Below, piece after piece: positions 1 to 64,000 of a stretch of DNA of 64,000 nt. The position numbers and the translations under genes were made by a program. Position 1 is the stretch's first letter, and each line of letters starts with the position of its first letter. Source of the DNA: Botryllus schlosseri (lineage: Eukaryota); the NCBI GenBank assembly GCA_051294905.1, contig CM119371.1:30568001-30632000 (forward strand), in the 5' to 3' direction. The notes under the pieces are model-generated. The model was not told the DNA's origin. It saw only the letters and a program-made list of their open reading frames with translations, and made no database searches.

Positions 1-3000
1 TTGTTTTCCTACTGTGTTACATTCACTGCAACTACGATTATAACGATAACAGGCTTCCTTATTTTATAATCCGCAAAAATCGGTAACACAACATTACCAA
101 TTTTACAAAAGACCACTAATGAAAAAGAAAGATCATGACTGTGAGCTAACATTAGCAGCGAAAACAACTGGCGCCGAGGTCAAAGTTTAAAATTCATTAC
201 TGGATCCTCATCAACAGGGCGGAAAGGATATCACAAAAAACCAACATCTCCAAGACATAACAACAGAAATACCTAGTCAACAGACAGGGTTTCGATCGCT
301 GAATAAATACCATTCGCCACACAAAGCTCAAGGAGAACCTGACGCCTGAAATATAATATCCTACAGCAAACAATATCAAGGCGAACAGGTCAAGGACCAA
401 GGAACACAATGAATCATGAATTGGGATAAAGGATATTTGTTACCTCAGAACAGGAATCTCAGCAAAATATTAGAAGGTAGCTAGCTATTGATCGTTATTA
501 ATCAAAAGTGGCATACGTGAGTCAGACAAGGCTGTTCCCTGTGGCTTTGACACACAGACCGTGAAAAAAAGCCTATTCCGAAGGGTATGTCATCATAGAC
601 TTTGTGTTATCCTTGGCGGTCTACAAATAACATTGCTTGTCTAATCTTCATCAAATCGCGGCATCGTATTACCCTATTATGCGGACAGTATGTAAACAGA
701 GATAGCGCTGGCGCCATACAAAAGAAATCAAGTTTGTTCAGGGGCAAATTGCAATAATCATAATGTGAATATAGGGAACAGGATAAAATAGCGCCTCTTT
801 AATGATTAGTTCCCTGATATATTCCTTGAATTATATTGCATACCGGTAATTGAACCAGCAGGCTGCGCTCTTTCAATAGCTTTAACATGGTGATTAAGCA
901 GGCAGAAAAACTGGTTATCAGCAGAAAATACACACCTCCTTTAAATCTTAGACACACCCACAAACTATCTCGTGCGAAATAGCCTTATTTCCTACCTAAC
1001 AGTTACAATCCCGCTAAATTATCCAACACAAATCACAGACCTCGACGCCAAGGTATGGGATTGGTTGTTCAAAAACTAATTACATGCATCCAGTAGACAC
1101 CCTCTGCTATTTATAGCTACAGGTTTTAGGTCACTGCATAGTAAGCATATCATTAGTGTCAAAGACACATTATGGTGATGGCTTCAACTGCTACATGATT
1201 ACAAGGTAGTAAGGGAATCGAACCAGGAGTTTCAGTGACTGCTCAAATTCCCACCGGTATACATACCGATTTAGAAAGCCCACCAAAACACAATAGTGTG
1301 GATTGAGTGCTAATGTTATGTACCAACTAGAAACCACTCTATAGACACAGGTAACACCTTCGTGAGCTGGAGGTTCGAATTTCCAACACTGTATAGGCAC
1401 CAAGGGTTAAGTTCTCGTAATACAAAACCAAGTTTTCTTTGAACATACCAGGATAGTGTTTAATGACATATTGGATCAGACAGTATATTTAATGGGGGCA
1501 TGATGGTAACCTTACTATGTGAAATCTGAGGATGCAAAAACATAACACTAAGACAAACCCATAGTACTCACCTAATTTGGAACCGGGTTGCTTGATTACT
1601 TTGGTGCTGCAAAATGAGAAGGCTGTGAATCAAACTGTGAATGTCATGGGAGGTAATTCTAATTCAAACAGGTTACAAATGCCCACGAGTAACATCATAT
1701 GTATTCTCAAATACTTATCTATGAAAATTAGGGTATGAGAAGCATCTGTGTAGAGCTGTAGAAATAGTGTTAACTCTGATAAGGACAGGCCCGTTTTGGG
1801 GGTAACAGCGGCAAGCAACACTAAAAACAAACTTCCTGCAAGGAAAACAGGTCAGATAAGTTGTGTCCTGGCTTCAGAAGAGTTATGATTGGGGATGGGC
1901 AAAACAATCAATAATTTTGGTATATAGGTTTTGATTTACAACTACAAACAACAATTTAAAAGTGCTTAAATTAACAAAAGTGGGCCAAGCTACAGATAAG
2001 CAATCACATGACAAAAAGCAGGACCAAAACAGTGGGAAAAAACAGGAATACCAAAACAACAACTACTTAACTAGTAACAGACATCTGTCAGGAGATATCT
2101 TGTTCAGAGATAGTTATCAAATTGAAGTGATTTAGCAGAAAAGCACTCCAACTGTGTTAGCACTCAAAGCATTCAAGAATCCATCTGGTAAAAATTATAT
2201 CAAAAATATAGTGGGTGACACTGTGTGTCAGTTAGGAATAATGTAATACCCTGTAGAGATGTATTTTATTAATAAAGCACCAAAGGCAATCAATCCCTTC
2301 GAATGGCAAGGTTTGCTAGCCTTTCCAATCAGGCGAGTAAAATATCTTAGAGCTTCAGTTACTCATACATTTAGGCCGTCAGAAAGACTATTTCGCAATG
2401 AAGCAATGAGACTGTGACGCTGTTAAGTCGTTTAGGAATTTCAGATGCATGATGATTTCATTACTTTCGTTCTGTACTTTACCCTGCGAAAAATCGGTTT
2501 GAATTACGTTTCGATTGACTAATGTCCCGCCGTGAATTCCGATCAATGAAGCAACATTGAAAAGCAGTGATTCAATTTGATTGGAGTCAAATTTTCAGTA
2601 TGTGATCTAACGAGCTGAGATTTGATTTAGCTAATAGATAGAAGCCTGGATGTTGCAGATAAAAGATGTCATAGTCTAGTAAGTGGTACCATCCCTACTT
2701 GAGTGCTTCATTCCTAAATATCCCAAGCTTTCAATGTGTTACCAGTGACTGGCAATTCAAGTTGGTAGGTAAAGCTCTAGGAACTTCAATATATCAAGCA
2801 TCCGCACCATGCAGAAAGAGGCGGATGCACATCCTGGACAATTTCTAAAAATAAGCAGTATCCTGAATCAGACTGCCACTTGACACAAGCGATCACACTC
2901 GAATGAGCCACAGAGGGCTTTTACACAATTTCTCTGTTTATGTAACAAGCTTCAACGATTGCACCTGATGGCTTTAACTACATGGTCGCGGATTCTCTAT

Positions 3001-6000
3001 TGCGCATGTAGGCATGGGCACCGGGAAATATCCGGCATGATCTGCAGTGCTATTGTCAACAGCTAGTCATGCATATGGTAGCATAAATTGCCAAAAATAG
3101 CATACAATCTGATGTAGTTTGTGTTGATAATTATTTCCACATCAACAAATAGTGTTATGTAAGCACAGGGTCCTGCAGCAATGTATATTTTATGCATCCT
3201 GTAACAGCCTGTGTAGGAGACTGAGATACATTTTCCAATCAAACTGAAAGTTAGTTGGAGTGGATACGGATGTTCCTATAAATCGGATACTTTTTGTATT
3301 GTACATCTGCTCAAACTGTATGGCCTTACCATGCTGCTACTGTTATCACGTAAAGTCTGCTAACAAAACATGTATTATGTGTGGTGTGCTTCAAAAGTGA
3401 GTATGCCTACATATAACTTGTAGCCATTCTCAAGACAAGATTGCATAGTAAACCATGTAAAATAAAACAAGCACAAACACAACACTGTAGGCTACTTAGT
3501 GAGGTCTGTTATAATAAGTAGGTTTAGGTCAATGCTATTACGACAACTCCCAGAAACACATTCTGCCACAACACACTAGTTAATTAATAATCAAAATGTA
3601 CATCAGGCACTCAGTCACACACTAACAAAGACAGCAACAACACCAGCAGTGATCATATAGATACCAACGAAGCAATACATTTAACAAGCCTCAGCAAAAT
3701 TGCGTTCACACAAGGAGGCTTGCACATTGCAGTGAGAAATGCTGCTAATCCAAACTAATCACTTGCAAACAAGGGACTGTGGTTTTACCTCATGAATTAT
3801 GCATGGCATTTAACCAGGGGGTGGAGTGTTAAAATTTCAGCAGTCTGCTCTGACTGATTTCTTGGGACCAACCAATTTTATCAAATTAATTCTTACTTTG
3901 TGATTGTGCCATATACATTGTGTAGAACAGGCGCCTAATATCGGATTAATTTCATCGAAATATCAACTATTTATTCAGATTCGTTGGAGAATACAAAAAT
4001 GTATGCACCCTTGCACAGGCCAGAGTGGATTGCATCATTGGACAATATCACAGAAAAATGAAGAAATTAAACATGATCAATGCAGCAATGGAATCACAAC
4101 GTCACTCATTATGATGACATAACAGTATGAATGATGCGTAAAGTTCAAATACCTATCTGTTATGTTACACACAGAAAATATAATGCCTCTTATACATCTC
4201 ATTCAAGATAATTTACTATTTCTTCATTGTCTTTCACGACAATTGTGAGTTGATCTGGGCTTTATAGGTATGCTGTTTCCATTAACAATGTACTACACTG
4301 GGATATGACCAATTGAGGTTTCAAAGCTTCCACAGTAGAAAATTGCATCGAAACAATATTTTACTGGATAAATCACCACTTGGTGGGTACCAAGATCATA
4401 TAATCTCGGTATTTTTCCTACAAGACTTCAATCATTGTTTTCAGCCCCAATCATCGGCATTGGAACATAATTCAAACATAGCCAGGTCTTAGTATTGGTT
4501 TCATGGTCATAACAACGCTAAGAGACCTCGTGGTTGCAACGGAACGGGGTTGATTTTTGCAAACTAGATGCTGCAACCGGCGACGCCGCATACCATTTCC
4601 GTTACAGAACCTCAAATTTTGCGCACACATCAATAATTACCATAATAATCACCGAATAAAGCACAGGATACACTAAGGCTGCGTGACTGGCTGGGAGCTT
4701 GAAATGATCATAAATCAAACGCAGCTCCAGTGAAAACTCTGCAGTAAGGAATCAATACGAACTATGATTATGGTGCTATTTAAAATGCCAGTGATACAAC
4801 AGCACAGCTATCGATTAGCATTCATTTTCCACCATGTAGTATATATACTAATAACCCAAACTACTTTTGTAGAGAAGTACAGGCCTCTTTTTAACAATAT
4901 TCAAGTTATTTCCAATCGAATAGTATATGAAGGCTGAATAGTACATTGAATATAATATATGAAGGCTGATACATAGTAAGGGTAATCTTCAGCAACTATT
5001 GGAGAATTGGAAAGAATATTGTATATCAACAATCCCATCAAAAAATATGACTTTACTGGCATAAAATTTTGAATAATCGGTGGAGAGAGAGCTTATGCTT
5101 CTGGTACTATTTTTTATTTCCTTTTATCATATCGATTTTTATACTATATAATACTATATATATATATATAGTTTATATGTTTATACCAAGGCCAAATTGA
5201 TTACAATGTAGGCTACTGTAATTACCAGGGTAAAAACAGGTTTTTCAGGTCACTAAACCCTTCCTTGGAGATAATCTAGCCATAAATTTCGATTTTCTTA
5301 CAGCACTTAAATTATTCACACAATTTTCATGACATCAAGTCCACCGTGTTCAAATTTGAGCACTGTTATTCTATAAACCAAGAAAGTGTATTTTGAAAAT
5401 ATCCTTGAACAGTCTGAAGTGAAGTTTATAAGGATATGTACTGATTAAGGATATAGCTTAGCCCACAAAGACGTCATAAAGCAGATGGAAAAATCGTGTT
5501 TACTGTGCGTCTGATCTCAAAAAGCAACAAAACCGACTCTTGCCTTAATACATAGAAAATAAACACCACTAAGTGATTTACGCACAGGTGCACTATAAAG
5601 TTGTCATGGTGGTTAACATGAAAGAATTACCAAAATCTCAAGACTGCCCGAGGCTGTGCTAACACAGAACACCCAAGCTAGAAGTGAAAGAGGCCATTGC
5701 CAGAGATGCCCATAACCATGATGATACATTCATAAAAGCATAATGCATTAAAGTGATATATGATCAGGATTACGATACGCCTACCGATCGTCTACATGTC
5801 ACACCAGCTGACAATATCACAAGAAAAGCCACCACGCATTAATCTAAAAATAACTCAGGCCACAAGTACAGGTTACATGAGACGGCTGGTAATCTAAATA
5901 TTCGGTGCTATTACAGTTATTACGAGGTATTTTGAGTGGTATGTGAAGGCAGCTAATACCAAGAATATTTGCATATCATGTTTCATACAAGAGACACCCA

Positions 6001-6964
6001 ATGCAGAGTCTTATCAGTCCAATTATAGTATACTGTCATGTCCACCAGCCATATTTAGAAACAAACCATCACAACAAGCACCAATTTGAAAATAGCGACA
6101 ATCTTCAAGAAGCAAGCCTGTCAGCTTCAACTATCTTTACAAAATAGTTAATAATTCAAACTTGAGCCTAGCGTGGTTACAAAGACATGCGACAGATGTC
6201 AATCTCCATAGGAACATGCTCATGAGCAAGCTCTGGCCGATATTTATGTCATTGCTTCATTTACTGCATTTTGGTCTTATCTGTTGCGCTACATTCCTTG
6301 CTATAAGCATCAAAACGTGTTTCTTGAAATATACCAGTACCAACATCACTGGTTTATGTTGGTGTGATCTTATTTGGAGTTTGAATGTAAATCAAACAGT
6401 TTATATGTGCTGTGCTTTTCAAGTTATTGCAAATGATTACAGATTCCAGCTGAAATATGACTCATCTTGACAGCCTATCTGGAGAAAATGTCCCCTTCAT
6501 TAGTGAAAGTATGCTGTAATTCAGTTGGGTACACCATAGAGCAGTGGATCTCAAACTTTTTCAGACACGCCCCCCTTCATGATAGTGAAACATTTTGCGC
6601 CCCCCTTATCATTGATGCTGCAAAATATTAATGAGAGTAATCAGAATGCCAGCGATCCCAAAGGAAAGTTTGATGGCATGGAAGGTTATTCCTGATGATT
6701 AGATAATTCTGAAATGTGAAATTCGGACCATAGACAGAGCAACAACCGTGACATTGTGGTTAATCGCGTGGAGCGCAAAAACTCATCGAGTTAACTGATG
6801 CTTCGCAGAATATTGTACCCATCAAAACATCACAAGAACAGCCCCAGAGGTCTAGTTTCAAGATAGCCAACAGTCTCAAGTGCCCAGGTAATCGATCAAT
6901 ATCCCCACAAGCCCGGGTAGCCTATTGCCAGGAGCATAAATCGCCAAGAAAAATCATGCAATAC

Positions 6965-7090
6965 CTGGTGTTTTGCTCATCCTGTTTGGCCTGTTTCATA
7001 CGCTGCCGCGTCACGTCGTAGGAATCGTCATTGGCGTTAATCGTGATCTTCTGCTTCACCGTGCCGAGGAATTCCACCTTCTCCGAATGG
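6965..7090 (-). CDS. ELL: ELL coding exon 4 (126 nt); later exons not found in window
   Basis: ttttgcccag acceptor, gtat donor; (S)HSEKVEFLGTVKQKITINANDDSYDVTRQRMKQAKQDEQNT fits the ELL LGxIxxKITxxAxDDSY...RxxM pattern; phase 2-2 compatible with exon 3. Confidence 0.9.
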
Positions 7091-7483
7091 CTGGGCAAAA
7101 ATGCAAAGGTTAGCAGAAAAACGCTACCCTACACAGCCGAGTATAAATTTAGTCATTTAGACGTGAAGATTTGGGCCGTAATTGGATCGGATATGGGTTT
7201 ACAGAAGCGGGATTTCTATTTGGACTCGGGGCTTTTGAATAAATGTCAGTTATTATCGGATTTGGACTCGACTGGAAAGAAATTCCCGAATACGATCTTA
7301 ATTTTGGAACAGGGTTTGGATTTCAATACATTAAATCCGCACATCTCTGTAACATGATCTCGAGACTTCAACTTCCACAAGTTTGAATGTTTGCAGCTTT
7401 GGACAAGCTCTGCATTATCACACTCCCTTATTTTCCAACTGTTATCTGTGTGGAGGGAAAAATAGATAAGATCTGCTTCACAG

Positions 7484-8111
7484 TATGGCCTTTCAAAAAA
7501 ACTTTTTCTGCTGATTTCACTGGACTGGCTACTAGATAAAATTGTGATGTTGGTGAAAACAACGCTGCACACCAAGTTTGGCTCAATTCCAACGAGTAGA
7601 AGCGATTTTCTTGCAGTAGAAAGTTTTGAATTTATCATTAAAAAACAAAAAAATTAATTTTCAAAATTTTTCTGTCAACCCCATAGGATTTTCAGGCTGT
7701 CAGTAGAGATGCACACCAAATTTGGCTCAATTTCAACCACCAGAAGCGAAGTTATCGCAGTTTAAAAATTTGGATTTGAATAAAATAGTATTTACGGTGA
7801 CTAACTCTAAAATCATGAATTTGGAAATTTTTCTACTGCAATAACTTCGCTTCTGGTGGCTGGAATTGAGGCAAATTTGGTGTGCATCATCTGTACTGAC
7901 AGCCTAACAATTCTATGGGATTGACAGAAAAATTTCAAAACTTTATTTTTTGTATTTTAATGATTATTTCAAAACTTTCTACAGCAAGAAAATCGTTTCT
8001 GTTGGTTGGAATTGTGCCAAAGTTGGTGTGCAGCGTTGTTTTCACCAACCTAACAATTTTATCAAGTAGCCGGTGAAATCTGAAGAAAAAGTTGATTTTT
8101 GAACAGCCCTA
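7484..8111. mobile_element. Foldback-type non-autonomous hAT-like element in ELL intron 3
   Basis: Perfect 8-bp TSD CTTCACAG (7476-7483, 8112-8119); termini TATGGCCTTTCAAAAA / TTTTTGAACAGCCCTA; the two halves are imperfect inverted repeats of about 300 bp. Confidence 0.85.
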
Positions 8112-8939
8112 CTTCACAGCCATAAATGATAGTTTCCAGAACCTGCTATAAGGTAAGACCCTAAGCTATTCCCTGTTGGTCCTTAGAAACTTCAACTGTA
8201 ACATACACACTACATCAGTTGTTCTTGACCTTTTTATAGTCACAAGCCCAACTTAGCTTTGAAAATATTCCATGTCTCACCACTAGAAATATGGTAAAAA
8301 TACTACATTCGCGACATTGTGGTGACCATTAAATGAAAGACACATGATGCCATCAAAATTCATTAAGTCTTGAATGGGTTTCCGGCTACACCTCAACTTG
8401 TGACCATTACCTACATATGTGGGTTGTCATATGCTGTTCATGAGTCTATGCATTAGTAGTGATTAAGTCATTTGTTACTCAACAAAATCTTAAGTTGTTC
8501 CACTGTGTTTAATCCCTATTAGGAACAACTAAAGATGAGTTCATGAAAAGCCTGATTGGAATATAATATATTATATATATATCAATATGAATAGATCTAT
8601 ATTACTTCATGTAGCCAACTAAACTCTAAATGACTCTTGGATGCACAGAGCCTCAGTATACAATTGAATAAATATATTCATATTGAAAATTGAAATGAAC
8701 CTAAATATTTTCGGCTAACACTTGTCAGCACTGCCTCAAGCTCTGTTACCGTAATGTCATTCCCAATTTAGTAATACCAATCAATACTTGACTTTCATTA
8801 AAGGCAGTTCCGAGACTTTATCACAGACACAAGGCTGTTCGGCTACCAGAAAAAAGCTACTGTCATTAAACCACTTGCTTTATGAGAAATTTACAAAAGT
8901 GTGCATTTAGGCATAACTTGGCCATTATCAGATATTTAC

Positions 8940-9040
8940 CTGGTGCGAATCTGCTGAAGACAGTCAACCGGTGGCTGATTTGAAACATGAAATGAGAAAT
9001 TTTGTACATCACCATCGCCAGGAACAGGTATTTGGATCAA
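8940..9040 (-). CDS. ELL: ELL coding exon 3 (101 nt)
   Basis: ttttcag acceptor, gtaaat donor; LIQIPVPGDGDVQNFSFHVSNQPPVDCLQQIRT fits the ELL IxIP...FSFxxS...DCxQQ pattern; phase 0-2. Confidence 0.88.
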
Positions 9041-11634
9041 CTGAAAAAGAATTATAGAGTCAGAGCGTCACAAACAGGGTATTTCTAGCAGCTAGTTGGT
9101 AAATATAAAATTGGGATCTGGTTGGGCAAGATACTAGAATGAGTGAATATCTAACACTTCAAGTGAAAAGCGTGACTAATTGTAACATAACATTGAAATT
9201 TGATGTTCCCAGGTTCTTTAGGAGATGAGCATTCTTCAAAGAAATGCAGTTTACATGCAACAAGTGATTCATATACTCAGTCAATACAACTAATATGCAG
9301 TGATGAGAAAGTGATACCGTAATTACAAATAATTTTCTTACAACACGCTCCAACAACTGTTACTGATGACCTTGACTCTCGTCAACAAGTAGTGTGTCAG
9401 TCATTCAAGTTCAAATTTTCTGCATGGCAACAATATTCTAGCCCTTTGGGCACTGCCAGAATATATAATTTAATTCAGTTCGAGATTATTCGCCGCTGCT
9501 GCGTTGGTCAATATAATTATTGCAATTTGCTAGATAGCAATGAGCTGTTACACAAGACATAATCTGGGATTTATTTATAAGTTGGTAAATTTAAATTCAT
9601 GCTAATCTCAATTAAAATGTGAAAAATCCATGTCACCATCATCCATTTTGTCCCAAAAAGACCTTGTGACAGCGATGGCCCACCATTAATAGTAAAAATT
9701 TATACGTATTTACAGAGATCATCTAAGCTGCCTCAAACTAAACATGGACCGTAAAGGCTCTTATTCAGAGCACATCAAACATTCATGCACTTACACGGGT
9801 CAAAGAGACATAAAAACCCATGTCCAAGATATAGTTTAAACACTAATAAAGATATATGTTCTAGATCTCAGATCTAGTATGTCAATATATAAATGTTATG
9901 AATAGCCATCATGGTCATAAAATGTCAATATTCTGAAGTTATGCACCAGCTTGTGATTCTCAACTGAAATTAATGCGGATTTTGACAAGGCTAAGTTAAA
10001 CTGTGGATGTTATCAAAGACTTTTCATTACTCATTGCTAAATTATGGAGTTTGTTGATTTGCAGTGCTCTCTTGATATTTATAGTAGCAACTCCCTGCAA
10101 TGTTCAAGATTATGTTACTATTACTTAACTTTCAGGAATAAATATCAGGGAATTTACTATTTATCCAAGAACTGTGTGTCAGACCTTATTTAATCCTATT
10201 TCATGAGTGAAGTCAAATTCCAAGGCATTGCTTATGCTCTAGATTTGATTATAAGGATTAAGCCTGTTTTGACATCCAAACTGAAAGGCAGAGGCATGAA
10301 ATTCAAAGGGAGTTTCCGTGGAACATCGAAAATATACTCAATCACGAAGTGACTGCTCAAATCCGTTGAGAAAATTGTGCTGTTAAAAATAGCCCTAGAT
10401 AAACTAATTACGGCCTGTGTCTGCGTAACTATATGTAAAATTTGGTGTAATTACGGATTTAAATTTCAAGGATAGGTTTGTTTTGAATTCAAAGTGACAA
10501 GATAGTAGATTTTACAAATGAAGCATTTTTAAAGTTATATCTATTATTGGCATATAGCGTATAGTATAGTGTTCGCCTTAGGCCGTATTTAGCAATTTTG
10601 ATAAAATCGTGATTTAGGATTTTCTGACGTCATGGGTTGATAGGCTACCTCTTCAAACTTTCCCAAAATCGACTCAAATACTGACTTCACAACGTTGTTT
10701 TTACTATTTTTATAAAATATTTCTACCACTCAAATTCTACTACACTTTTATCAAAAATCCGCAATCTAGGCCTACAGAAGGAGCTTGTGTACCATCTAAA
10801 CAACAACAGGATCAAGCTTTCTCTTATTCGAAATTTAATGCCCATGAAGTCATATTTTGTGATATGATTGTCGATATACAATGTTCTTTCCAATTCTCTA
10901 CTAGCTGCACTGAAGATTAGCCATGACTACTGAGTACTGACTACTGTCAGCCGAAAATATTTGGGTTCATTTTACTATGCATACTATTCAAGTGTATATT
11001 GGAAGTTCTGCACCTAGAAGAAGCTATTCCGTCACAATGGTTTCCGTATCATATCAATACATAGTAGAAGAGCCAGTCACAAGATTACAAACATATACCT
11101 TTAGCTAACTGTAAAACATATATGATTTATTGTGACATCACATCAAGGATGATATCCTACTGATGCACTGCTATCACCAATATCACAAAGAAAATGACCT
11201 AAGCCAAAGCAGCAAAGTATAGGAGGCAATCTTAACACACACAACACACAACCACTCTAGAGTACGCCTTGAGTAGTGCAATTAGGCAAAACCTAGTTGA
11301 TTATTCCGAAAAACTAGAAGTCCAGCCATCTGTGATCATTTGTAGTGTTAATGATCAATTCAATTTCAAAGACATACCATCTCACATACCATAAGGTGTT
11401 CTATTAGGAGATGGAATTCCAGAATTCTATTGGACAATAGGGGATTTCTGAGAAGGTATGTGTTCACCTGTCAGCGCACTCCACTCAAAGAGATCTACCT
11501 GCAGTATTGAGAAATTCTCAATGGCCGAGCTTAACCTAAGCCTAACCAATCACATGCAAAGGCGGCTTCTGAAAGTGAAACCAAGTGTAATCCAGTCCGT
11601 TCAGGTCAGAGGCTGCAAGGGGATAACTGTGGTT

Positions 11635-12202
11635 AACTTGATATTTTTACAACTTGAGAACAAAACAACACATCACTAGGAACCAGCTTCAGTAATATGG
11701 CACAACAAACCTACTCTTTACCATGCAGGGTATGAAAACATGGAATGAAAAGAGTCCTAACTCCTTGGTTTGCCATCTACGATTCTAAAATGCCCCCCTC
11801 AAAGACGCCAAGCCAAGTAGGCCTAACTTGATATTTTTACAACTTGAGAACAAAACAACACATCACTAGGAACCAGCTTCAGTAATATGGCACAACAAAC
11901 CTACTCTTTACCATGCAGGGTATGAAAACATGGAATGAAAAGAGTCCTAACTCCTTGGTTTGCCATCTACGATTCTAAAATGCCCCTCAAAGACGCCAAG
12001 CCAAGTAGGCCCAACTTGATATTTTTACAACTTGAGAACAAAACAACACATCACTAGGAACCAGCTTCAGTAATATGGCACAACAAACCTACTCTTTACA
12101 ATGCAGGGTATGAAAACATGGAATGAAAAGAGTCCTAACTCCTTGGTTTGCCATCTACGATTCTAAAATGCCCCTCAAAGACGCCAAGCCAAGTAGGCCC
12201 AA
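11635..12202 (+). repeat. Tandem triplication of a ~189-bp unit
   Basis: Units start AACTTGATATTTTTACAAC at 11635, 11825 and 12013 and are nearly identical. Confidence 0.95.
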
Positions 12203-12845
12203 GACAATTGAATATTATGATAGTGGTCAAGCTTTTTGGTGGGTATTGTGAGAAAAGACAGGGAGGTTATGAAACCAAGAGGTCTGGGTTCAAAATAGCA
12301 CCAATAGCATGTTGCACCAAGGGGGAAACGGAGGGTGGTATGGTCAACACTAAACAGGACTGTCATATAGTCCAATTGCAAAGGTCGCATTATTATTCTG
12401 GAGCTTGCGTGTCCTCATAGATAGATTTATTATCTGGTGCTCAATTACTGGACACAGGGGTTAATAATGGGCTTAGAATTGAATCACATCTGTATTCGAC
12501 TTCATCTAGCCCTGATTAGGATATAACGAGTCCTCTTTAATTTACAATACAAAATCATATCATAAAACATTGGGTCAATGTTATCATTCTTCCTAACAGT
12601 AGGCCTGTGAATCCAGGAATGTGTTATTCTTTTCCCAAAACATGGAATCCGCTAAATTGTCTCATTCCTAGAATTATTTCTGCTTTGCTAGAAAGGAACA
12701 ATTAGGAGCAAAATATTTCAAAATTGGTAGGACTAATAGACCATTAGTTTAATGGGATTTGAAGAACGTGCGATAATAGCAGTTATTTCTCGTTTGAGTA
12801 TACGCCTAGCACCTGCATGTTCAAGTGTTACATGAAAGTCTATAT

Positions 12846-13240
12846 CAGTGGTTCCCAACGTGGGCGATATCGCCCCCCAGGGGGCGATTTGGCGATCTAG
12901 GGGGGCGAAAATGACGAAGGGGGCGACAGGGGGGCGAAAATGGACAAAGGGGGCGACGGGGGGCGAAAATAGCGAAGGGGGCGATAGGGGGCGATGACGC
13001 GTAAAAACGGCTGACCTTTTTTTTTTTTTTTTTAGTCATCCACCTAGCAATGCGGAGCGAAAAAACGCCATTTTCAGCTCTGAGCGGAGAAAGATGACCT
13101 TTTTTTTTTTTTTTTTTTTAGTCAACCCGCCGGTGATTACAGTCTGTATGCCCAATTATCGGTCCACAAAATTTGGGGGGCGATGATCGGTGTCGACCTT
13201 GAAAAGGGGGCGATGGGTCGAAAAAGGTTGGGAACCACTG
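12846..13240. mobile_element. hAT (Charlie-like) MITE
   Basis: TIR CAGTGGTTCCCAAC / GTTGGGAACCACTG; perfect 8-bp TSD GTCTATAT; subterminal GGGGGCGA repeats and internal poly-T runs. Confidence 0.92.
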
Positions 13241-14949
13241 GTCTATATGATGGAGAATTCGACCTGTTCTGCATAAACAGGTCACTGTGGTTTGCATCAA
13301 GAGGTTCACAATGTGGCAACTAGGCCTATTCATTATTGTCTTTTTGTAAAATTGAGTATATGTGTAACATAATTTGTAACAGCTACAACCTGAATGGAAA
13401 AGTGGTTAGTGTAATTGTCACAGCTTCAAAGGAAGTAAACCTAAACAAACAGTATCTATAGATTCTGTAGGTACCACACAACAACTGTGACTGTGTTCTG
13501 GACTTCAAAGTTTGAACTTTGGAGATATGTCAACAAGAGCAGTTGAGAGACAATGGTTCAGTTCAAACAGGGGATACCACAGTTTCGAATTACATATGAT
13601 GCAACACAACACCCAATCCCTGCCCCACTATACAAATAATCCGTTATTGGAACACAAGCTTCCTTTGATAGTGCGAAACAATCACTGTTCTGTGAAACCA
13701 AGAACAGTTTCCACTCACAATTTAAATTGTGGAGCATAAGAACAATACCTTGAAGCTACAACCTATCTCACTGTACAATCTAAGCCCAGAATAGTATTGA
13801 AACGTTTCAAAGCATATCATAAACATATGGGAGACTGGTGATTCACGTCACAACATATTATACAGCATCGACTGAAAATATCTGAAGATGGTAAATTTTG
13901 ATGAATAGCAGTGAAATCTAACAGCTCAGCAACTCAGCTGTCTAAAATTCACTTCAGGAGCTTGGCAATAAGTTGATTCAAATTAAAATACATATAGAAG
14001 TATAGAGGTAAGGTATATCACTTCATCAATTGATTTTCTGAGTAAGCTGAATTTGATAATCTAATCAATAAACCACATGAAGATATATCTCTTATCACAT
14101 GTAAGGGAGTTAATATTCATTACATGGGTTATCAACTAAAATTGATATAGCTCAGAACACAATTTCGCCAGGATTTGAAGTTAATTCACAAAAAGAACAT
14201 CAGGCAACTTAAAGGAAAGTCATTATTTCTAACAATATCAAGCCTTTAAAGCACTACTCTTAAAAATACACTTTATCAGAGGTAAACACTTCTCCAATAA
14301 AGTTATCTGTACTAGATTTTTTATATTGGCTTGTTCAGTGACCTCATTTGACATACTCCCTTGTCATAAACTATAGTGCAGCAAGCCTTCAAAAAGGTAG
14401 ACTTTACAAAATGCCAATACAGCAATTTTACTCAGTGCATATACTACATCATTATAACACAGCCAGATTTTTTTATGGATGGATGTGTCTGTAGCATAAG
14501 GGCGAAATGGTATCTCTCTTCCTAAGGCTTACTATACAGCACAAATATTTGATGAGTAATCATATCTGCACCAAGGCTTTCATGGTCTCCATTCCAGTTA
14601 TGATTGGTTCAGGAAGGGGTGACTCAAGGAACAAGGATTACACAACCTCAATCCAGGGGGACTTGACCTACATTAATCTGAATGCTTCATTTTACCTAAG
14701 TACTGTGAAGAAAATGATACAAAATCAGATCTTGTTCAAATCTAGCATACAGTAGCAGTTTGGACGTACAGAATATCAGTAGGTGCAGTGCTACAGATAG
14801 GAATACCTGCTTCCATGTAATAAATAACCCTTAAAAAGTGTAGGTTACACTGCAGATGTCAGGTTTTCCCAGATGCTTGGAAAGTAATTTATAATCGAAC
14901 ATGTTGCTCGAGACTGTGCATATACTTAATCCCTTATGCAAAAACTCAC

Positions 14950-14997
14950 CCCTTGGTGTCCTTGGAACTGTATACTAGGCTTTGATCGAAGCGAGCC
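14950..14997 (-). CDS. ELL: ELL coding exon 2 (48 nt)
   Basis: ttttcag acceptor and gtgag donor; GSLRSKPSIQFQGHQG resembles the vertebrate ELL segment RPSIRFQGSQG; phase 0-0. Confidence 0.88.
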
Positions 14998-17469
14998 CTG
15001 AAAAACAGTAGAAATTAGTTATATTTAGGGCATCAAAGATTCTATCCAAGATAGGTATCAAATGTCCTTAATAACATAATGAGCTAATTTGAATCAGCCC
15101 TTTTAATCTCAGATATGCAGATAAGGGTTATCCTGAAAAAATCAAAAGATTGTGGTTTTGATAAGACCTTATCAAGGATGAATGATGGATGGATGAATGA
15201 TCTATTTTCATAAGACATAGCAATTGGGAATTTTGGGATTTCCCATGACTTCATAGCGCCACAATTTAAGCAGTCAAGTCAATTAGTTAGACTAATGCTT
15301 CCTGCCCAAGGGATCCTTATCACATACTTTAGTTCTACTGTTATTCACCTGCACATCAAATTGCAAAAACGAGGTCAGCACATTTCCATGTAGACACCAA
15401 TTTAATGTTATGATAACAGACTAAGAAATCTCTTAAAATGCGCTGGTCACGGGCTACCAAATACGCAGAGTTGCTAAAATACTTTCATTTTGAATTTTAG
15501 ATGCAGAAATGCTAACAAAACTAATTTCTTAATACATATGAGTAGGAGACTCAACTTAGTCATAACCTTGCAGTCAACTGTATTCAGGCGTGAATAACAT
15601 AACAAAGGGGCACTGTTAAAATATATCAACTAACGTACAAAGACATGCTAATATGTGTATACTTCATCATACATATGCCTTGCTAGCAGCACTGTAAGAT
15701 TGAGAATGATGATTATGGATGCAATATAAGGGTATTAAAGATTTAAAGGTACTCAGCTAATGGGACAAATGTTCATTTTTATTTCGCAATATAAACAATT
15801 AAACATACTCTCAACTAAAGATAGACTAGGGCCAATATTAAGGTTAATGTTGGTTTCTGAAAAGCTATTAAAATAAAAGCTTCCTCAATAGAATTAGCTC
15901 AATTGGAAAACACAATCCTAATTTAGCCTCAGGTTTGAAGTTGGTTTTAGCTTAACCAAATTTTGGTAAACACAAGACCAACTTGCAATAATAATCCTCA
16001 CATTTCATCTGTACGGGATTTTCCAGCATAAAGACATGCATTCCAAGAAGATACTAAATCCAAAACTACCGTATTGACAAATTCCATGAGACGACAGGTA
16101 TTTGTTTCTTGCTGCTACCTAAAACCTTTTCATTATGGATCAGGTAAGTAAACAACAGCCTAAGAGAAATTCTCAATACCAATTTGGTAATCATATATGA
16201 ACTCTCGTGATCCAATAAGTAGCAAGGCTTGAGTCACAGGTGAACTGCTGCAAAAAAAAGCAAATTAGCTTGCCTAGCATTTACACTCAAATGCATGACA
16301 TACAGTAAATTCAAACACCTAAAATATGGCAGGCCTAACCTAGGCCCCTAGCGTAGTAATATGCTTGGTCACCGTTTTGATGAAACAGGGAACAGTAATG
16401 GAATTGAGAAGATAATATATATATTATAGGCACAACAAAGCTTGAAGACTGAGTCGTTGATTAAGTGTATATTAGGGATAGGGATGTTCAAAAATGACAT
16501 TTGGTGCTAATTCTCGCATTCTAACGAGTTCAACTCTGACAATGAATATCTTAAAACATCCTTGCCTGCATGGTGTAAAACTCAAATAACCCTACATAAA
16601 TTTGCTCAAGATTGCAGAATACAAGACAACTGACACCACCATTTTTAGCAACTCTGATTTTAATATTGCATTAGCGAATTAGTGGCAATGAATAGCAAAT
16701 GAAGCAGACACCCCATGACGCTTCAACATTTCAATGTAAATTAATATGGAGATGCAAAATTCATTAGTTTATATGTATTATTTAAGCAAGTCTTTGTATG
16801 GTGCAGCGAGATCACTGTGAATCCAAACTAGGGCAGAGTTTATGATTATACCTGCACTTCGAAAATGATGTTAGGTGATGCTTGTCAGGAAATCACGAAT
16901 GGCGGGCTGGTTGAATTCAATACTTCAGAATGTGTCTCACTCAACAAACACTCTTTGTGTTCAACAGGAAAGTATTGATCCCAATGAAATCAGTAAACAT
17001 CCTGAAACATGCCTCTGAGTCTGTGGCCAAGTTAACTTCAGATCTCAGGATATGACAAGAATTTATGCGAGTGCTCAGTGATAGCCTACCATTTAAAATC
17101 TGAACTTTTGAACATTATGTAAAACCAGGTTCACTGGTTGATTCAAACTCTAATAACAACTGATGAGCATGCCAGTCCATTCAATTATGATTAGACATTT
17201 CAGCATAGCACAAGGTTGGAACAGCTAATATACCAATCAGTCCAGCCGTTTCGATACCACACACAAGTACTTTATTTCAAAGTATAGTCATAATTAACCA
17301 TTCAAGCATGACTCACTAAGACTCGCATATTAGTTTGTAGGTAAACTGCAACACACAGTATTGAATTTGTCCAAGTATCATCTCATGCAACAGCTTCTAT
17401 CGCCTTTAATCAATAATGGGTTACCTGGTATCACAAATAATGCAGTAAGTTGCTGCTAACAAGAACAGC

Positions 17470-17786
17470 TGTGTACTGATGACTGAGGCCACTTGCAAGC
17501 ATATTGGCCTCTGTCCAGTTTTAAAATTTTGAAGCTCCCTTTTTTAAACTTGAAAAAAATCGACTTCTCGAAGATTTTTGTATTTCTTTCGGGCATATCT
17601 TAGCCATGGTTATGTCTGTCTCAGTGTATCAAAGTTAATCGGGGCCAATATATGGCTGAAAGAAGATGAAAACTTCACTCAAAGTTAATTTTCCCAAAAT
17701 GTGTCAAATGGACATAAGATACTTTGATTCCACTGCGACGAGTTGTGTACTGATGACTGAGGCCACTTGCAAGCGTATTGGCCTCT
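17470..17786 (+). repeat. 43-bp direct repeat pair flanking ~230 bp
   Basis: TGTGTACTGATGACTGAGGCCACTTGCAAGC(A/G)TATTGGCCTCT at 17470-17512 and 17744-17786. Confidence 0.85.
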
Positions 17787-20700
17787 AACCTAATTTACAA
17801 ATCAAGGACCCTCAAATTCCCAAATTCCACTTTAAACAACACCTTAAAAACGGAAAATTGAAATGTTCCTTAAGCATCCTAATCTTGACATGGCTATAGT
17901 TCAGTGTTCCTAAAGGTTGCTCAAGTGATATCAATTGAATATTGGTACATAAATCTTGTCGATTTTGAATGATATCATGGAATCCAAAGAATCTCGGGTC
18001 TGGGACCACAGTTTAAATAGATTTACAGTATGCGCACCGATCCAATTTAATAGAATAATTTCAGATTAAAAAATTATGCACAAGACAATGTATTCAACAG
18101 TCCCAGTCCCACCAAAGCATAATCGAGAAATGAATGTTGTGAAATAGACATGTTTCAAATCATATACCACTGAGTTGGAATGGATTGACATGGGAGTTTG
18201 ACAGTGATTTGGGTGCAACAGGAATAGCAACTGAGAGATATTTGACAGTAGCCTACCGGTTTTGAAACTTCACTTTATGAAAGGAACATTTCGCATTAGG
18301 GCTCAAATGAATACCTTGCAGTTCAAGGAAATGATTTATCTGTCAAGTGACTTGACTCACTCAAATCCAAGTCGGCATTTTCGATGTGTCACATCTTGTG
18401 CATCACGTTGCAAATTACTTGCCACAGCGCTTTCGATTGCTGCTAGTTTATTCTGTAATCGGTACCAAGGCTCAATATGGCACAAAAATCACCATACTAA
18501 GATTACGAATACAAACTAAAGCCCTTAATCCTTCATTCATGAGCATTTTGACCTAGATAGTAAGTAAAATTTGGTACTGTCTCGTAAGATTACATGAAGA
18601 TTTGACAACCTTAAAAGATAATAAGTTTACAGTGGCTACTGCAGTGTTATGAACATATATATAACAAGCTATGTAATTAGTGTTACGGTCAGTTACATGT
18701 GAACTGTAATGATTAGTACATAATTCGAAGCCAATCATCAGTACAAGGTAACAGCCTATGGTTCTTCAACTAATATGCGATAATTATATTTTTGCCTAGT
18801 GTAAGCAAAGATATATTTAGACAATCTTCTGACGGTTGCTCACGTAATTTCAAATTGCTGTGACGCATATTACAGTGTGATAACCAATGATAAAGAAGGG
18901 AAATATATACTTGAACAAGATGGCAGATGTCGCCGGCATGTTGCATAGGGCTGCTCTTGTTGACTTAAAACTGAGATGTTTACATTTGGTCTAGCTAATT
19001 TTTGTGTGAAACAGCATGGCTAGTCGTAAAGAGAGAAAAAAAAACTTATACTGCCTTAATTAGCAGTCCCTAAGTTTAATGGATGAAACTTTTAAAAGTT
19101 TCAGCAAAAATATATTCATATTACTACCTACTCTAGTATGGAATTTGACTTCTAATAGAGAAGCTAAAATGATTTATATCAAACTGAAATAAAGTAAAAA
19201 AAATATCAACTCTATGTATTACCATCAAGGAAAATAAATCCTCAACTGTCAAATATGTTTCCTGGAAGTGGAATTAGAAGTAGCATTTACATATACAAAT
19301 TACATATGGAACATCTGATAATGAAATTATTGTCCGTTTTTTAGAAATTAAAACCAGATTTTTAATAACAGTCTAGTGATTCATCCTTGAATATATTCAT
19401 TTGAATACTTTATGCTGTTGATTGAACTGGATAGGCCTATAACCTTCAGCAGAATCAATTCTGAAAATGAAACGGAAACTTCATAACATAGCAGTAAGGA
19501 CAATTCCTAATTATTACAGGCTGTTCGAGTACGGTCATAATAACATCAACTGCTAAGAGTTAGGTTTCAATATCAATACAATTAGCAATAGAGCATCCCA
19601 GTAACACAAAACTTCTCTATACTTTGAAACAGCAGATGAATTCAACAGTATTTTTGATTATTCAGAAAAATATGTTATTTTTGTCAATATTAATGACATA
19701 CCAGCATAGAGACTAAGAGACTAGTGTCAAAAATTGGAAAACCTAAGTAAAATATATTCAAAAAAATGCCCAACACATTCTTATTCTGTATTAATAATTC
19801 GGCTGAATAACAATGTGATTTTATGGAGCATCACTACATCTAATCCGATTATACCTATGTGATTATTTGTTGGGCTGGGCAAAATCCTTGAGGGATTCAA
19901 TTCTGGGTCAGAGTATTGAGGCTGGAGTTGAGTCTAGGATTAGAGTGCTACTGCTGATCATGATGTCCATACCAGTAAGGCTCACTGGAAGAGTATAAAT
20001 ATATTATTTTTATGGGAACACCAAGTATATAATGACAGTTCTAAGGCATAATCATAAATCGTTAAAATTTGTAGAAGGTAATGTCAGTGACTGCAGTTTG
20101 GTCACTACTACACAAAGAAAGGTCATTTGGTATGAGCTTCTTGCTAAATGGTATGTAGGACATGCTACACAATCTACAGCAACTTACATCTTATGTTTGT
20201 TTCAAGGCACCATGGCCACAGTACAAAAACATCTAGCCTTAGTCCTTGTTGCATTTATAGATAGCAGACTCTGCAATAGCTCAGCCTCAGCCTACGCAAA
20301 TTTACTCAGTGCCATATCCTTTTATCTGTAAAGTTAACCTTGCTATAGGACTATTGAGAAGATGCAGTGAATTAGATTGAAGATTCCAGGCCCGTACTCG
20401 CTTTCCCAACAGCAAAACTTTTCGATGCAAGCACCAGGTATGTTCATTTGCTCACATAACAGGCCAGCAAAAAAGCAGGAAATGATATTAAGCATAGCCA
20501 TAAATCTCTTAATATTTCCTGCAACAAGAAATCACCTCACAGTTCCACCATCAATAACTTCCATTTTAGTATTCAAGCAACATAGTTAATGATCATGCAG
20601 GCAGGACTTCATGAATATTCATGAAAATTAATCAAACTTTCCCTGCCTTGCATGAATAAACACCTCATTTATTATTCAAAAATGAGAAAGATTGTGCCAT

Positions 20701-23700
20701 AATCTTGGAATATGAATCATTGTAAAGAATTTTTATTCAAATTTGTGCTCATTTCATGGTGGAATAAAGGAGTATTGATTATTTGAGCTGAAATAAGACT
20801 AGTGATACGTTTGGAAAAAAATATTTCAAAATTGGGCTACTCAAACTGATGTAATCTGGAATTGAAACCATTTCAAACTAGCTTCCAATGCCATCTGATC
20901 GGACTCAGAAAAACATCTGATATTGCTGGATTAGGAACAATACAGATTGATTACAAATTACAAACACGAAACACTTCCATTTATGAATGGATCAATAGAA
21001 TGAATTACACCAGGCAGACTAAATGTAATTTGATAGGCCACCCTCCACAATCACATGGTGGTTTATTTTGCTGGATTGATTCATGATACCACCAAGGGAA
21101 TTAGTGCCAACACCTTGCCAGCAGTTCCATTATATTATGGGTAGCTAATACACATACCACAAAATATTTAAGAGAAACATTATCTGTTTTGAAATACCAT
21201 CCCCTGAGTATGACATGTCTGAATTTACTAACCTTGATTTGATTCATAAAAAAATATGACCATTGTCACATTTAAATTCCAGCATAGTATGTAGATGTTC
21301 TATTAGGACACTAGCATCTGCTCTATAAGGTAATATGCACCAAGACAGCCCCCTGGGAAGGCAGTGTGCAATATTAAGGGAATGCAAAACCAAAGTCGAA
21401 ATTGATACACCATAACTACATGTAATGTGTCTTCCAACAGGAGTATGCGAATGATTAGGAAATCGTAAGAACAATAATATCAAGAGCCAAGACATTAGTA
21501 ATTAATGATTTATTTGTCGTCCCATCAACCTGTACAGCCTATCATATCATGTTCACCAAGAGACAAGTCGGTTGTCGCCATTGAACAAACTCCAATATAG
21601 ATTACATGGTACTAGATACACTAAATAAACTCTGACTTCAATTTAGTTCCAACAAATATCATGGATGGAAATCAAGCTTTGTTTCGATGTGCAAAATTAG
21701 AACATGCAACACGAAAACAGAAGCTTGCAATGAGTGTGTCACACTGTTATTTTGAAAGGAAGGAGAATAGGATATCCCGCATTCAGATGGTTATTTTAAG
21801 CCCCACTGCATCAATATTGAGTTAAAATACATGGAAGTTCTAAGTTGCTAACCTAAATAGAATGAAATGGTAATTTTGATCTATAATAAGGAATTGATTA
21901 AATGATAAAATAATGGATTAGAAAATAGTATATTTGAATTGGAATATGAAGACAGGAGCACAAAACGACTTCAGATGGTAATAGTTTCAATTTTTAGAAA
22001 AGTGAATCATAGAGATCATCCTTCCAAATGAAAGCTCGAGTATGCAGCATAAAACCGCCACCGCCATGCCCACATTTAGGTCGATTTGGATTTACCGCAA
22101 CTGGAAGCGACATATGGACATCGAACATTGTTCCCGAAGTAAGCTATGACAAGCGTTGACACAAGAACAGCTGGCTACATGCATTGTATCTCAGCAACCG
22201 CAGACACGATCACACCATATCGACACCTCGGGTAATATTTAACCAGCTACAGACACATTATTGTCTCCACCACTTCACAAGTAGAATAACCTTGTATTCG
22301 AACAGGTAAGTTCATGCTGAAATGATGCTGATCAAACCCGATGGGCTAACTTGTAATACCGTTGTCAATAATGTGATAATAATCACACAGTATCACATGC
22401 CTTGGACATGAGAAATGGTGCATGCAGTCAGCAATATGGTGCTGCATGAAAGTTAGTGGTATTCCTGACGCTAGACACTGATACTACTCAAGTTAAAATG
22501 TTGATTTCAAAACCACATCACAATTGATTCAAGTAGTGCTCAGTAAAATAGTGTGAAAATTGCATAATCTTGCACAATCAATTTGATCACATCGTTGCCA
22601 ACAGTGTTAGTTGATTGAAACATATAACATAGTTTGCTGTAGGATTTTGACAGTACAGGTTACGAATCCAGGACATAATGACCCCGAGGCCCGATTACAA
22701 AGATGATACACATGGTATATTGCACTGCTGGTGCTTTAACAAAGAAACAGTTTCATAAGCTGTTATGTTATCATATGTGAATATAGAGATATGGTGATTC
22801 CATGCCCATCTCGTCTGGAACAGCGCAAGAAGTTGATCAAGGCAAGGTGCCAGTGTACCACCTATCATAAGCAATGACTATCGCAACAAGTTAATCATTT
22901 TGTACCTACTGTAAGCGTCATCTTGTGCCTGTGTGCTAATTTTGAACTTAATTTTCAGTGCATACAATTTTATGAAACCCATTCTATTGCTCAATGGTGA
23001 TCGAACAAATCAAATTTTCAGCGGAAAACCTCGGGTCAAAGTACACCACAGTTGAGATGACAAGGTTTGCAGGCTATTCAATACGATTTTTCTTCAAACC
23101 TAAAAAACGGTTATCATTTTGTGAGCAAGTGTGTTTTCCAGAGGAATAAGCAGGCTACAGTACGGTATATATATAATTTCTTGTACTGTCTGCTCATGAT
23201 ACTTGATACTTGATGTAGTATCGCACAGCAAATTCCTAAACGACCCATATTTCACGACATAAATTTTTGAATTCTTTCAGTTAATGGTGGTTTTGCTGAC
23301 TTTTGCACCTGTATTGTAAAGATTCTCCCAAGCGAACTCTAAACAAGCTTAACATAGCGACAACTCATGCTAACTCAAACCCTAACCAGTGGTAAGTCAA
23401 GAATGAAGATCCGAAGAGGCAACAAAGATTTGGGTCATACAGCTTCTCTCACATTTAGTAAAATAGACATCGTATTTCAAGTTGAAAGATGCCAGTACCG
23501 TGTATTGGTATGGGACTCTTGTTTCAAGTAGCCATGATATCACTACTGATTGTATGATGAGAACAACACACGAATTTGGGTTCTCATGTTCACTAGCTCA
23601 ATTAACAAAGTACGCGCGCAACGCACCAAAAATTACCTTTATCAGCAAAGGCCTACCGAGATTTCAGTTGACTGTGTATACCAGCATGATATGGAGGGAA

Positions 23701-24042
23701 AAGCCAACTATTTTTTATTTGCAAATCTACCAAAAATCATCACCTAATACAAGTGGACTTTTAACTAGTTTATAAAATACCAATTATTGGAGCAAACACC
23801 TCATCAAGCACATATAATTGGGGAAAGGGTACGGTACCCACAGCCAGTGCAATTGTGCAAATGCAGTTCATTTTAAATAAATTCATAGACATAGGCTACA
23901 TCAGATTTGTAAATGACTGAAGGAAAAAAAATATTAGTTCCTAATGGCATTAGTGTTCAATATTAATCCTTGACACAAAGCATGATACCGTGCTCCATGG
24001 AATGATGGGAGCCTTAGTTCTATACTTGCAAAATATCCTTAC

Positions 24043-24168
24043 CGGATTGTCAAGGTAAGACTCGATTATCCTCAACGCAGAGTCAGTCAACTTCATCAAA
24101 AGCACGGTCTTGTTGCCGGAATCAACTTGCCGCAGTCCATAGGAGCCACTTTCGAAACTGAGAGACAT
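24043..24168 (-). CDS. ELL: ELL-family RNA polymerase II elongation factor, coding exon 1
   Basis: ATG at 24168; reads MSLSFESGSYGLRQVDSGNKTVLLMKLTDSALRIIESYLDNP, with the KLTDSALR motif typical of the ELL N-terminal domain; GTAAG donor at 24042, phase 0. Confidence 0.9.
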
Positions 24169-26184
24169 CTTTGCGGGATATCGAGGCGATCGCCCCACAG
24201 CGAAATGCGAAAGGTTTAGGGAAGTTTTATATGAACATTAGCAGCCAAACATCTGGTAAATACATACAAAAATATGAGTCTCCCACAATCAATATTTATT
24301 TCCTATGTCATACAATGCCTATATACAGCTGCAAAACAAAGGTCGGTTTTTTTAAATACCAGAGAAGAGAATGATCAATAACCAGACATTCCCTACATTT
24401 TTCTGGTGGATCCCTGAATTATCATGGAAACGCCAATCATAAGCATGAATAATTACGCAGTTTCATAACCACAGGGCGATTTGGTGTAATTTTGTATAGA
24501 GCAGCGATCGACCTTGATCAGAAGGGCACGCTCCGCTACCGACAAGTAAAAACAGCTGTTGACTCCCAGCATAAGCGGAGCGACAACAATAATTATTATT
24601 ACTGTTATCAATACCGCATGTAGACGCTTAACTCGGGAAGCTTTCAGGACACCCCTAACTAGCCGGCACCCGGCCATATATCATAATTGCACAATCGCTT
24701 TCTTCCCAACTGGCGAACTCTGGAAGTGTCGCTACGGTCTGTTAATATTTCAACTTCCAAGAAAAGCCCGCGAATTTAGCTTTATTTTCCTGAGCAATTT
24801 AAAACTGGCTGTGCGGTTGTTACTCAATACATCAGGGATCGTTTCAATTCACTGTTGTTATTTGATAACACCTAGCATAACGGTGAGGCACCTAACCTGT
24901 CTGACCATCAAGCTCGACAGTCGACAGACGCCGCTGGCGAAAACAAACGCGTGCTCTTGAGGAGAAATATACTGATTTGCGCACGTAATGATCCCCTTGC
25001 ATCTTTTTTTATTCGTGATTAATCTTGTTTGTGCTACGGCGTAAAATATTGAGGTCCAAACTACTTCAATAATGCGTAAATATAACAAACGAATTATACG
25101 TATGGATACAGACATCCGATACAATAATTCATCGACAGACTCCGGCGTTTTATGAACACGGGGAGCTGTATTGACGCTTTCTATCTATTCTATATCATTG
25201 AGCCGTGACGTATTCTCCTAAAGGCTGCGCAAATAATATGGGGTAACAGTATCGGTCAAACATCATTGGTAGAGAATCTGGAGTTGTGAAATGGCAATTG
25301 ATTAGGCTTTGAACTTAATGCGACAATTATTCGACAAACTTAATGAATATAAGGTCTGACCACAAATCAAAAGCGCACAAGCTCGACACACGCGTGTCCC
25401 CGTCGTGGTCATTTTCCAGTCCGACCCAAAAAAAGCCCAGCTTGAACATCCTCATTACATATTTCGCTTCATTTATGGTGTTTTTTATGTCGTGCCTGAT
25501 CAGTCTCCTGGCTGTCAAAGCTATGAAGGAAGGCGCCTTGCCACATTTTCGATTTCCTGAAGAAGTAGGACAAATCATGGTAACATGGTAATACCCTACC
25601 TACTAATTAAAGAACGTTACAGGTACGTCGGCCCAAGAAAGCTCACCAATAAGAGGTTATGACAGTTATATGCCAAAGATGTCTCGGACCAGTCACACAA
25701 CTCGGACAAAAACACGTACTTCACGAAAACACGCCATTCTTCAGTGACAATTTACTTTGTCCGTCATCATATTTATAGGCCTAGGCCTACTATCATTTGA
25801 TTTATAGGTCTAGCTCTGTCTGCGTTCAGACCAAGAGCACTATCACCGTGGTGATCGAAGTATCCATCGAAAAAAGACATAGCATCAAGGATTTCAAATA
25901 TAAATTAAATTTCGCGTGAAAGTAGGCTACTGATTTCGAGAATGTCCTGTTGCCGGTGTCGTTCCGTAAGGACATTGTTCATCAGCGTTACAGGAGGGTC
26001 TTCCCTTTTGTTTCTCCTTTCATCTTCAAAGGTTATTGACTTCACGACACTGCCATTAGGTTTTCGAAATATATGTGCAAGAAACTTAGCTTGTCGGTGA
26101 TCAATGAATGATACGAGAGGTCTTCAGTGCGACAGATTTTATGAAGATTTTCATAGCCTACACATTACTAATTTTGAAGGCGTA

Positions 26185-26808
26185 CAGGGCTGTTCAAAAA
26201 TAACTTTTTTTTTTCCGATTCAAGCCGGTCACCTCTTAAATCGTTAGGTTGCAGTAGGAAACCTTGCTCACCAAATTTCACTCGATTCCAACCAGTAAAG
26301 GCCTCTGCAGATCCAATTAAAATTTTTAATTTATTATGGAAAATTTTTAAAAAAAAATTCCAAATTTTTCTGCCAACCCCATGAAATTATTGAGCTGTCT
26401 TCAAAGACGTTGCAAAACAAATTTGAGTCAATTCCGACCAGTAGAAGCAGAGTTATGTGAGTTTTTCGTCGAAAAATCGCGGATTATCCACCGATCAAGG
26501 ATAATCCGAGAAATATCATCGAAAAACTCACATAACTCCGCTTCTACTAGTCGGAATTGACTCAAATTTGTTTTGCAACGTTTTTGAAGACAGCTCAACA
26601 ATTTCATGGGGTTGGCAGAAAAATTTGCGATTTTTTTTTTTTTTTTTCAATTTTCCATAATAAATTAAAAAATTTGATTGGATCTGCGGAGTCCTTTACT
26701 GGTTGGAATCGAGTGAAATTTGGTGAGCAAGGTTTTCTACTGCAACCTGACGATTTAAGAGGTGATCGGCTTGAATCGGGGAAAAAAAGTTATTTTTGAA
26801 CAGCCCTA
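26185..26808. mobile_element. Foldback element related to 7484-8111
   Basis: Termini CAGGGCTGTTCAAAAA / TTTTTGAACAGCCCTA; ~300-bp inverted arms of high identity; no clean 8-bp TSD. Confidence 0.82.
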
Positions 26809-26816
26809 CGGTACAT

Positions 26817-27522
26817 CAGTGGTTCCCAACCTTTTTCGTCTCGTGCCCCCCTTGGCCGATATTTGAACTAAAATTCCCCTCCCCCTGTGAAAAAGTTGCC
26901 TGTGACTAACAAAATGTCAATTTTAACGCGCAACACCGTGTGTTGACTGAGCAATTAATGGCCAAACACATTCAGATATGTCCGAACTATGGCGAATCCG
27001 GACCGCACTAAACTTTGGTAAGGTACAGTCAAATTTGACCTGTTTTTGACCGATCGGGTAGCCGCTGACGAAAAATAAATCACCAAGTCCGCTAGCTATG
27101 GACTCGAGTTGAATCGATGAATTTGGTACGGTATGTTTTTCACGTAAGCTCACATGTTGACTTAAAAAGTTAAACATTTTCACTATCGGCCTTGTGCTGA
27201 ATTCGGCTTGACGTTTTCCTGCTTTGTAGCAATTTGGTCGAGAGGCTGTCGCGGACCCAACAAAATCGTCTCGTGAGCCTCACTTTATCATGGGGTGTAA
27301 TAGCTACAGAAGGCATTTAAACATATAGCCTACCTAGCTTGAAATCCGCCAAAGAAACATACAATTGTAAAGAACTAATTTCTACTTAACAATTCTATAC
27401 CATAAAATCTAAAAACCTTGTGAACCCACTGTATCTTCCGACACGATGCCAGAGCCAGATTCCCCCCTAAAAATTTCAAAATTCCCCCCAAGGGCGGAAT
27501 TCCCGCCAGTTGGGAACCACTG
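26817..27522. mobile_element. hAT (Charlie-like) MITE
   Basis: TIR CAGTGGTTCCCAAC / GTTGGGAACCACTG; flanks CGGTACAT / GCGTACAT (partial TSD). Confidence 0.85.
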
Positions 27523-27530
27523 GCGTACAT

Positions 27531-29410
27531 GGTCGGTTCCCTTTCGAGTGTAGCCTACATGTATAATCTTTCGCAAAAATTGTCTGTAGCAGAGATCCAG
27601 GATCTTTGATTTTCTGAAACAGACCATACGCTGCAGCCATATGTGAGTCGACTTCTCACAAAAGCATTTAAATATTTCTCTACTTTTACCAATCTAAATT
27701 CTGAAGTTTCGAAGCAGGTATTTATAGGTTTGGAAAGCTGCATGAGCCGCGAGCTGACCCTATCGTTGATTTCGGATATTCCCACATTCGTTTCCTTACA
27801 GGGAATGATACACCCAAGGTATTTAAAAGTTTTCACGTTTTCAATATGATGATTCTGCAGAGAGCAGATCGGTCTTCAATGAAGTCGGTCTTCATTGTGG
27901 TTGAATATCATAGTTTTTGTTTTCGACTCATTAATTTGTAATCCAAACTCAGTACGAACTTCTGATTGTAGTTTTAGGCCTTCCTGGAGAGAAGTTTGGT
28001 CTTTGAAAAATAATTCAAGATCGTCCGCATAGCCTGAGCCCATGTTGATAGCTGTTCCTTGGTAGTTTTTGTCCTTTTATTTTCTCATGCATAGTCCGGT
28101 GTGCGAGAATGATACCGGCTGAAAGCAATATAGGTTGGTTCCGATCTGTGTAGGAAAACTCTCACGGCATAGTCCATGTAAAGATTGAAGAGGATAGGGG
28201 ATTCGGGACCGCCCTGTCGAGCTCCAGATTTTGTGGGAAAGTTTGTTTAGGGTGACTTTTCAGTTCGGTTGTTGTGGATCGATGTAGAGAGGCAAGTAAG
28301 TTCACGATTTTGGTTCCCTTTTCCTCGCCGATTCGATTTCGTAGCGACTGAAATTAGCCAGTTTCTGTTGACGTGGTCGAACGCAGAGGAGAGATCGACA
28401 AACAAGGCACGTGTTTGTATATTAGTTTTTTCAGCAATGATTTGAGACTTCTTATTCGTCACATATATACACAGTCAATGGTTCCCTTCCTTTTGTAAAC
28501 CCACATTGGAATTCGAGAATTTGCTGGTTATCAACAGTTTGCAGAAGACGCTTCCAACTTGAATAGCGCGATATGTTGATGAATCGGTTCTGCTTCTTTT
28601 GTTTTTCCATGTGGCGGTTAGCTTGCTGTGGCCGAATGATTGGGGTAATTTTTCAATCTCCCATATTGTTTGGAACAATTCTGTGATTTTATCCATGATC
28701 AATTTTGATGACGCCATTGCTCTCAAAATCTCCTGTGATAGGCTAGGCTACGTCTAAGCTGGATTCTTACGCTTCATTTTTTCAATAGTTCGTTTAATTT
28801 CCTCGAGTGTAGTGGGTCTTCATCGACAGTGGAGCTATTTTCTTGCATCAACATTAAAGCATTTGAAATGTTCTCCAGATCATTTGGCATCACAACCGAT
28901 TTCTCATATCCTTGTGCGTCAAAATGGTTTTTGAAGAATTCAGCCAGCTTAGGCCTCCTCGTTGGCAGGAAATTGTGGTATTGCCTTTACCAAGAGTACA
29001 ACCGTGTGCTTCAACGTTTTTTAACAGAGTTGCGGTTACCCTGTTTATCGCATTTAGATTTAATTTTCCTGCTTCAGTTTTCCAGTGCCTGTTCATCATT
29101 TTTTTCCTTTTTCTGATCTTCTTTCTTAGGTGTGTTATGGCGCATTGAGAGTCCGGTTTGCTCCGTCCCTCGTCTTTCAGTTTCTGTAGCAAATTGTTCA
29201 GTGATTGATCACTTTCCCATAAGTTTCCAAATATATTTTATTTTTACATTTCGGGAGTATGTTCTCCGTGGACATTTGCATCGATAGTGCTAGGTTTTCG
29301 TATGGTGCGTCCACATCATTTCCCTGGCAGTCAGTTGTAAGAGGTTGTTCTACATCCTCGATTAGCCTGTTTTTGTCGTCGGTATTGTTTAGGTAGCCGA
29401 GGTCCGGGGC
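27531..29410 (-). mobile_element. Decayed non-LTR retrotransposon (LINE) reverse transcriptase region, frameshifted
   Basis: Minus-strand RT motifs in correct order: SSTYRAIQVGSVFCKL, ALFVDLSSAFDHVNRNWL, QGGPESPILFNLYMDYA, YADDL (near 28020), KTFKYLG, FVRSRLTYGC; many stops and frameshifts; boundaries approximate. Confidence 0.88.
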
Positions 29411-32002
29411 CCAAAACAGTGACCTTGGATATGTAAATACTATCGCAGGATATTTTGCAATCAGTTCACCAAATTACATATCAGATAGCTCTGACACCGT
29501 GTCGAGTGTCGATCCAAACTTATACCGTTTGCGGTCCATAGGCTACTTTATTAACCCTTGGAGGGGTAAAAATTTGCGTGACTATAACTTGCGATTGTAT
29601 TTACTACTATTCTCGTGCCTCGCGCTAATTGAACAGACGAAAATATGATGATTGTTTAGCAGAAAGAAGAAAGCAGACAGTCAATTTGACGTCATTTTTC
29701 AGTCAGTTTCAGGCTCAGACGGGCTAACGTACTGTATGTCTGCCACTACACCATTGTGTGTGTAGCTGCAGCTTCCAAACCATACTTTTGGTTAAGTAAT
29801 ATTTATAGGGCGGAAATATTAATTCACTACAGCTTGTGAGAGCTACGATTTGTGGTACGTCGTAAATTAAACAAGTTACTATTGCGTCGCAACCACAAAA
29901 GTTACACTGCCATTGAATTTCCCACTACGTTTATTTGAATTAATTCCACGTCAGAAAAATTAAACATATTCACGATTTTCATTCGCACTCAATCCGGATT
30001 TTCATTCGCACCATTCACACCACCTCCGTCATTCGCACCACAGTCATACAGGCTGAGAAGCACTGCTTTAGTGTATTATTTAGCGCTGCTGTGATGCCTG
30101 TTCTTGTCTTCTTGTTCTATTGTCCATTATTACGATTCAACTCTGTATTACGACATCCTACAGATAATAAAAGGTTTCAGATTTTTAAATCAAATAAAAT
30201 TTGATGTTTCGCTTTTCTAATTTAATTGTCAATACCTAGGCTATAAAGCGCCAAATTTCCTTATTTTGGGATTATGACATAAAATTGACTTGACACGAAC
30301 CGCCGGTTGGGAACCTCCTGCTCTTGAGATACTGGTTTGGCTGTGTTTCCATTATTTTGCTGCTAATTAAATTCATCGACAATAATCGTTTGTATTTGCT
30401 GGCAATGTTCACAAAATAATGAGATTCGGAACCACGAGGATATAGCAACGTTGCTGCTACAACGCTGACACTACTCTCAGAAGTTGTTATGGAACTGCGT
30501 AGGGTTCTAGTAGCCGAATAATTACTTTACCGCTGATTGGAATCCTTATTTAAAAAACAGGACTTCTTTATTGTGATGGTTTTTTACTCACAATAACAAC
30601 AGCAGCAACAACAACAGCATGGGATGAACGACGACCATGTCAATCAAGGTGGAGCACATGCAGACTGCGAGCATCAACTCAATAATGCGCGCGGTACCGG
30701 AATCACTATTTCCAATTCACACAGTATTGAAAATGTTCATCATCTCTGGCAGCAGTGGATCGCTCGAATCGCCATTAAATACGTTCCAAATCGAGGAAAC
30801 ATGCTGAGTAGAGCTGGACGCAATGATTCCGCTACTTGAATCTTGTTGGGTCGCCTGTCTTTTTTGTATTATCTTCATTCGGTGTGCAATTGTGCATGCC
30901 TCCTCTTCACATCGCCTATAGGCCCAGGTGGGAGTACGATCTCAGAGAACACTGCAAGTCGTTTCGACACCTTATTCCTTCCTATCTTTTCGTTGTAACG
31001 CAGTCCTATGCTGTTTTGAAATGATGAAAAGTCCTAATTAACTGATAGGCCCACTGAGATCTGATGTAGCATTACTTCTCATAATTTGAGTCGTGTAGTG
31101 GAGATGTTTTTTTCAAGTACTGAAATATAGGCTATGCTCTTTATCACCAAGAGGTAATTTATCAACGGTAACTTTAGTTTCGACACTATTCTCATCTATG
31201 GAAGGCTGTAAACTTAGATTGGTCGTATCGCAGGATACTAAACAGAAAACATGTAGGCCTATATATTCTTATGATCACATAAAGTGTACAGATTTGATCT
31301 TTCCGCATCATTTAGACTGGGTTGATGTCGTAATGTGTGATATGCCTAAACTCAAGTAGCCTACTCGACTAGACACCTACTCGATTCCGTATTGAATCAT
31401 TCAGGTACTCAATTTTGCTCAGCCCAAAGCTTTTAGCTAAAATGTTTGCACTCAAAACCGTGTGACAACCGTGATACACGAATGTGAATATACAGTTACA
31501 CCTGCGGTACACGAAATCAGAGCCTATACCTTATACCGTTGGCGAAAAAACTCTGCATTTCCACCCGTGTAGCACCCCTGATACACGGGTGTGAATATAC
31601 ATTATACCGTATACACCCATGAAACCAGAATCTACCGCGTGCGCAAATCGAGTAGCCTACAAAATTTTAATCCAAATTTTCCATGCACGTATAGGAACAA
31701 AGGAAGGTCTGCACGTAGACATGTGGGACATACGACCGCGGTATTATTTGTTTGTTATATTCACAGCATTGGCGTTTGTCGCCTATAAGGTTATGTGCGC
31801 CCAGAACGGTAATTTCGTTAAGATCAGTGTCTTCGCGGTCTTTTCAGTCATACGGCCGGCTATCCGACAGTCGACGAGCATGTCCTTGTCCACATTCAAG
31901 TCGAAATACAAGCAATTTCCACCAAATGATATCAAGGACTACTCCATGTCGTTTCCACACCTTCCCATCGTTCGATAGCATCACAATTTTTATGGTGTGT
32001 AG

Positions 32003-32558
32003 TAAAGATCGACCGATTATCGAGATGGCCGATTATCGAGGCCGATATTTAGAGCTTGCCCGATCATCGATATCGGTCTAAGAAGGCCGATGTCGCGGCC
32101 GATATTTTATATTTTAAAAAAATTAAAAATATTGGAAGTTCAATGCCCCGTGTTCTCAATCTCAAGAATTTGACGACGCAAAGGATAATATATGACAGAT
32201 TTACCATTGTAGGACGAGTTTAATTTGGTGAGCATGCAGAGAAACGTTGCTTCCTGCATTACAATCTACCTTTTCTGAACTGATCTGCAATTCTGTATCA
32301 TGTTTTGATTTTCGGGTTATCTTAAATTTCAACGAATGTTCACAATTAAGCAATAAGTCTTTTCGATTTCAGTTTTCTCGTTTGTTGTTCACCTTTCTGT
32401 GGCATGAACAAGTGCCATCTTGCCTAATATATAATATTTTTGGCGAAATTGTTCTCTGCTCCTTCCATATTAATATCGGCCTATGATATCGGTTATCGGC
32501 CTTGTGAGTGTCGAAATATCGGTATCGGCCTGTAAAAATCAATATCGGTCGACCTCTA
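32003..32558. mobile_element. hAT-like MITE with subterminal GCCGATA repeats
   Basis: Perfect TSD GTGTGTAG (31995-32002, 32559-32566); TIR TAAAGATCGACCGAT / ATCGGTCGACCTCTA. Confidence 0.9.
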
Positions 32559-32644
32559 GTGTGTAGGCCTATTGAACTGATACAAATTGCTAATTTCCGT
32601 GCTCGTGCCCACCGTGGGCCCACCATCCGCTACCATCGTTTTTC

Positions 32645-32839
32645 GTGCGTCCGTATGTTGAGTCTTTGCTGCCGACTTTTGGCTACGCTCTTTCACTATG
32701 GGCTTTTTCATACACTACAGTCTTAGCGAGGTTAGCGACGAGGAGCCCAGGCACATAGGAGTTGGTCCGAACCGGGATCCAAACCACGGCCATTAGTGTC
32801 GTGTCGCTAGCGATTACCCAACTGCGCCACTCGCTTCCC
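32645..32839 (-). mobile_element. tRNA-derived SINE, copy 1 (degenerate)
   Basis: Minus-strand head GGGAAGCGAGTGGCGCAGT with A-box-like and B-box-like motifs; body homologous to 38539-38738. Confidence 0.65.
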
Positions 32840-33379
32840 ATGATGACCGCGAATCACGATATAATTCTGAGTTCCGTTCATCAGTTTTCGTATCCCACTC
32901 TTTTCGGCCCTTTGGGTTTGAATACTCAGTCCTTTCGCTAAGAATGCAGACTCGACACACCACAGTATAAATCCAAGACAATATTTTGATCGAAATGATG
33001 CTTGCACGCAGTGGCGGCTCGTCCTATGGGGCAACTGGGGCATTGCCCCACCTAAAATTCTGTTCAATAACAATCTAACCATTTATAGACGCACAGCAAT
33101 CAATATATACCGAGATCATAGCGAAACCCGCGTTCTTCTTGTGCTTTCGCTAACAAATGCCCATACGTAGCGAAGTCTCTGCGAAAATCGAATTCTCTTC
33201 AGTGTTTTCGCTTTGTGAAGGCCTAGCCGGGGCTTGCCCCGGTAGCGCTCATAACAAGCTTTCACTATCTATTCTCTCAAAGCCGCGCACAATAAAGAAA
33301 CGGTGATTTACTCTCTCCTATTCGTAAAATGGCCGAGCAAGTGGGGCAACTATGCCTGGTCGCCCCTAAGGTGTGATGT

Positions 33380-34500
33380 AACAATCGTATCTATATCTGA
33401 ACTTGGTTACCGTAATATGCGTTGAGTCGACCTTTGCTGGTATATGTCGATTTTGACGGTGTTTCGCACCATGATAATTCTTGAAACTTGGTATGATACG
33501 TCGTGAAGGTAGTATTTAGCACTGCTCCAAGTTTCAGGCTTGCTACTTGAAGATAAGGGTAGTAATTTCGTTTCCGAAGTTCAGTGTGTGCTGATCTATC
33601 ATGTACATTGTACACTTGTACAGCAAACAGATTTTACTCAAAAGCCGGTATTGGACTCCATTGATTTTGACGATGTTCCATACCGAGATCGGTCATGACA
33701 TTTGGCACAGTAAGTCTTAATGTTAGTATCGACCGCTGTAACAAGTTTTAAGTTTGTCACTGAACTATGTGGGTGGTAATTTCGTTTCCAAATTCTAGTG
33801 AGAGCTGACTCTTCATTTATCGCTAACAGATTTACGCAAAAGCCGTTATTGGTCTCTATTGATTTTAACGATGTTCCATACCTAGATCTGTCATGAGCTT
33901 TTTCACAGTATGTCTTGATTGTAGTATCGAACGCGGTGCCAAGTCTTAAAGTTGACACTCAATGATTGAGGCAGTTATTTCGTTTTCGAAGTCGAGTATG
34001 GTAGAGATGCGCGCTGATCTGATACTTAGCCTACCTATATCATTGCGGATCTCACGCAAAAGCCGGTGTCTGTCTGTGCTAATCTAGTCTGCGTTCCATA
34101 ACGAGATCGGTGATGATATTTCCAATGGTATATCTCGATGATCGTATGAAACAGCTAACTAAGATTCTCGGTTTGCATTCAAATATTCACATAATTTTAT
34201 GTTCGCCAATGTGCATTTCACTGTGAAATTGTGGCCTTCAAACTATTTGCTTACAATCCCCTGTCAAATGCGATAGCTATTTCATTTTCGATGTCGGCTA
34301 ACAGCTGATCATTCGATCAGCCTATTCCTCGATCTATTTTACTCAAAGTTCGGTGTTCGTCTGTTTGTATTGATTTTGACAGTGTACCATGCCGGAATGG
34401 GTTATGAGATTGCGAATGCTACTTCTCGATGATTTCATGTAACAGTATGCTAAGTTTACGGCTTTCATTCATGTATTTATTGATTAATTTATCTTCCAAC
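33380..34500. repeat. Degenerate tandem array of ~200-bp units (about 5 copies)
   Basis: Recurring AAAGCCGGT...ATTGATTTTGACGATGTTCCATACCGAGATCGGTCATGA...TAATTTCGTTT blocks near 33420, 33640, 33840, 34060, 34345. Confidence 0.75.
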
Positions 34501-35376
34501 GGCGATTTCGCAGCAGACTTATAGACAGTAAGCCGTATGTGTTGCGTCACAATCTCCAATTTCAAGGCCCAAATGTACTATGTTGTTCCGAGACCGAAGT
34601 TCCGAGGCTGCTGTCCTTAGTTCTTCAAAGACCATTGAAATTGATGTTCTGGATTCAATATGACAGGCCCAATCTATGAGATAACAATTGCGTAAGTGTC
34701 CGAAGTCGTTGACCTTTGCAGTTAGGCTTACGCAATCTTTCGAGTTCTAGTCATTGGAATTAGTCTCGTCAAGTCAAGTGCGAACATGAATCGTATTGAA
34801 TCTTTGCTCCGTACGTAGGCTAGTTTACGCAGTTGCCTTTAGAGCGAAAATTAGAGGTCTAGAAATTGTCCAGTCCATTGATCCTATCGTACGCCGGGTA
34901 CCTCCGCTTTGGTTGCCTATCACCTGGTCGTAACTCGTAAGTCGTAACCACCAGCTCAGTGGTCGTAACACACCAGGATCGTGTACGAAACACTTTCGGA
35001 CGGGCTTAGAAAAATTAGGGCCTATCGATTTGCGTAAACTCTACCATGAAATCATAACGCATGCTACTAAGGATGACCTGATAATTGATTCGTGGCATAG
35101 GGACGATTCTTAGTTCACGTACATTATGTAAAATAATCCTTTGATTAACAAAAATGAATAAAACATTTGTTACCACACTTCAAGTCACGGCTCACCGGCA
35201 AACCTCTCGCGGCACCTACGTTAAAATCACTGTTGTCGGGAAATTCATGTGACCAACATAAAGTTACTTTTTCACGTTGGAAACGCCATTGTGACGTCAT
35301 GTTGATAAAAGTCGCTCGCAGCCCTTTCCCCACCACCCGATATTGTCACGAGCCGCCACTGCTTGCGCGTAGGGAG

Positions 35377-37482
35377 CAGGGCTGTGGAGTCGGTAAATTT
35401 TACCACCGACTCCGGCTCCGACTCCGACTCCACACATTTTCAATATACCGACTCCGACTCCGACTCCGACTCCTGAGTCTTTAAACGTACCGACTCCGAC
35501 TCCGACTCCGACTCCTGGGTCTTTAAACGTACCGACTCCGACTCCGACTCCCGACTCCGACTCCAGCATTATTACCAATTTAATTCGAAAGTTATATGCC
35601 GCATTGTCGGTTGAATGACTATCATACAACCATTAAACATATGCAAACATATGATTAACGGTGGCATGCTAAATTGTTTCATTGTGGCACAGCTCGAATT
35701 ATCCACTATGCAATTAACATGAAAGAAAGATTTGCTAAATATCCTTCCTTTTTCAAGTTTTTATAACATGGACTCTCAAATATCCTGAAATGTATGAATC
35801 ATTCAAATATGGCAGATATCCAATCCTGTATAATAAAAATGTAGACACAAAATTCAAGTGTAGCTCTTGTGTATGAATCGGCAACTAATAAAAAGACTGA
35901 ACCTACTAATTTTGTCAATGCACACTATACTGATTACAAGCACACACACTCTTACTACTAATAAACATTAGTAATAAATGAAATTTAGTTTAAGTAGTCA
36001 AAGACCATAGCCTATGTCTAGTCTACATGTACTTAATCAAGTATTCAATGATTGGGACTTCCAGTCTTTCTTAATCATTTGTTCGACCCAAAAAGCTAAG
36101 CTACACTACAAGTATTTTTAATTTTGTCAAGTGGGAAGCATCGTTTGGTTAATTTACATCATTTTTACAATTTTACAAAACCAGCCGATGCATTTGCTTT
36201 GTCACAGTATCATGGTATAATTCCAAAAATTGCATCAATTTTGACTGCATCGCGAAAACGCATATTGCGATTTTCTTCCCCTGTGCAACTGAGTTGTAAT
36301 TTGCAAGTAATGTATAATTTTATCTATATCAGGGGTGGGCAACTTTTTCGGTCAAAGGGACAAATGAGATTTACGAACCATTGCGCGGGCTACTGGAATG
36401 TTGATAACCTTTTTTTAGTTGTCCGATAGGAGCCAACCGAATTAGGTAACATTGCAAACAAGACTTATATTATAACGCTCTAAAATTGATAACAATATGT
36501 CATGCAACTGTGCAGTGCGCAATCAGGCCCTGGTCGCGCGAAGCGCGCAATTTTTTGCAAGATAATGACTGAATTATATCAATAAATATGTTGCTAACAT
36601 ACATTGGGGGTCGCATCTGTATACCACTGGGCTCATTTGGCAAGGACAGGATTATTCGATCTTGAGACATAGCAAAATCGACGGTATCGGTGAACATCCC
36701 CCTATCATTTTGTGCAAATGTTTTGTCGACGATCTCGCTGCGAGTGCACAAGCGAAGCCGCATGTTGGACGACACGTTATCTCCTAATTGCGAATATAGC
36801 TAGACTCAATTCTGTGAATAATATGTATTTATAATTTTCAGAAGGGGGCTCAAATACTGAATGCAAAAAATCAAGTGACGATGAATCATGCGAAGTACCG
36901 AGAAAAATTTCAAGTCAAATAAATCTGCTATGAAATATTCTACTTTATGGTCATATACGAAGATCTGGGATAAATGTGGCTGGCCCCTGGATACGTCAAT
37001 GCGTCGGAACTGTTGTTTTAGTCATCATCAAATTTCGCGGTCATGCTAATCAAATATTGGTTGGCCTTGCAATTGTACCTGATGTCATAAATAATTTCGA
37101 GAATGAACTCGCAGGCCACACTTAACCTTCTCGTGTTCCATATTTGGCCTGCGTCCCACGGGCTGGCCGCACCTGATCTGTATGGTTATTAATAACAGTG
37201 ATTGGTGGAATGGTGGTACATGAAAATTCTATTGAAAATTCTTTGAAAGCAAATGTCTTCATGATAGAGAAGTTGGAGTCGGAGTCGGAGTCGAAGTCAG
37301 GGTAATTCTCCCAAACTCCGACTCCGACATCAGTAAGTATTTTCCCCACGACTCCGACTCCGACTCCGACTCCAGCTATTATAGTTTTCACGACTCCGAC
37401 TCCGACTCCGACTCCATCAAGCGAAAATTACCCAGACTCCGACTCCGACTCCACCGACTCCGACTCCGACTCCACAGCCCTG
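35377..37482. mobile_element. hAT-like non-autonomous element with (CCGACT)n subterminal arrays
   Basis: TIR CAGGGCTGTGGAGTCGG / CCGACTCCACAGCCCTG; perfect TSD GTAGGGAG (35369-35376, 37483-37490). Confidence 0.93.
36330..37175. mobile_element. MITE nested inside the 35377-37482 element
   Basis: Ends CAGGGGTGGGCAAC / GCTGGCCGCACCTG (degenerate TIR); TSD ATCTATAT / ATCTGTAT (7 of 8). Confidence 0.7.
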
Positions 37483-38538
37483 GTAGGGAGTATAAGGAAA
37501 GTATATGCACGAGCATGTGGGCACGTAATAACCAATGTTCATTCAAATTTTGGGCAACCGTGAGCATTATCCAGGTTCAAAACCGCACTTTGTTAGCACT
37601 GCAAAACGCTGATCTTGGATCCAAACGCTCGTCTTGATGCCCAATGCTCATCCAACCACCTCAATATAGGAAAATTTCAGCACTGTCCTTTAATCAGTCA
37701 CATTCACAGACACACACTCATTTTTCTGAAACTAACCAAGTCAGGCATTACTCGATTCGCGAACGAGCCGGAATAGGTAACACGCGAACGCAGGACTTAT
37801 TCATAGATTTGTATCGGCTTATAGGGCTGTGTGTTATAGTGTCAAGAGATGGATTTTTTCAGTAATACATTAGCTAAGGGTCGGGCAACTTCTCCAGACG
37901 GCGGGCCAGATATGTGTAAATGAAGTACTCGGCGGACCAGATGCCTGAATCGATACTTTAAACGCGTATTCATCCACCTATATGCAAGGAATATTCGTAT
38001 GTAATGTAAATTTTAAGTTGGAGGCATATAAACCAAAACACGATTCAATGAATTAATGAATGCAATGTATTTCAATATCTGTTGAAGTCAATGACACATC
38101 TGTGGTCGATCAAAGTTGTGAACAGGTTCTTTGAATTCTGGCTGCATGTTGCGCACATAGAAAACAATTATGACTAAAGATAACTAAAAATCACTATTAT
38201 TTGTGTCCGACAAAAAGAATGAACAACCTGTAGTCACTTTAATTTGACATATAGTGAGCAGGTGGCGGAGAATTGAGGCGGGCGGTATATTGGTCGCCCA
38301 GCATGGTATTGTATACTAACGAGGGGTTGGGATTATTTTCCGAATTTATCAAGATATCAAATTCATTACGGTTATTAGTACACAGGTCTTGTACGTCACG
38401 ACACAGATATATGTAGAGTTCAAATTCATTGTCTGGCGGTCAAGTATCTTCAACTTCATGCAGGGCGGTATTTTTCTGGCTTTATCATTGGAGGACTTCC
38501 ATCCACGCGCGCATTCACGCATTCACTCTGTCTCTTGC

Positions 38539-38738
38539 ATGCGTCCGTCTTCGGGTCTTGGCTGCCAACATTATGAGAGCGCGGCTTACGCTGTTGCGGG
38601 GCTTTTCAACACACAGCGGGATCGGCGATGAGGAACCCAGATATCCTCCGACAAATAGGATCATGGCAGAGCCGAGACTCGAACCAAGAACCATTTGTCG
38701 CGATCGTGTCGCTTGGCACACTGCGCCACTCGCTTCCC
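38539..38738 (-). mobile_element. tRNA-derived SINE, copy 2
   Basis: Minus strand GGGAAGCGAGTGGCGCAGTGTG...GGTTCGAGTCTCGG with Pol III A-box and B-box spacing; shares body with 32645-32839. Confidence 0.7.
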
Positions 38739-39774
38739 TAATTCATTACGGTTGGGAACATGCGTAAATGCAGGTAATGCAAGCCTTTCCGTGTTGACGA
38801 ACTCACGCGTAAGCTCCAGTCTCGCACTCGCACTCTGCACACACGCTAAAGAGTAACCTACAGCCCGTGTCATTGGACGTAATAAGCAAGTAGTGTGGGG
38901 TCGCGGAAGACTGTGGTCGCGGGCCACATTATCACGTACGACCGGAAACTCTCCGCGGGCCGCGTTCGCAAACGAATCTTGATAGGTTTCTGAGCTGTGA
39001 ACCTTTTCATATATTACAATTTTTCACGTCACTATCGCATCTTTGTTTGAAATTATTCACATATCAAATTCGGTGCACTCTATACATGGCATTGGCAGCA
39101 TAAAGAATTAACACTAAACGAGCATGTAAGTAATGAAATTATCTATGCTGATCACTTGGCATTTGGAAAAAGAGGACGAGTATGTGTTGTAGCCTACTTT
39201 GGAGCGTTCAACATATATTCATTCGCCGGCGATTTCGATGTCGGGAATTCTTGGGCCTAATCTTCAATGTCATCCATATGGAAATCCAACGACCGCGAAA
39301 TAAATTTCCGATCTGAAATACATTATGATGTTGTAAGTGGGGGTTGACAAAGTAAACGGCCGAGTTAGTTGCTTATGATATATTCTTTCGCCATCTGGAA
39401 ATTGTACGTGATTAAATTTACAAAATCTTAACTCATCGGACAGGTATCAAATTTCTTGTACCTTATTACCTTTTGCAAGAGACTAAATGTGATTGAACGG
39501 ATGCTAACAATTTAGCGCTGCCGGTACCGTGACACATACTAACTATAGGCCAGGGGAAAATCCAGTACATGAGTGATTCCATTCCGCAGAGGGGTATCAA
39601 GCTTCAAGTTGAGTCGAGTATTCCACTACCACTCAGTATGTCTGCCGCAACCCAAACCCCCAAATTTGGGAGGGGGGTGAGCTCGAAGGCGTCCCAAAAT
39701 TATTTCGTGAATTAACATAAATTATGGAGTATTATTTTTGTAGGTTTATGCAAATTTTCCAATGATTTATCAAA

Positions 39775-40230
39775 ATGGACATTTCGGCATCGGCCATTAC
39801 CGCATCACGACGCACCACGACGTATTAAGAAATTTTAGGCAATTTCGCATGCGACTCTGAGAAGTTTGCCAGACCGATCGGCAGCGAGAAAACCTCCTCC
39901 TGGCCTGTCAATGTGAACCCCTCAAGTAAAATGCCATCCCGCAGTGAAGAAATACCAATTTGAAATGGTGTGCGTCTTTTAGATTAGTACGTTTGGGCAA
40001 TTTCAATACCTTTTGACATAGCAGACAGGTGGTCACGAAATAACATCAAGTAACGAAGTCATTATACCAACGCGTTAGCCCGAAGATGTTTGATTATTTT
40101 TATTTATCTGCCCTTGATTTTCGAAGAAACCTCACTCAGCTCTACAGGTAAATCTGGTTACCTGAGTACAGAGAGTATAAAAAAATGATAGCAACAGGCC
40201 TATATATGCAATTCCCGATCACATTGACTG
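39775..40230 (+). repeat. Interspersed repeat; inverted homologue of 45625-46180
   Basis: e.g. TTTGACATAGCAGACAGGTGGTCACGAAATAACATC and GCAATTCCCGATCACATTGA recur as near reverse complements at ~45800 and ~45627. Confidence 0.75.
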
Positions 40231-40918
40231 ATTCTATCAGGAGTTACGGAAAACTTTCGCGCTTCGCCTGTTTAGGCGAAATGAGCTTCCTGACTAAACA
40301 GAAGGCCTACAACAAATTTCGCTGATATTCCGTAGCCGCCGACTTGTATCACGTTCCACTTCTAGGCTTTATATAAGAAAACGCTTCCGCGGATGATATG
40401 ACCAGAACGAGCCTAGATAAACCTTCATCGCTTTGGTAGGAATTTTGGAGTCAACCTCGGTCAAAGTCGAATCCGCAACCCATTGATGTTGCAGCTGTGG
40501 AGTATACCACAATACGCGATCTCGTCAAGGCACAATGCTGTGGATTCGGCACAACTTCACAGATGTGTCATTTCCACGAACATGTGTAGCCTTTGTACCA
40601 AATGATTCTTATGCCGCAGTATACGGCAAATGGATGTTTTCAAGGATTCCACGGCTGAAAATACTATCAAAACTATAATTTTCGTTGATAAATTAACTAT
40701 TTGAGGTACGGTGCGTATAATTTCAACACTGGAAAAAAGTCACCTCTTACTGCTCGAATCATTATGCCCAGTCCTAATTATAACACAAGCAAACTGATAG
40801 ACTTAAGCTTATTTTCGTCGCGGTGTTAATACGTGATTATGATTTGCTTTGGCGGGGATACGAAGCAAATATAATAACGTTACAACGATATGATTCGAAA
40901 AGCGAACCGCTCTTCGAC

Positions 40919-41090
40919 TTATGTGTCATGGTTAATACGTACCAACAGGATCACCCTGCACTCTCGTGGCGTACCGCACAATTTATGCCGATCCAGCACT
41001 CCAACCGGTCTTATCAGCCCGGAATATTCGTTGATTTCTATTAAGCCATTGCTTCTCTTGAAGGAATCAGGTCCCAGGGTAGCAATAAAC
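40919..41090 (-). pseudogene. Protocadherin/cadherin-like fragment (orphan exon or pseudogene)
   Basis: IEINEYSGLIRPVGVLDRHKLCGTPRECRVILLV resembles the cadherin repeat pattern (IxxxSGxI...LDRExLC...C) of protocadherin EC1; DRE is DRH here; in-frame stop follows. Confidence 0.4.
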
Positions 41091-41370
41091 TGAGTGAATA
41101 TCGTCGTGTAGATTCCGATTGGTGTCCTGCTACGCCCGCGCAGGTAATCCCGAGTGTTGAGGATATGACCTGCATAAATCAGTGCCAAGTTGCAGCAGGG
41201 TTTTCCAAGCTTTTACTCGCGATCTATCACTACTATTGTGATAAACGGAGTATTTTAAATGCTGGTTAAACCAATAAATACCCTTATAGCCATGATGTCG
41301 TTTCTACTGTCAAGATTTCCTGAATTCAAAGATGCAGATGCAAAATTTAAAAAAGAGTTTGAGTTTACAC

Positions 41371-42335
41371 GGTCTCGTCCGGGATTTAAACCTGGGACCT
41401 GTCAGACCTAAAGCGAGAATCATACCCCTATAGAACAGAGGTCGGGAACCTTTTTCGTCTGATGAGCCATATTGACCCTATATTTTTTACTGGAAATTCC
41501 AAAGAGCCGTACACGTCTATCAACTGTGGGAAATACGCGACGTCATGCTGGTGGCACTAAACCCAAAATAAAACGCGAAAAGAGTGGTAAGGCTCAGTGA
41601 GATGCATATGGACCAAGACCAAGCCTCGCTTGCGATAGTGCAATCCATCGTAAATGGCTTAGAATCCATAATAACTGGTTTTATCCAATGAGGTTGTCGA
41701 ACAGATTACGAAAATCTCAATATTGATCTACTTCTCAATTCTCAAATTATTCGGCGGTAACATAACGTTACGCTGCACGCCGACATTTTAACGGCAGTAC
41801 CAGAAAACTACCACTTAACAACGTGGATAGCAGATAGCTGTGGCGTTGTGGTTATTTTGAGTTTATAAATGTAAACTAAACTTTCAAGGCAGTTCATTTC
41901 TTCCCGTAGATCAGTAAGACAATGTGTATTTGTAAACTGCATTGCCATACAGGCGTCCCATGTCCGCTATTCTCTTTGATCAATTAAGGTATGTTCCAAT
42001 CCAAGATTTCGCGACGCGTTATGCCGGTGTATCGAAGTCACCAGAGATATTGGTTGCTTGCTAGCGCCATTGCAACTTAAATTTGAGGATTCTGTAAAGC
42101 GGATGCGGGCCCGTAACTTTGGATACGCCACTGTCTTGACCTCTCAAAGGCATGTCTATGCTCCTATGAGAATAATTATTCTGACCGTTATGACAATTAG
42201 GCAACAAGTTGCTGCAATATTGATACATTAGGTTTAGAATTAAAAATTTGTCAAATAGCCACATCTTACACCCAAAACAGCCATACATGGCTCGCGATCC
42301 ATAGGTTCCCGACCCCTGCCCCAGACCAACGAGTC
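41371..42335 (-). pseudogene. tRNA-Pro pseudogene split by a MITE (parts 41371-41435 and 42319-42335)
   Basis: Joined minus-strand sequence GACTCGTTGGTC...GGGGTATGATTCTCGCTTTAGGTCTGACAGGTCCCAGGTTTAAATCCCGGACGAGACC closely follows the conserved metazoan tRNA-Pro, with several substitutions. Confidence 0.82.
41436..42318. mobile_element. hAT (Charlie-like) MITE inserted in tRNA-Pro
   Basis: TIR CAGAGGTCGGGAACC / GGTTCCCGACCCCTG (14 of 15); TSD degenerate. Confidence 0.85.
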
Positions 42336-43981
42336 TACGGTAACGCAACAACGGCTCACATTTAATTGATTCGATGATCAGGTTCAATGATAGACTACTC
42401 TATAACAGGTGCATGCTGACGTTATTACTAACGGATCAGGGAAAAATTGTTGCGTACAATAAATATTTTTTGTTATTTCAACACTTGATATTGCATTGCA
42501 TATTGTTATTATTATTACTGCTTATCAGTACAAATGTAAAGTATCCAATTTGTAAGTTCAATAGTTTCATGGTATAATGTGTAGCGTATTTGACGTTAAC
42601 TTGATATACTCTCTGTGACCCTCCATATCCATACTGCATCGCGGGTTGCGACCTCCCTTTTGGGAAGCACCGATCGACACGGTTGGGTACAAAGGAAGAG
42701 AAATATTGATGTAACTACACTACATGCTGGCGATTTAACCGAATTATTTCATGCGGAGCTAATGTTTTGATCTGCCGAATGTAGGGGTATAAGCGATTTA
42801 ATCCTTGCTATGGGCCTCGGTCCCCGCGTTACCATCAACACTATAGATATCCTGCATTCCTCTCGTCGGTTACAACTAAGAGGGAAGCGGAAAGTTATAC
42901 GCCTGTACTAAACTAGTGAGTTCAGAGGGCTATCGCTGTAGTTGCATTGGCGCAAGATAACATGTCGTTATTACTCACATGTCTTCTCGGTCCAGTTTAT
43001 TGTGACACTTCTTCTGGCGACGGCAGGGGTGTAGCTTGTCAAAACCGTTGTCAATAGGAATAAGAAAACGCCTTTATAAAATGCCATCCAATAACGAATG
43101 GCACTATTTTTTTGAGTGCCAAGACGGTTTATAATTATCTGCAGCTAAGATATCACTATAGAAAGAGCAGAAATGGGAAAAGTAGAGTCGCTCCAGTCAA
43201 ATGAAATGATGAATACTGACATCACATCAAGATCTCGACATCTGTTTAAACCGGTCATGCAACGTCTAAAAATACAAATACCGGAGGCCGGAATTTACAA
43301 AGTGAGTAAGGTGCAGACAAACGTGGTGTCCATAAATAGTTTGAGTTGAGCTCAATCCTGCAGTTTTTATTTTAAAGGCTAATTACTAAGTCCGATAACG
43401 CTATTTTTCGCTCCCTTCATCAATTTTTCTTATCAGGTATACATAATAGGTACACTATTCACGTATGACATTGCATTTGTAAACCCACGCCCAAAAACCT
43501 TCGTTTGCATTGAACCTTCAGAAATCTTTCCATGCATGCGCACTGCGCAGCCAGCCCCTCTGTGGCCGGTAATAATCAACAACCATCACCACCAACAATA
43601 TCATAGACTAGTCGTGAAATGGCTGACAGGATCGTGTCTGTTACTAGCTTTATAATGTCTCAATACATGATATTTACAATATCTCATTACGAAACTATGC
43701 AATATGACGAACGACCCTAAAATGTACCCATAATTCCTCCCAAAAATATCCTATTACGTTACATGGGCATTCCCCATGTTAAATTTATTACACATGTTAA
43801 AGGATGGTTACATATCTGCCCATATTGGGGAAGTTTCAAATGAAAATTCCATCCACCACAATTATCATGCCAGATCTCCATCAATTCATTTTTTTCAGAT
43901 TTTTTCATATTGTCGCCTCTACATACTTTAGCCATATAATCGCATACTTGAAAACCGATTAGGTGAGAGATAATTCTATAG

Positions 43982-44767
43982 GAGTGGTCGGAAACCTATG
44001 GCTCTTTTGAGTATATGATATCGCTCTTTGCCAAACATTTATTTTTATACTGAAATTGCAGCGACTTTTTGGTAAATTTTCATCACGGCCAGAATAATTA
44101 TTCTCGTGGCAGTATAAACATGTCTGTCTTTGAAAGGTAAAGACAATGCCATCTTCAGATTTAGGGGCTCTTACCCCATCTTTTTAAAATCATCAACTTT
44201 AAGTTACTGTCACGCCAGCGGCCAATATCACTCGCGCCGCCCATATCAAAACGCATTTTTCAAATACACACTGTCTTCCTGATGTACGGCGCGAAATAAA
44301 CTGCTGTGGAGGTGATATTCACAGTTACAAACTCGAATTACAAACAACACTATAGCTATCCATATCCACGTTCTTGATTGGTAAGTATAGCTACGTGTGG
44401 TACCGGCGATAAAATGTATGCAAGTATAGCGCAACGTTAAGTTACCGCTGAATACTTTGAGAATTGAGAAGTCGACAAGTATTTAGATTTTCGAAATCAG
44501 TGTGACAGTCACATTCGATTAATATCAGTTAATAAATTCTAAGCTACTTATAATGAATTGTGTTATCAATGGTGAAGCTTGGCCCGTGTGAGAAAATATG
44601 GCGAACACCAGTAATCCCATGTAGTGAGTTCGAATAAGTGCTACCATGACGTCACTAATTTTCAATTGTGACGCAACAGTTGATTGACATGTATGGCTTT
44701 TTGGGAGTTCAGATGGAAAAAATAGGGCCGATATGGCTCTTCGGACAAATAAGGCTCCCGACCACTG
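43982..44767. mobile_element. MITE related to 41436-42318, opposite orientation
   Basis: Ends GAGTGGTCGGAAACCTATGGCTC / GGCTCCCGACCACTG; flanks TTCTATAG / TTCTACAA; terminal regions resemble the 41436 element. Confidence 0.7.
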
Positions 44768-45624
44768 TTCTACAAGAATATCATATGTCCTATTTCAAGA
44801 GGATTTATCCACTTTTTTCAATAAATGAAAACCGATCAGGTTGGAGCTGATCAGGGATATCATGTGTCGTCTTTTGAGAGGATTTATCCACTTTTTCCAA
44901 TAAAACTGAAATGTCCCCGAATACTCTCGAATGTCTTCTTTTTTCGCAATCCGTCCTTTCGCCACAAAGTACACATAGAAATCGGCCTTTTTCGCAACTG
45001 CCGCGTCGGCTGACTAAAAAAGATCAACCGAACGGAAACGCGGATTTAAGGTACCGTTGCCGTAAGAACCTACCGGGCGAGCAGCATTATCTGTAGAAAT
45101 TTTCCACACTTATTTCTGTTATTGTAACTCGGAAAAGTGTTCTATATTACGGACCCTAAAATAGGGTAACCCCATGACATTATGCCCGTAGCCTTTTTCT
45201 ACATCAATAGGAAGCAGAGATTCCCACGACTCCTTGGATTTTGACTCGCGTTCTTTCGTGATCTTCAACTCACACCTGGCGCACGGAACATGAATTTGGG
45301 ATAACGATTTCAACTCGCCGTGGGTAAGTCAAGGTCAGAGAAAATTGTATTAAGCACATTTCCAGCGAAGATCTTACTTCCAATATATCATGTACGTTCA
45401 CTTGTCACTGGGATGATTCGTTATTAAAACCAGGACCGTAACAGCACCTCGTCAGCCCCCCCCCCAAAAAACGTTGGTCTTGGGCCCCCATAGGGTGATA
45501 AACCGAACCGATTGGTCGTGTTTGCCGCGACTTATCGTCGTCAGGTATTGTACTGTTTAGTGACACGCGTTACTTGGCCTAACTGCGCCTAGCGCGAAAA
45601 ATTTAAACAGTTCGTGATTAAAGC

Positions 45625-46180
45625 TTTCAATATGATCGGGAATTGCATAAAATATACGTTGCTATCAATTTTTTTATCCTCCCTGCTCACGTAATCAGAT
45701 TTCCCGGTAGATCTGAATGAGGTGTCTTGGGAACTGTAGAGCCCGTGAATAATAATCAAACAATAAACATATTCGGGTTGTATAATGACTTCATTACATG
45801 ATATTGTTTCGTGACCTCCTGTCTGCTATGTCAAACGATATTGAAATCGCCCAAACGTACTAAAATAAAACAGGGAAAGGATTCCAAATTGGTGTTTCTT
45901 CACTGGCGATTGAATTTGCCTTGCGGGTAGGCATTTGTCTTGTCGGGTTCAGATTGTCAGGACAGGGACATTCAGCGCCAGACCTTTAGGCGCCTATGGA
46001 CAATTAAACACATAGGCCTACGTATCTATCGAGGTTTCTGTCGGCATAAGGGCAGTCCTTTTCAGCCCAGGTTTTCTCGCCGCCGATCGTTTTGGCGCTA
46101 TTCTTGGAGTCACATGTTACATGGCCTAAAACTGTATATGTCACGGTGCGTCGTGGTGCCGACGCCGAAATGCCCATTTG
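45625..46180 (-). repeat. Interspersed repeat; inverted homologue of 39775-40230
   Basis: Collinear reverse-complement similarity to 39775-40230. Confidence 0.75.
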
Positions 46181-47707
46181 TAGAAATCATGCCTATTTTT
46201 CTTTCGGGGAGAGTACCCAATAACCCAGGCAGATCTTTGGCAACATTGAGACACTTCACACCATGACCGTTCCCGGCAACTATTCATTACATGACCAGAT
46301 TGACCACTAACGATTTCGTTGAGTATAGTAATAGTAAGACGATATGAAAAAACAGATTAGTCCTGACTTTACCGGAAATGGACATGGACAGATTGGACAG
46401 TTTACCATAGGTATATATTTGGTGTCCAGTTAGTTTATTGCGACTATGTCCTCGAGTGCTGCCATAGGCTACATAAGTAATCGAAACGCGGCCTGAATGG
46501 CAAAAAGGTTGACCAAATGACCAATCCTGTTCTAAAATAATGTTTCAATCTATGGTTCATATTTGAGGCCGAGAGCTAACCTCGGACAAATGGGGTGGCT
46601 ATACGAATGGATACGGAGCTTATTAGCTATAAATGTAGCATCTGATATCATTGTTCACTTTTGTATGATGCTTGCTCGGGTTATTAGATGCTGAGTGATG
46701 ATAGCGTATACTGCATATAGCTTATTATGTTGGACACGGCGTGAATGCACATTATTATGAATGACGCAGCCGGAGAGTTGTTCCTTCCTACCATGACGGC
46801 ACATGCGGTGATTTATCCGTTACTGATCAGCTGTTCTTCTCAATACGCATAACTTCAACGCAATTTCACGCTTCCCACCGGCGTGATTCAGACGAGCAGT
46901 TGAGCTACGTGATGGCCAAGGACGTATGTAGCCTACTTGCAATTTCACGATAGCGAAACTGCTATCGAACAACGGTATTACTTTACCTTCCGGTCTGTTT
47001 TGATGGTTTGCAAGCGTAGATGTGGCTCCGAAATCAGAATTATAGTCACGTAGCAACAATAGCGAGTCTAAAATCCGCCTACTACTGCGTGCATGGTTAG
47101 CAGTTTTCGGAGGCTGTCTGATTGCATGCTGTGCATTGCATTGCAATTCTTTACGTTTGCTTGGCCGTGTCACGTTTTTGCAGAATGAGCAACATGCAGA
47201 TGGACTTGATTTTGGAAGAGGTGGTCGAAGTAGTCCTCAAGTAGAAGAAGTAACGTAGTAACATTTTACTCAAATACAAGTAGAAACACGTTACCGGCCA
47301 CATTTAGATATTGCCAGTCACGTAATTTGGTATAATCCATAAACATGCGGTTCTTGGCCGATGTTTATACTAATCCCAGGAGATGGCTGATCCATTCTCA
47401 GGGGTTCGGCTGAGGTCGAGACACACACCCGACTGATATATTTGGTGATGACAGGCCCGTCTCGGCCATCATTGGCTTCAGGGAACTAGGTTTGATTTTG
47501 TCCAAGGTGAAGCCTTGTATTTACGAACTGTTATTCTCTCCTAAAGAAAACGGCTGAAGTCACGCGGATTTGCAATGAATATCCATTATTATCCATCCAT
47601 TCGTTTGGTGTGAAAATCAGGGTTTAATGCTGTTATTCTTTTAACACTGTCGATCGTTGAAGCTCTGGTAATATTCTGCATCAGTAGTCTCCATAGTAGG
47701 GTTACCA

Positions 47708-48846
47708 TAGGGTTGCCATGAGTCCGGAATTTCCCGGACATGTCCGGAATTCCACTGTTCAAACTTGCGTCCGGGAGGAATTCTGAAATATGCCTAAATG
47801 TCCGGAATTTTGGAGGCTTGACGTAGGCTAATAATTTTTTCGTAAATCAACATGATAACATTATTTTTGGGAATACATGCTGCATGATATTTTTCGTCGC
47901 ACTGCGCGCGATTTACTATCACATTTATTGATTTTAATATGGGGACTATAACCCTCGCAAATGCAATAAAATATAAAAAAAAGCCTTCATTTACTGAAAT
48001 AAACCTTGTTATCGCAATTATAGGAGAACGGTATATAGCTAGAGATGGCTAAGGCCGTAAATGCTTTATTGAAAGATAGCGGTTCCAAACATGGGGGATC
48101 GTTTGCCTTCATTCTGGGGTTCGCGAAGATGTTGAACGTAATCAGCTTCCAAAATAGCCCGCGAGTATGTCTGGGCAAAGGTCCTGACTTCTTTTAGTAA
48201 TCAGCTCGTCAAATTTGATCTGGGCCACGGAACATTTTCAAATGGGAGATGGAGTCGCGACCATAAAAGGTTGGAAAAACCACTGGATGTGGGGTAGGCC
48301 TATTTATAAAGTTCCGTGGTGCCCACCGGCATAAGGCTGATAAACAATGTTATCGGTGTGACATGAACACGACTTAATGATGTGCAATTGTACGCTACCT
48401 GTATTTTCGAAGTGATTATCCTCCACCAGCTCTACCGCTAACTCTGATCATGTGGGAGGAGAGAGGATCAAACTATATATAGTAATATGGAAGAACCAAT
48501 ATTATTGACAGAATTCGTTCAAAATATTGAACGACCAGATGAATATAGAATCCAGATGCATATATAGCAAGCCACTTCAGAAGTTGCATCGATTATACCC
48601 TATGGTGGGGGCAAAATGATTGTTTATTTGGGCGGGAAGGGGGTGAAAAAATTTGATTTCGGTCCCGGTTACACAATACACAGCCAAATACTCCTGAACC
48701 GGATCGTGACCAACTTTTGTTTATAAGCAAAGCTTTGTTAGTGTGACGTCATATTGACAGACAATGTGCTCATAGCTCATTTTGAAATCCACTGGTGGGC
48801 GCTAAAAAGTGTCCGGAATTCGGGTCAGAGAAATATGGTAACCCTA
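47708..48846. mobile_element. Nested hAT MITE A
   Basis: TIR TAGGGTTGCCAT / ATGGTAACCCTA; perfect TSD GGTTACCA (47700-47707, 48847-48854); subterminal GTCCGGAATT repeats. Confidence 0.88.
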
Positions 48847-48855
48847 GGTTACCAT

Positions 48856-49572
48856 CAGTGGTGGCCCACGATTTGGAGGCCCTGGACGAAACTTCCAGGG
48901 TGCCCCTATAAGTATGCAATCGTAGATTCTGGGGGCTCCGCCACCCAGACCCCCCTTGTGCATCTTCTATTACCAACTAATATTAGTGCGCGATATGGAA
49001 AGGAATTACATGATGTGTACATGACACTATAAGACGGCTTTGAAGCAGGCTTAAATGTTGAACTGCTCCAGCTCCTGGGCCTTCTTTTATCATACATTGT
49101 CAAATTATGAAAGAAGCAACCCGGTTAACTGTAGCTCATGCCTGCATGTGGAAGATGTACGGTATGTAGCGTGGAATAACAGATTAGCGATACTACAGTT
49201 GCAGGCTAAATAGACCACACTAATCTGGAAAGCTATCGGCTGACATTAGTAATATGCCAGCACATCACGCCAAGGTTTGAGCCAGTCGCTGGATTACGCC
49301 ATATCTATATTATTGCACGGTTGCAAGTTCATACTGCATTAAAACTACGCAGTTTACCTCTGCCGCATGCAGAGACTTGATGATTAGCGGGATATATGGG
49401 ACTTTTCTAACAAATGCAGAAATTTGATGATTGACCCAACAGTGCGGAATCATCTTCTTGATTGGTACACGGATTTCCACGTTTATTCGCTATATTCCTT
49501 GAAAAAAGGCGCTTAAACCAAAGGGGGCCCCTGGGTAACCGCCCACTTCGCCCGCCCCAAAAGCCATCACTG
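48856..49572. mobile_element. Nested hAT MITE B
   Basis: TIR CAGTGGTGGC / GCCATCACTG; perfect TSD GTTACCAT (48848-48855, 49573-49580). Confidence 0.85.
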
Positions 49573-50989
49573 GTTACCATACGTCCTCTTTAAAGAGTAT
49601 TTGTCCTCTTTGTTCCATAAAAGTGGATGCTTAAATGTCCTCTTTTTTGGGAATTTGTCATCTTTTTCAAAATATGGTAACCCGACTCCATAACCATCTG
49701 CATTATGTGTGTAATTCGATGTTCAGAGTAGTAGACGGTATTGTGTATAAGCTAAAATTTACGGCTGCCGAAGGGCTGCAGACTAAAGTGTAAGTTCGCC
49801 GGGTTAGTGAAGGTTAACAAACACTACGCTAAAGGTTAAGTTCTGAGACAGTGCATAGAATCGGTAATCAGGCGAAAATTGATGTGTATAAAACGGATTT
49901 AATCTTGGTAATGAAGGCTTAGCAACGCTTCGTATTTCAGTACGAATTAACCGTTGTAAACTACACCATTTTTGCGAAAACACAAAAGACCATGCCCGTT
50001 GCCTTTGATCGAACTTATTAAGTCATATTTCCTACAGTGGGGTAAATCACTTAACCATCGCGTAGCACGGAAATGCTGTTTCCACAAGCATTGTGTTGCC
50101 TTCTGATACGAGGTTTCGATGCTACGCTATTCGTGGTTTGAGATTGTGTAATTTTGCTACTCGATATAAGCGGCTTTTGCTATATTCTCGCACCGAACAC
50201 TCGCATCATTGCGCCACGGCGTGACTATGTAGCACTTGACTCCAAGAAGCTGTAGTCCTGTTGCCCGGCTTGCAATCGTGTGAAGATATTAGAAGTTACG
50301 AAATCGAATAATATTTAACGCCGATGCTTGGTATATATTGATATCCAAGGTTCAATGACGCATTCAAATTCACGACTAATAGATAACTTGTTTCTATAAG
50401 CGCCGCTGCATACATTTAGCGGTCGAGATTACATTTCAGACTTTGCAATGATGCTTTAAACTGAGCCTATTCCAATCAGAGTAAAGTCTTGCATGCCCAT
50501 CGGACCTATGGACGTTTAAATAAACAAAAGTCGAAGAACGTCTGATTACTTGTGTATATCCGGTCTTTTCCAGTCGCAAAAACACATGACATAGGTTGCG
50601 ATATTTATCACGCAGAACTGACGTGCTGCATGCGACCAAGATAATTCACGTGTCAGCGGAATTGCCGATCTTTGCACTTGTGATTCCACGGGAATTACCA
50701 GTTTACCACGCCAGGACTTCCTCGTTAGGAATATAGAACTTTCCATATAAAGGATAGTGCTCATCTTTACGCTCAGTATTAGTATATTTCTGTATCGTAT
50801 GCGTTGCTAGAAATATTCGACATTTCTGCAAATCTGAGGCTATGCCTGCCTTGACACAGAAACGAGAGAAACCAGTTGCAGGTTGGTATAATATACATTA
50901 TACAGCAATGTGACTGATTGATAATTTGATAGTGCCTCATTTAGTGGCGGTAAGTTACTTTTTAGGAGTTTAGTGAATGCTGTTCCGAC

Positions 50990-52017
50990 TAGGGATGGTG
51001 TGAACCTCTGAATGGTTCAGGTTCGAGTGAACGCGAACCTTTTTGAAAGGTTCAGTGTGAACACGAACGTGAACCTCATGACCCCACGTGACGTCATATT
51101 GGTAATTCTAACCCTGCATTTCAGTGAAGTGATATATTAACGTACAATACGATATCTAGTGACGACGCGGGCCTCATTATGCCACAATGCTGAAGTACAT
51201 ACTGACTTTTTAAAGGTCGCCAAATATATCAACTGGGGCAATAAAATGATATAATTATCCCATAAAATCAATATCTTCCGTCGCTTTGCCAACAATTTCG
51301 ACGAAGACTTGCAAGGGAATATAAGCTTACGCCTTAAACGGTCTATAGGCCAGACCGGACTATGTATTCGGCGTCTTAGTACTGCTACATTGATATTGAA
51401 TAGAATGTAAAAATGGTTTTTATACTTGTTACCTATATCATCCCAATAACAAGTTATACATGAGTTTCCAACACCCCAACCACACCTATTTGTTTTTTTA
51501 TGATACAATACACATATCAAATCAAGATGGTCTCCGTATACGCCTGCTAGATTTTTTACATTTGACAACGATGTATTCTGATATGAATTTCATTGATTGG
51601 TTGAATAAGCATCAGTCGCCGACTATAGGCCTACCTATATGTAGCGTATTTCGCTCTTGATATTGTGTGATTGCGGGTCAAGCTCACAGTAGAGAGTCAT
51701 TAAATATTTAAAAACGGAAAACTGGATGTTTCGAGCAAACTTTTGTAACAAATCAACTAAAATTTTTGAGATTGTCAATGTTGCATGCTCGTTTAGTTTT
51801 GATTTTTTATGCTGTCAGTGCCGTGCATAGAGTGGCCCTCAGTTCAAATGTAATGAATTTTAACCAAAAATGTTAACCAATAACGTGGAAAATTGCAATA
51901 TATGAAAAAGGTTCACAGTGCAGAACCTACCAAGGTTCGTTTGTGAACGTGAACCTCTAAATTTCTGAGGTTCACGCACAGAACGCGAACGTGAACCTCG
52001 CGTTCACACCATCCCTA
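50990..52017. mobile_element. hAT-like MITE with GTGAAC subterminal repeats
   Basis: TIR TAGGGATGGTGTGAAC / GTTCACACCATCCCTA; perfect TSD GTTCCGAC. Confidence 0.93.
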
Positions 52018-52271
52018 GTTCCGACCCAATAGTGGTTTAGATTCTAGGTCTAATTTCTGGTTATGACATAGATCCGGGAAATTCTGTAGCGATTCATCAC
52101 TGATGAATAAATCTCCTTTCACAATGCAGAAATTCGTGGAATCACAAAATACCTATACACATTGCTCAAATATCACGAACGCTAGTATTGGGAAACGAAT
52201 GGATTTCAATTATACCTATGTCGGCGTAACTTCACTGTTCGACAATATCACTCAATCCGACTGTTTTTTAG

Positions 52272-52416
52272 CTGCTGCGAACCCATGTAGTGGCCGGTAC
52301 GAGGGTGGCGATGGAAGCGTTATCCTCATGGTCGACATTGATCAAACAAGCGAATATGCGAAGTCCCTGGGTTTCGTAAGCGGTACCATCGCCAAACCGG
52401 ACCAAGATTCGTCATG
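52272..52416 (+). CDS. Metzincin-type zinc metallopeptidase, first identified exon (true start uncertain; ORF is open back to 52103)
   Basis: ttttttag acceptor, gtgag donor; AANPCSGRYEGGDGSVILMVDIDQTSEYAKSLGFVSGTIAKPDQDSS; ends in phase 2, joining the next exon to give TGG (W). Confidence 0.7.
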
Positions 52417-52897
52417 GTGAGCTGAAATTTTCATCCATGATCGAACATGCGGTACTTGAATTAGAGGGATTATTTATTGATCGCGAGGATCCGAGTCGAG
52501 CAGTATGATGAGAGTCTGATTTTTCGAATACTAACTGTGCTACCCGGAAGAAGAAAAACTATAGCTATTTTATCAACGGGAATTTTCGTATGACACTTAC
52601 ATCCAAGCATGAAAGTCCTGAAACCTTAATGGGCTTTATAATTGTATCAAAAATAGCAAGCGTGGCTCATGACGCTACATGTTTATGACCTCATTGTGTA
52701 GCGACATTGGAAGGAAGCGCTGTAGTCATGGTTTTGTTTAACAAATACAAAATATTTTGTTAAGTTGAAGTTGCCTTATGTTCAATCTGAAAGTTGGAAA
52801 ATGTACGACTATGAACGTTGAAATATATTATTTTTGTGTGTGACGAGATAATGAATTGCAGTCGAATACTTGCCTCAAATTGCTTAAAACTCTATCA

Positions 52898-53173
52898 CAG
52901 TGGTTCTCAAATTATGGGGGGAAGGCAAAAGCATCTGAAAAGGGGCACGACACCGCGGTCAACTAAAAATAAATTCGCTCGCTGTGCGATTTACCTCCGA
53001 ATCATCGTTCTTGCTCTGTATATAATCCAGATTTCATAGTTGTGAATTCTCCCATCAAAAGTTATAACCTTTCATGCCATCAAACTTTCCGTTGGGATTG
53101 CTAGCATTCTAGGTGCATTTTGTGATATGACTCTGATACAGTGGGGGGTGTCTAAGAAGTTTGAGAACTCCTG
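52898..53173. mobile_element. Degenerate Charlie-like MITE in a peptidase intron
   Basis: CAGTGGTTCTCAAA / TTTGAGAACTCCTG ends; no TSD seen. Confidence 0.5.
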
Positions 53174-53485
53174 CAGTCCATCCGGAATCATCAGATATTC
53201 TATTCTGCCCACCTTTGATGTAACACTTGGTGCAGTATTGCTATGAGCCTTTGCCACCCTGAGAAATCCTTACGCAAATCTACAAGCCTGTGACGAACCG
53301 CAAAATTTTTCCGAGTCACAACAACGAGAATCAACCACATTACACATCTAATACGATACCATAGAATACTGTTACACGAAATGAGCTGAATTAACATCAA
53401 GACCAGTAAAATGTGATTTTCAAACAAAACAGAATGCTAACAATGAATATTTACTGCAAATCAGCGAGACCTTGGCTTTATGAGT

Positions 53486-53533
53486 TGTGTGTGTGTGTAT
53501 TTGTGTGTGTATGTGTGTGCGTGAGAGTGTGTG
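53486..53533. repeat. Interrupted (TG)n microsatellite
   Basis: Direct reading. Confidence 0.85.
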
Positions 53534-54192
53534 GAAAGCTAGCGAACCCCTGAGACTGACTCAGGGAATCCTTGAGATCGTGTGAACCCCAGTTACGAAC
53601 CACACAGTCTTCGTGCCAATGGCCAATGAGTTTCTGTACTCCGAGATGTAGTTTACGTCCTCGTTTCGAATCATTACAATTAATAACCCATTCGGATTCG
53701 ATCACTCGAATGCTGGAAATATGTATGTGCATTTAGGGTTGTTCAGATTTGAAAAATTGTCAGGAATCTTCTGCTATTGTGATCCAAATGATGGTTCGGT
53801 ACACAAAAACACTTTTATGAGCAATTTTGGTCATCTTCATCGAGATCTTGCTTCCCCTCAAAGCCCCCAAAGTCAGGCGCCAATTCTCCTACTTATTGGG
53901 GATTCCCCAGACTTTACCAAGCTCATATTGCAAAGCAGTGCTCTGCGATGATGATAGTACCTTTAGTAGAGTTTGCAGTTAAAAACGACCTTCTGTAGTT
54001 GAGAAATATCAAGATAATATATCTTTTGACAATTAGACTTAACACTTAACTACATATGCCAGATATCCCTGTTTCCAAACTTTTACACAAACACAACCCG
54101 CAAACCATGACAACTTTTTGATAATTTCCTGGTGTCAAAGAAACCATGACCATTGACCTTACCAGTTTCCATGACAATCATTACCAATTTAG

Positions 54193-54439
54193 GCCGGCAG
54201 ATGCATCTTCGCTATACTTCAAGATCATTCCGACTACGGTGGTGATATCTGGCTCTGGAAACGTATACCAAGTCGAAGCCAGCACCAAAACCTTCTACAA
54301 CGACGGCACCCGGTGCGGCGGATCTATCACCGCCAATATCCGTTTCGATGGCGACTCCGGAAATTGGAAGGCAGATTTGGAATTGGAAACGCGGGACCGG
54401 CACAAATTGTCTTTCGAAAACTTGGAGCGAAAAAGCAAG
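54193..54439 (+). CDS. Metallopeptidase exon 2
   Basis: tttag acceptor, gtgaag donor; (W)PADASSLYFKIIPTT...FENLERKSK; phase 2-0; more GC-rich than flanking introns. Confidence 0.75.
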
Positions 54440-56461
54440 GTGAAGATCGTTAGGATGATCCGTAACATGGCCAATTAGTGACACACGCATCAAAGTTGTT
54501 ACGACGATATGGCTTGACCATAGAAACATGTGTATTGCAATCGCTTGCACGGACGACGAAACTGAAATCAAATCTCCTGTCGTCACTATTTCAAACTCGC
54601 AATTCGTCAAGGGTCTCCTTATTGTGCTCTGCGGGTCTCATTTGCACCGTGCGGCACAGGCTGCGGTCACAGGGCTATGCGGCGACGGTAATTTCGGAGC
54701 ATGGACATACCAGTATCGAACGTATATTGGCCAACATGTCGCGGTTATTTAATTTCAAGGTTTTATCGCCTCCGTTCATTTTAGCAGCGCACTTCACGGA
54801 ATCGCATGTGGCCGGAAACGTCGTATGTCTTGGTGTCTCCTAGGTTGGAAATCCTCATGACCGAAATGCTGGTTCCTAATATAGTCGTTCTTCCACAGGC
54901 TGCAGTGTACGCACCCCTAGATTAAAACAACCCAACTGCCGCATACGATATTAGCATTCCATTCTCTCATAATTGCTAATACGGTTGGATTCATTTCTGT
55001 ATATCAAGTATATTTAGTATTTTTCCGATAATTATTGGGGGTATGCACAGTAATACGAAGAAATCCAGTTCCATTAAATCGCGCGAAGCGTGGAGTAAAT
55101 TTTCAAAATAAATTGAATCTGCCCCAAAAGACTCTACTTTATGTTGATTTACGAAATAAATTTTATTCACCTTCGAGCTTTTTCCATTTAGAAAACTTCC
55201 GTTTCACTTTTTACAACAAACATGATTATAAGATGTCTTTGTCAATTCATATGGCATGTCATGAAAAATCATCTCGCTTGCCACAAGTGACACGCGTGTC
55301 AGGGCTTGCCGACGCCTGTTCTAACCCAACCCTAACTGTGCTTAAATGTCAAATGCTATTATGTCCCGTGCTTATATGTTCACGGGTCATATTGTTGTAC
55401 TTCGCAAGGATAAGTATGAGTATGTTTGTAAGTTTATTAACTTTAAAACTTTCTCAACCAGAATTAGATAAATGCACTATTGGGGGCATCAAATGGTATT
55501 TACTTGGCTGTGAAAGTACATCTGCGATCATTCACTACTTCAGCCAATACCAAATATCGCCTATTGTTTTTCCGCTATACCGAAGGTCATGCATTCTACA
55601 AACAAAACAACCAATAAGTCTTGCAGTCATCGTTTCAGTTTATATTAAAGAATCGTAGACTTGACTTTTCGAAACGCAAGCAGTCCCACATATACCTGAC
55701 GTGCAGTTTCACTTTGCCTTGAAATGAACAATACTTATGATTTTCCTGCGTAAAGTTTCGCAACAGTATTCATTTACGAAATGACTGTACATCTATCAGC
55801 GACACTATCATGAGTATTTCGATATTTTGATGTGAGCTACGTGCCGTGACTTTGATATGGTGAATATATTCCAGTTTCCATAACTAAAATATCCTTTATA
55901 TTGACCAGGGAAAATGGTTATTTTGGTGTAACTCCGTTATCGGAGACTATATGCCATTACAATATCCGATTATCTGTTACGGGGATTTTTGCATAGATAT
56001 CTGATGAGTGATGACACAATCTTCGGTCTCGGTGACTTAAACATGTGATCGTGTCGATGCAAGACAACGGAAAGTACCCGTGCTTAGAATACGCTTGTTC
56101 CTGAATGCTGAACGCTGGTCACTCTTTGTTGTATATTTTAAGATCATTTTTAATATCATTGGTACTACCAGATATGCATAATGCGTACATATCAAATCAA
56201 TACCGTAAACACCTATTTTATTAAAATTACAGATTGGTATCGGATGGATTCGTGTATGTTTGTGTTTTGTAAAAAGACAGTATAGATGACGAAACAAATG
56301 AAGCAATATTATCGTAAACCTATAATTGTTATCAATTGACGTGAATCGTCCTCATAATTTTGTTGTCGCGTGCGCTCACGCGTGAATAAATACGCCTATT
56401 TTTACCCATGGATTTACGGGACAATTTGCACACGCGTATTCAATGCCCTTTTATCTTCTAG

Positions 56462-56638
56462 TTCTTTCGTAATGTTGGCCTGGACATTGATTACACGGAG
56501 AAGGTGACGTGGCCGGTTGTCGTTGTGAAAAACCTCAACGATCCACCTGCCGGCATGCTGGACCGCAAGATCGACGCGTTTCAGGCTTTTGAAGACGCCG
56601 GGATCAAACTGGTGTACGACGACTCTCACAGTGAAAAG
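56462..56638 (+). CDS. Metallopeptidase exon 3
   Basis: Long polypyrimidine tract plus tag acceptor, gtact donor; FFRNVGLDIDYTEK...AFEDAGIKLVYDDSHSEK; 177 nt, phase 0-0. Confidence 0.8.
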
Positions 56639-57451
56639 GTACTACGCATCTTAAAACCTCTCACGTACACTCCTGCATCAAATCTCTAACCTCGGACATA
56701 GTTAAGGGGAGGGGAAACCCGCCTTTGCCTTTTTCAATTTTCAATTGTCGCAATCAGATTCAGAGGTAGTCAGTAACGAAGATCTTCTACGTTTTTTGAG
56801 TAATCACGTATGTTTTGACAACTTTTACTACTTACCGAATTTGCTATGTCATTTGGCTATGTTTTTATACTAGTTCTACTTCTACAAAACGTTTTCTCAG
56901 AAAAAAAAACTACTTACTTTCTACAATTCAGATTTTCAAAAGTAGAAAGTAGATTAGGGTTGAGTTAGCATCACCTTTCCGAGTGATCTTGTCATCAGAA
57001 CCTAGTCAAATACCCCTTTTATCAAAGTAACTGAATATATTGTCGAAGTTCGCACCTCGTTGTAGTCTCATAATCCAGTTTTGCGTTATTCGCGAAACGA
57101 AATCTTGCATTTTCGAAGTTATGCGCCGTCGATTAACTGCCAGCAGTATGAAACCCATCGACCGAATGTATTTCATTTTCTTCTGCGGCTTGAACTAGTT
57201 TTGTCGTGTCTTGAAAATCACTACTTCTTGCCAAGAAGTTGATAAATACGGCATTATACTTTTTCCATTAGTAGGGCCTATAACAACGCTTACTACTTTG
57301 ACCTACAATTGTCGCAATGAACCCATGACCCCATTGTTTAAAACGGTCATACCTTGATATAGTCACTATATTCATATACGGCTATTTCACCCATCCGTCA
57401 TTCTATTCAACATATAATATCTTTGGCATATGCTTTTCTGTTCATTTTCAG

Positions 57452-57639
57452 CTCGAAGACCCTACCCCGCAAAACCCTTGGACCAAATCCGACTTGTACG
57501 ACGCAATGATGTCGTACTACGACGAGGTTGGAGAGAATGAAAACATTTGGTGCATGATGGGAACAACCCCTCCTGACAAGCGTTACATGGGCTTCTCTTT
57601 TGACAAAGATGGCCGACGGGGGTTCGGTCTGTTCACCGG
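57452..57639 (+). CDS. Metallopeptidase exon 4 (not in the ORF track in this frame)
   Basis: ttttcag acceptor, gtatgt donor; LEDPTPQNPWTKSDLYDAMMSYYDEVGENENIWCMMGTTPPDKRYMGFSFDKDGRRGFGLFT; phase 0-2. Confidence 0.85.
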
Positions 57640-57761
57640 GTATGTAATGGAGTTGGCGTGAAAGCAAAAGTTTGTGTCATAGAGTGCCGATTATCTGAAT
57701 TAAACTTTAAGCTATGACGAAATACATAATTTTAGTTTAAATATCACGCATATGTTTTTAG

Positions 57762-57889
57762 GCATCGCAGCTTTTCCGGGCTAGAATCTCCCGACCCAAA
57801 AAAACATACAGAAGCCTCCCGACGATTCCTCCACTATTTGATCCACGAGTGTGGCCATTGCTTGGGTCTGAAGCACCCCTTTGAAATCG
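57762..57889 (+). CDS. Metallopeptidase exon 5, catalytic zinc-binding motif
   Basis: tttttag acceptor, gtaagt donor; HRSFSGLESPDPKKHTEASRRFLHYLIHECGHCLGLKHPFEI contains HEXXHXXGXXH; phase 2-1. Confidence 0.9.
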
Positions 57890-58012
57890 GTAAGTTCGTT
57901 CGACACTATATATACAATATACATGTTGAATTCGGGAAGCTTCATTGCAAGGAGCAAATTTCGAATCCAACAAAGCGGGACATCATAACCCTGTGTCTTA
58001 TATATATTACAG

Positions 58013-58149
58013 GAGCGCCTAACTCTTTGTCATGGATGAATTACGCTTGGCGGTATGACGTCAGTCGTGACGCAGGCAGCTTCTACCGAGATTTTCGCTT
58101 CACCTTCAGCGATCAGGAGCTGCTGATTCTGCGGCACAGTCCGGAAAAA
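58013..58149 (+). CDS. Metallopeptidase exon 6, Met-turn
   Basis: ttacag acceptor, gtaag donor; (G)APNSLSWMNYAWRYDVSRDAGSFYRDFRFTFSDQELLILRHSPEK; SWMNY is a Met-turn candidate; phase 1-0. Confidence 0.88.
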
Positions 58150-60054
58150 GTAAGATCAAGCGGCCTGGCTTTTTATTACATCATTACATTACATCATCAG
58201 AAAAGTGGATTCAAAGTTTTCGAATATGAATTCCAATTTGGTTCCGTTACAATTGCTGAGGTAATATCGTATCATAGCCGAAGTCCATATGTAATAATAA
58301 TCATTCGAAACACGAATGAGAATTGGGAATTCCCAGAACTTCCATGTTCGCGTCCATATCCAGTTAAAATATTCGAAATACACTCACGACGAAAGCCTTC
58401 AAACCATGTTTTTAAATTTAAATCAAAATCCATGATCTTCTCCGAGAGCAATATATACTGGATGTGAGTATAGATTTGAGCGTCAAGACACATTTTCATA
58501 CAAGACATTATCATATTTTCGTCACTTGATTACCTGATAACTAGTGATTTTTTCAGTGCATAATTCGTATTCCTATTTGAATATATAATTTCGAACTTCA
58601 TACCGTTGGTCGACAGAACTACACCGTTGCCACATACATAATTTGACATAACATAAATTACTAAATGACATGAACATAATTGAAATCAGTAAAAAAGTTT
58701 GGGATTTGAATTGGATTCAAATATCTGATGTATCCAATTCCTTTACTTTGTTAAACACTGATTCGACCTAACAGCGAATTATGTAACTTTAGGCAATAAA
58801 TAGTCCATGGCAAACGGGAGTTCGCCAATTCATGTGAGCCTTCATGAAGCGGCGTATCTTTGAACTATCACTTTTATATCCATCGGATGAAGTAGGATTA
58901 GCTAAGTGCCGGTATTCGCCAAAATATAGTGACTAAACCTCCAGAGTGTGATGGTTCAAATCGGACAAGCAAGCGATATTCGTAGAAACGCCTAGTGTCA
59001 TATCCGTGCTGCGCGAATCTTTTGATTGTTTTGCTAATGCGTGCCGTTCAGTTTCATGAATCAGTTTCAATGCAGGCGTTTTTCTATTCGCTGAGATTGA
59101 TTCATGACTGTGACTCATAAATGATTGATATAATACACATTAATGCGACACCGCTATCCCATTGCGTTCTAAGGAAAATCTGGAACTGGGTAAACTTATC
59201 ATACTAAATGAGGGGCAAAGTAACATGTTTTGATATTTAGATAAATTGGCATCATCGCGTAGGCCTATCTGCTATACAATTCAATCGCGAAAGCACTTCC
59301 CAGAAGAAATCCTTTAATCACCAGAGCATTGTACTGCTTATCCGGTTCTCTATGAGATTACCAACCACAACATCTACCGGATTATGTTTTAAACGTATGA
59401 AATACCAAACATATAACATGAGACGAGGGACTGGTAATCAGTGTGTCCATAGGCATCTAATGCTTCATGATGATGATGAGTATACAACTATACATGTATT
59501 CGTCAGCCAGACATCCAGTGACACTCCAGCAATGAACGTAGACCAACATTTCGTAAATGTAGGAGTTTTAGCTTGGGATTGGCATTAGAATGACCATTAC
59601 TTAAAAGTTTCACTTATCAATGTATTGGTCGTGCATCTTCTGCACTGATAAAAGGTCATCATGTACTAAACGTGTATTTCGATTACAATAAATCACTCAA
59701 TCTTTATTCATTTCTCAGTCTTAGCAAGTAACAAAGTTGTTGAATCGATAGTAACGATATCTTTCCATCGGAGAGATTTTTGATATTGCTTTGTACAACG
59801 TTATAACCTCATTGGTGCATATGAGGCATTTCCTGTAGCAGGACGCGCCTTCGCCGTTCGAAATGGATTACTGATAATGGAGGCAAGTTTGTCGCCTATG
59901 CATGGAAGCTATGTGAGCTGGATCACAGATAAGGCATTAAACAAACTTGAAACGTGCTATGAGTATGCATCAATGCGGACTGACCTTAACACATAAGCAT
60001 ACACGGGACGATATAGACATGGTCTCATGATAAATACAACATCGTCAATTGCAG

Positions 60055-60240
60055 ACCTTTCGCATGGAATGCGACCCATCTTACCTCGCTGAGATCATGG
60101 GTATGGGGTATAACGCGCGTACTGAAGCCCCTGACCATCATATGGATGACGAGGATGACGTGATTGACGAGAAAGGCGACAAGAAAACGAAGTCGAGACA
60201 AGTTGGCCTGGAATTGAAGCTGCGGAACGAATACTTGAAG
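60055..60240 (+). CDS. Metallopeptidase exon 7, charged linker
   Basis: ttgcag acceptor, gtgaaa donor; TFRMECDPSYLAEIMG...DDEDDVIDEKGDKKTKSRQVGLELKLRNEYLK; 186 nt, phase 0-0. Confidence 0.8.
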
Positions 60241-61005
60241 GTGAAATGATTGGTGTACTATCACTTGAAATTTTAGACTAGCTCTGACAGTAGTGACTAT
60301 TATGTTTGTTTTGTCAAGGAATATAGGTGTAGTTTAATGTCTGTAGACAATTATTGCCAAAATTGCCTTGACACAAGATTGTGCTGTCGGTGCCTCGATG
60401 GGCAGGGTTCAAAATGAAACGGCAAATACGAAGATTTCAAGAACACAGCCCCACCAGGGGCATCATCTGAGCATAAAACCGTAACCATCGAAATACCACT
60501 CCCTACGAAAATTTATAATTCCTTTTGGAAGATCGTTGGGTGGTAGTTAAAGTAGACAGGAATTATACTGAAGTAGAAGTAATACCGAGAACCAGTATCA
60601 GTAGGAATTTTCAAATCGTGATAAAACTGTGTCAAGAAGAACTAAGAAATGAAGATATGAAAAGTACTCTCTTACACCAAGTCGTTTCAAGAATGAGATA
60701 TGGTCGGGAGGTAGCGGAAAGCAATCTGCTAATCAAGGGATGAGGGGGGCTATTTTTGAACACACAAGATGCATCCTTGTGATTAACATAAATGATTAAC
60801 ACCACTACACTACTATATCTGAGAACAATAACATGAAACATACAGAATGATACACAAGTAAGACACGAATAACAACCATAAATTCGAGTCGGTTAAAAAG
60901 TGAAATATTTTCTAACAATATATTGTTTAATATCGTTGTTCTTATGGTGTTTGGTATGTTGAATCCATCAAATATCCTGTAACATAATGTTTTTATATCT
61001 TTCAG

Positions 61006-61134
61006 GGTCAATTGCTGAGTTTTGAGGCGACGGTTAACAACAAAGGAAAGTTGCCTGCTTTGATCGAAGGGAATTTGTCTTTGGATTCCGGGAATCTACA
61101 AGTCTACGTCACGAAACCAGATGGAACATCAGAT
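61006..61134 (+). CDS. Metallopeptidase exon 8 (not in ORF track)
   Basis: tctttcag acceptor, gtaata donor; GQLLSFEATVNNKGKLPALIEGNLSLDSGNLQVYVTKPDGTSD; 129 nt, phase 0-0. Confidence 0.8.
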
Positions 61135-62187
61135 GTAATACATTTTCTACGCATTTCTCATCAATATCGATAAGTTTTACCACAACATATATGTATGCAG
61201 GCACAGTTAACCTGGAACTCACATAGCTAAGTTTTCGTTCGTGTTTTCGTAATATGCCTGCTGAGTTTGTGTGAGTTCATTGCAGTTATTCCGCAAAACC
61301 CGTGTGTTCAAAAATACTGCGTTTCCCAGTATTGGAGACAATTGTTTCTAAAAATTATATCTGATGTCATGTTCATCTGGCGAAAATTCGATACCTCACC
61401 AAAATATTGTGATTAAAAATGAACTCTATAATCATTTATATAACAATTGAATGCCGGTTTATTGCTGAGCGTAAAGATACATGCTCCCCTAATCCATGCA
61501 TTTCATACGTAAATGAACGGAGAGCTTACGTGCATAAACAGTGTAGGACTTGATATGCACTTAACGTACTTCCGTAAAACGCGCGTCTGGGAAACTCCCT
61601 CAAGCTCTCCCGACCATATCAGGCACAAAATTATTCGAGTTCATATCTCATGTCTAGTTTATCCGGAAGAAAATATGCAGTCTTGGTAAAACATTGTCAT
61701 TGAAAGTGCACTCGGGTTGTTTTTAATAAAATGAAAATAAATTTCTTTTTGTTGATCGCATAGGTCCTATTTTCCACCGTATATGGGTACATTTCGCTAT
61801 CTGTGAACTGTGAGGTTACGTACCTAAAACAGTGAACTTAATGTCATCTGAACATTAAATGTTCATTGTTCAATATAAAAATACTTTATGGCGCCATGAG
61901 AGGGTTAGGCCGATTACAGTCATGTGTGGGGTGATGTGACATTTACGAATTCGGATAAATGGCACGTCAATAGCGCATTTTGACGTGTCAGACCGAGTAG
62001 AAAGAATTCGGCGATATTCTTTGTTCGTATCTGTCAAGGTGGTGTTGTCACGTCGCTGTAAAACAGGCATTATGTTACCGATAGTTTCCGTTTAGTTGGC
62101 TGTCCCGCATACATATCACGAACCAGAGTTATTTGTACAGATGCCACGCATGTTAGAACAACTGAAACATTACATCATGCGTTTCAG

Positions 62188-62389
62188 GTTATCGAGCCGT
62201 TCGTCAGGCCAGTTCATTCCGGTTACAACAGGCCGGTGGTCCTTTACACGAGTGCCGACGAAGAAGGCGGGGATTCATACAGCGAAATAGTGACCGTTGG
62301 TCGCGGATCCAACGGATACCAGATCAGCGAACCTGGGAAATATGGCATCAGGGTCGTGTACAGCGGTGGGCGGTACACTGTCAGCTCAG
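62188..62389 (+). CDS. Metallopeptidase exon 9
   Basis: gtttcag acceptor, gtgagt donor; VIEPFVRPVHSGYNRPVVLYTSADEEGGDSYSEIVTVGRGSNGYQISEPGKYGIRVVYSGGRYTVSS; phase 0-1. Confidence 0.82.
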
Positions 62390-62596
62390 GTGAGTTTGAG
62401 TGATGAACATTGCACATGCATAAACAAATATTCACCTATATCTATCAGCATCGTAACATCTCGAGATTCCTAGAGGTCGATGGAGATTTCGTTGAACCCG
62501 CAAACGTCTTTTCAATCCCCATATTTATACTGCGAAAAAAACAACATATAAATTCCAAAGTGGGTTGCCTCAAACTTGATAATTCTGTTTTAACAG

Positions 62597-62652
62597 CAAC
62601 TTACGCCTTCGAGGTCGTTGACAATGACGATGATATGGGAATAGCTGACGAG
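62597..62652 (+). CDS. Metallopeptidase exon 10 (56 nt)
   Basis: ttttaacag acceptor, gtgag donor; (A)TYAFEVVDNDDDMGIADE; phase 1-0. Confidence 0.75.
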
Positions 62653-63011
62653 GTGAGATCCGGCCTTTGTGGAATATACTGTGCATGCCGCACTAAACTC
62701 GTCTTCAAATATTGCCGAACCTATCGTTATTCTCATTGTCAAGCATGCATATTTGTGTCGATATCATGGAATGTTCATTCCCTTGATCCAGTGGGTCCTC
62801 AACTATCCCCCTAACATGAAATTAGGCTCTCTTGCTCTTCATTAATGGTAACTAATAAATACCGCATACCAATACACTTTATTCATTCGGGAGCCAGGTG
62901 GCACTCAATGTAGTAGGCTATAAACAAATTGGTGATACACGATCGGATAAAAATTTGAGATAGGCCTACGCTGCTTTAGATGGTGACTAACGCAGTTCAT
63001 TATTACGCAAG

Positions 63012-63147
63012 GTCTTAACGGCCGCGACCTTGCACTCTTCGAATTACACCCGATTCGAAAAGCCGCTGGATTACTTCAAGAAGTTGGAGGGAGAATCCAC
63101 GAAGCAAAAGCGCGGAAAAACGGCGACGTTGATTGCGCTGTTGGAAG
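63012..63147 (+). CDS. Metallopeptidase exon 11; gene probably continues past the window
   Basis: CTAAC branch-like motif at 62987-62991, AAG acceptor, gtacgt donor; VLTAATLHSSNYTRFEKPLDYFKKLEGESTKQKRGKTATLIALLE. An alternative CAG acceptor (exon start 62996) gives a different open frame. Confidence 0.55.
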
Positions 63148-64000
63148 GTACGTAACTCTGCTTAGCATATTGGCCTCACATTTGGCTTGATATGCAATAT
63201 GCATACTGGAACTACTATTGTAGACTGGGGAGACCCGGACTTGAACCAGCATTATATCGTCAGTGATCGGCGGAGTTTGCACTGGTCAAAGTAGTCAGCG
63301 TTGGTACTAAATTAGAAGTAGACATAACGTAGTAAAATTCTAATCAATTACAAGTAGGAGTTGCGATTTCCGAGACATGTCCAAACTACTTCAAGTATAA
63401 GTCCATAGTGAAAGGTTCGAAGAGTATTCAAGTTAAATTGTAAAGAGCAGAGCAGATTAGATCATGATACAGCATAGCCTACACTTATCAGTGCGGAGCG
63501 GAACGACAAATTCTCTGGTCCTACTCCGATCCTGTTTTTTAAAACTCTGGTCCGACTGCGGACCGACGGCCGGATTCTAGAAATGACCGTGATCCGGCCC
63601 GAAAAAAATAATTATCTACTCACTCGATAGTATTGAATATTGATTGAAACCATGTAAACAGGAAATTAAAAACTCAAAGATCATACACAATCCTTATCTA
63701 AAGTAATTATGCTAACTTGGACTTGGGATGTGGTTTATTTCCATGAACGTTTCACTTTCCCTATTAATGCGATGGTGGAAAAGGGTAAGACTGTCATATT
63801 CTAAATAAAAAGTACTGATTCGGCTGCGAACCGGCTCCGGAACACAATGAGAAAATCCGGCCGGATATCCAGTCTGGCTCCGGTCCATACTACGACCTAA
63901 TACTTAGAAGCAGTTTTCAGAGATTTTCGACAGATGTGATTGTATTACAAATAGGTGGGATGTCCGAATATATATTCAGATAGCGTGAATCGGTGGCTAT

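What the first reader, a model, noticed from the sequence alone, without database searches (positions are those of the whole stretch)
52272..63147. Intron-rich zinc metallopeptidase with a bacterial-looking architecture: candidate horizontal gene transfer
Seen: 11 GT-AG exons whose phases chain without a stop into about 577 codons, with HECGHCLGLKH followed 13 residues later by a Met in SWMNY. Established: HEXXHXXGXXH plus a Met-turn defines metzincins. Inference: it does not look like an astacin, MMP, ADAM/ADAMTS or pappalysin. I see no PRCGxPD switch and no hemopexin, CUB, disintegrin or TSP1 module, and few cysteines. The motif series SGRYxG..LxVDID, FFRxVxLDID, AFxDAGI, WTxSDLxDAM, GxxFD..RxGxxxF, MNY..FxxDFxFxFSDxELLxLRHxPE, LELxL, VxxPDG and EPGxY matches, from memory only, a family of uncharacterised bacterial metallopeptidases. 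If so, this is a bacterial gene domesticated in an animal that has since gained at least 10 introns.
Basis: partly seen in the sequence, partly recalled or inferred. Interest (0 to 1): 0.85.

Follow-up and report, generated by a model that had tools for sequence, protein, structure and literature searches.

The report
Bacterial-type protease fused to ascidian phenoloxidase
The eleven exons are real and expressed, but they are the front half of a large sea-squirt phenoloxidase (hemocyanin-like) gene, and this half copies a whole uncharacterised bacterial zinc-protease family, pointing to an ancient gene transfer and a possible built-in activator of the immune enzyme.

Summary
Observation confirmed. 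I rebuilt the same 11 GT-AG exons independently (52272-63147, 1731 nt, no stop). All 10 introns appear as spliced joints in RNA-like contigs of three runs. HECGHCLGLKH and the Met 13 residues later are present.

It is not a stand-alone peptidase. The reading frame runs 27 kb past the window end, giving 27 exons and 1488 codons. It is 56% identical to a 1546-aa Styela clava protein whose C-terminal half carries Hemocyanin_M, Hemocyanin_C and Tyrosinase domains. A second fused paralogue lies about 180 kb away.

The N-terminal ~720 aa match, end to end, a large bacterial family of ~700-800-aa proteins. That family has no Pfam or NCBIfam model and occurs in at least 8 bacterial phyla. AlphaFold models show a beta-barrel, a metzincin-fold catalytic domain, an Ig-like domain and a TPR-like tail.

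Among eukaryotes I found the module only in ascidians, three hemichordates and one unnamed lineage. These form one clan (100% support). If it was a gene transfer, it is ancient, not recent.

In 5 of 61 bacterial loci the gene sits directly beside a latent-type tyrosinase. This prompts the untested idea that the module is a phenoloxidase-activating protease.

The parts
52272..52416 (+). Exon (at least the second of the gene). It starts the N-terminal beta-barrel domain and holds SGRYEG...LMVDID. The acceptor at 52272 is used, and an upstream 5' exon was not located.
   Evidence: tblastn to P0001 aa 31-82; joint 52415/54192 GT..AG in X1, X2, X4; contigs have 58-71 further letters 5' of 52270.
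54193..54439 (+). Exon, rest of the beta-barrel domain.
   Evidence: tblastn P0001 aa 84-161; joints on both sides in X1, X2, X4; borders.
56462..56638 (+). Exon, start of the catalytic domain (FFRNVGLDIDY, AFEDAGI).
   Evidence: tblastn P0001 aa 163-222, 63% identity; joints 54437/56460 and 56636/57450.
57452..57639 (+). Exon, catalytic domain (WTKSDLYDAM, GFSFDKDGRRGFGLF).
   Evidence: tblastn P0001 aa 221-286, 76% identity; joints in three runs.
57762..57889 (+). Exon with the zinc-binding motif HECGHCLGLKH (57844-57876).
   Evidence: joints 57638/57761 and 57888/58012; H, E, H, H invariant in 30 of 30 aligned sequences.
58013..58149 (+). Exon with the Met-turn candidate SWMNY (58030-58044) and FxFxFSDxEL..LRH.
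   Evidence: W-M-N-Y invariant in alignment A5; joints 57888/58012 and 58149/60055.
60055..60240 (+). Exon, acidic linker and start of the Ig-like domain (LELKL).
   Evidence: tblastn P0001 aa 367-441; joint 58149/60055 in three runs; joint 60238/61004 in X1 and 2 raw reads of X23.
61006..61134 (+). Exon, Ig-like domain (VTKPDG).
   Evidence: tblastn P0001 aa 445-495, 67% identity; joint 61134/62188 in X1 and X2.
62188..62389 (+). Exon, Ig-like domain (EPGKY..VVYSGG).
   Evidence: tblastn P0001 aa 488-558; joint 62386/62594 in three runs; border search.
62597..62652 (+). Short exon (56 nt), end of the Ig-like domain and an acidic stretch.
   Evidence: Border search against P0001; joints 62386/62594 and 62650/63010 in three runs.
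63012..63147 (+). Exon, start of the helical TPR-like tail of the module. The donor at 63147 is used. The module (to about aa 720) and the hemocyanin-type part continue in 16 further exons outside the window.
   Evidence: tblastn P0001 aa 575-623; contigs run 42 letters beyond 63149 without matching the intron; colinear exons to 27,254 nt past the window end.

Best explanation
The interval holds 11 internal exons of a ~39-kb gene with at least 28 exons, in a tunicate-type genome. The gene encodes a ~1500-aa hemocyanin-type (arthropod-like, beta-subclass) prophenoloxidase.

Shown here: the exons are spliced and transcribed. The open frame runs without a stop through 27 exons into a C-terminal half that is colinear with the Hemocyanin_M, Hemocyanin_C and Tyrosinase region of its Styela clava orthologue. 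The first ~720 residues are homologous over their whole length to a widespread, uncharacterised bacterial protein family of ~700-800 aa. Predicted structures of that family show a beta-barrel, a metzincin-fold zinc-peptidase domain, an Ig-like domain and a TPR-like helical tail.

Inferred, about 0.7: a complete bacterial gene entered an early deuterostome genome. The timing is before the ascidian radiation and the duplication into two paralogues, and probably before the hemichordate-chordate split. It gained introns and was fused in frame in front of a resident hemocyanin-type phenoloxidase.

Inferred, about 0.35-0.4: the module is an active zinc endopeptidase that processes or activates the latent phenoloxidase, in cis or in trans between subunits. 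On this view the zymogen carries its own activator. The same partnership would exist in Acidobacteriota, where the bacterial gene lies directly beside a latent tyrosinase with a C-terminal shielding domain.
For: Gene structure and expression: 11 exons, 1731 nt, no stop, all GT..AG. All 10 joints are seen in spliced contigs of X1, X2 and X4.

Fusion: five ascidian proteins of 1501-1546 aa match the HEXXH region (E 9e-26 to 4e-17). They carry Hemocyanin_C and Hemocyanin_M, three of them also Tyrosinase. In P0001 the domains are Hemocyanin_M 870-1083 and Hemocyanin_C 1152-1323. tblastn of P0001 is colinear on window + 40 kb up to aa 1546. The full model has 27 exons and 1488 codons without a stop, 56% identical to P0001 aa 33-1546. 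A second fused copy lies at C1:30414709-30440146(-), with HECGHCLGLKH intact.

Bacterial homology: P0006 and P0007 cover 94% of P0001 residues 1-570. The alignment runs to the bacterial C-terminus, about P0001 aa 720. There are 928 relatives at E<=1e-3, and none of the 120 listed has a Pfam domain. There are 61 loci in at least 8 bacterial phyla. In the ESM Atlas, 23 look-alike clusters score >=0.9; those listed are 87-100% bacterial.

Fold: AF2 of P0006 has pLDDT 83, and its catalytic domain 157-391 matches ADAM17 (Z 11.5, 176 aa, rmsd 3.9), archaemetzincin (10.9) and ulilysin (10.5). AF2 of Ptychodera P0159 has pLDDT 85 and pTM 0.86, and matches adamalysin (Z 11.0, 167 aa) and ADAM8 (10.9).

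Distribution: an exhaustive phmmer search of 1.84 billion representatives gave 77 hits. Of the 30 looked up for names, the named ones are Nocardia, Kineococcus, three hemichordates (Saccoglossus, Ptychodera, Glandiceps) and one spurious plant repeat. The 10 animal rows form one clan with 100% SH-aLRT, with ascidians (100) and hemichordates (99) inside it.

Active-site conservation: H-E-x-x-H-x-x-x-x-x-H and the Met are invariant in the 28- and 30-sequence alignments, the Met-turn Tyr in A5 and nearly so in A8.

Link to type-3 copper oxidases: tyrosinase (PF00264 + PPO1_DWL + DUF7868) is immediately adjacent in 5 of 61 bacterial loci, in two different arrangements. Pro-PPOs are activated by proteolytic removal of the C-terminal domain (PMC6563526, abstract in search listing). 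Limited proteolysis raises tunicate PO activity (PMC9395347, passage). Among deuterostomes, beta-subclass type-3 copper proteins are reported only for hemichordates and urochordates (PMC3658974, passages), the same two groups that hold this module.
Against: Direction of transfer: the tree is unrooted and the animals are a single clan, so nesting inside bacteria is not demonstrated.

Search reach: the eukaryote-wide searches were limited. Two were word-index searches. The one exhaustive search used a 115-aa query that includes about 41 intron-derived residues. Distant eukaryotic relatives could have been missed.

Fusion: no read in this genome spans the junction between the module and the hemocyanin part, which lies outside the window. 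RefSeq models of the three hemichordates are unfused (514-700 aa). From recall only, the original Ciona cDNAs were much shorter than 1500 aa, so separate products are possible.

Function: no activity was tested. The review literature attributes ascidian PO activation to serine proteases (PMC5465252, passage). The tyrosinase neighbour occurs in one phylum only (5 of 61 loci). It carries a twin-arginine export signal, while the peptidase-like protein shows no obvious signal. The other bacterial contexts examined are unrelated.

Motif and models: bacteria, hemichordates and P0185 have Asn where the metzincin consensus has Gly. The structure models are of a bacterial and a hemichordate homologue, not of the window's own protein.

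Expression: raw RNA run X23 (about 6% of it read) put almost nothing on the exons.
Confidence: 0.6

Rival explanations
1. Ancient vertical gene. The module was present in early eukaryotes or metazoans and was lost almost everywhere, surviving in hemichordates, tunicates and one more lineage. No gene transfer is needed.
For: The animal sequences form one clan whose internal split (hemichordates versus ascidians) is compatible with the species tree. The tree cannot be rooted. The gene is intron-rich, with at least 26 introns. Simakov et al. 2015 give convergent loss as the alternative for genes shared by deuterostomes and microbes (PMC4729200, passage).
Against: No other eukaryote or archaeon appeared in three large searches, nor among the 23 nearest ESM Atlas clusters. 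Bacteria hold at least 928 clusters in at least 8 phyla. The animal proteins keep the entire bacterial four-domain layout end to end. This reading needs many independent losses.
Confidence: 0.2
2. The module is bacterial in origin and fused as described, but it no longer cuts protein. It would serve as a pro-region, chaperone, shield or recognition and oligomerisation module for the phenoloxidase.
For: The Ig-like domain resembles a protease inhibitor (B. subtilis Ipi, Z 9.6 and 9.2) and the AsaP1 pro-domain (Z 9.6 and 8.9), and the tail is TPR-like. No protease activity has been measured. Published work names serine proteases as activators (PMC5465252).
Against: All zinc ligands, the catalytic Glu and the Met-turn are invariant, in 30 sequences spanning bacteria and ascidians and in 28 that add hemichordates and P0185. 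Both paralogues of this genome keep them. Dead enzymes usually lose such residues.
Confidence: 0.25
3. One reading: a stand-alone bacterial metallopeptidase gene domesticated in one animal lineage.
For: Homology to the bacterial family is real. The hemichordate RefSeq models are stand-alone.
Against: There is no stop after exon 11. RNA contigs splice onward from 63147. The open frame runs 27 exons into the hemocyanin part. The same fusion is present in five other ascidian proteins, in P0185 and in the paralogue.
Confidence: 0.05
4. Artefact: bacterial contamination of the assembly, or a merge of two neighbouring genes by gene prediction.
For: The database proteins are automatic predictions.
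Against: The locus lies inside a 41.8-Mb contig. It has 10 confirmed spliceosomal introns within the module. GC is 38-43%, like its surroundings. It has a paralogue. My own model, built from DNA alone, keeps one frame across the junction.
Confidence: 0.03

Closest known systems
Ascidian hemocyanin-like proteins / arthropod-type phenoloxidases (CinPO-1 and CinPO-2 of Ciona; NCBI 'hemocyanin-like protein 1 isoform X2', P0002; Styela clava LOC120329438, P0001)
   Same: The window gene is the orthologue of P0001 (56% identity over 1522 columns) and a paralogue-group relative of P0002 (38%). It has the same order of module, linker and Hemocyanin_M/C region.
   Different: The papers I could read treat these proteins as arthropod-like PO only and do not mention an N-terminal peptidase-like half (passages). 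I could not read the two primary papers, Immesberger & Burmester 2004 and Ballarin et al. 2012.
Uncharacterised bacterial ~700-800-aa HExxHxxNLxH proteins (for example Nocardia sp. IFM 10818 'zinc metalloprotease' P0007 and Pyrinomonadaceae hypothetical protein P0006)
   Same: Full-length homology at 24-28% identity. Same four predicted domains. Same invariant motifs: SGRY, D.D, W..EL.D.M, G..FD, RQGF..F, HE.GH, SWMNY, F.F.D.E...LRH.
   Different: The bacterial proteins are stand-alone and intron-less, and have Asn in place of the metzincin Gly. Ascidians have Gly (HECGHCLGLxH), an acidic insertion after the catalytic domain and the hemocyanin fusion.
Metzincin clan peptidases (adamalysins/ADAMs, ADAMTS, archaemetzincins, ulilysin/pappalysins)
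   Same: HEXXHXXGXXH plus a conserved Met downstream. Predicted catalytic fold aligns with Z 9.6-11.5 over 163-180 residues.
   Different: No sequence-level membership: best Pfam scores are 15.6-16.4 bits against a cut-off of 24. Sequence identity to the structures is 12-18%. The flanking domains differ. There is no pro-domain cysteine switch, disintegrin, CUB, hemopexin or TSP1 module.
Arthropod prophenoloxidase activation and plant/fungal pro-PPO activation
   Same: Latent type-3 copper oxidases are switched on by limited proteolysis. This is established knowledge; see the PMC6563526 abstract and the PMC9395347 passage.
   Different: There the proteases are separate, such as clip-domain serine proteases in arthropods. 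Here a metallopeptidase-like module is part of the same polypeptide, and its role is untested.
Genes shared by deuterostomes and microbes (Simakov et al. 2015) and known tunicate HGT genes (CesA, GH6-1, rusticalin)
   Same: Patchy animal distribution with clear bacterial relatives (PMC4729200 passages; PMC10334666 and PMC6339383 seen in listings only).
   Different: This gene is not named in the main text or the two held supplement files of Simakov et al.. It is also absent from the main text and the held supplement of the 2026 tunicate HGT survey PMC13390645.

Membership tests
Metzincin clan (MA(M)) zinc endopeptidases | Extended zinc-binding motif HEXXHXXGXXH/D | tested here: met
   HECGHCLGLKH at 57844-57876. 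The ascidian rows all have Gly; bacteria, hemichordates and P0185 have Asn at that place.
Metzincin clan (MA(M)) zinc endopeptidases | Conserved Met-turn downstream of the third His | tested here: inconclusive
   A Met 13 residues after the last His (SWMNY) is invariant in 30 of 30 and 28 of 28 aligned sequences. I could not inspect the model coordinates to see that it packs under the zinc site.
Metzincin clan (MA(M)) zinc endopeptidases | Metzincin catalytic fold | tested here: met
   Tested on homologues, not on the window protein itself. The P0006 model matches ADAM17 (Z 11.5, 176 aa, rmsd 3.9), archaemetzincin (10.9) and ulilysin (10.5). The P0159 model matches adamalysin 1dth (Z 11.0, 167 aa, rmsd 4.1) and ADAM8 (10.9).
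Metzincin clan (MA(M)) zinc endopeptidases | Zinc-dependent proteolytic activity | not testable with these tools
   Needs enzyme assays.
Named animal metzincin families (matrixin M10, astacin M12A, ADAM/ADAMTS M12B, pappalysin M43) | Reaches the family's Pfam gathering score | tested here: not met
   Peptidase_M10 15.6 and 16.4 bits (cut-off 24); Peptidase_M43 13.4 (23); Peptidase_M66 11.2-14.1 (20.6). There is no astacin or reprolysin hit at E<=1 or E<=0.1.
Uncharacterised bacterial four-domain HExxH family (no Pfam or NCBIfam model) | Significant homology over the full length with the same domain order | tested here: met
   E 2.7e-28 and 1.4e-26 with 94% coverage of P0001 1-570. The spliced window model against P0006 gives E 7e-45, aa 5-672 against 26-714. 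Alignments A1 and A5. No family in Pfam or NCBIfam.
Arthropod-type hemocyanin / phenoloxidase superfamily (whole gene) | Hemocyanin_M copper domain and Hemocyanin_C Ig-like domain | tested here: met
   Pfam on orthologue P0001: Hemocyanin_M E 5.8e-22, Hemocyanin_C 1.2e-25, Tyrosinase 2.6e-07. The window gene's downstream exons are colinear with these regions. I did not run Pfam on the window gene's own spliced product.
Arthropod-type hemocyanin / phenoloxidase superfamily (whole gene) | Phenoloxidase activity, and latency relieved by proteolysis | not testable with these tools
   Only literature on ascidian PO in general (PMC9395347 and PMC5465252, passages).
Horizontally acquired gene of bacterial origin | Integrated in the host genome (not contamination) | tested here: met
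   Spliceosomal introns confirmed by RNA contigs. Lies inside a 41.8-Mb contig. A paralogue exists.
Horizontally acquired gene of bacterial origin | Absent from most other eukaryotes; closest outgroups are bacteria | tested here: inconclusive
   Only ascidians, three hemichordates and the unnamed P0185 lineage were found. The searches were of limited reach, and no eukaryote-wide profile search was possible.
Horizontally acquired gene of bacterial origin | Recipient sequences nested within donor diversity on a rooted tree | tested here: inconclusive
   Animals form one clan (100% SH-aLRT) joined between two bacterial groups on unrooted trees. The direction rests on distribution, not on topology.

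The most novel reading that the evidence does not exclude
This protein family is a dedicated activating protease of latent type-3 copper oxidases, and the partnership reaches from Acidobacteria, where it is encoded next to a shielded tyrosinase, to chordates. In ascidians the bacterial protease was welded to a hemocyanin-type prophenoloxidase. The immune zymogen would then carry its own activator and could fire by auto- or trans-proteolysis after release from morula cells, without an arthropod-style serine-protease cascade. If P0185 and the Saccoglossus linker remnant mean what they seem to, the fusion dates to early deuterostomes.
Probability: 0.3. Interest if true: 0.85.

Novelty: new variant of a known kind. 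Interest (0 to 1): 0.7.

Why it matters
Ascidian phenoloxidase is a central effector of tunicate inflammation, allorecognition and tunic repair. How the pro-enzyme is switched on has been inferred by analogy with arthropods (PMC5465252). A conserved zinc-peptidase-like module with an intact active site, in the same polypeptide, gives a concrete and easily tested candidate for that step.

It would add a whole-gene, four-domain bacterial acquisition to the short list of candidate deuterostome or tunicate genes of microbial origin. Here the acquired gene was fused to a resident immune gene.

It also gives a first functional lead, the tyrosinase neighbourhood and the fusion, for a large bacterial family that has no Pfam or NCBIfam model. 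That family has at least 928 sequence clusters in at least 8 phyla.

In nine full-text searches and seven papers read in passages, I found no description of the module. I could not read the two primary papers on ascidian hemocyanin-like proteins.

Tried and rejected
- **Pfam on exon ORFs:** nine raw exon-bearing ORFs gave only sub-threshold hits. NCBIfam gave nothing usable.
- **Failed profile jobs:** two jobs for the exhaustive search failed because the profile exceeded 1200 positions, caused by the long tunicate rows (A1 and A2; and 26/34). I then used a contiguous window ORF of 115 aa. It contains about 41 intron-derived residues, which produced one spurious hit to a Vigna repeat protein (P0132).
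- **Discarded alignment:** alignment A3 of bacterial proteins with single exon peptides scattered the fragments and was discarded.
- **RNA runs:** no RNA holder was listed by the look-up of sequencing runs. Raw run X23 laid almost nothing on the exons apart from 2 reads at one joint. I draw nothing from that.
- **Foldseek:** the whole 761-aa model gave only low-TM multi-domain matches (Amuc_1438, OgpA, PAPP-A, GH3 enzymes). The VIA-align search was used instead.
- **Complex prediction:** the job pairing an acidobacterial family member with its neighbouring tyrosinase was not folded, so there is no result either way.
- **Bacterial gene context:** in 10 loci the context is otherwise variable (Tex, CBS, UvrB, helicase-nuclease, ABC transporter, EutBC, M64 peptidase, NB-ARC/TPR). 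I saw no conserved operon. tblastn with the hemocyanin half of P0001 found nothing in the 61 bacterial loci, so the copper domain was not co-transferred from these neighbours.
- **5' exon:** the 5' exon or exons of the window gene were not located.
- **Earlier findings:** The search of earlier findings returned nothing.
- **Contamination and a recent single-species transfer:** rejected for the reasons given under rivals.

Full report
**The observation.** The window is AT-rich eukaryotic DNA (GC 0.34-0.43). It lies at C1:30568001-30632000 of a 495.5-Mb assembly of 219 contigs.

I anchored on tblastn matches of a homologue and searched for GT/AG pairs that keep the frame. This gave 11 exons from 52272 to 63147. 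They sum to 1731 nt and read without a stop, and every intron is GT..AG.

Contigs of three public runs from three studies (X1, X2, X4) are spliced at all 10 predicted junctions. They cover the exon bins and hardly any intron bins, so they behave as RNA although the record only guesses so. Eight junctions appear in two or three of these runs and two in X1 only. A raw RNA run (X23, about 6% read) put almost nothing on the gene.

HECGHCLGLKH lies at 57844-57876. The Met of SWMNY (58030-58044) is the 13th residue after it.

**What the gene is.** A search with the HEXXH/Met-turn ORF found five proteins, all from ascidians (Styela clava, Ciona intestinalis, Clavelina lepadiformis twice, Phallusia mammillata). 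They are 1501-1546 aa long and all carry Hemocyanin_C and Hemocyanin_M; three also carry Tyrosinase. In P0001 these domains lie at 870-1323 and the match to the window is at 31-623.

I fetched 40 kb downstream of the window. P0001 aligns colinearly, exon by exon, to its last residue at 27.25 kb beyond the window end. Joining the best GT-AG pairs gives 27 exons and 1488 codons with no stop, 56% identical to P0001 aa 33-1546. RNA contigs extend 42 letters past the donor at 63147 without matching the intron, and 58-71 letters upstream of 52270. So at least one 5' exon is still missing.

The same genome has a second fused copy on the opposite strand at C1:30414709-30440146, with its zinc motif intact. 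The finding is therefore the N-terminal part of a hemocyanin-type phenoloxidase gene of the CinPO-1/2 kind, not a separate peptidase gene.

**The bacterial relatives.** Residues 1-570 of P0001, searched against shorter proteins, hit three proteins, two named as bacterial and one from a metagenome. Two of these, of 761 and 719 aa, cover 94% of the query. The alignment continues to the bacterial C-terminus, which corresponds to about residue 720 of the ascidian proteins.

A profile of the three retrieved 928 proteins at E<=1e-3. The 120 listed are bacterial or metagenomic (named ones: Pyrinomonadaceae, Nocardia, Methylobacterium, Arthrobacter, Paenarthrobacter), and none has a Pfam domain. Pfam and NCBIfam find nothing in them.

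A scan of one genome per prokaryotic species returned 61 loci. They span Acidobacteriota, Actinomycetota, Chloroflexota, Pseudomonadota, Gemmatimonadota, Desulfobacterota, Armatimonadota and Myxococcota. The nearest ESM Atlas clusters to the ascidian module are bacterial hypothetical proteins of 675-727 aa.

**Fold.** An AlphaFold model of bacterial P0006 has pLDDT 83. A model of the hemichordate protein P0159 has pLDDT 85 and pTM 0.86. Both show the same four parts:
- a beta-barrel;
- an alpha/beta catalytic domain;
- an Ig-like sandwich;
- a helical repeat tail.

The catalytic domains align with adamalysins/ADAMs, ADAMTS, archaemetzincins and ulilysin at Z 9.6-11.5 over 163-180 residues. These stand above the unrelated rows, but no single family stands out. 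The Ig-like domain resembles B. subtilis Ipi and the AsaP1 pro-domain (Z about 9), and the tail resembles TPR proteins. Foldseek on the whole model was uninformative.

The ascidian proteins match the metzincin consensus exactly. All bacteria, the hemichordates and P0185 have Asn instead of the consensus Gly. The zinc ligands, the catalytic Glu and the Met are invariant in alignments of 30 and 28 sequences; the Tyr is invariant in the first and nearly so in the second.

**Distribution in eukaryotes and phylogeny.** The exhaustive phmmer search gave 77 hits at E<=1e-3. It used a 115-aa window ORF, because two profile jobs had failed on length. I looked up 30 of the 77 for names. The named ones are:
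- Nocardia crassostreae and Kineococcus (bacteria);
- a spurious Vigna repeat protein, matched by the intron-derived part of the query;
- three hemichordates: Saccoglossus kowalevskii (618 aa), Ptychodera flava (700 aa) and Glandiceps talaboti (514 aa).

One unnamed cluster from large ENA contigs (P0185, 1481 aa) has the same fusion to a hemocyanin-type half. It is only 29-34% identical to the ascidian proteins and has Asn in the motif.

Four trees were built: FastTree on 127 and 97 rows, IQ-TREE LG+G4 on 59 rows, and LG+C20 PMSF on 40 rows. Ascidians are always one group. They split into two paralogue lines that both include Clavelina. The window gene is sister to Styela.

In the 40-row tree all ten animal rows form one clan with 100% support. 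Hemichordates (99%) and ascidians (100%) are inside it and P0185 is unresolved. The clan joins between two bacterial groups. Because the tree is unrooted, nesting cannot be claimed.

The case for bacteria-to-animal transfer rests on distribution: hundreds of clusters in at least eight bacterial phyla against two deuterostome phyla plus one unnamed lineage. Any transfer predates the ascidian paralogue duplication and probably the hemichordate-chordate split. This resembles the class of genes shared by deuterostomes and microbes described by Simakov et al. (PMC4729200, passages), where this gene is not mentioned.

The hemichordate models are unfused. However, the Saccoglossus protein aligns with P0001 up to residue 768, beyond the end of bacterial homology. 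That model may be cut short.

**A functional lead.** Gene context in ten bacterial loci is mostly unrelated. In one locus, though, the adjacent gene is a tyrosinase. A tblastn of that protein against all 61 loci found it directly next to the family member in five, all Acidobacteriota:
- L020, L021 and L022: downstream and convergent;
- L009 and L010: upstream on the same strand.

Pfam confirms Tyrosinase + PPO1_DWL + DUF7868 in four of them; the fifth, L020, is a contig-end fragment with no Pfam hit. That is the layout of latent polyphenol oxidases, whose C-terminal domain must be cut off for activity (PMC6563526, abstract seen in listing).

Ascidians fuse the same family to another type-3 copper oxidase. 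Limited proteolysis raises tunicate PO activity (PMC9395347, passage). Among deuterostomes, beta-subclass type-3 copper proteins are reported only from hemichordates and urochordates (PMC3658974, passages), the two groups that keep this module.

These three lines suggest that the module is a phenoloxidase-processing protease. The suggestion is untested, and several points count against it. The adjacency is confined to one phylum. The tyrosinase has a twin-arginine signal that the peptidase-like protein lacks. Reviews name serine proteases as the activators (PMC5465252). A complex prediction for the bacterial pair was not folded by the tool.

**Novelty.** Nine full-text searches found no paper describing the module: (hemocyanin + metzincin + ascidian: 0 papers). 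Passages of seven papers also gave nothing, nor did held supplements of two.

The 2026 survey of tunicate HGT genes (PMC13390645) does not mention hemocyanin, peptidase or protease in its main text or its held supplement. I could not read Immesberger & Burmester 2004 or Ballarin et al. 2012, which appear only in reference lists. The long forms are visible in public databases as automatic predictions.

I rate this a new variant of known kinds: a metzincin-fold peptidase, a gene of microbial origin in deuterostomes, and a phenoloxidase zymogen. The combination is unusual and testable.

| Claim | Confidence |
|---|---|
| Structural reading (module of a fused phenoloxidase gene, homologous to the bacterial family) | about 0.95 |
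| Ancient transfer from bacteria | about 0.7 |
| Activating-protease role | about 0.35-0.4 |

Noticed in passing
window 51000-52300: Just upstream of the first confirmed exon, this stretch has very high summed contig depth in the RNA-like runs (up to thousands in X2). It shows many variant contigs, loose ends and odd joints, as expected of an expressed interspersed repeat. A 150-aa ORF (51137-51589, minus strand) there has no Pfam hit.
   Followed up: partly
window 53482-53534: Dinucleotide (GT/CA-type) microsatellite inside intron 1. ORF translations read as VCVCVC or HTHTHT, and read laying skipped it as a repeat.
   Followed up: no
window 23953-24237 (-): A 95-aa open frame matches the N-terminus of RNA polymerase II elongation factor ELL (Pfam PF10390, E 2.3e-05, 24.5 bits, cut-off 22.9). 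It is probably an exon of a neighbouring gene on the minus strand. Of the 33 ORFs of >=95 aa scanned between positions 1 and 52000, none of the other 32 had a Pfam hit.
   Followed up: partly
G000:C1:30414709-30440146 (-), outside the window (L002 covers part): A second complete fused gene (module + hemocyanin-type half) lies about 180 kb upstream in head-to-head orientation. It is 69-70% identical in the best exon and has HECGHCLGLKHPFEVG intact. Together with the two ascidian clades in the trees, this fits two ancient paralogues.
   Followed up: partly
L005-L006 (18,170-24,602 nt past the window end): One intron of the hemocyanin-type half is about 6.4 kb, much longer than the others. I did not look at its content.
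   Followed up: no
P0185 (1481 aa, unnamed ENA cluster of 5 members; contigs up to 3.2 Mb): A very divergent fused protein: 29-34% identical to ascidians and 35-38% to hemichordates in the module. It keeps the bacterial-type Asn in the zinc motif and scores better against bacterial P0006 (E 1e-66) than the ascidian proteins do (E 4e-39 to 7e-45). It may represent a less derived state of the fusion.
   Followed up: partly
P0128 / P0203 (174 and 333 aa; JGI and Logan short contigs): Metagenomic fragments with HELGHCFGLKHP, which has Gly as in ascidians rather than the Asn of other non-ascidian members. They fall outside the animal clan in the 97-row tree. Their origin is unknown.
   Followed up: no
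L007 (Pyrinomonadaceae MAG), ORFs 323-3133, 8300-11065, 11634-13697: The family member is flanked by an NB-ARC/TPR (STAND-type) protein with DUF4062, a Trypsin_2 + PLDc_2 protein and a clostripain-family peptidase. This neighbourhood is reminiscent of defence or protease islands. It was not seen in the other nine loci examined.
   Followed up: no
L021 8205-10298 (-) and L022 2524-4545 (-): Upstream of the tyrosinase genes there is a further open stretch whose C-terminal part resembles the tyrosinase's own DUF7868-like C-terminal domain (second tblastn segments at 36-40% identity). This suggests a duplicated shielding or caddie-like domain gene.
   Followed up: no
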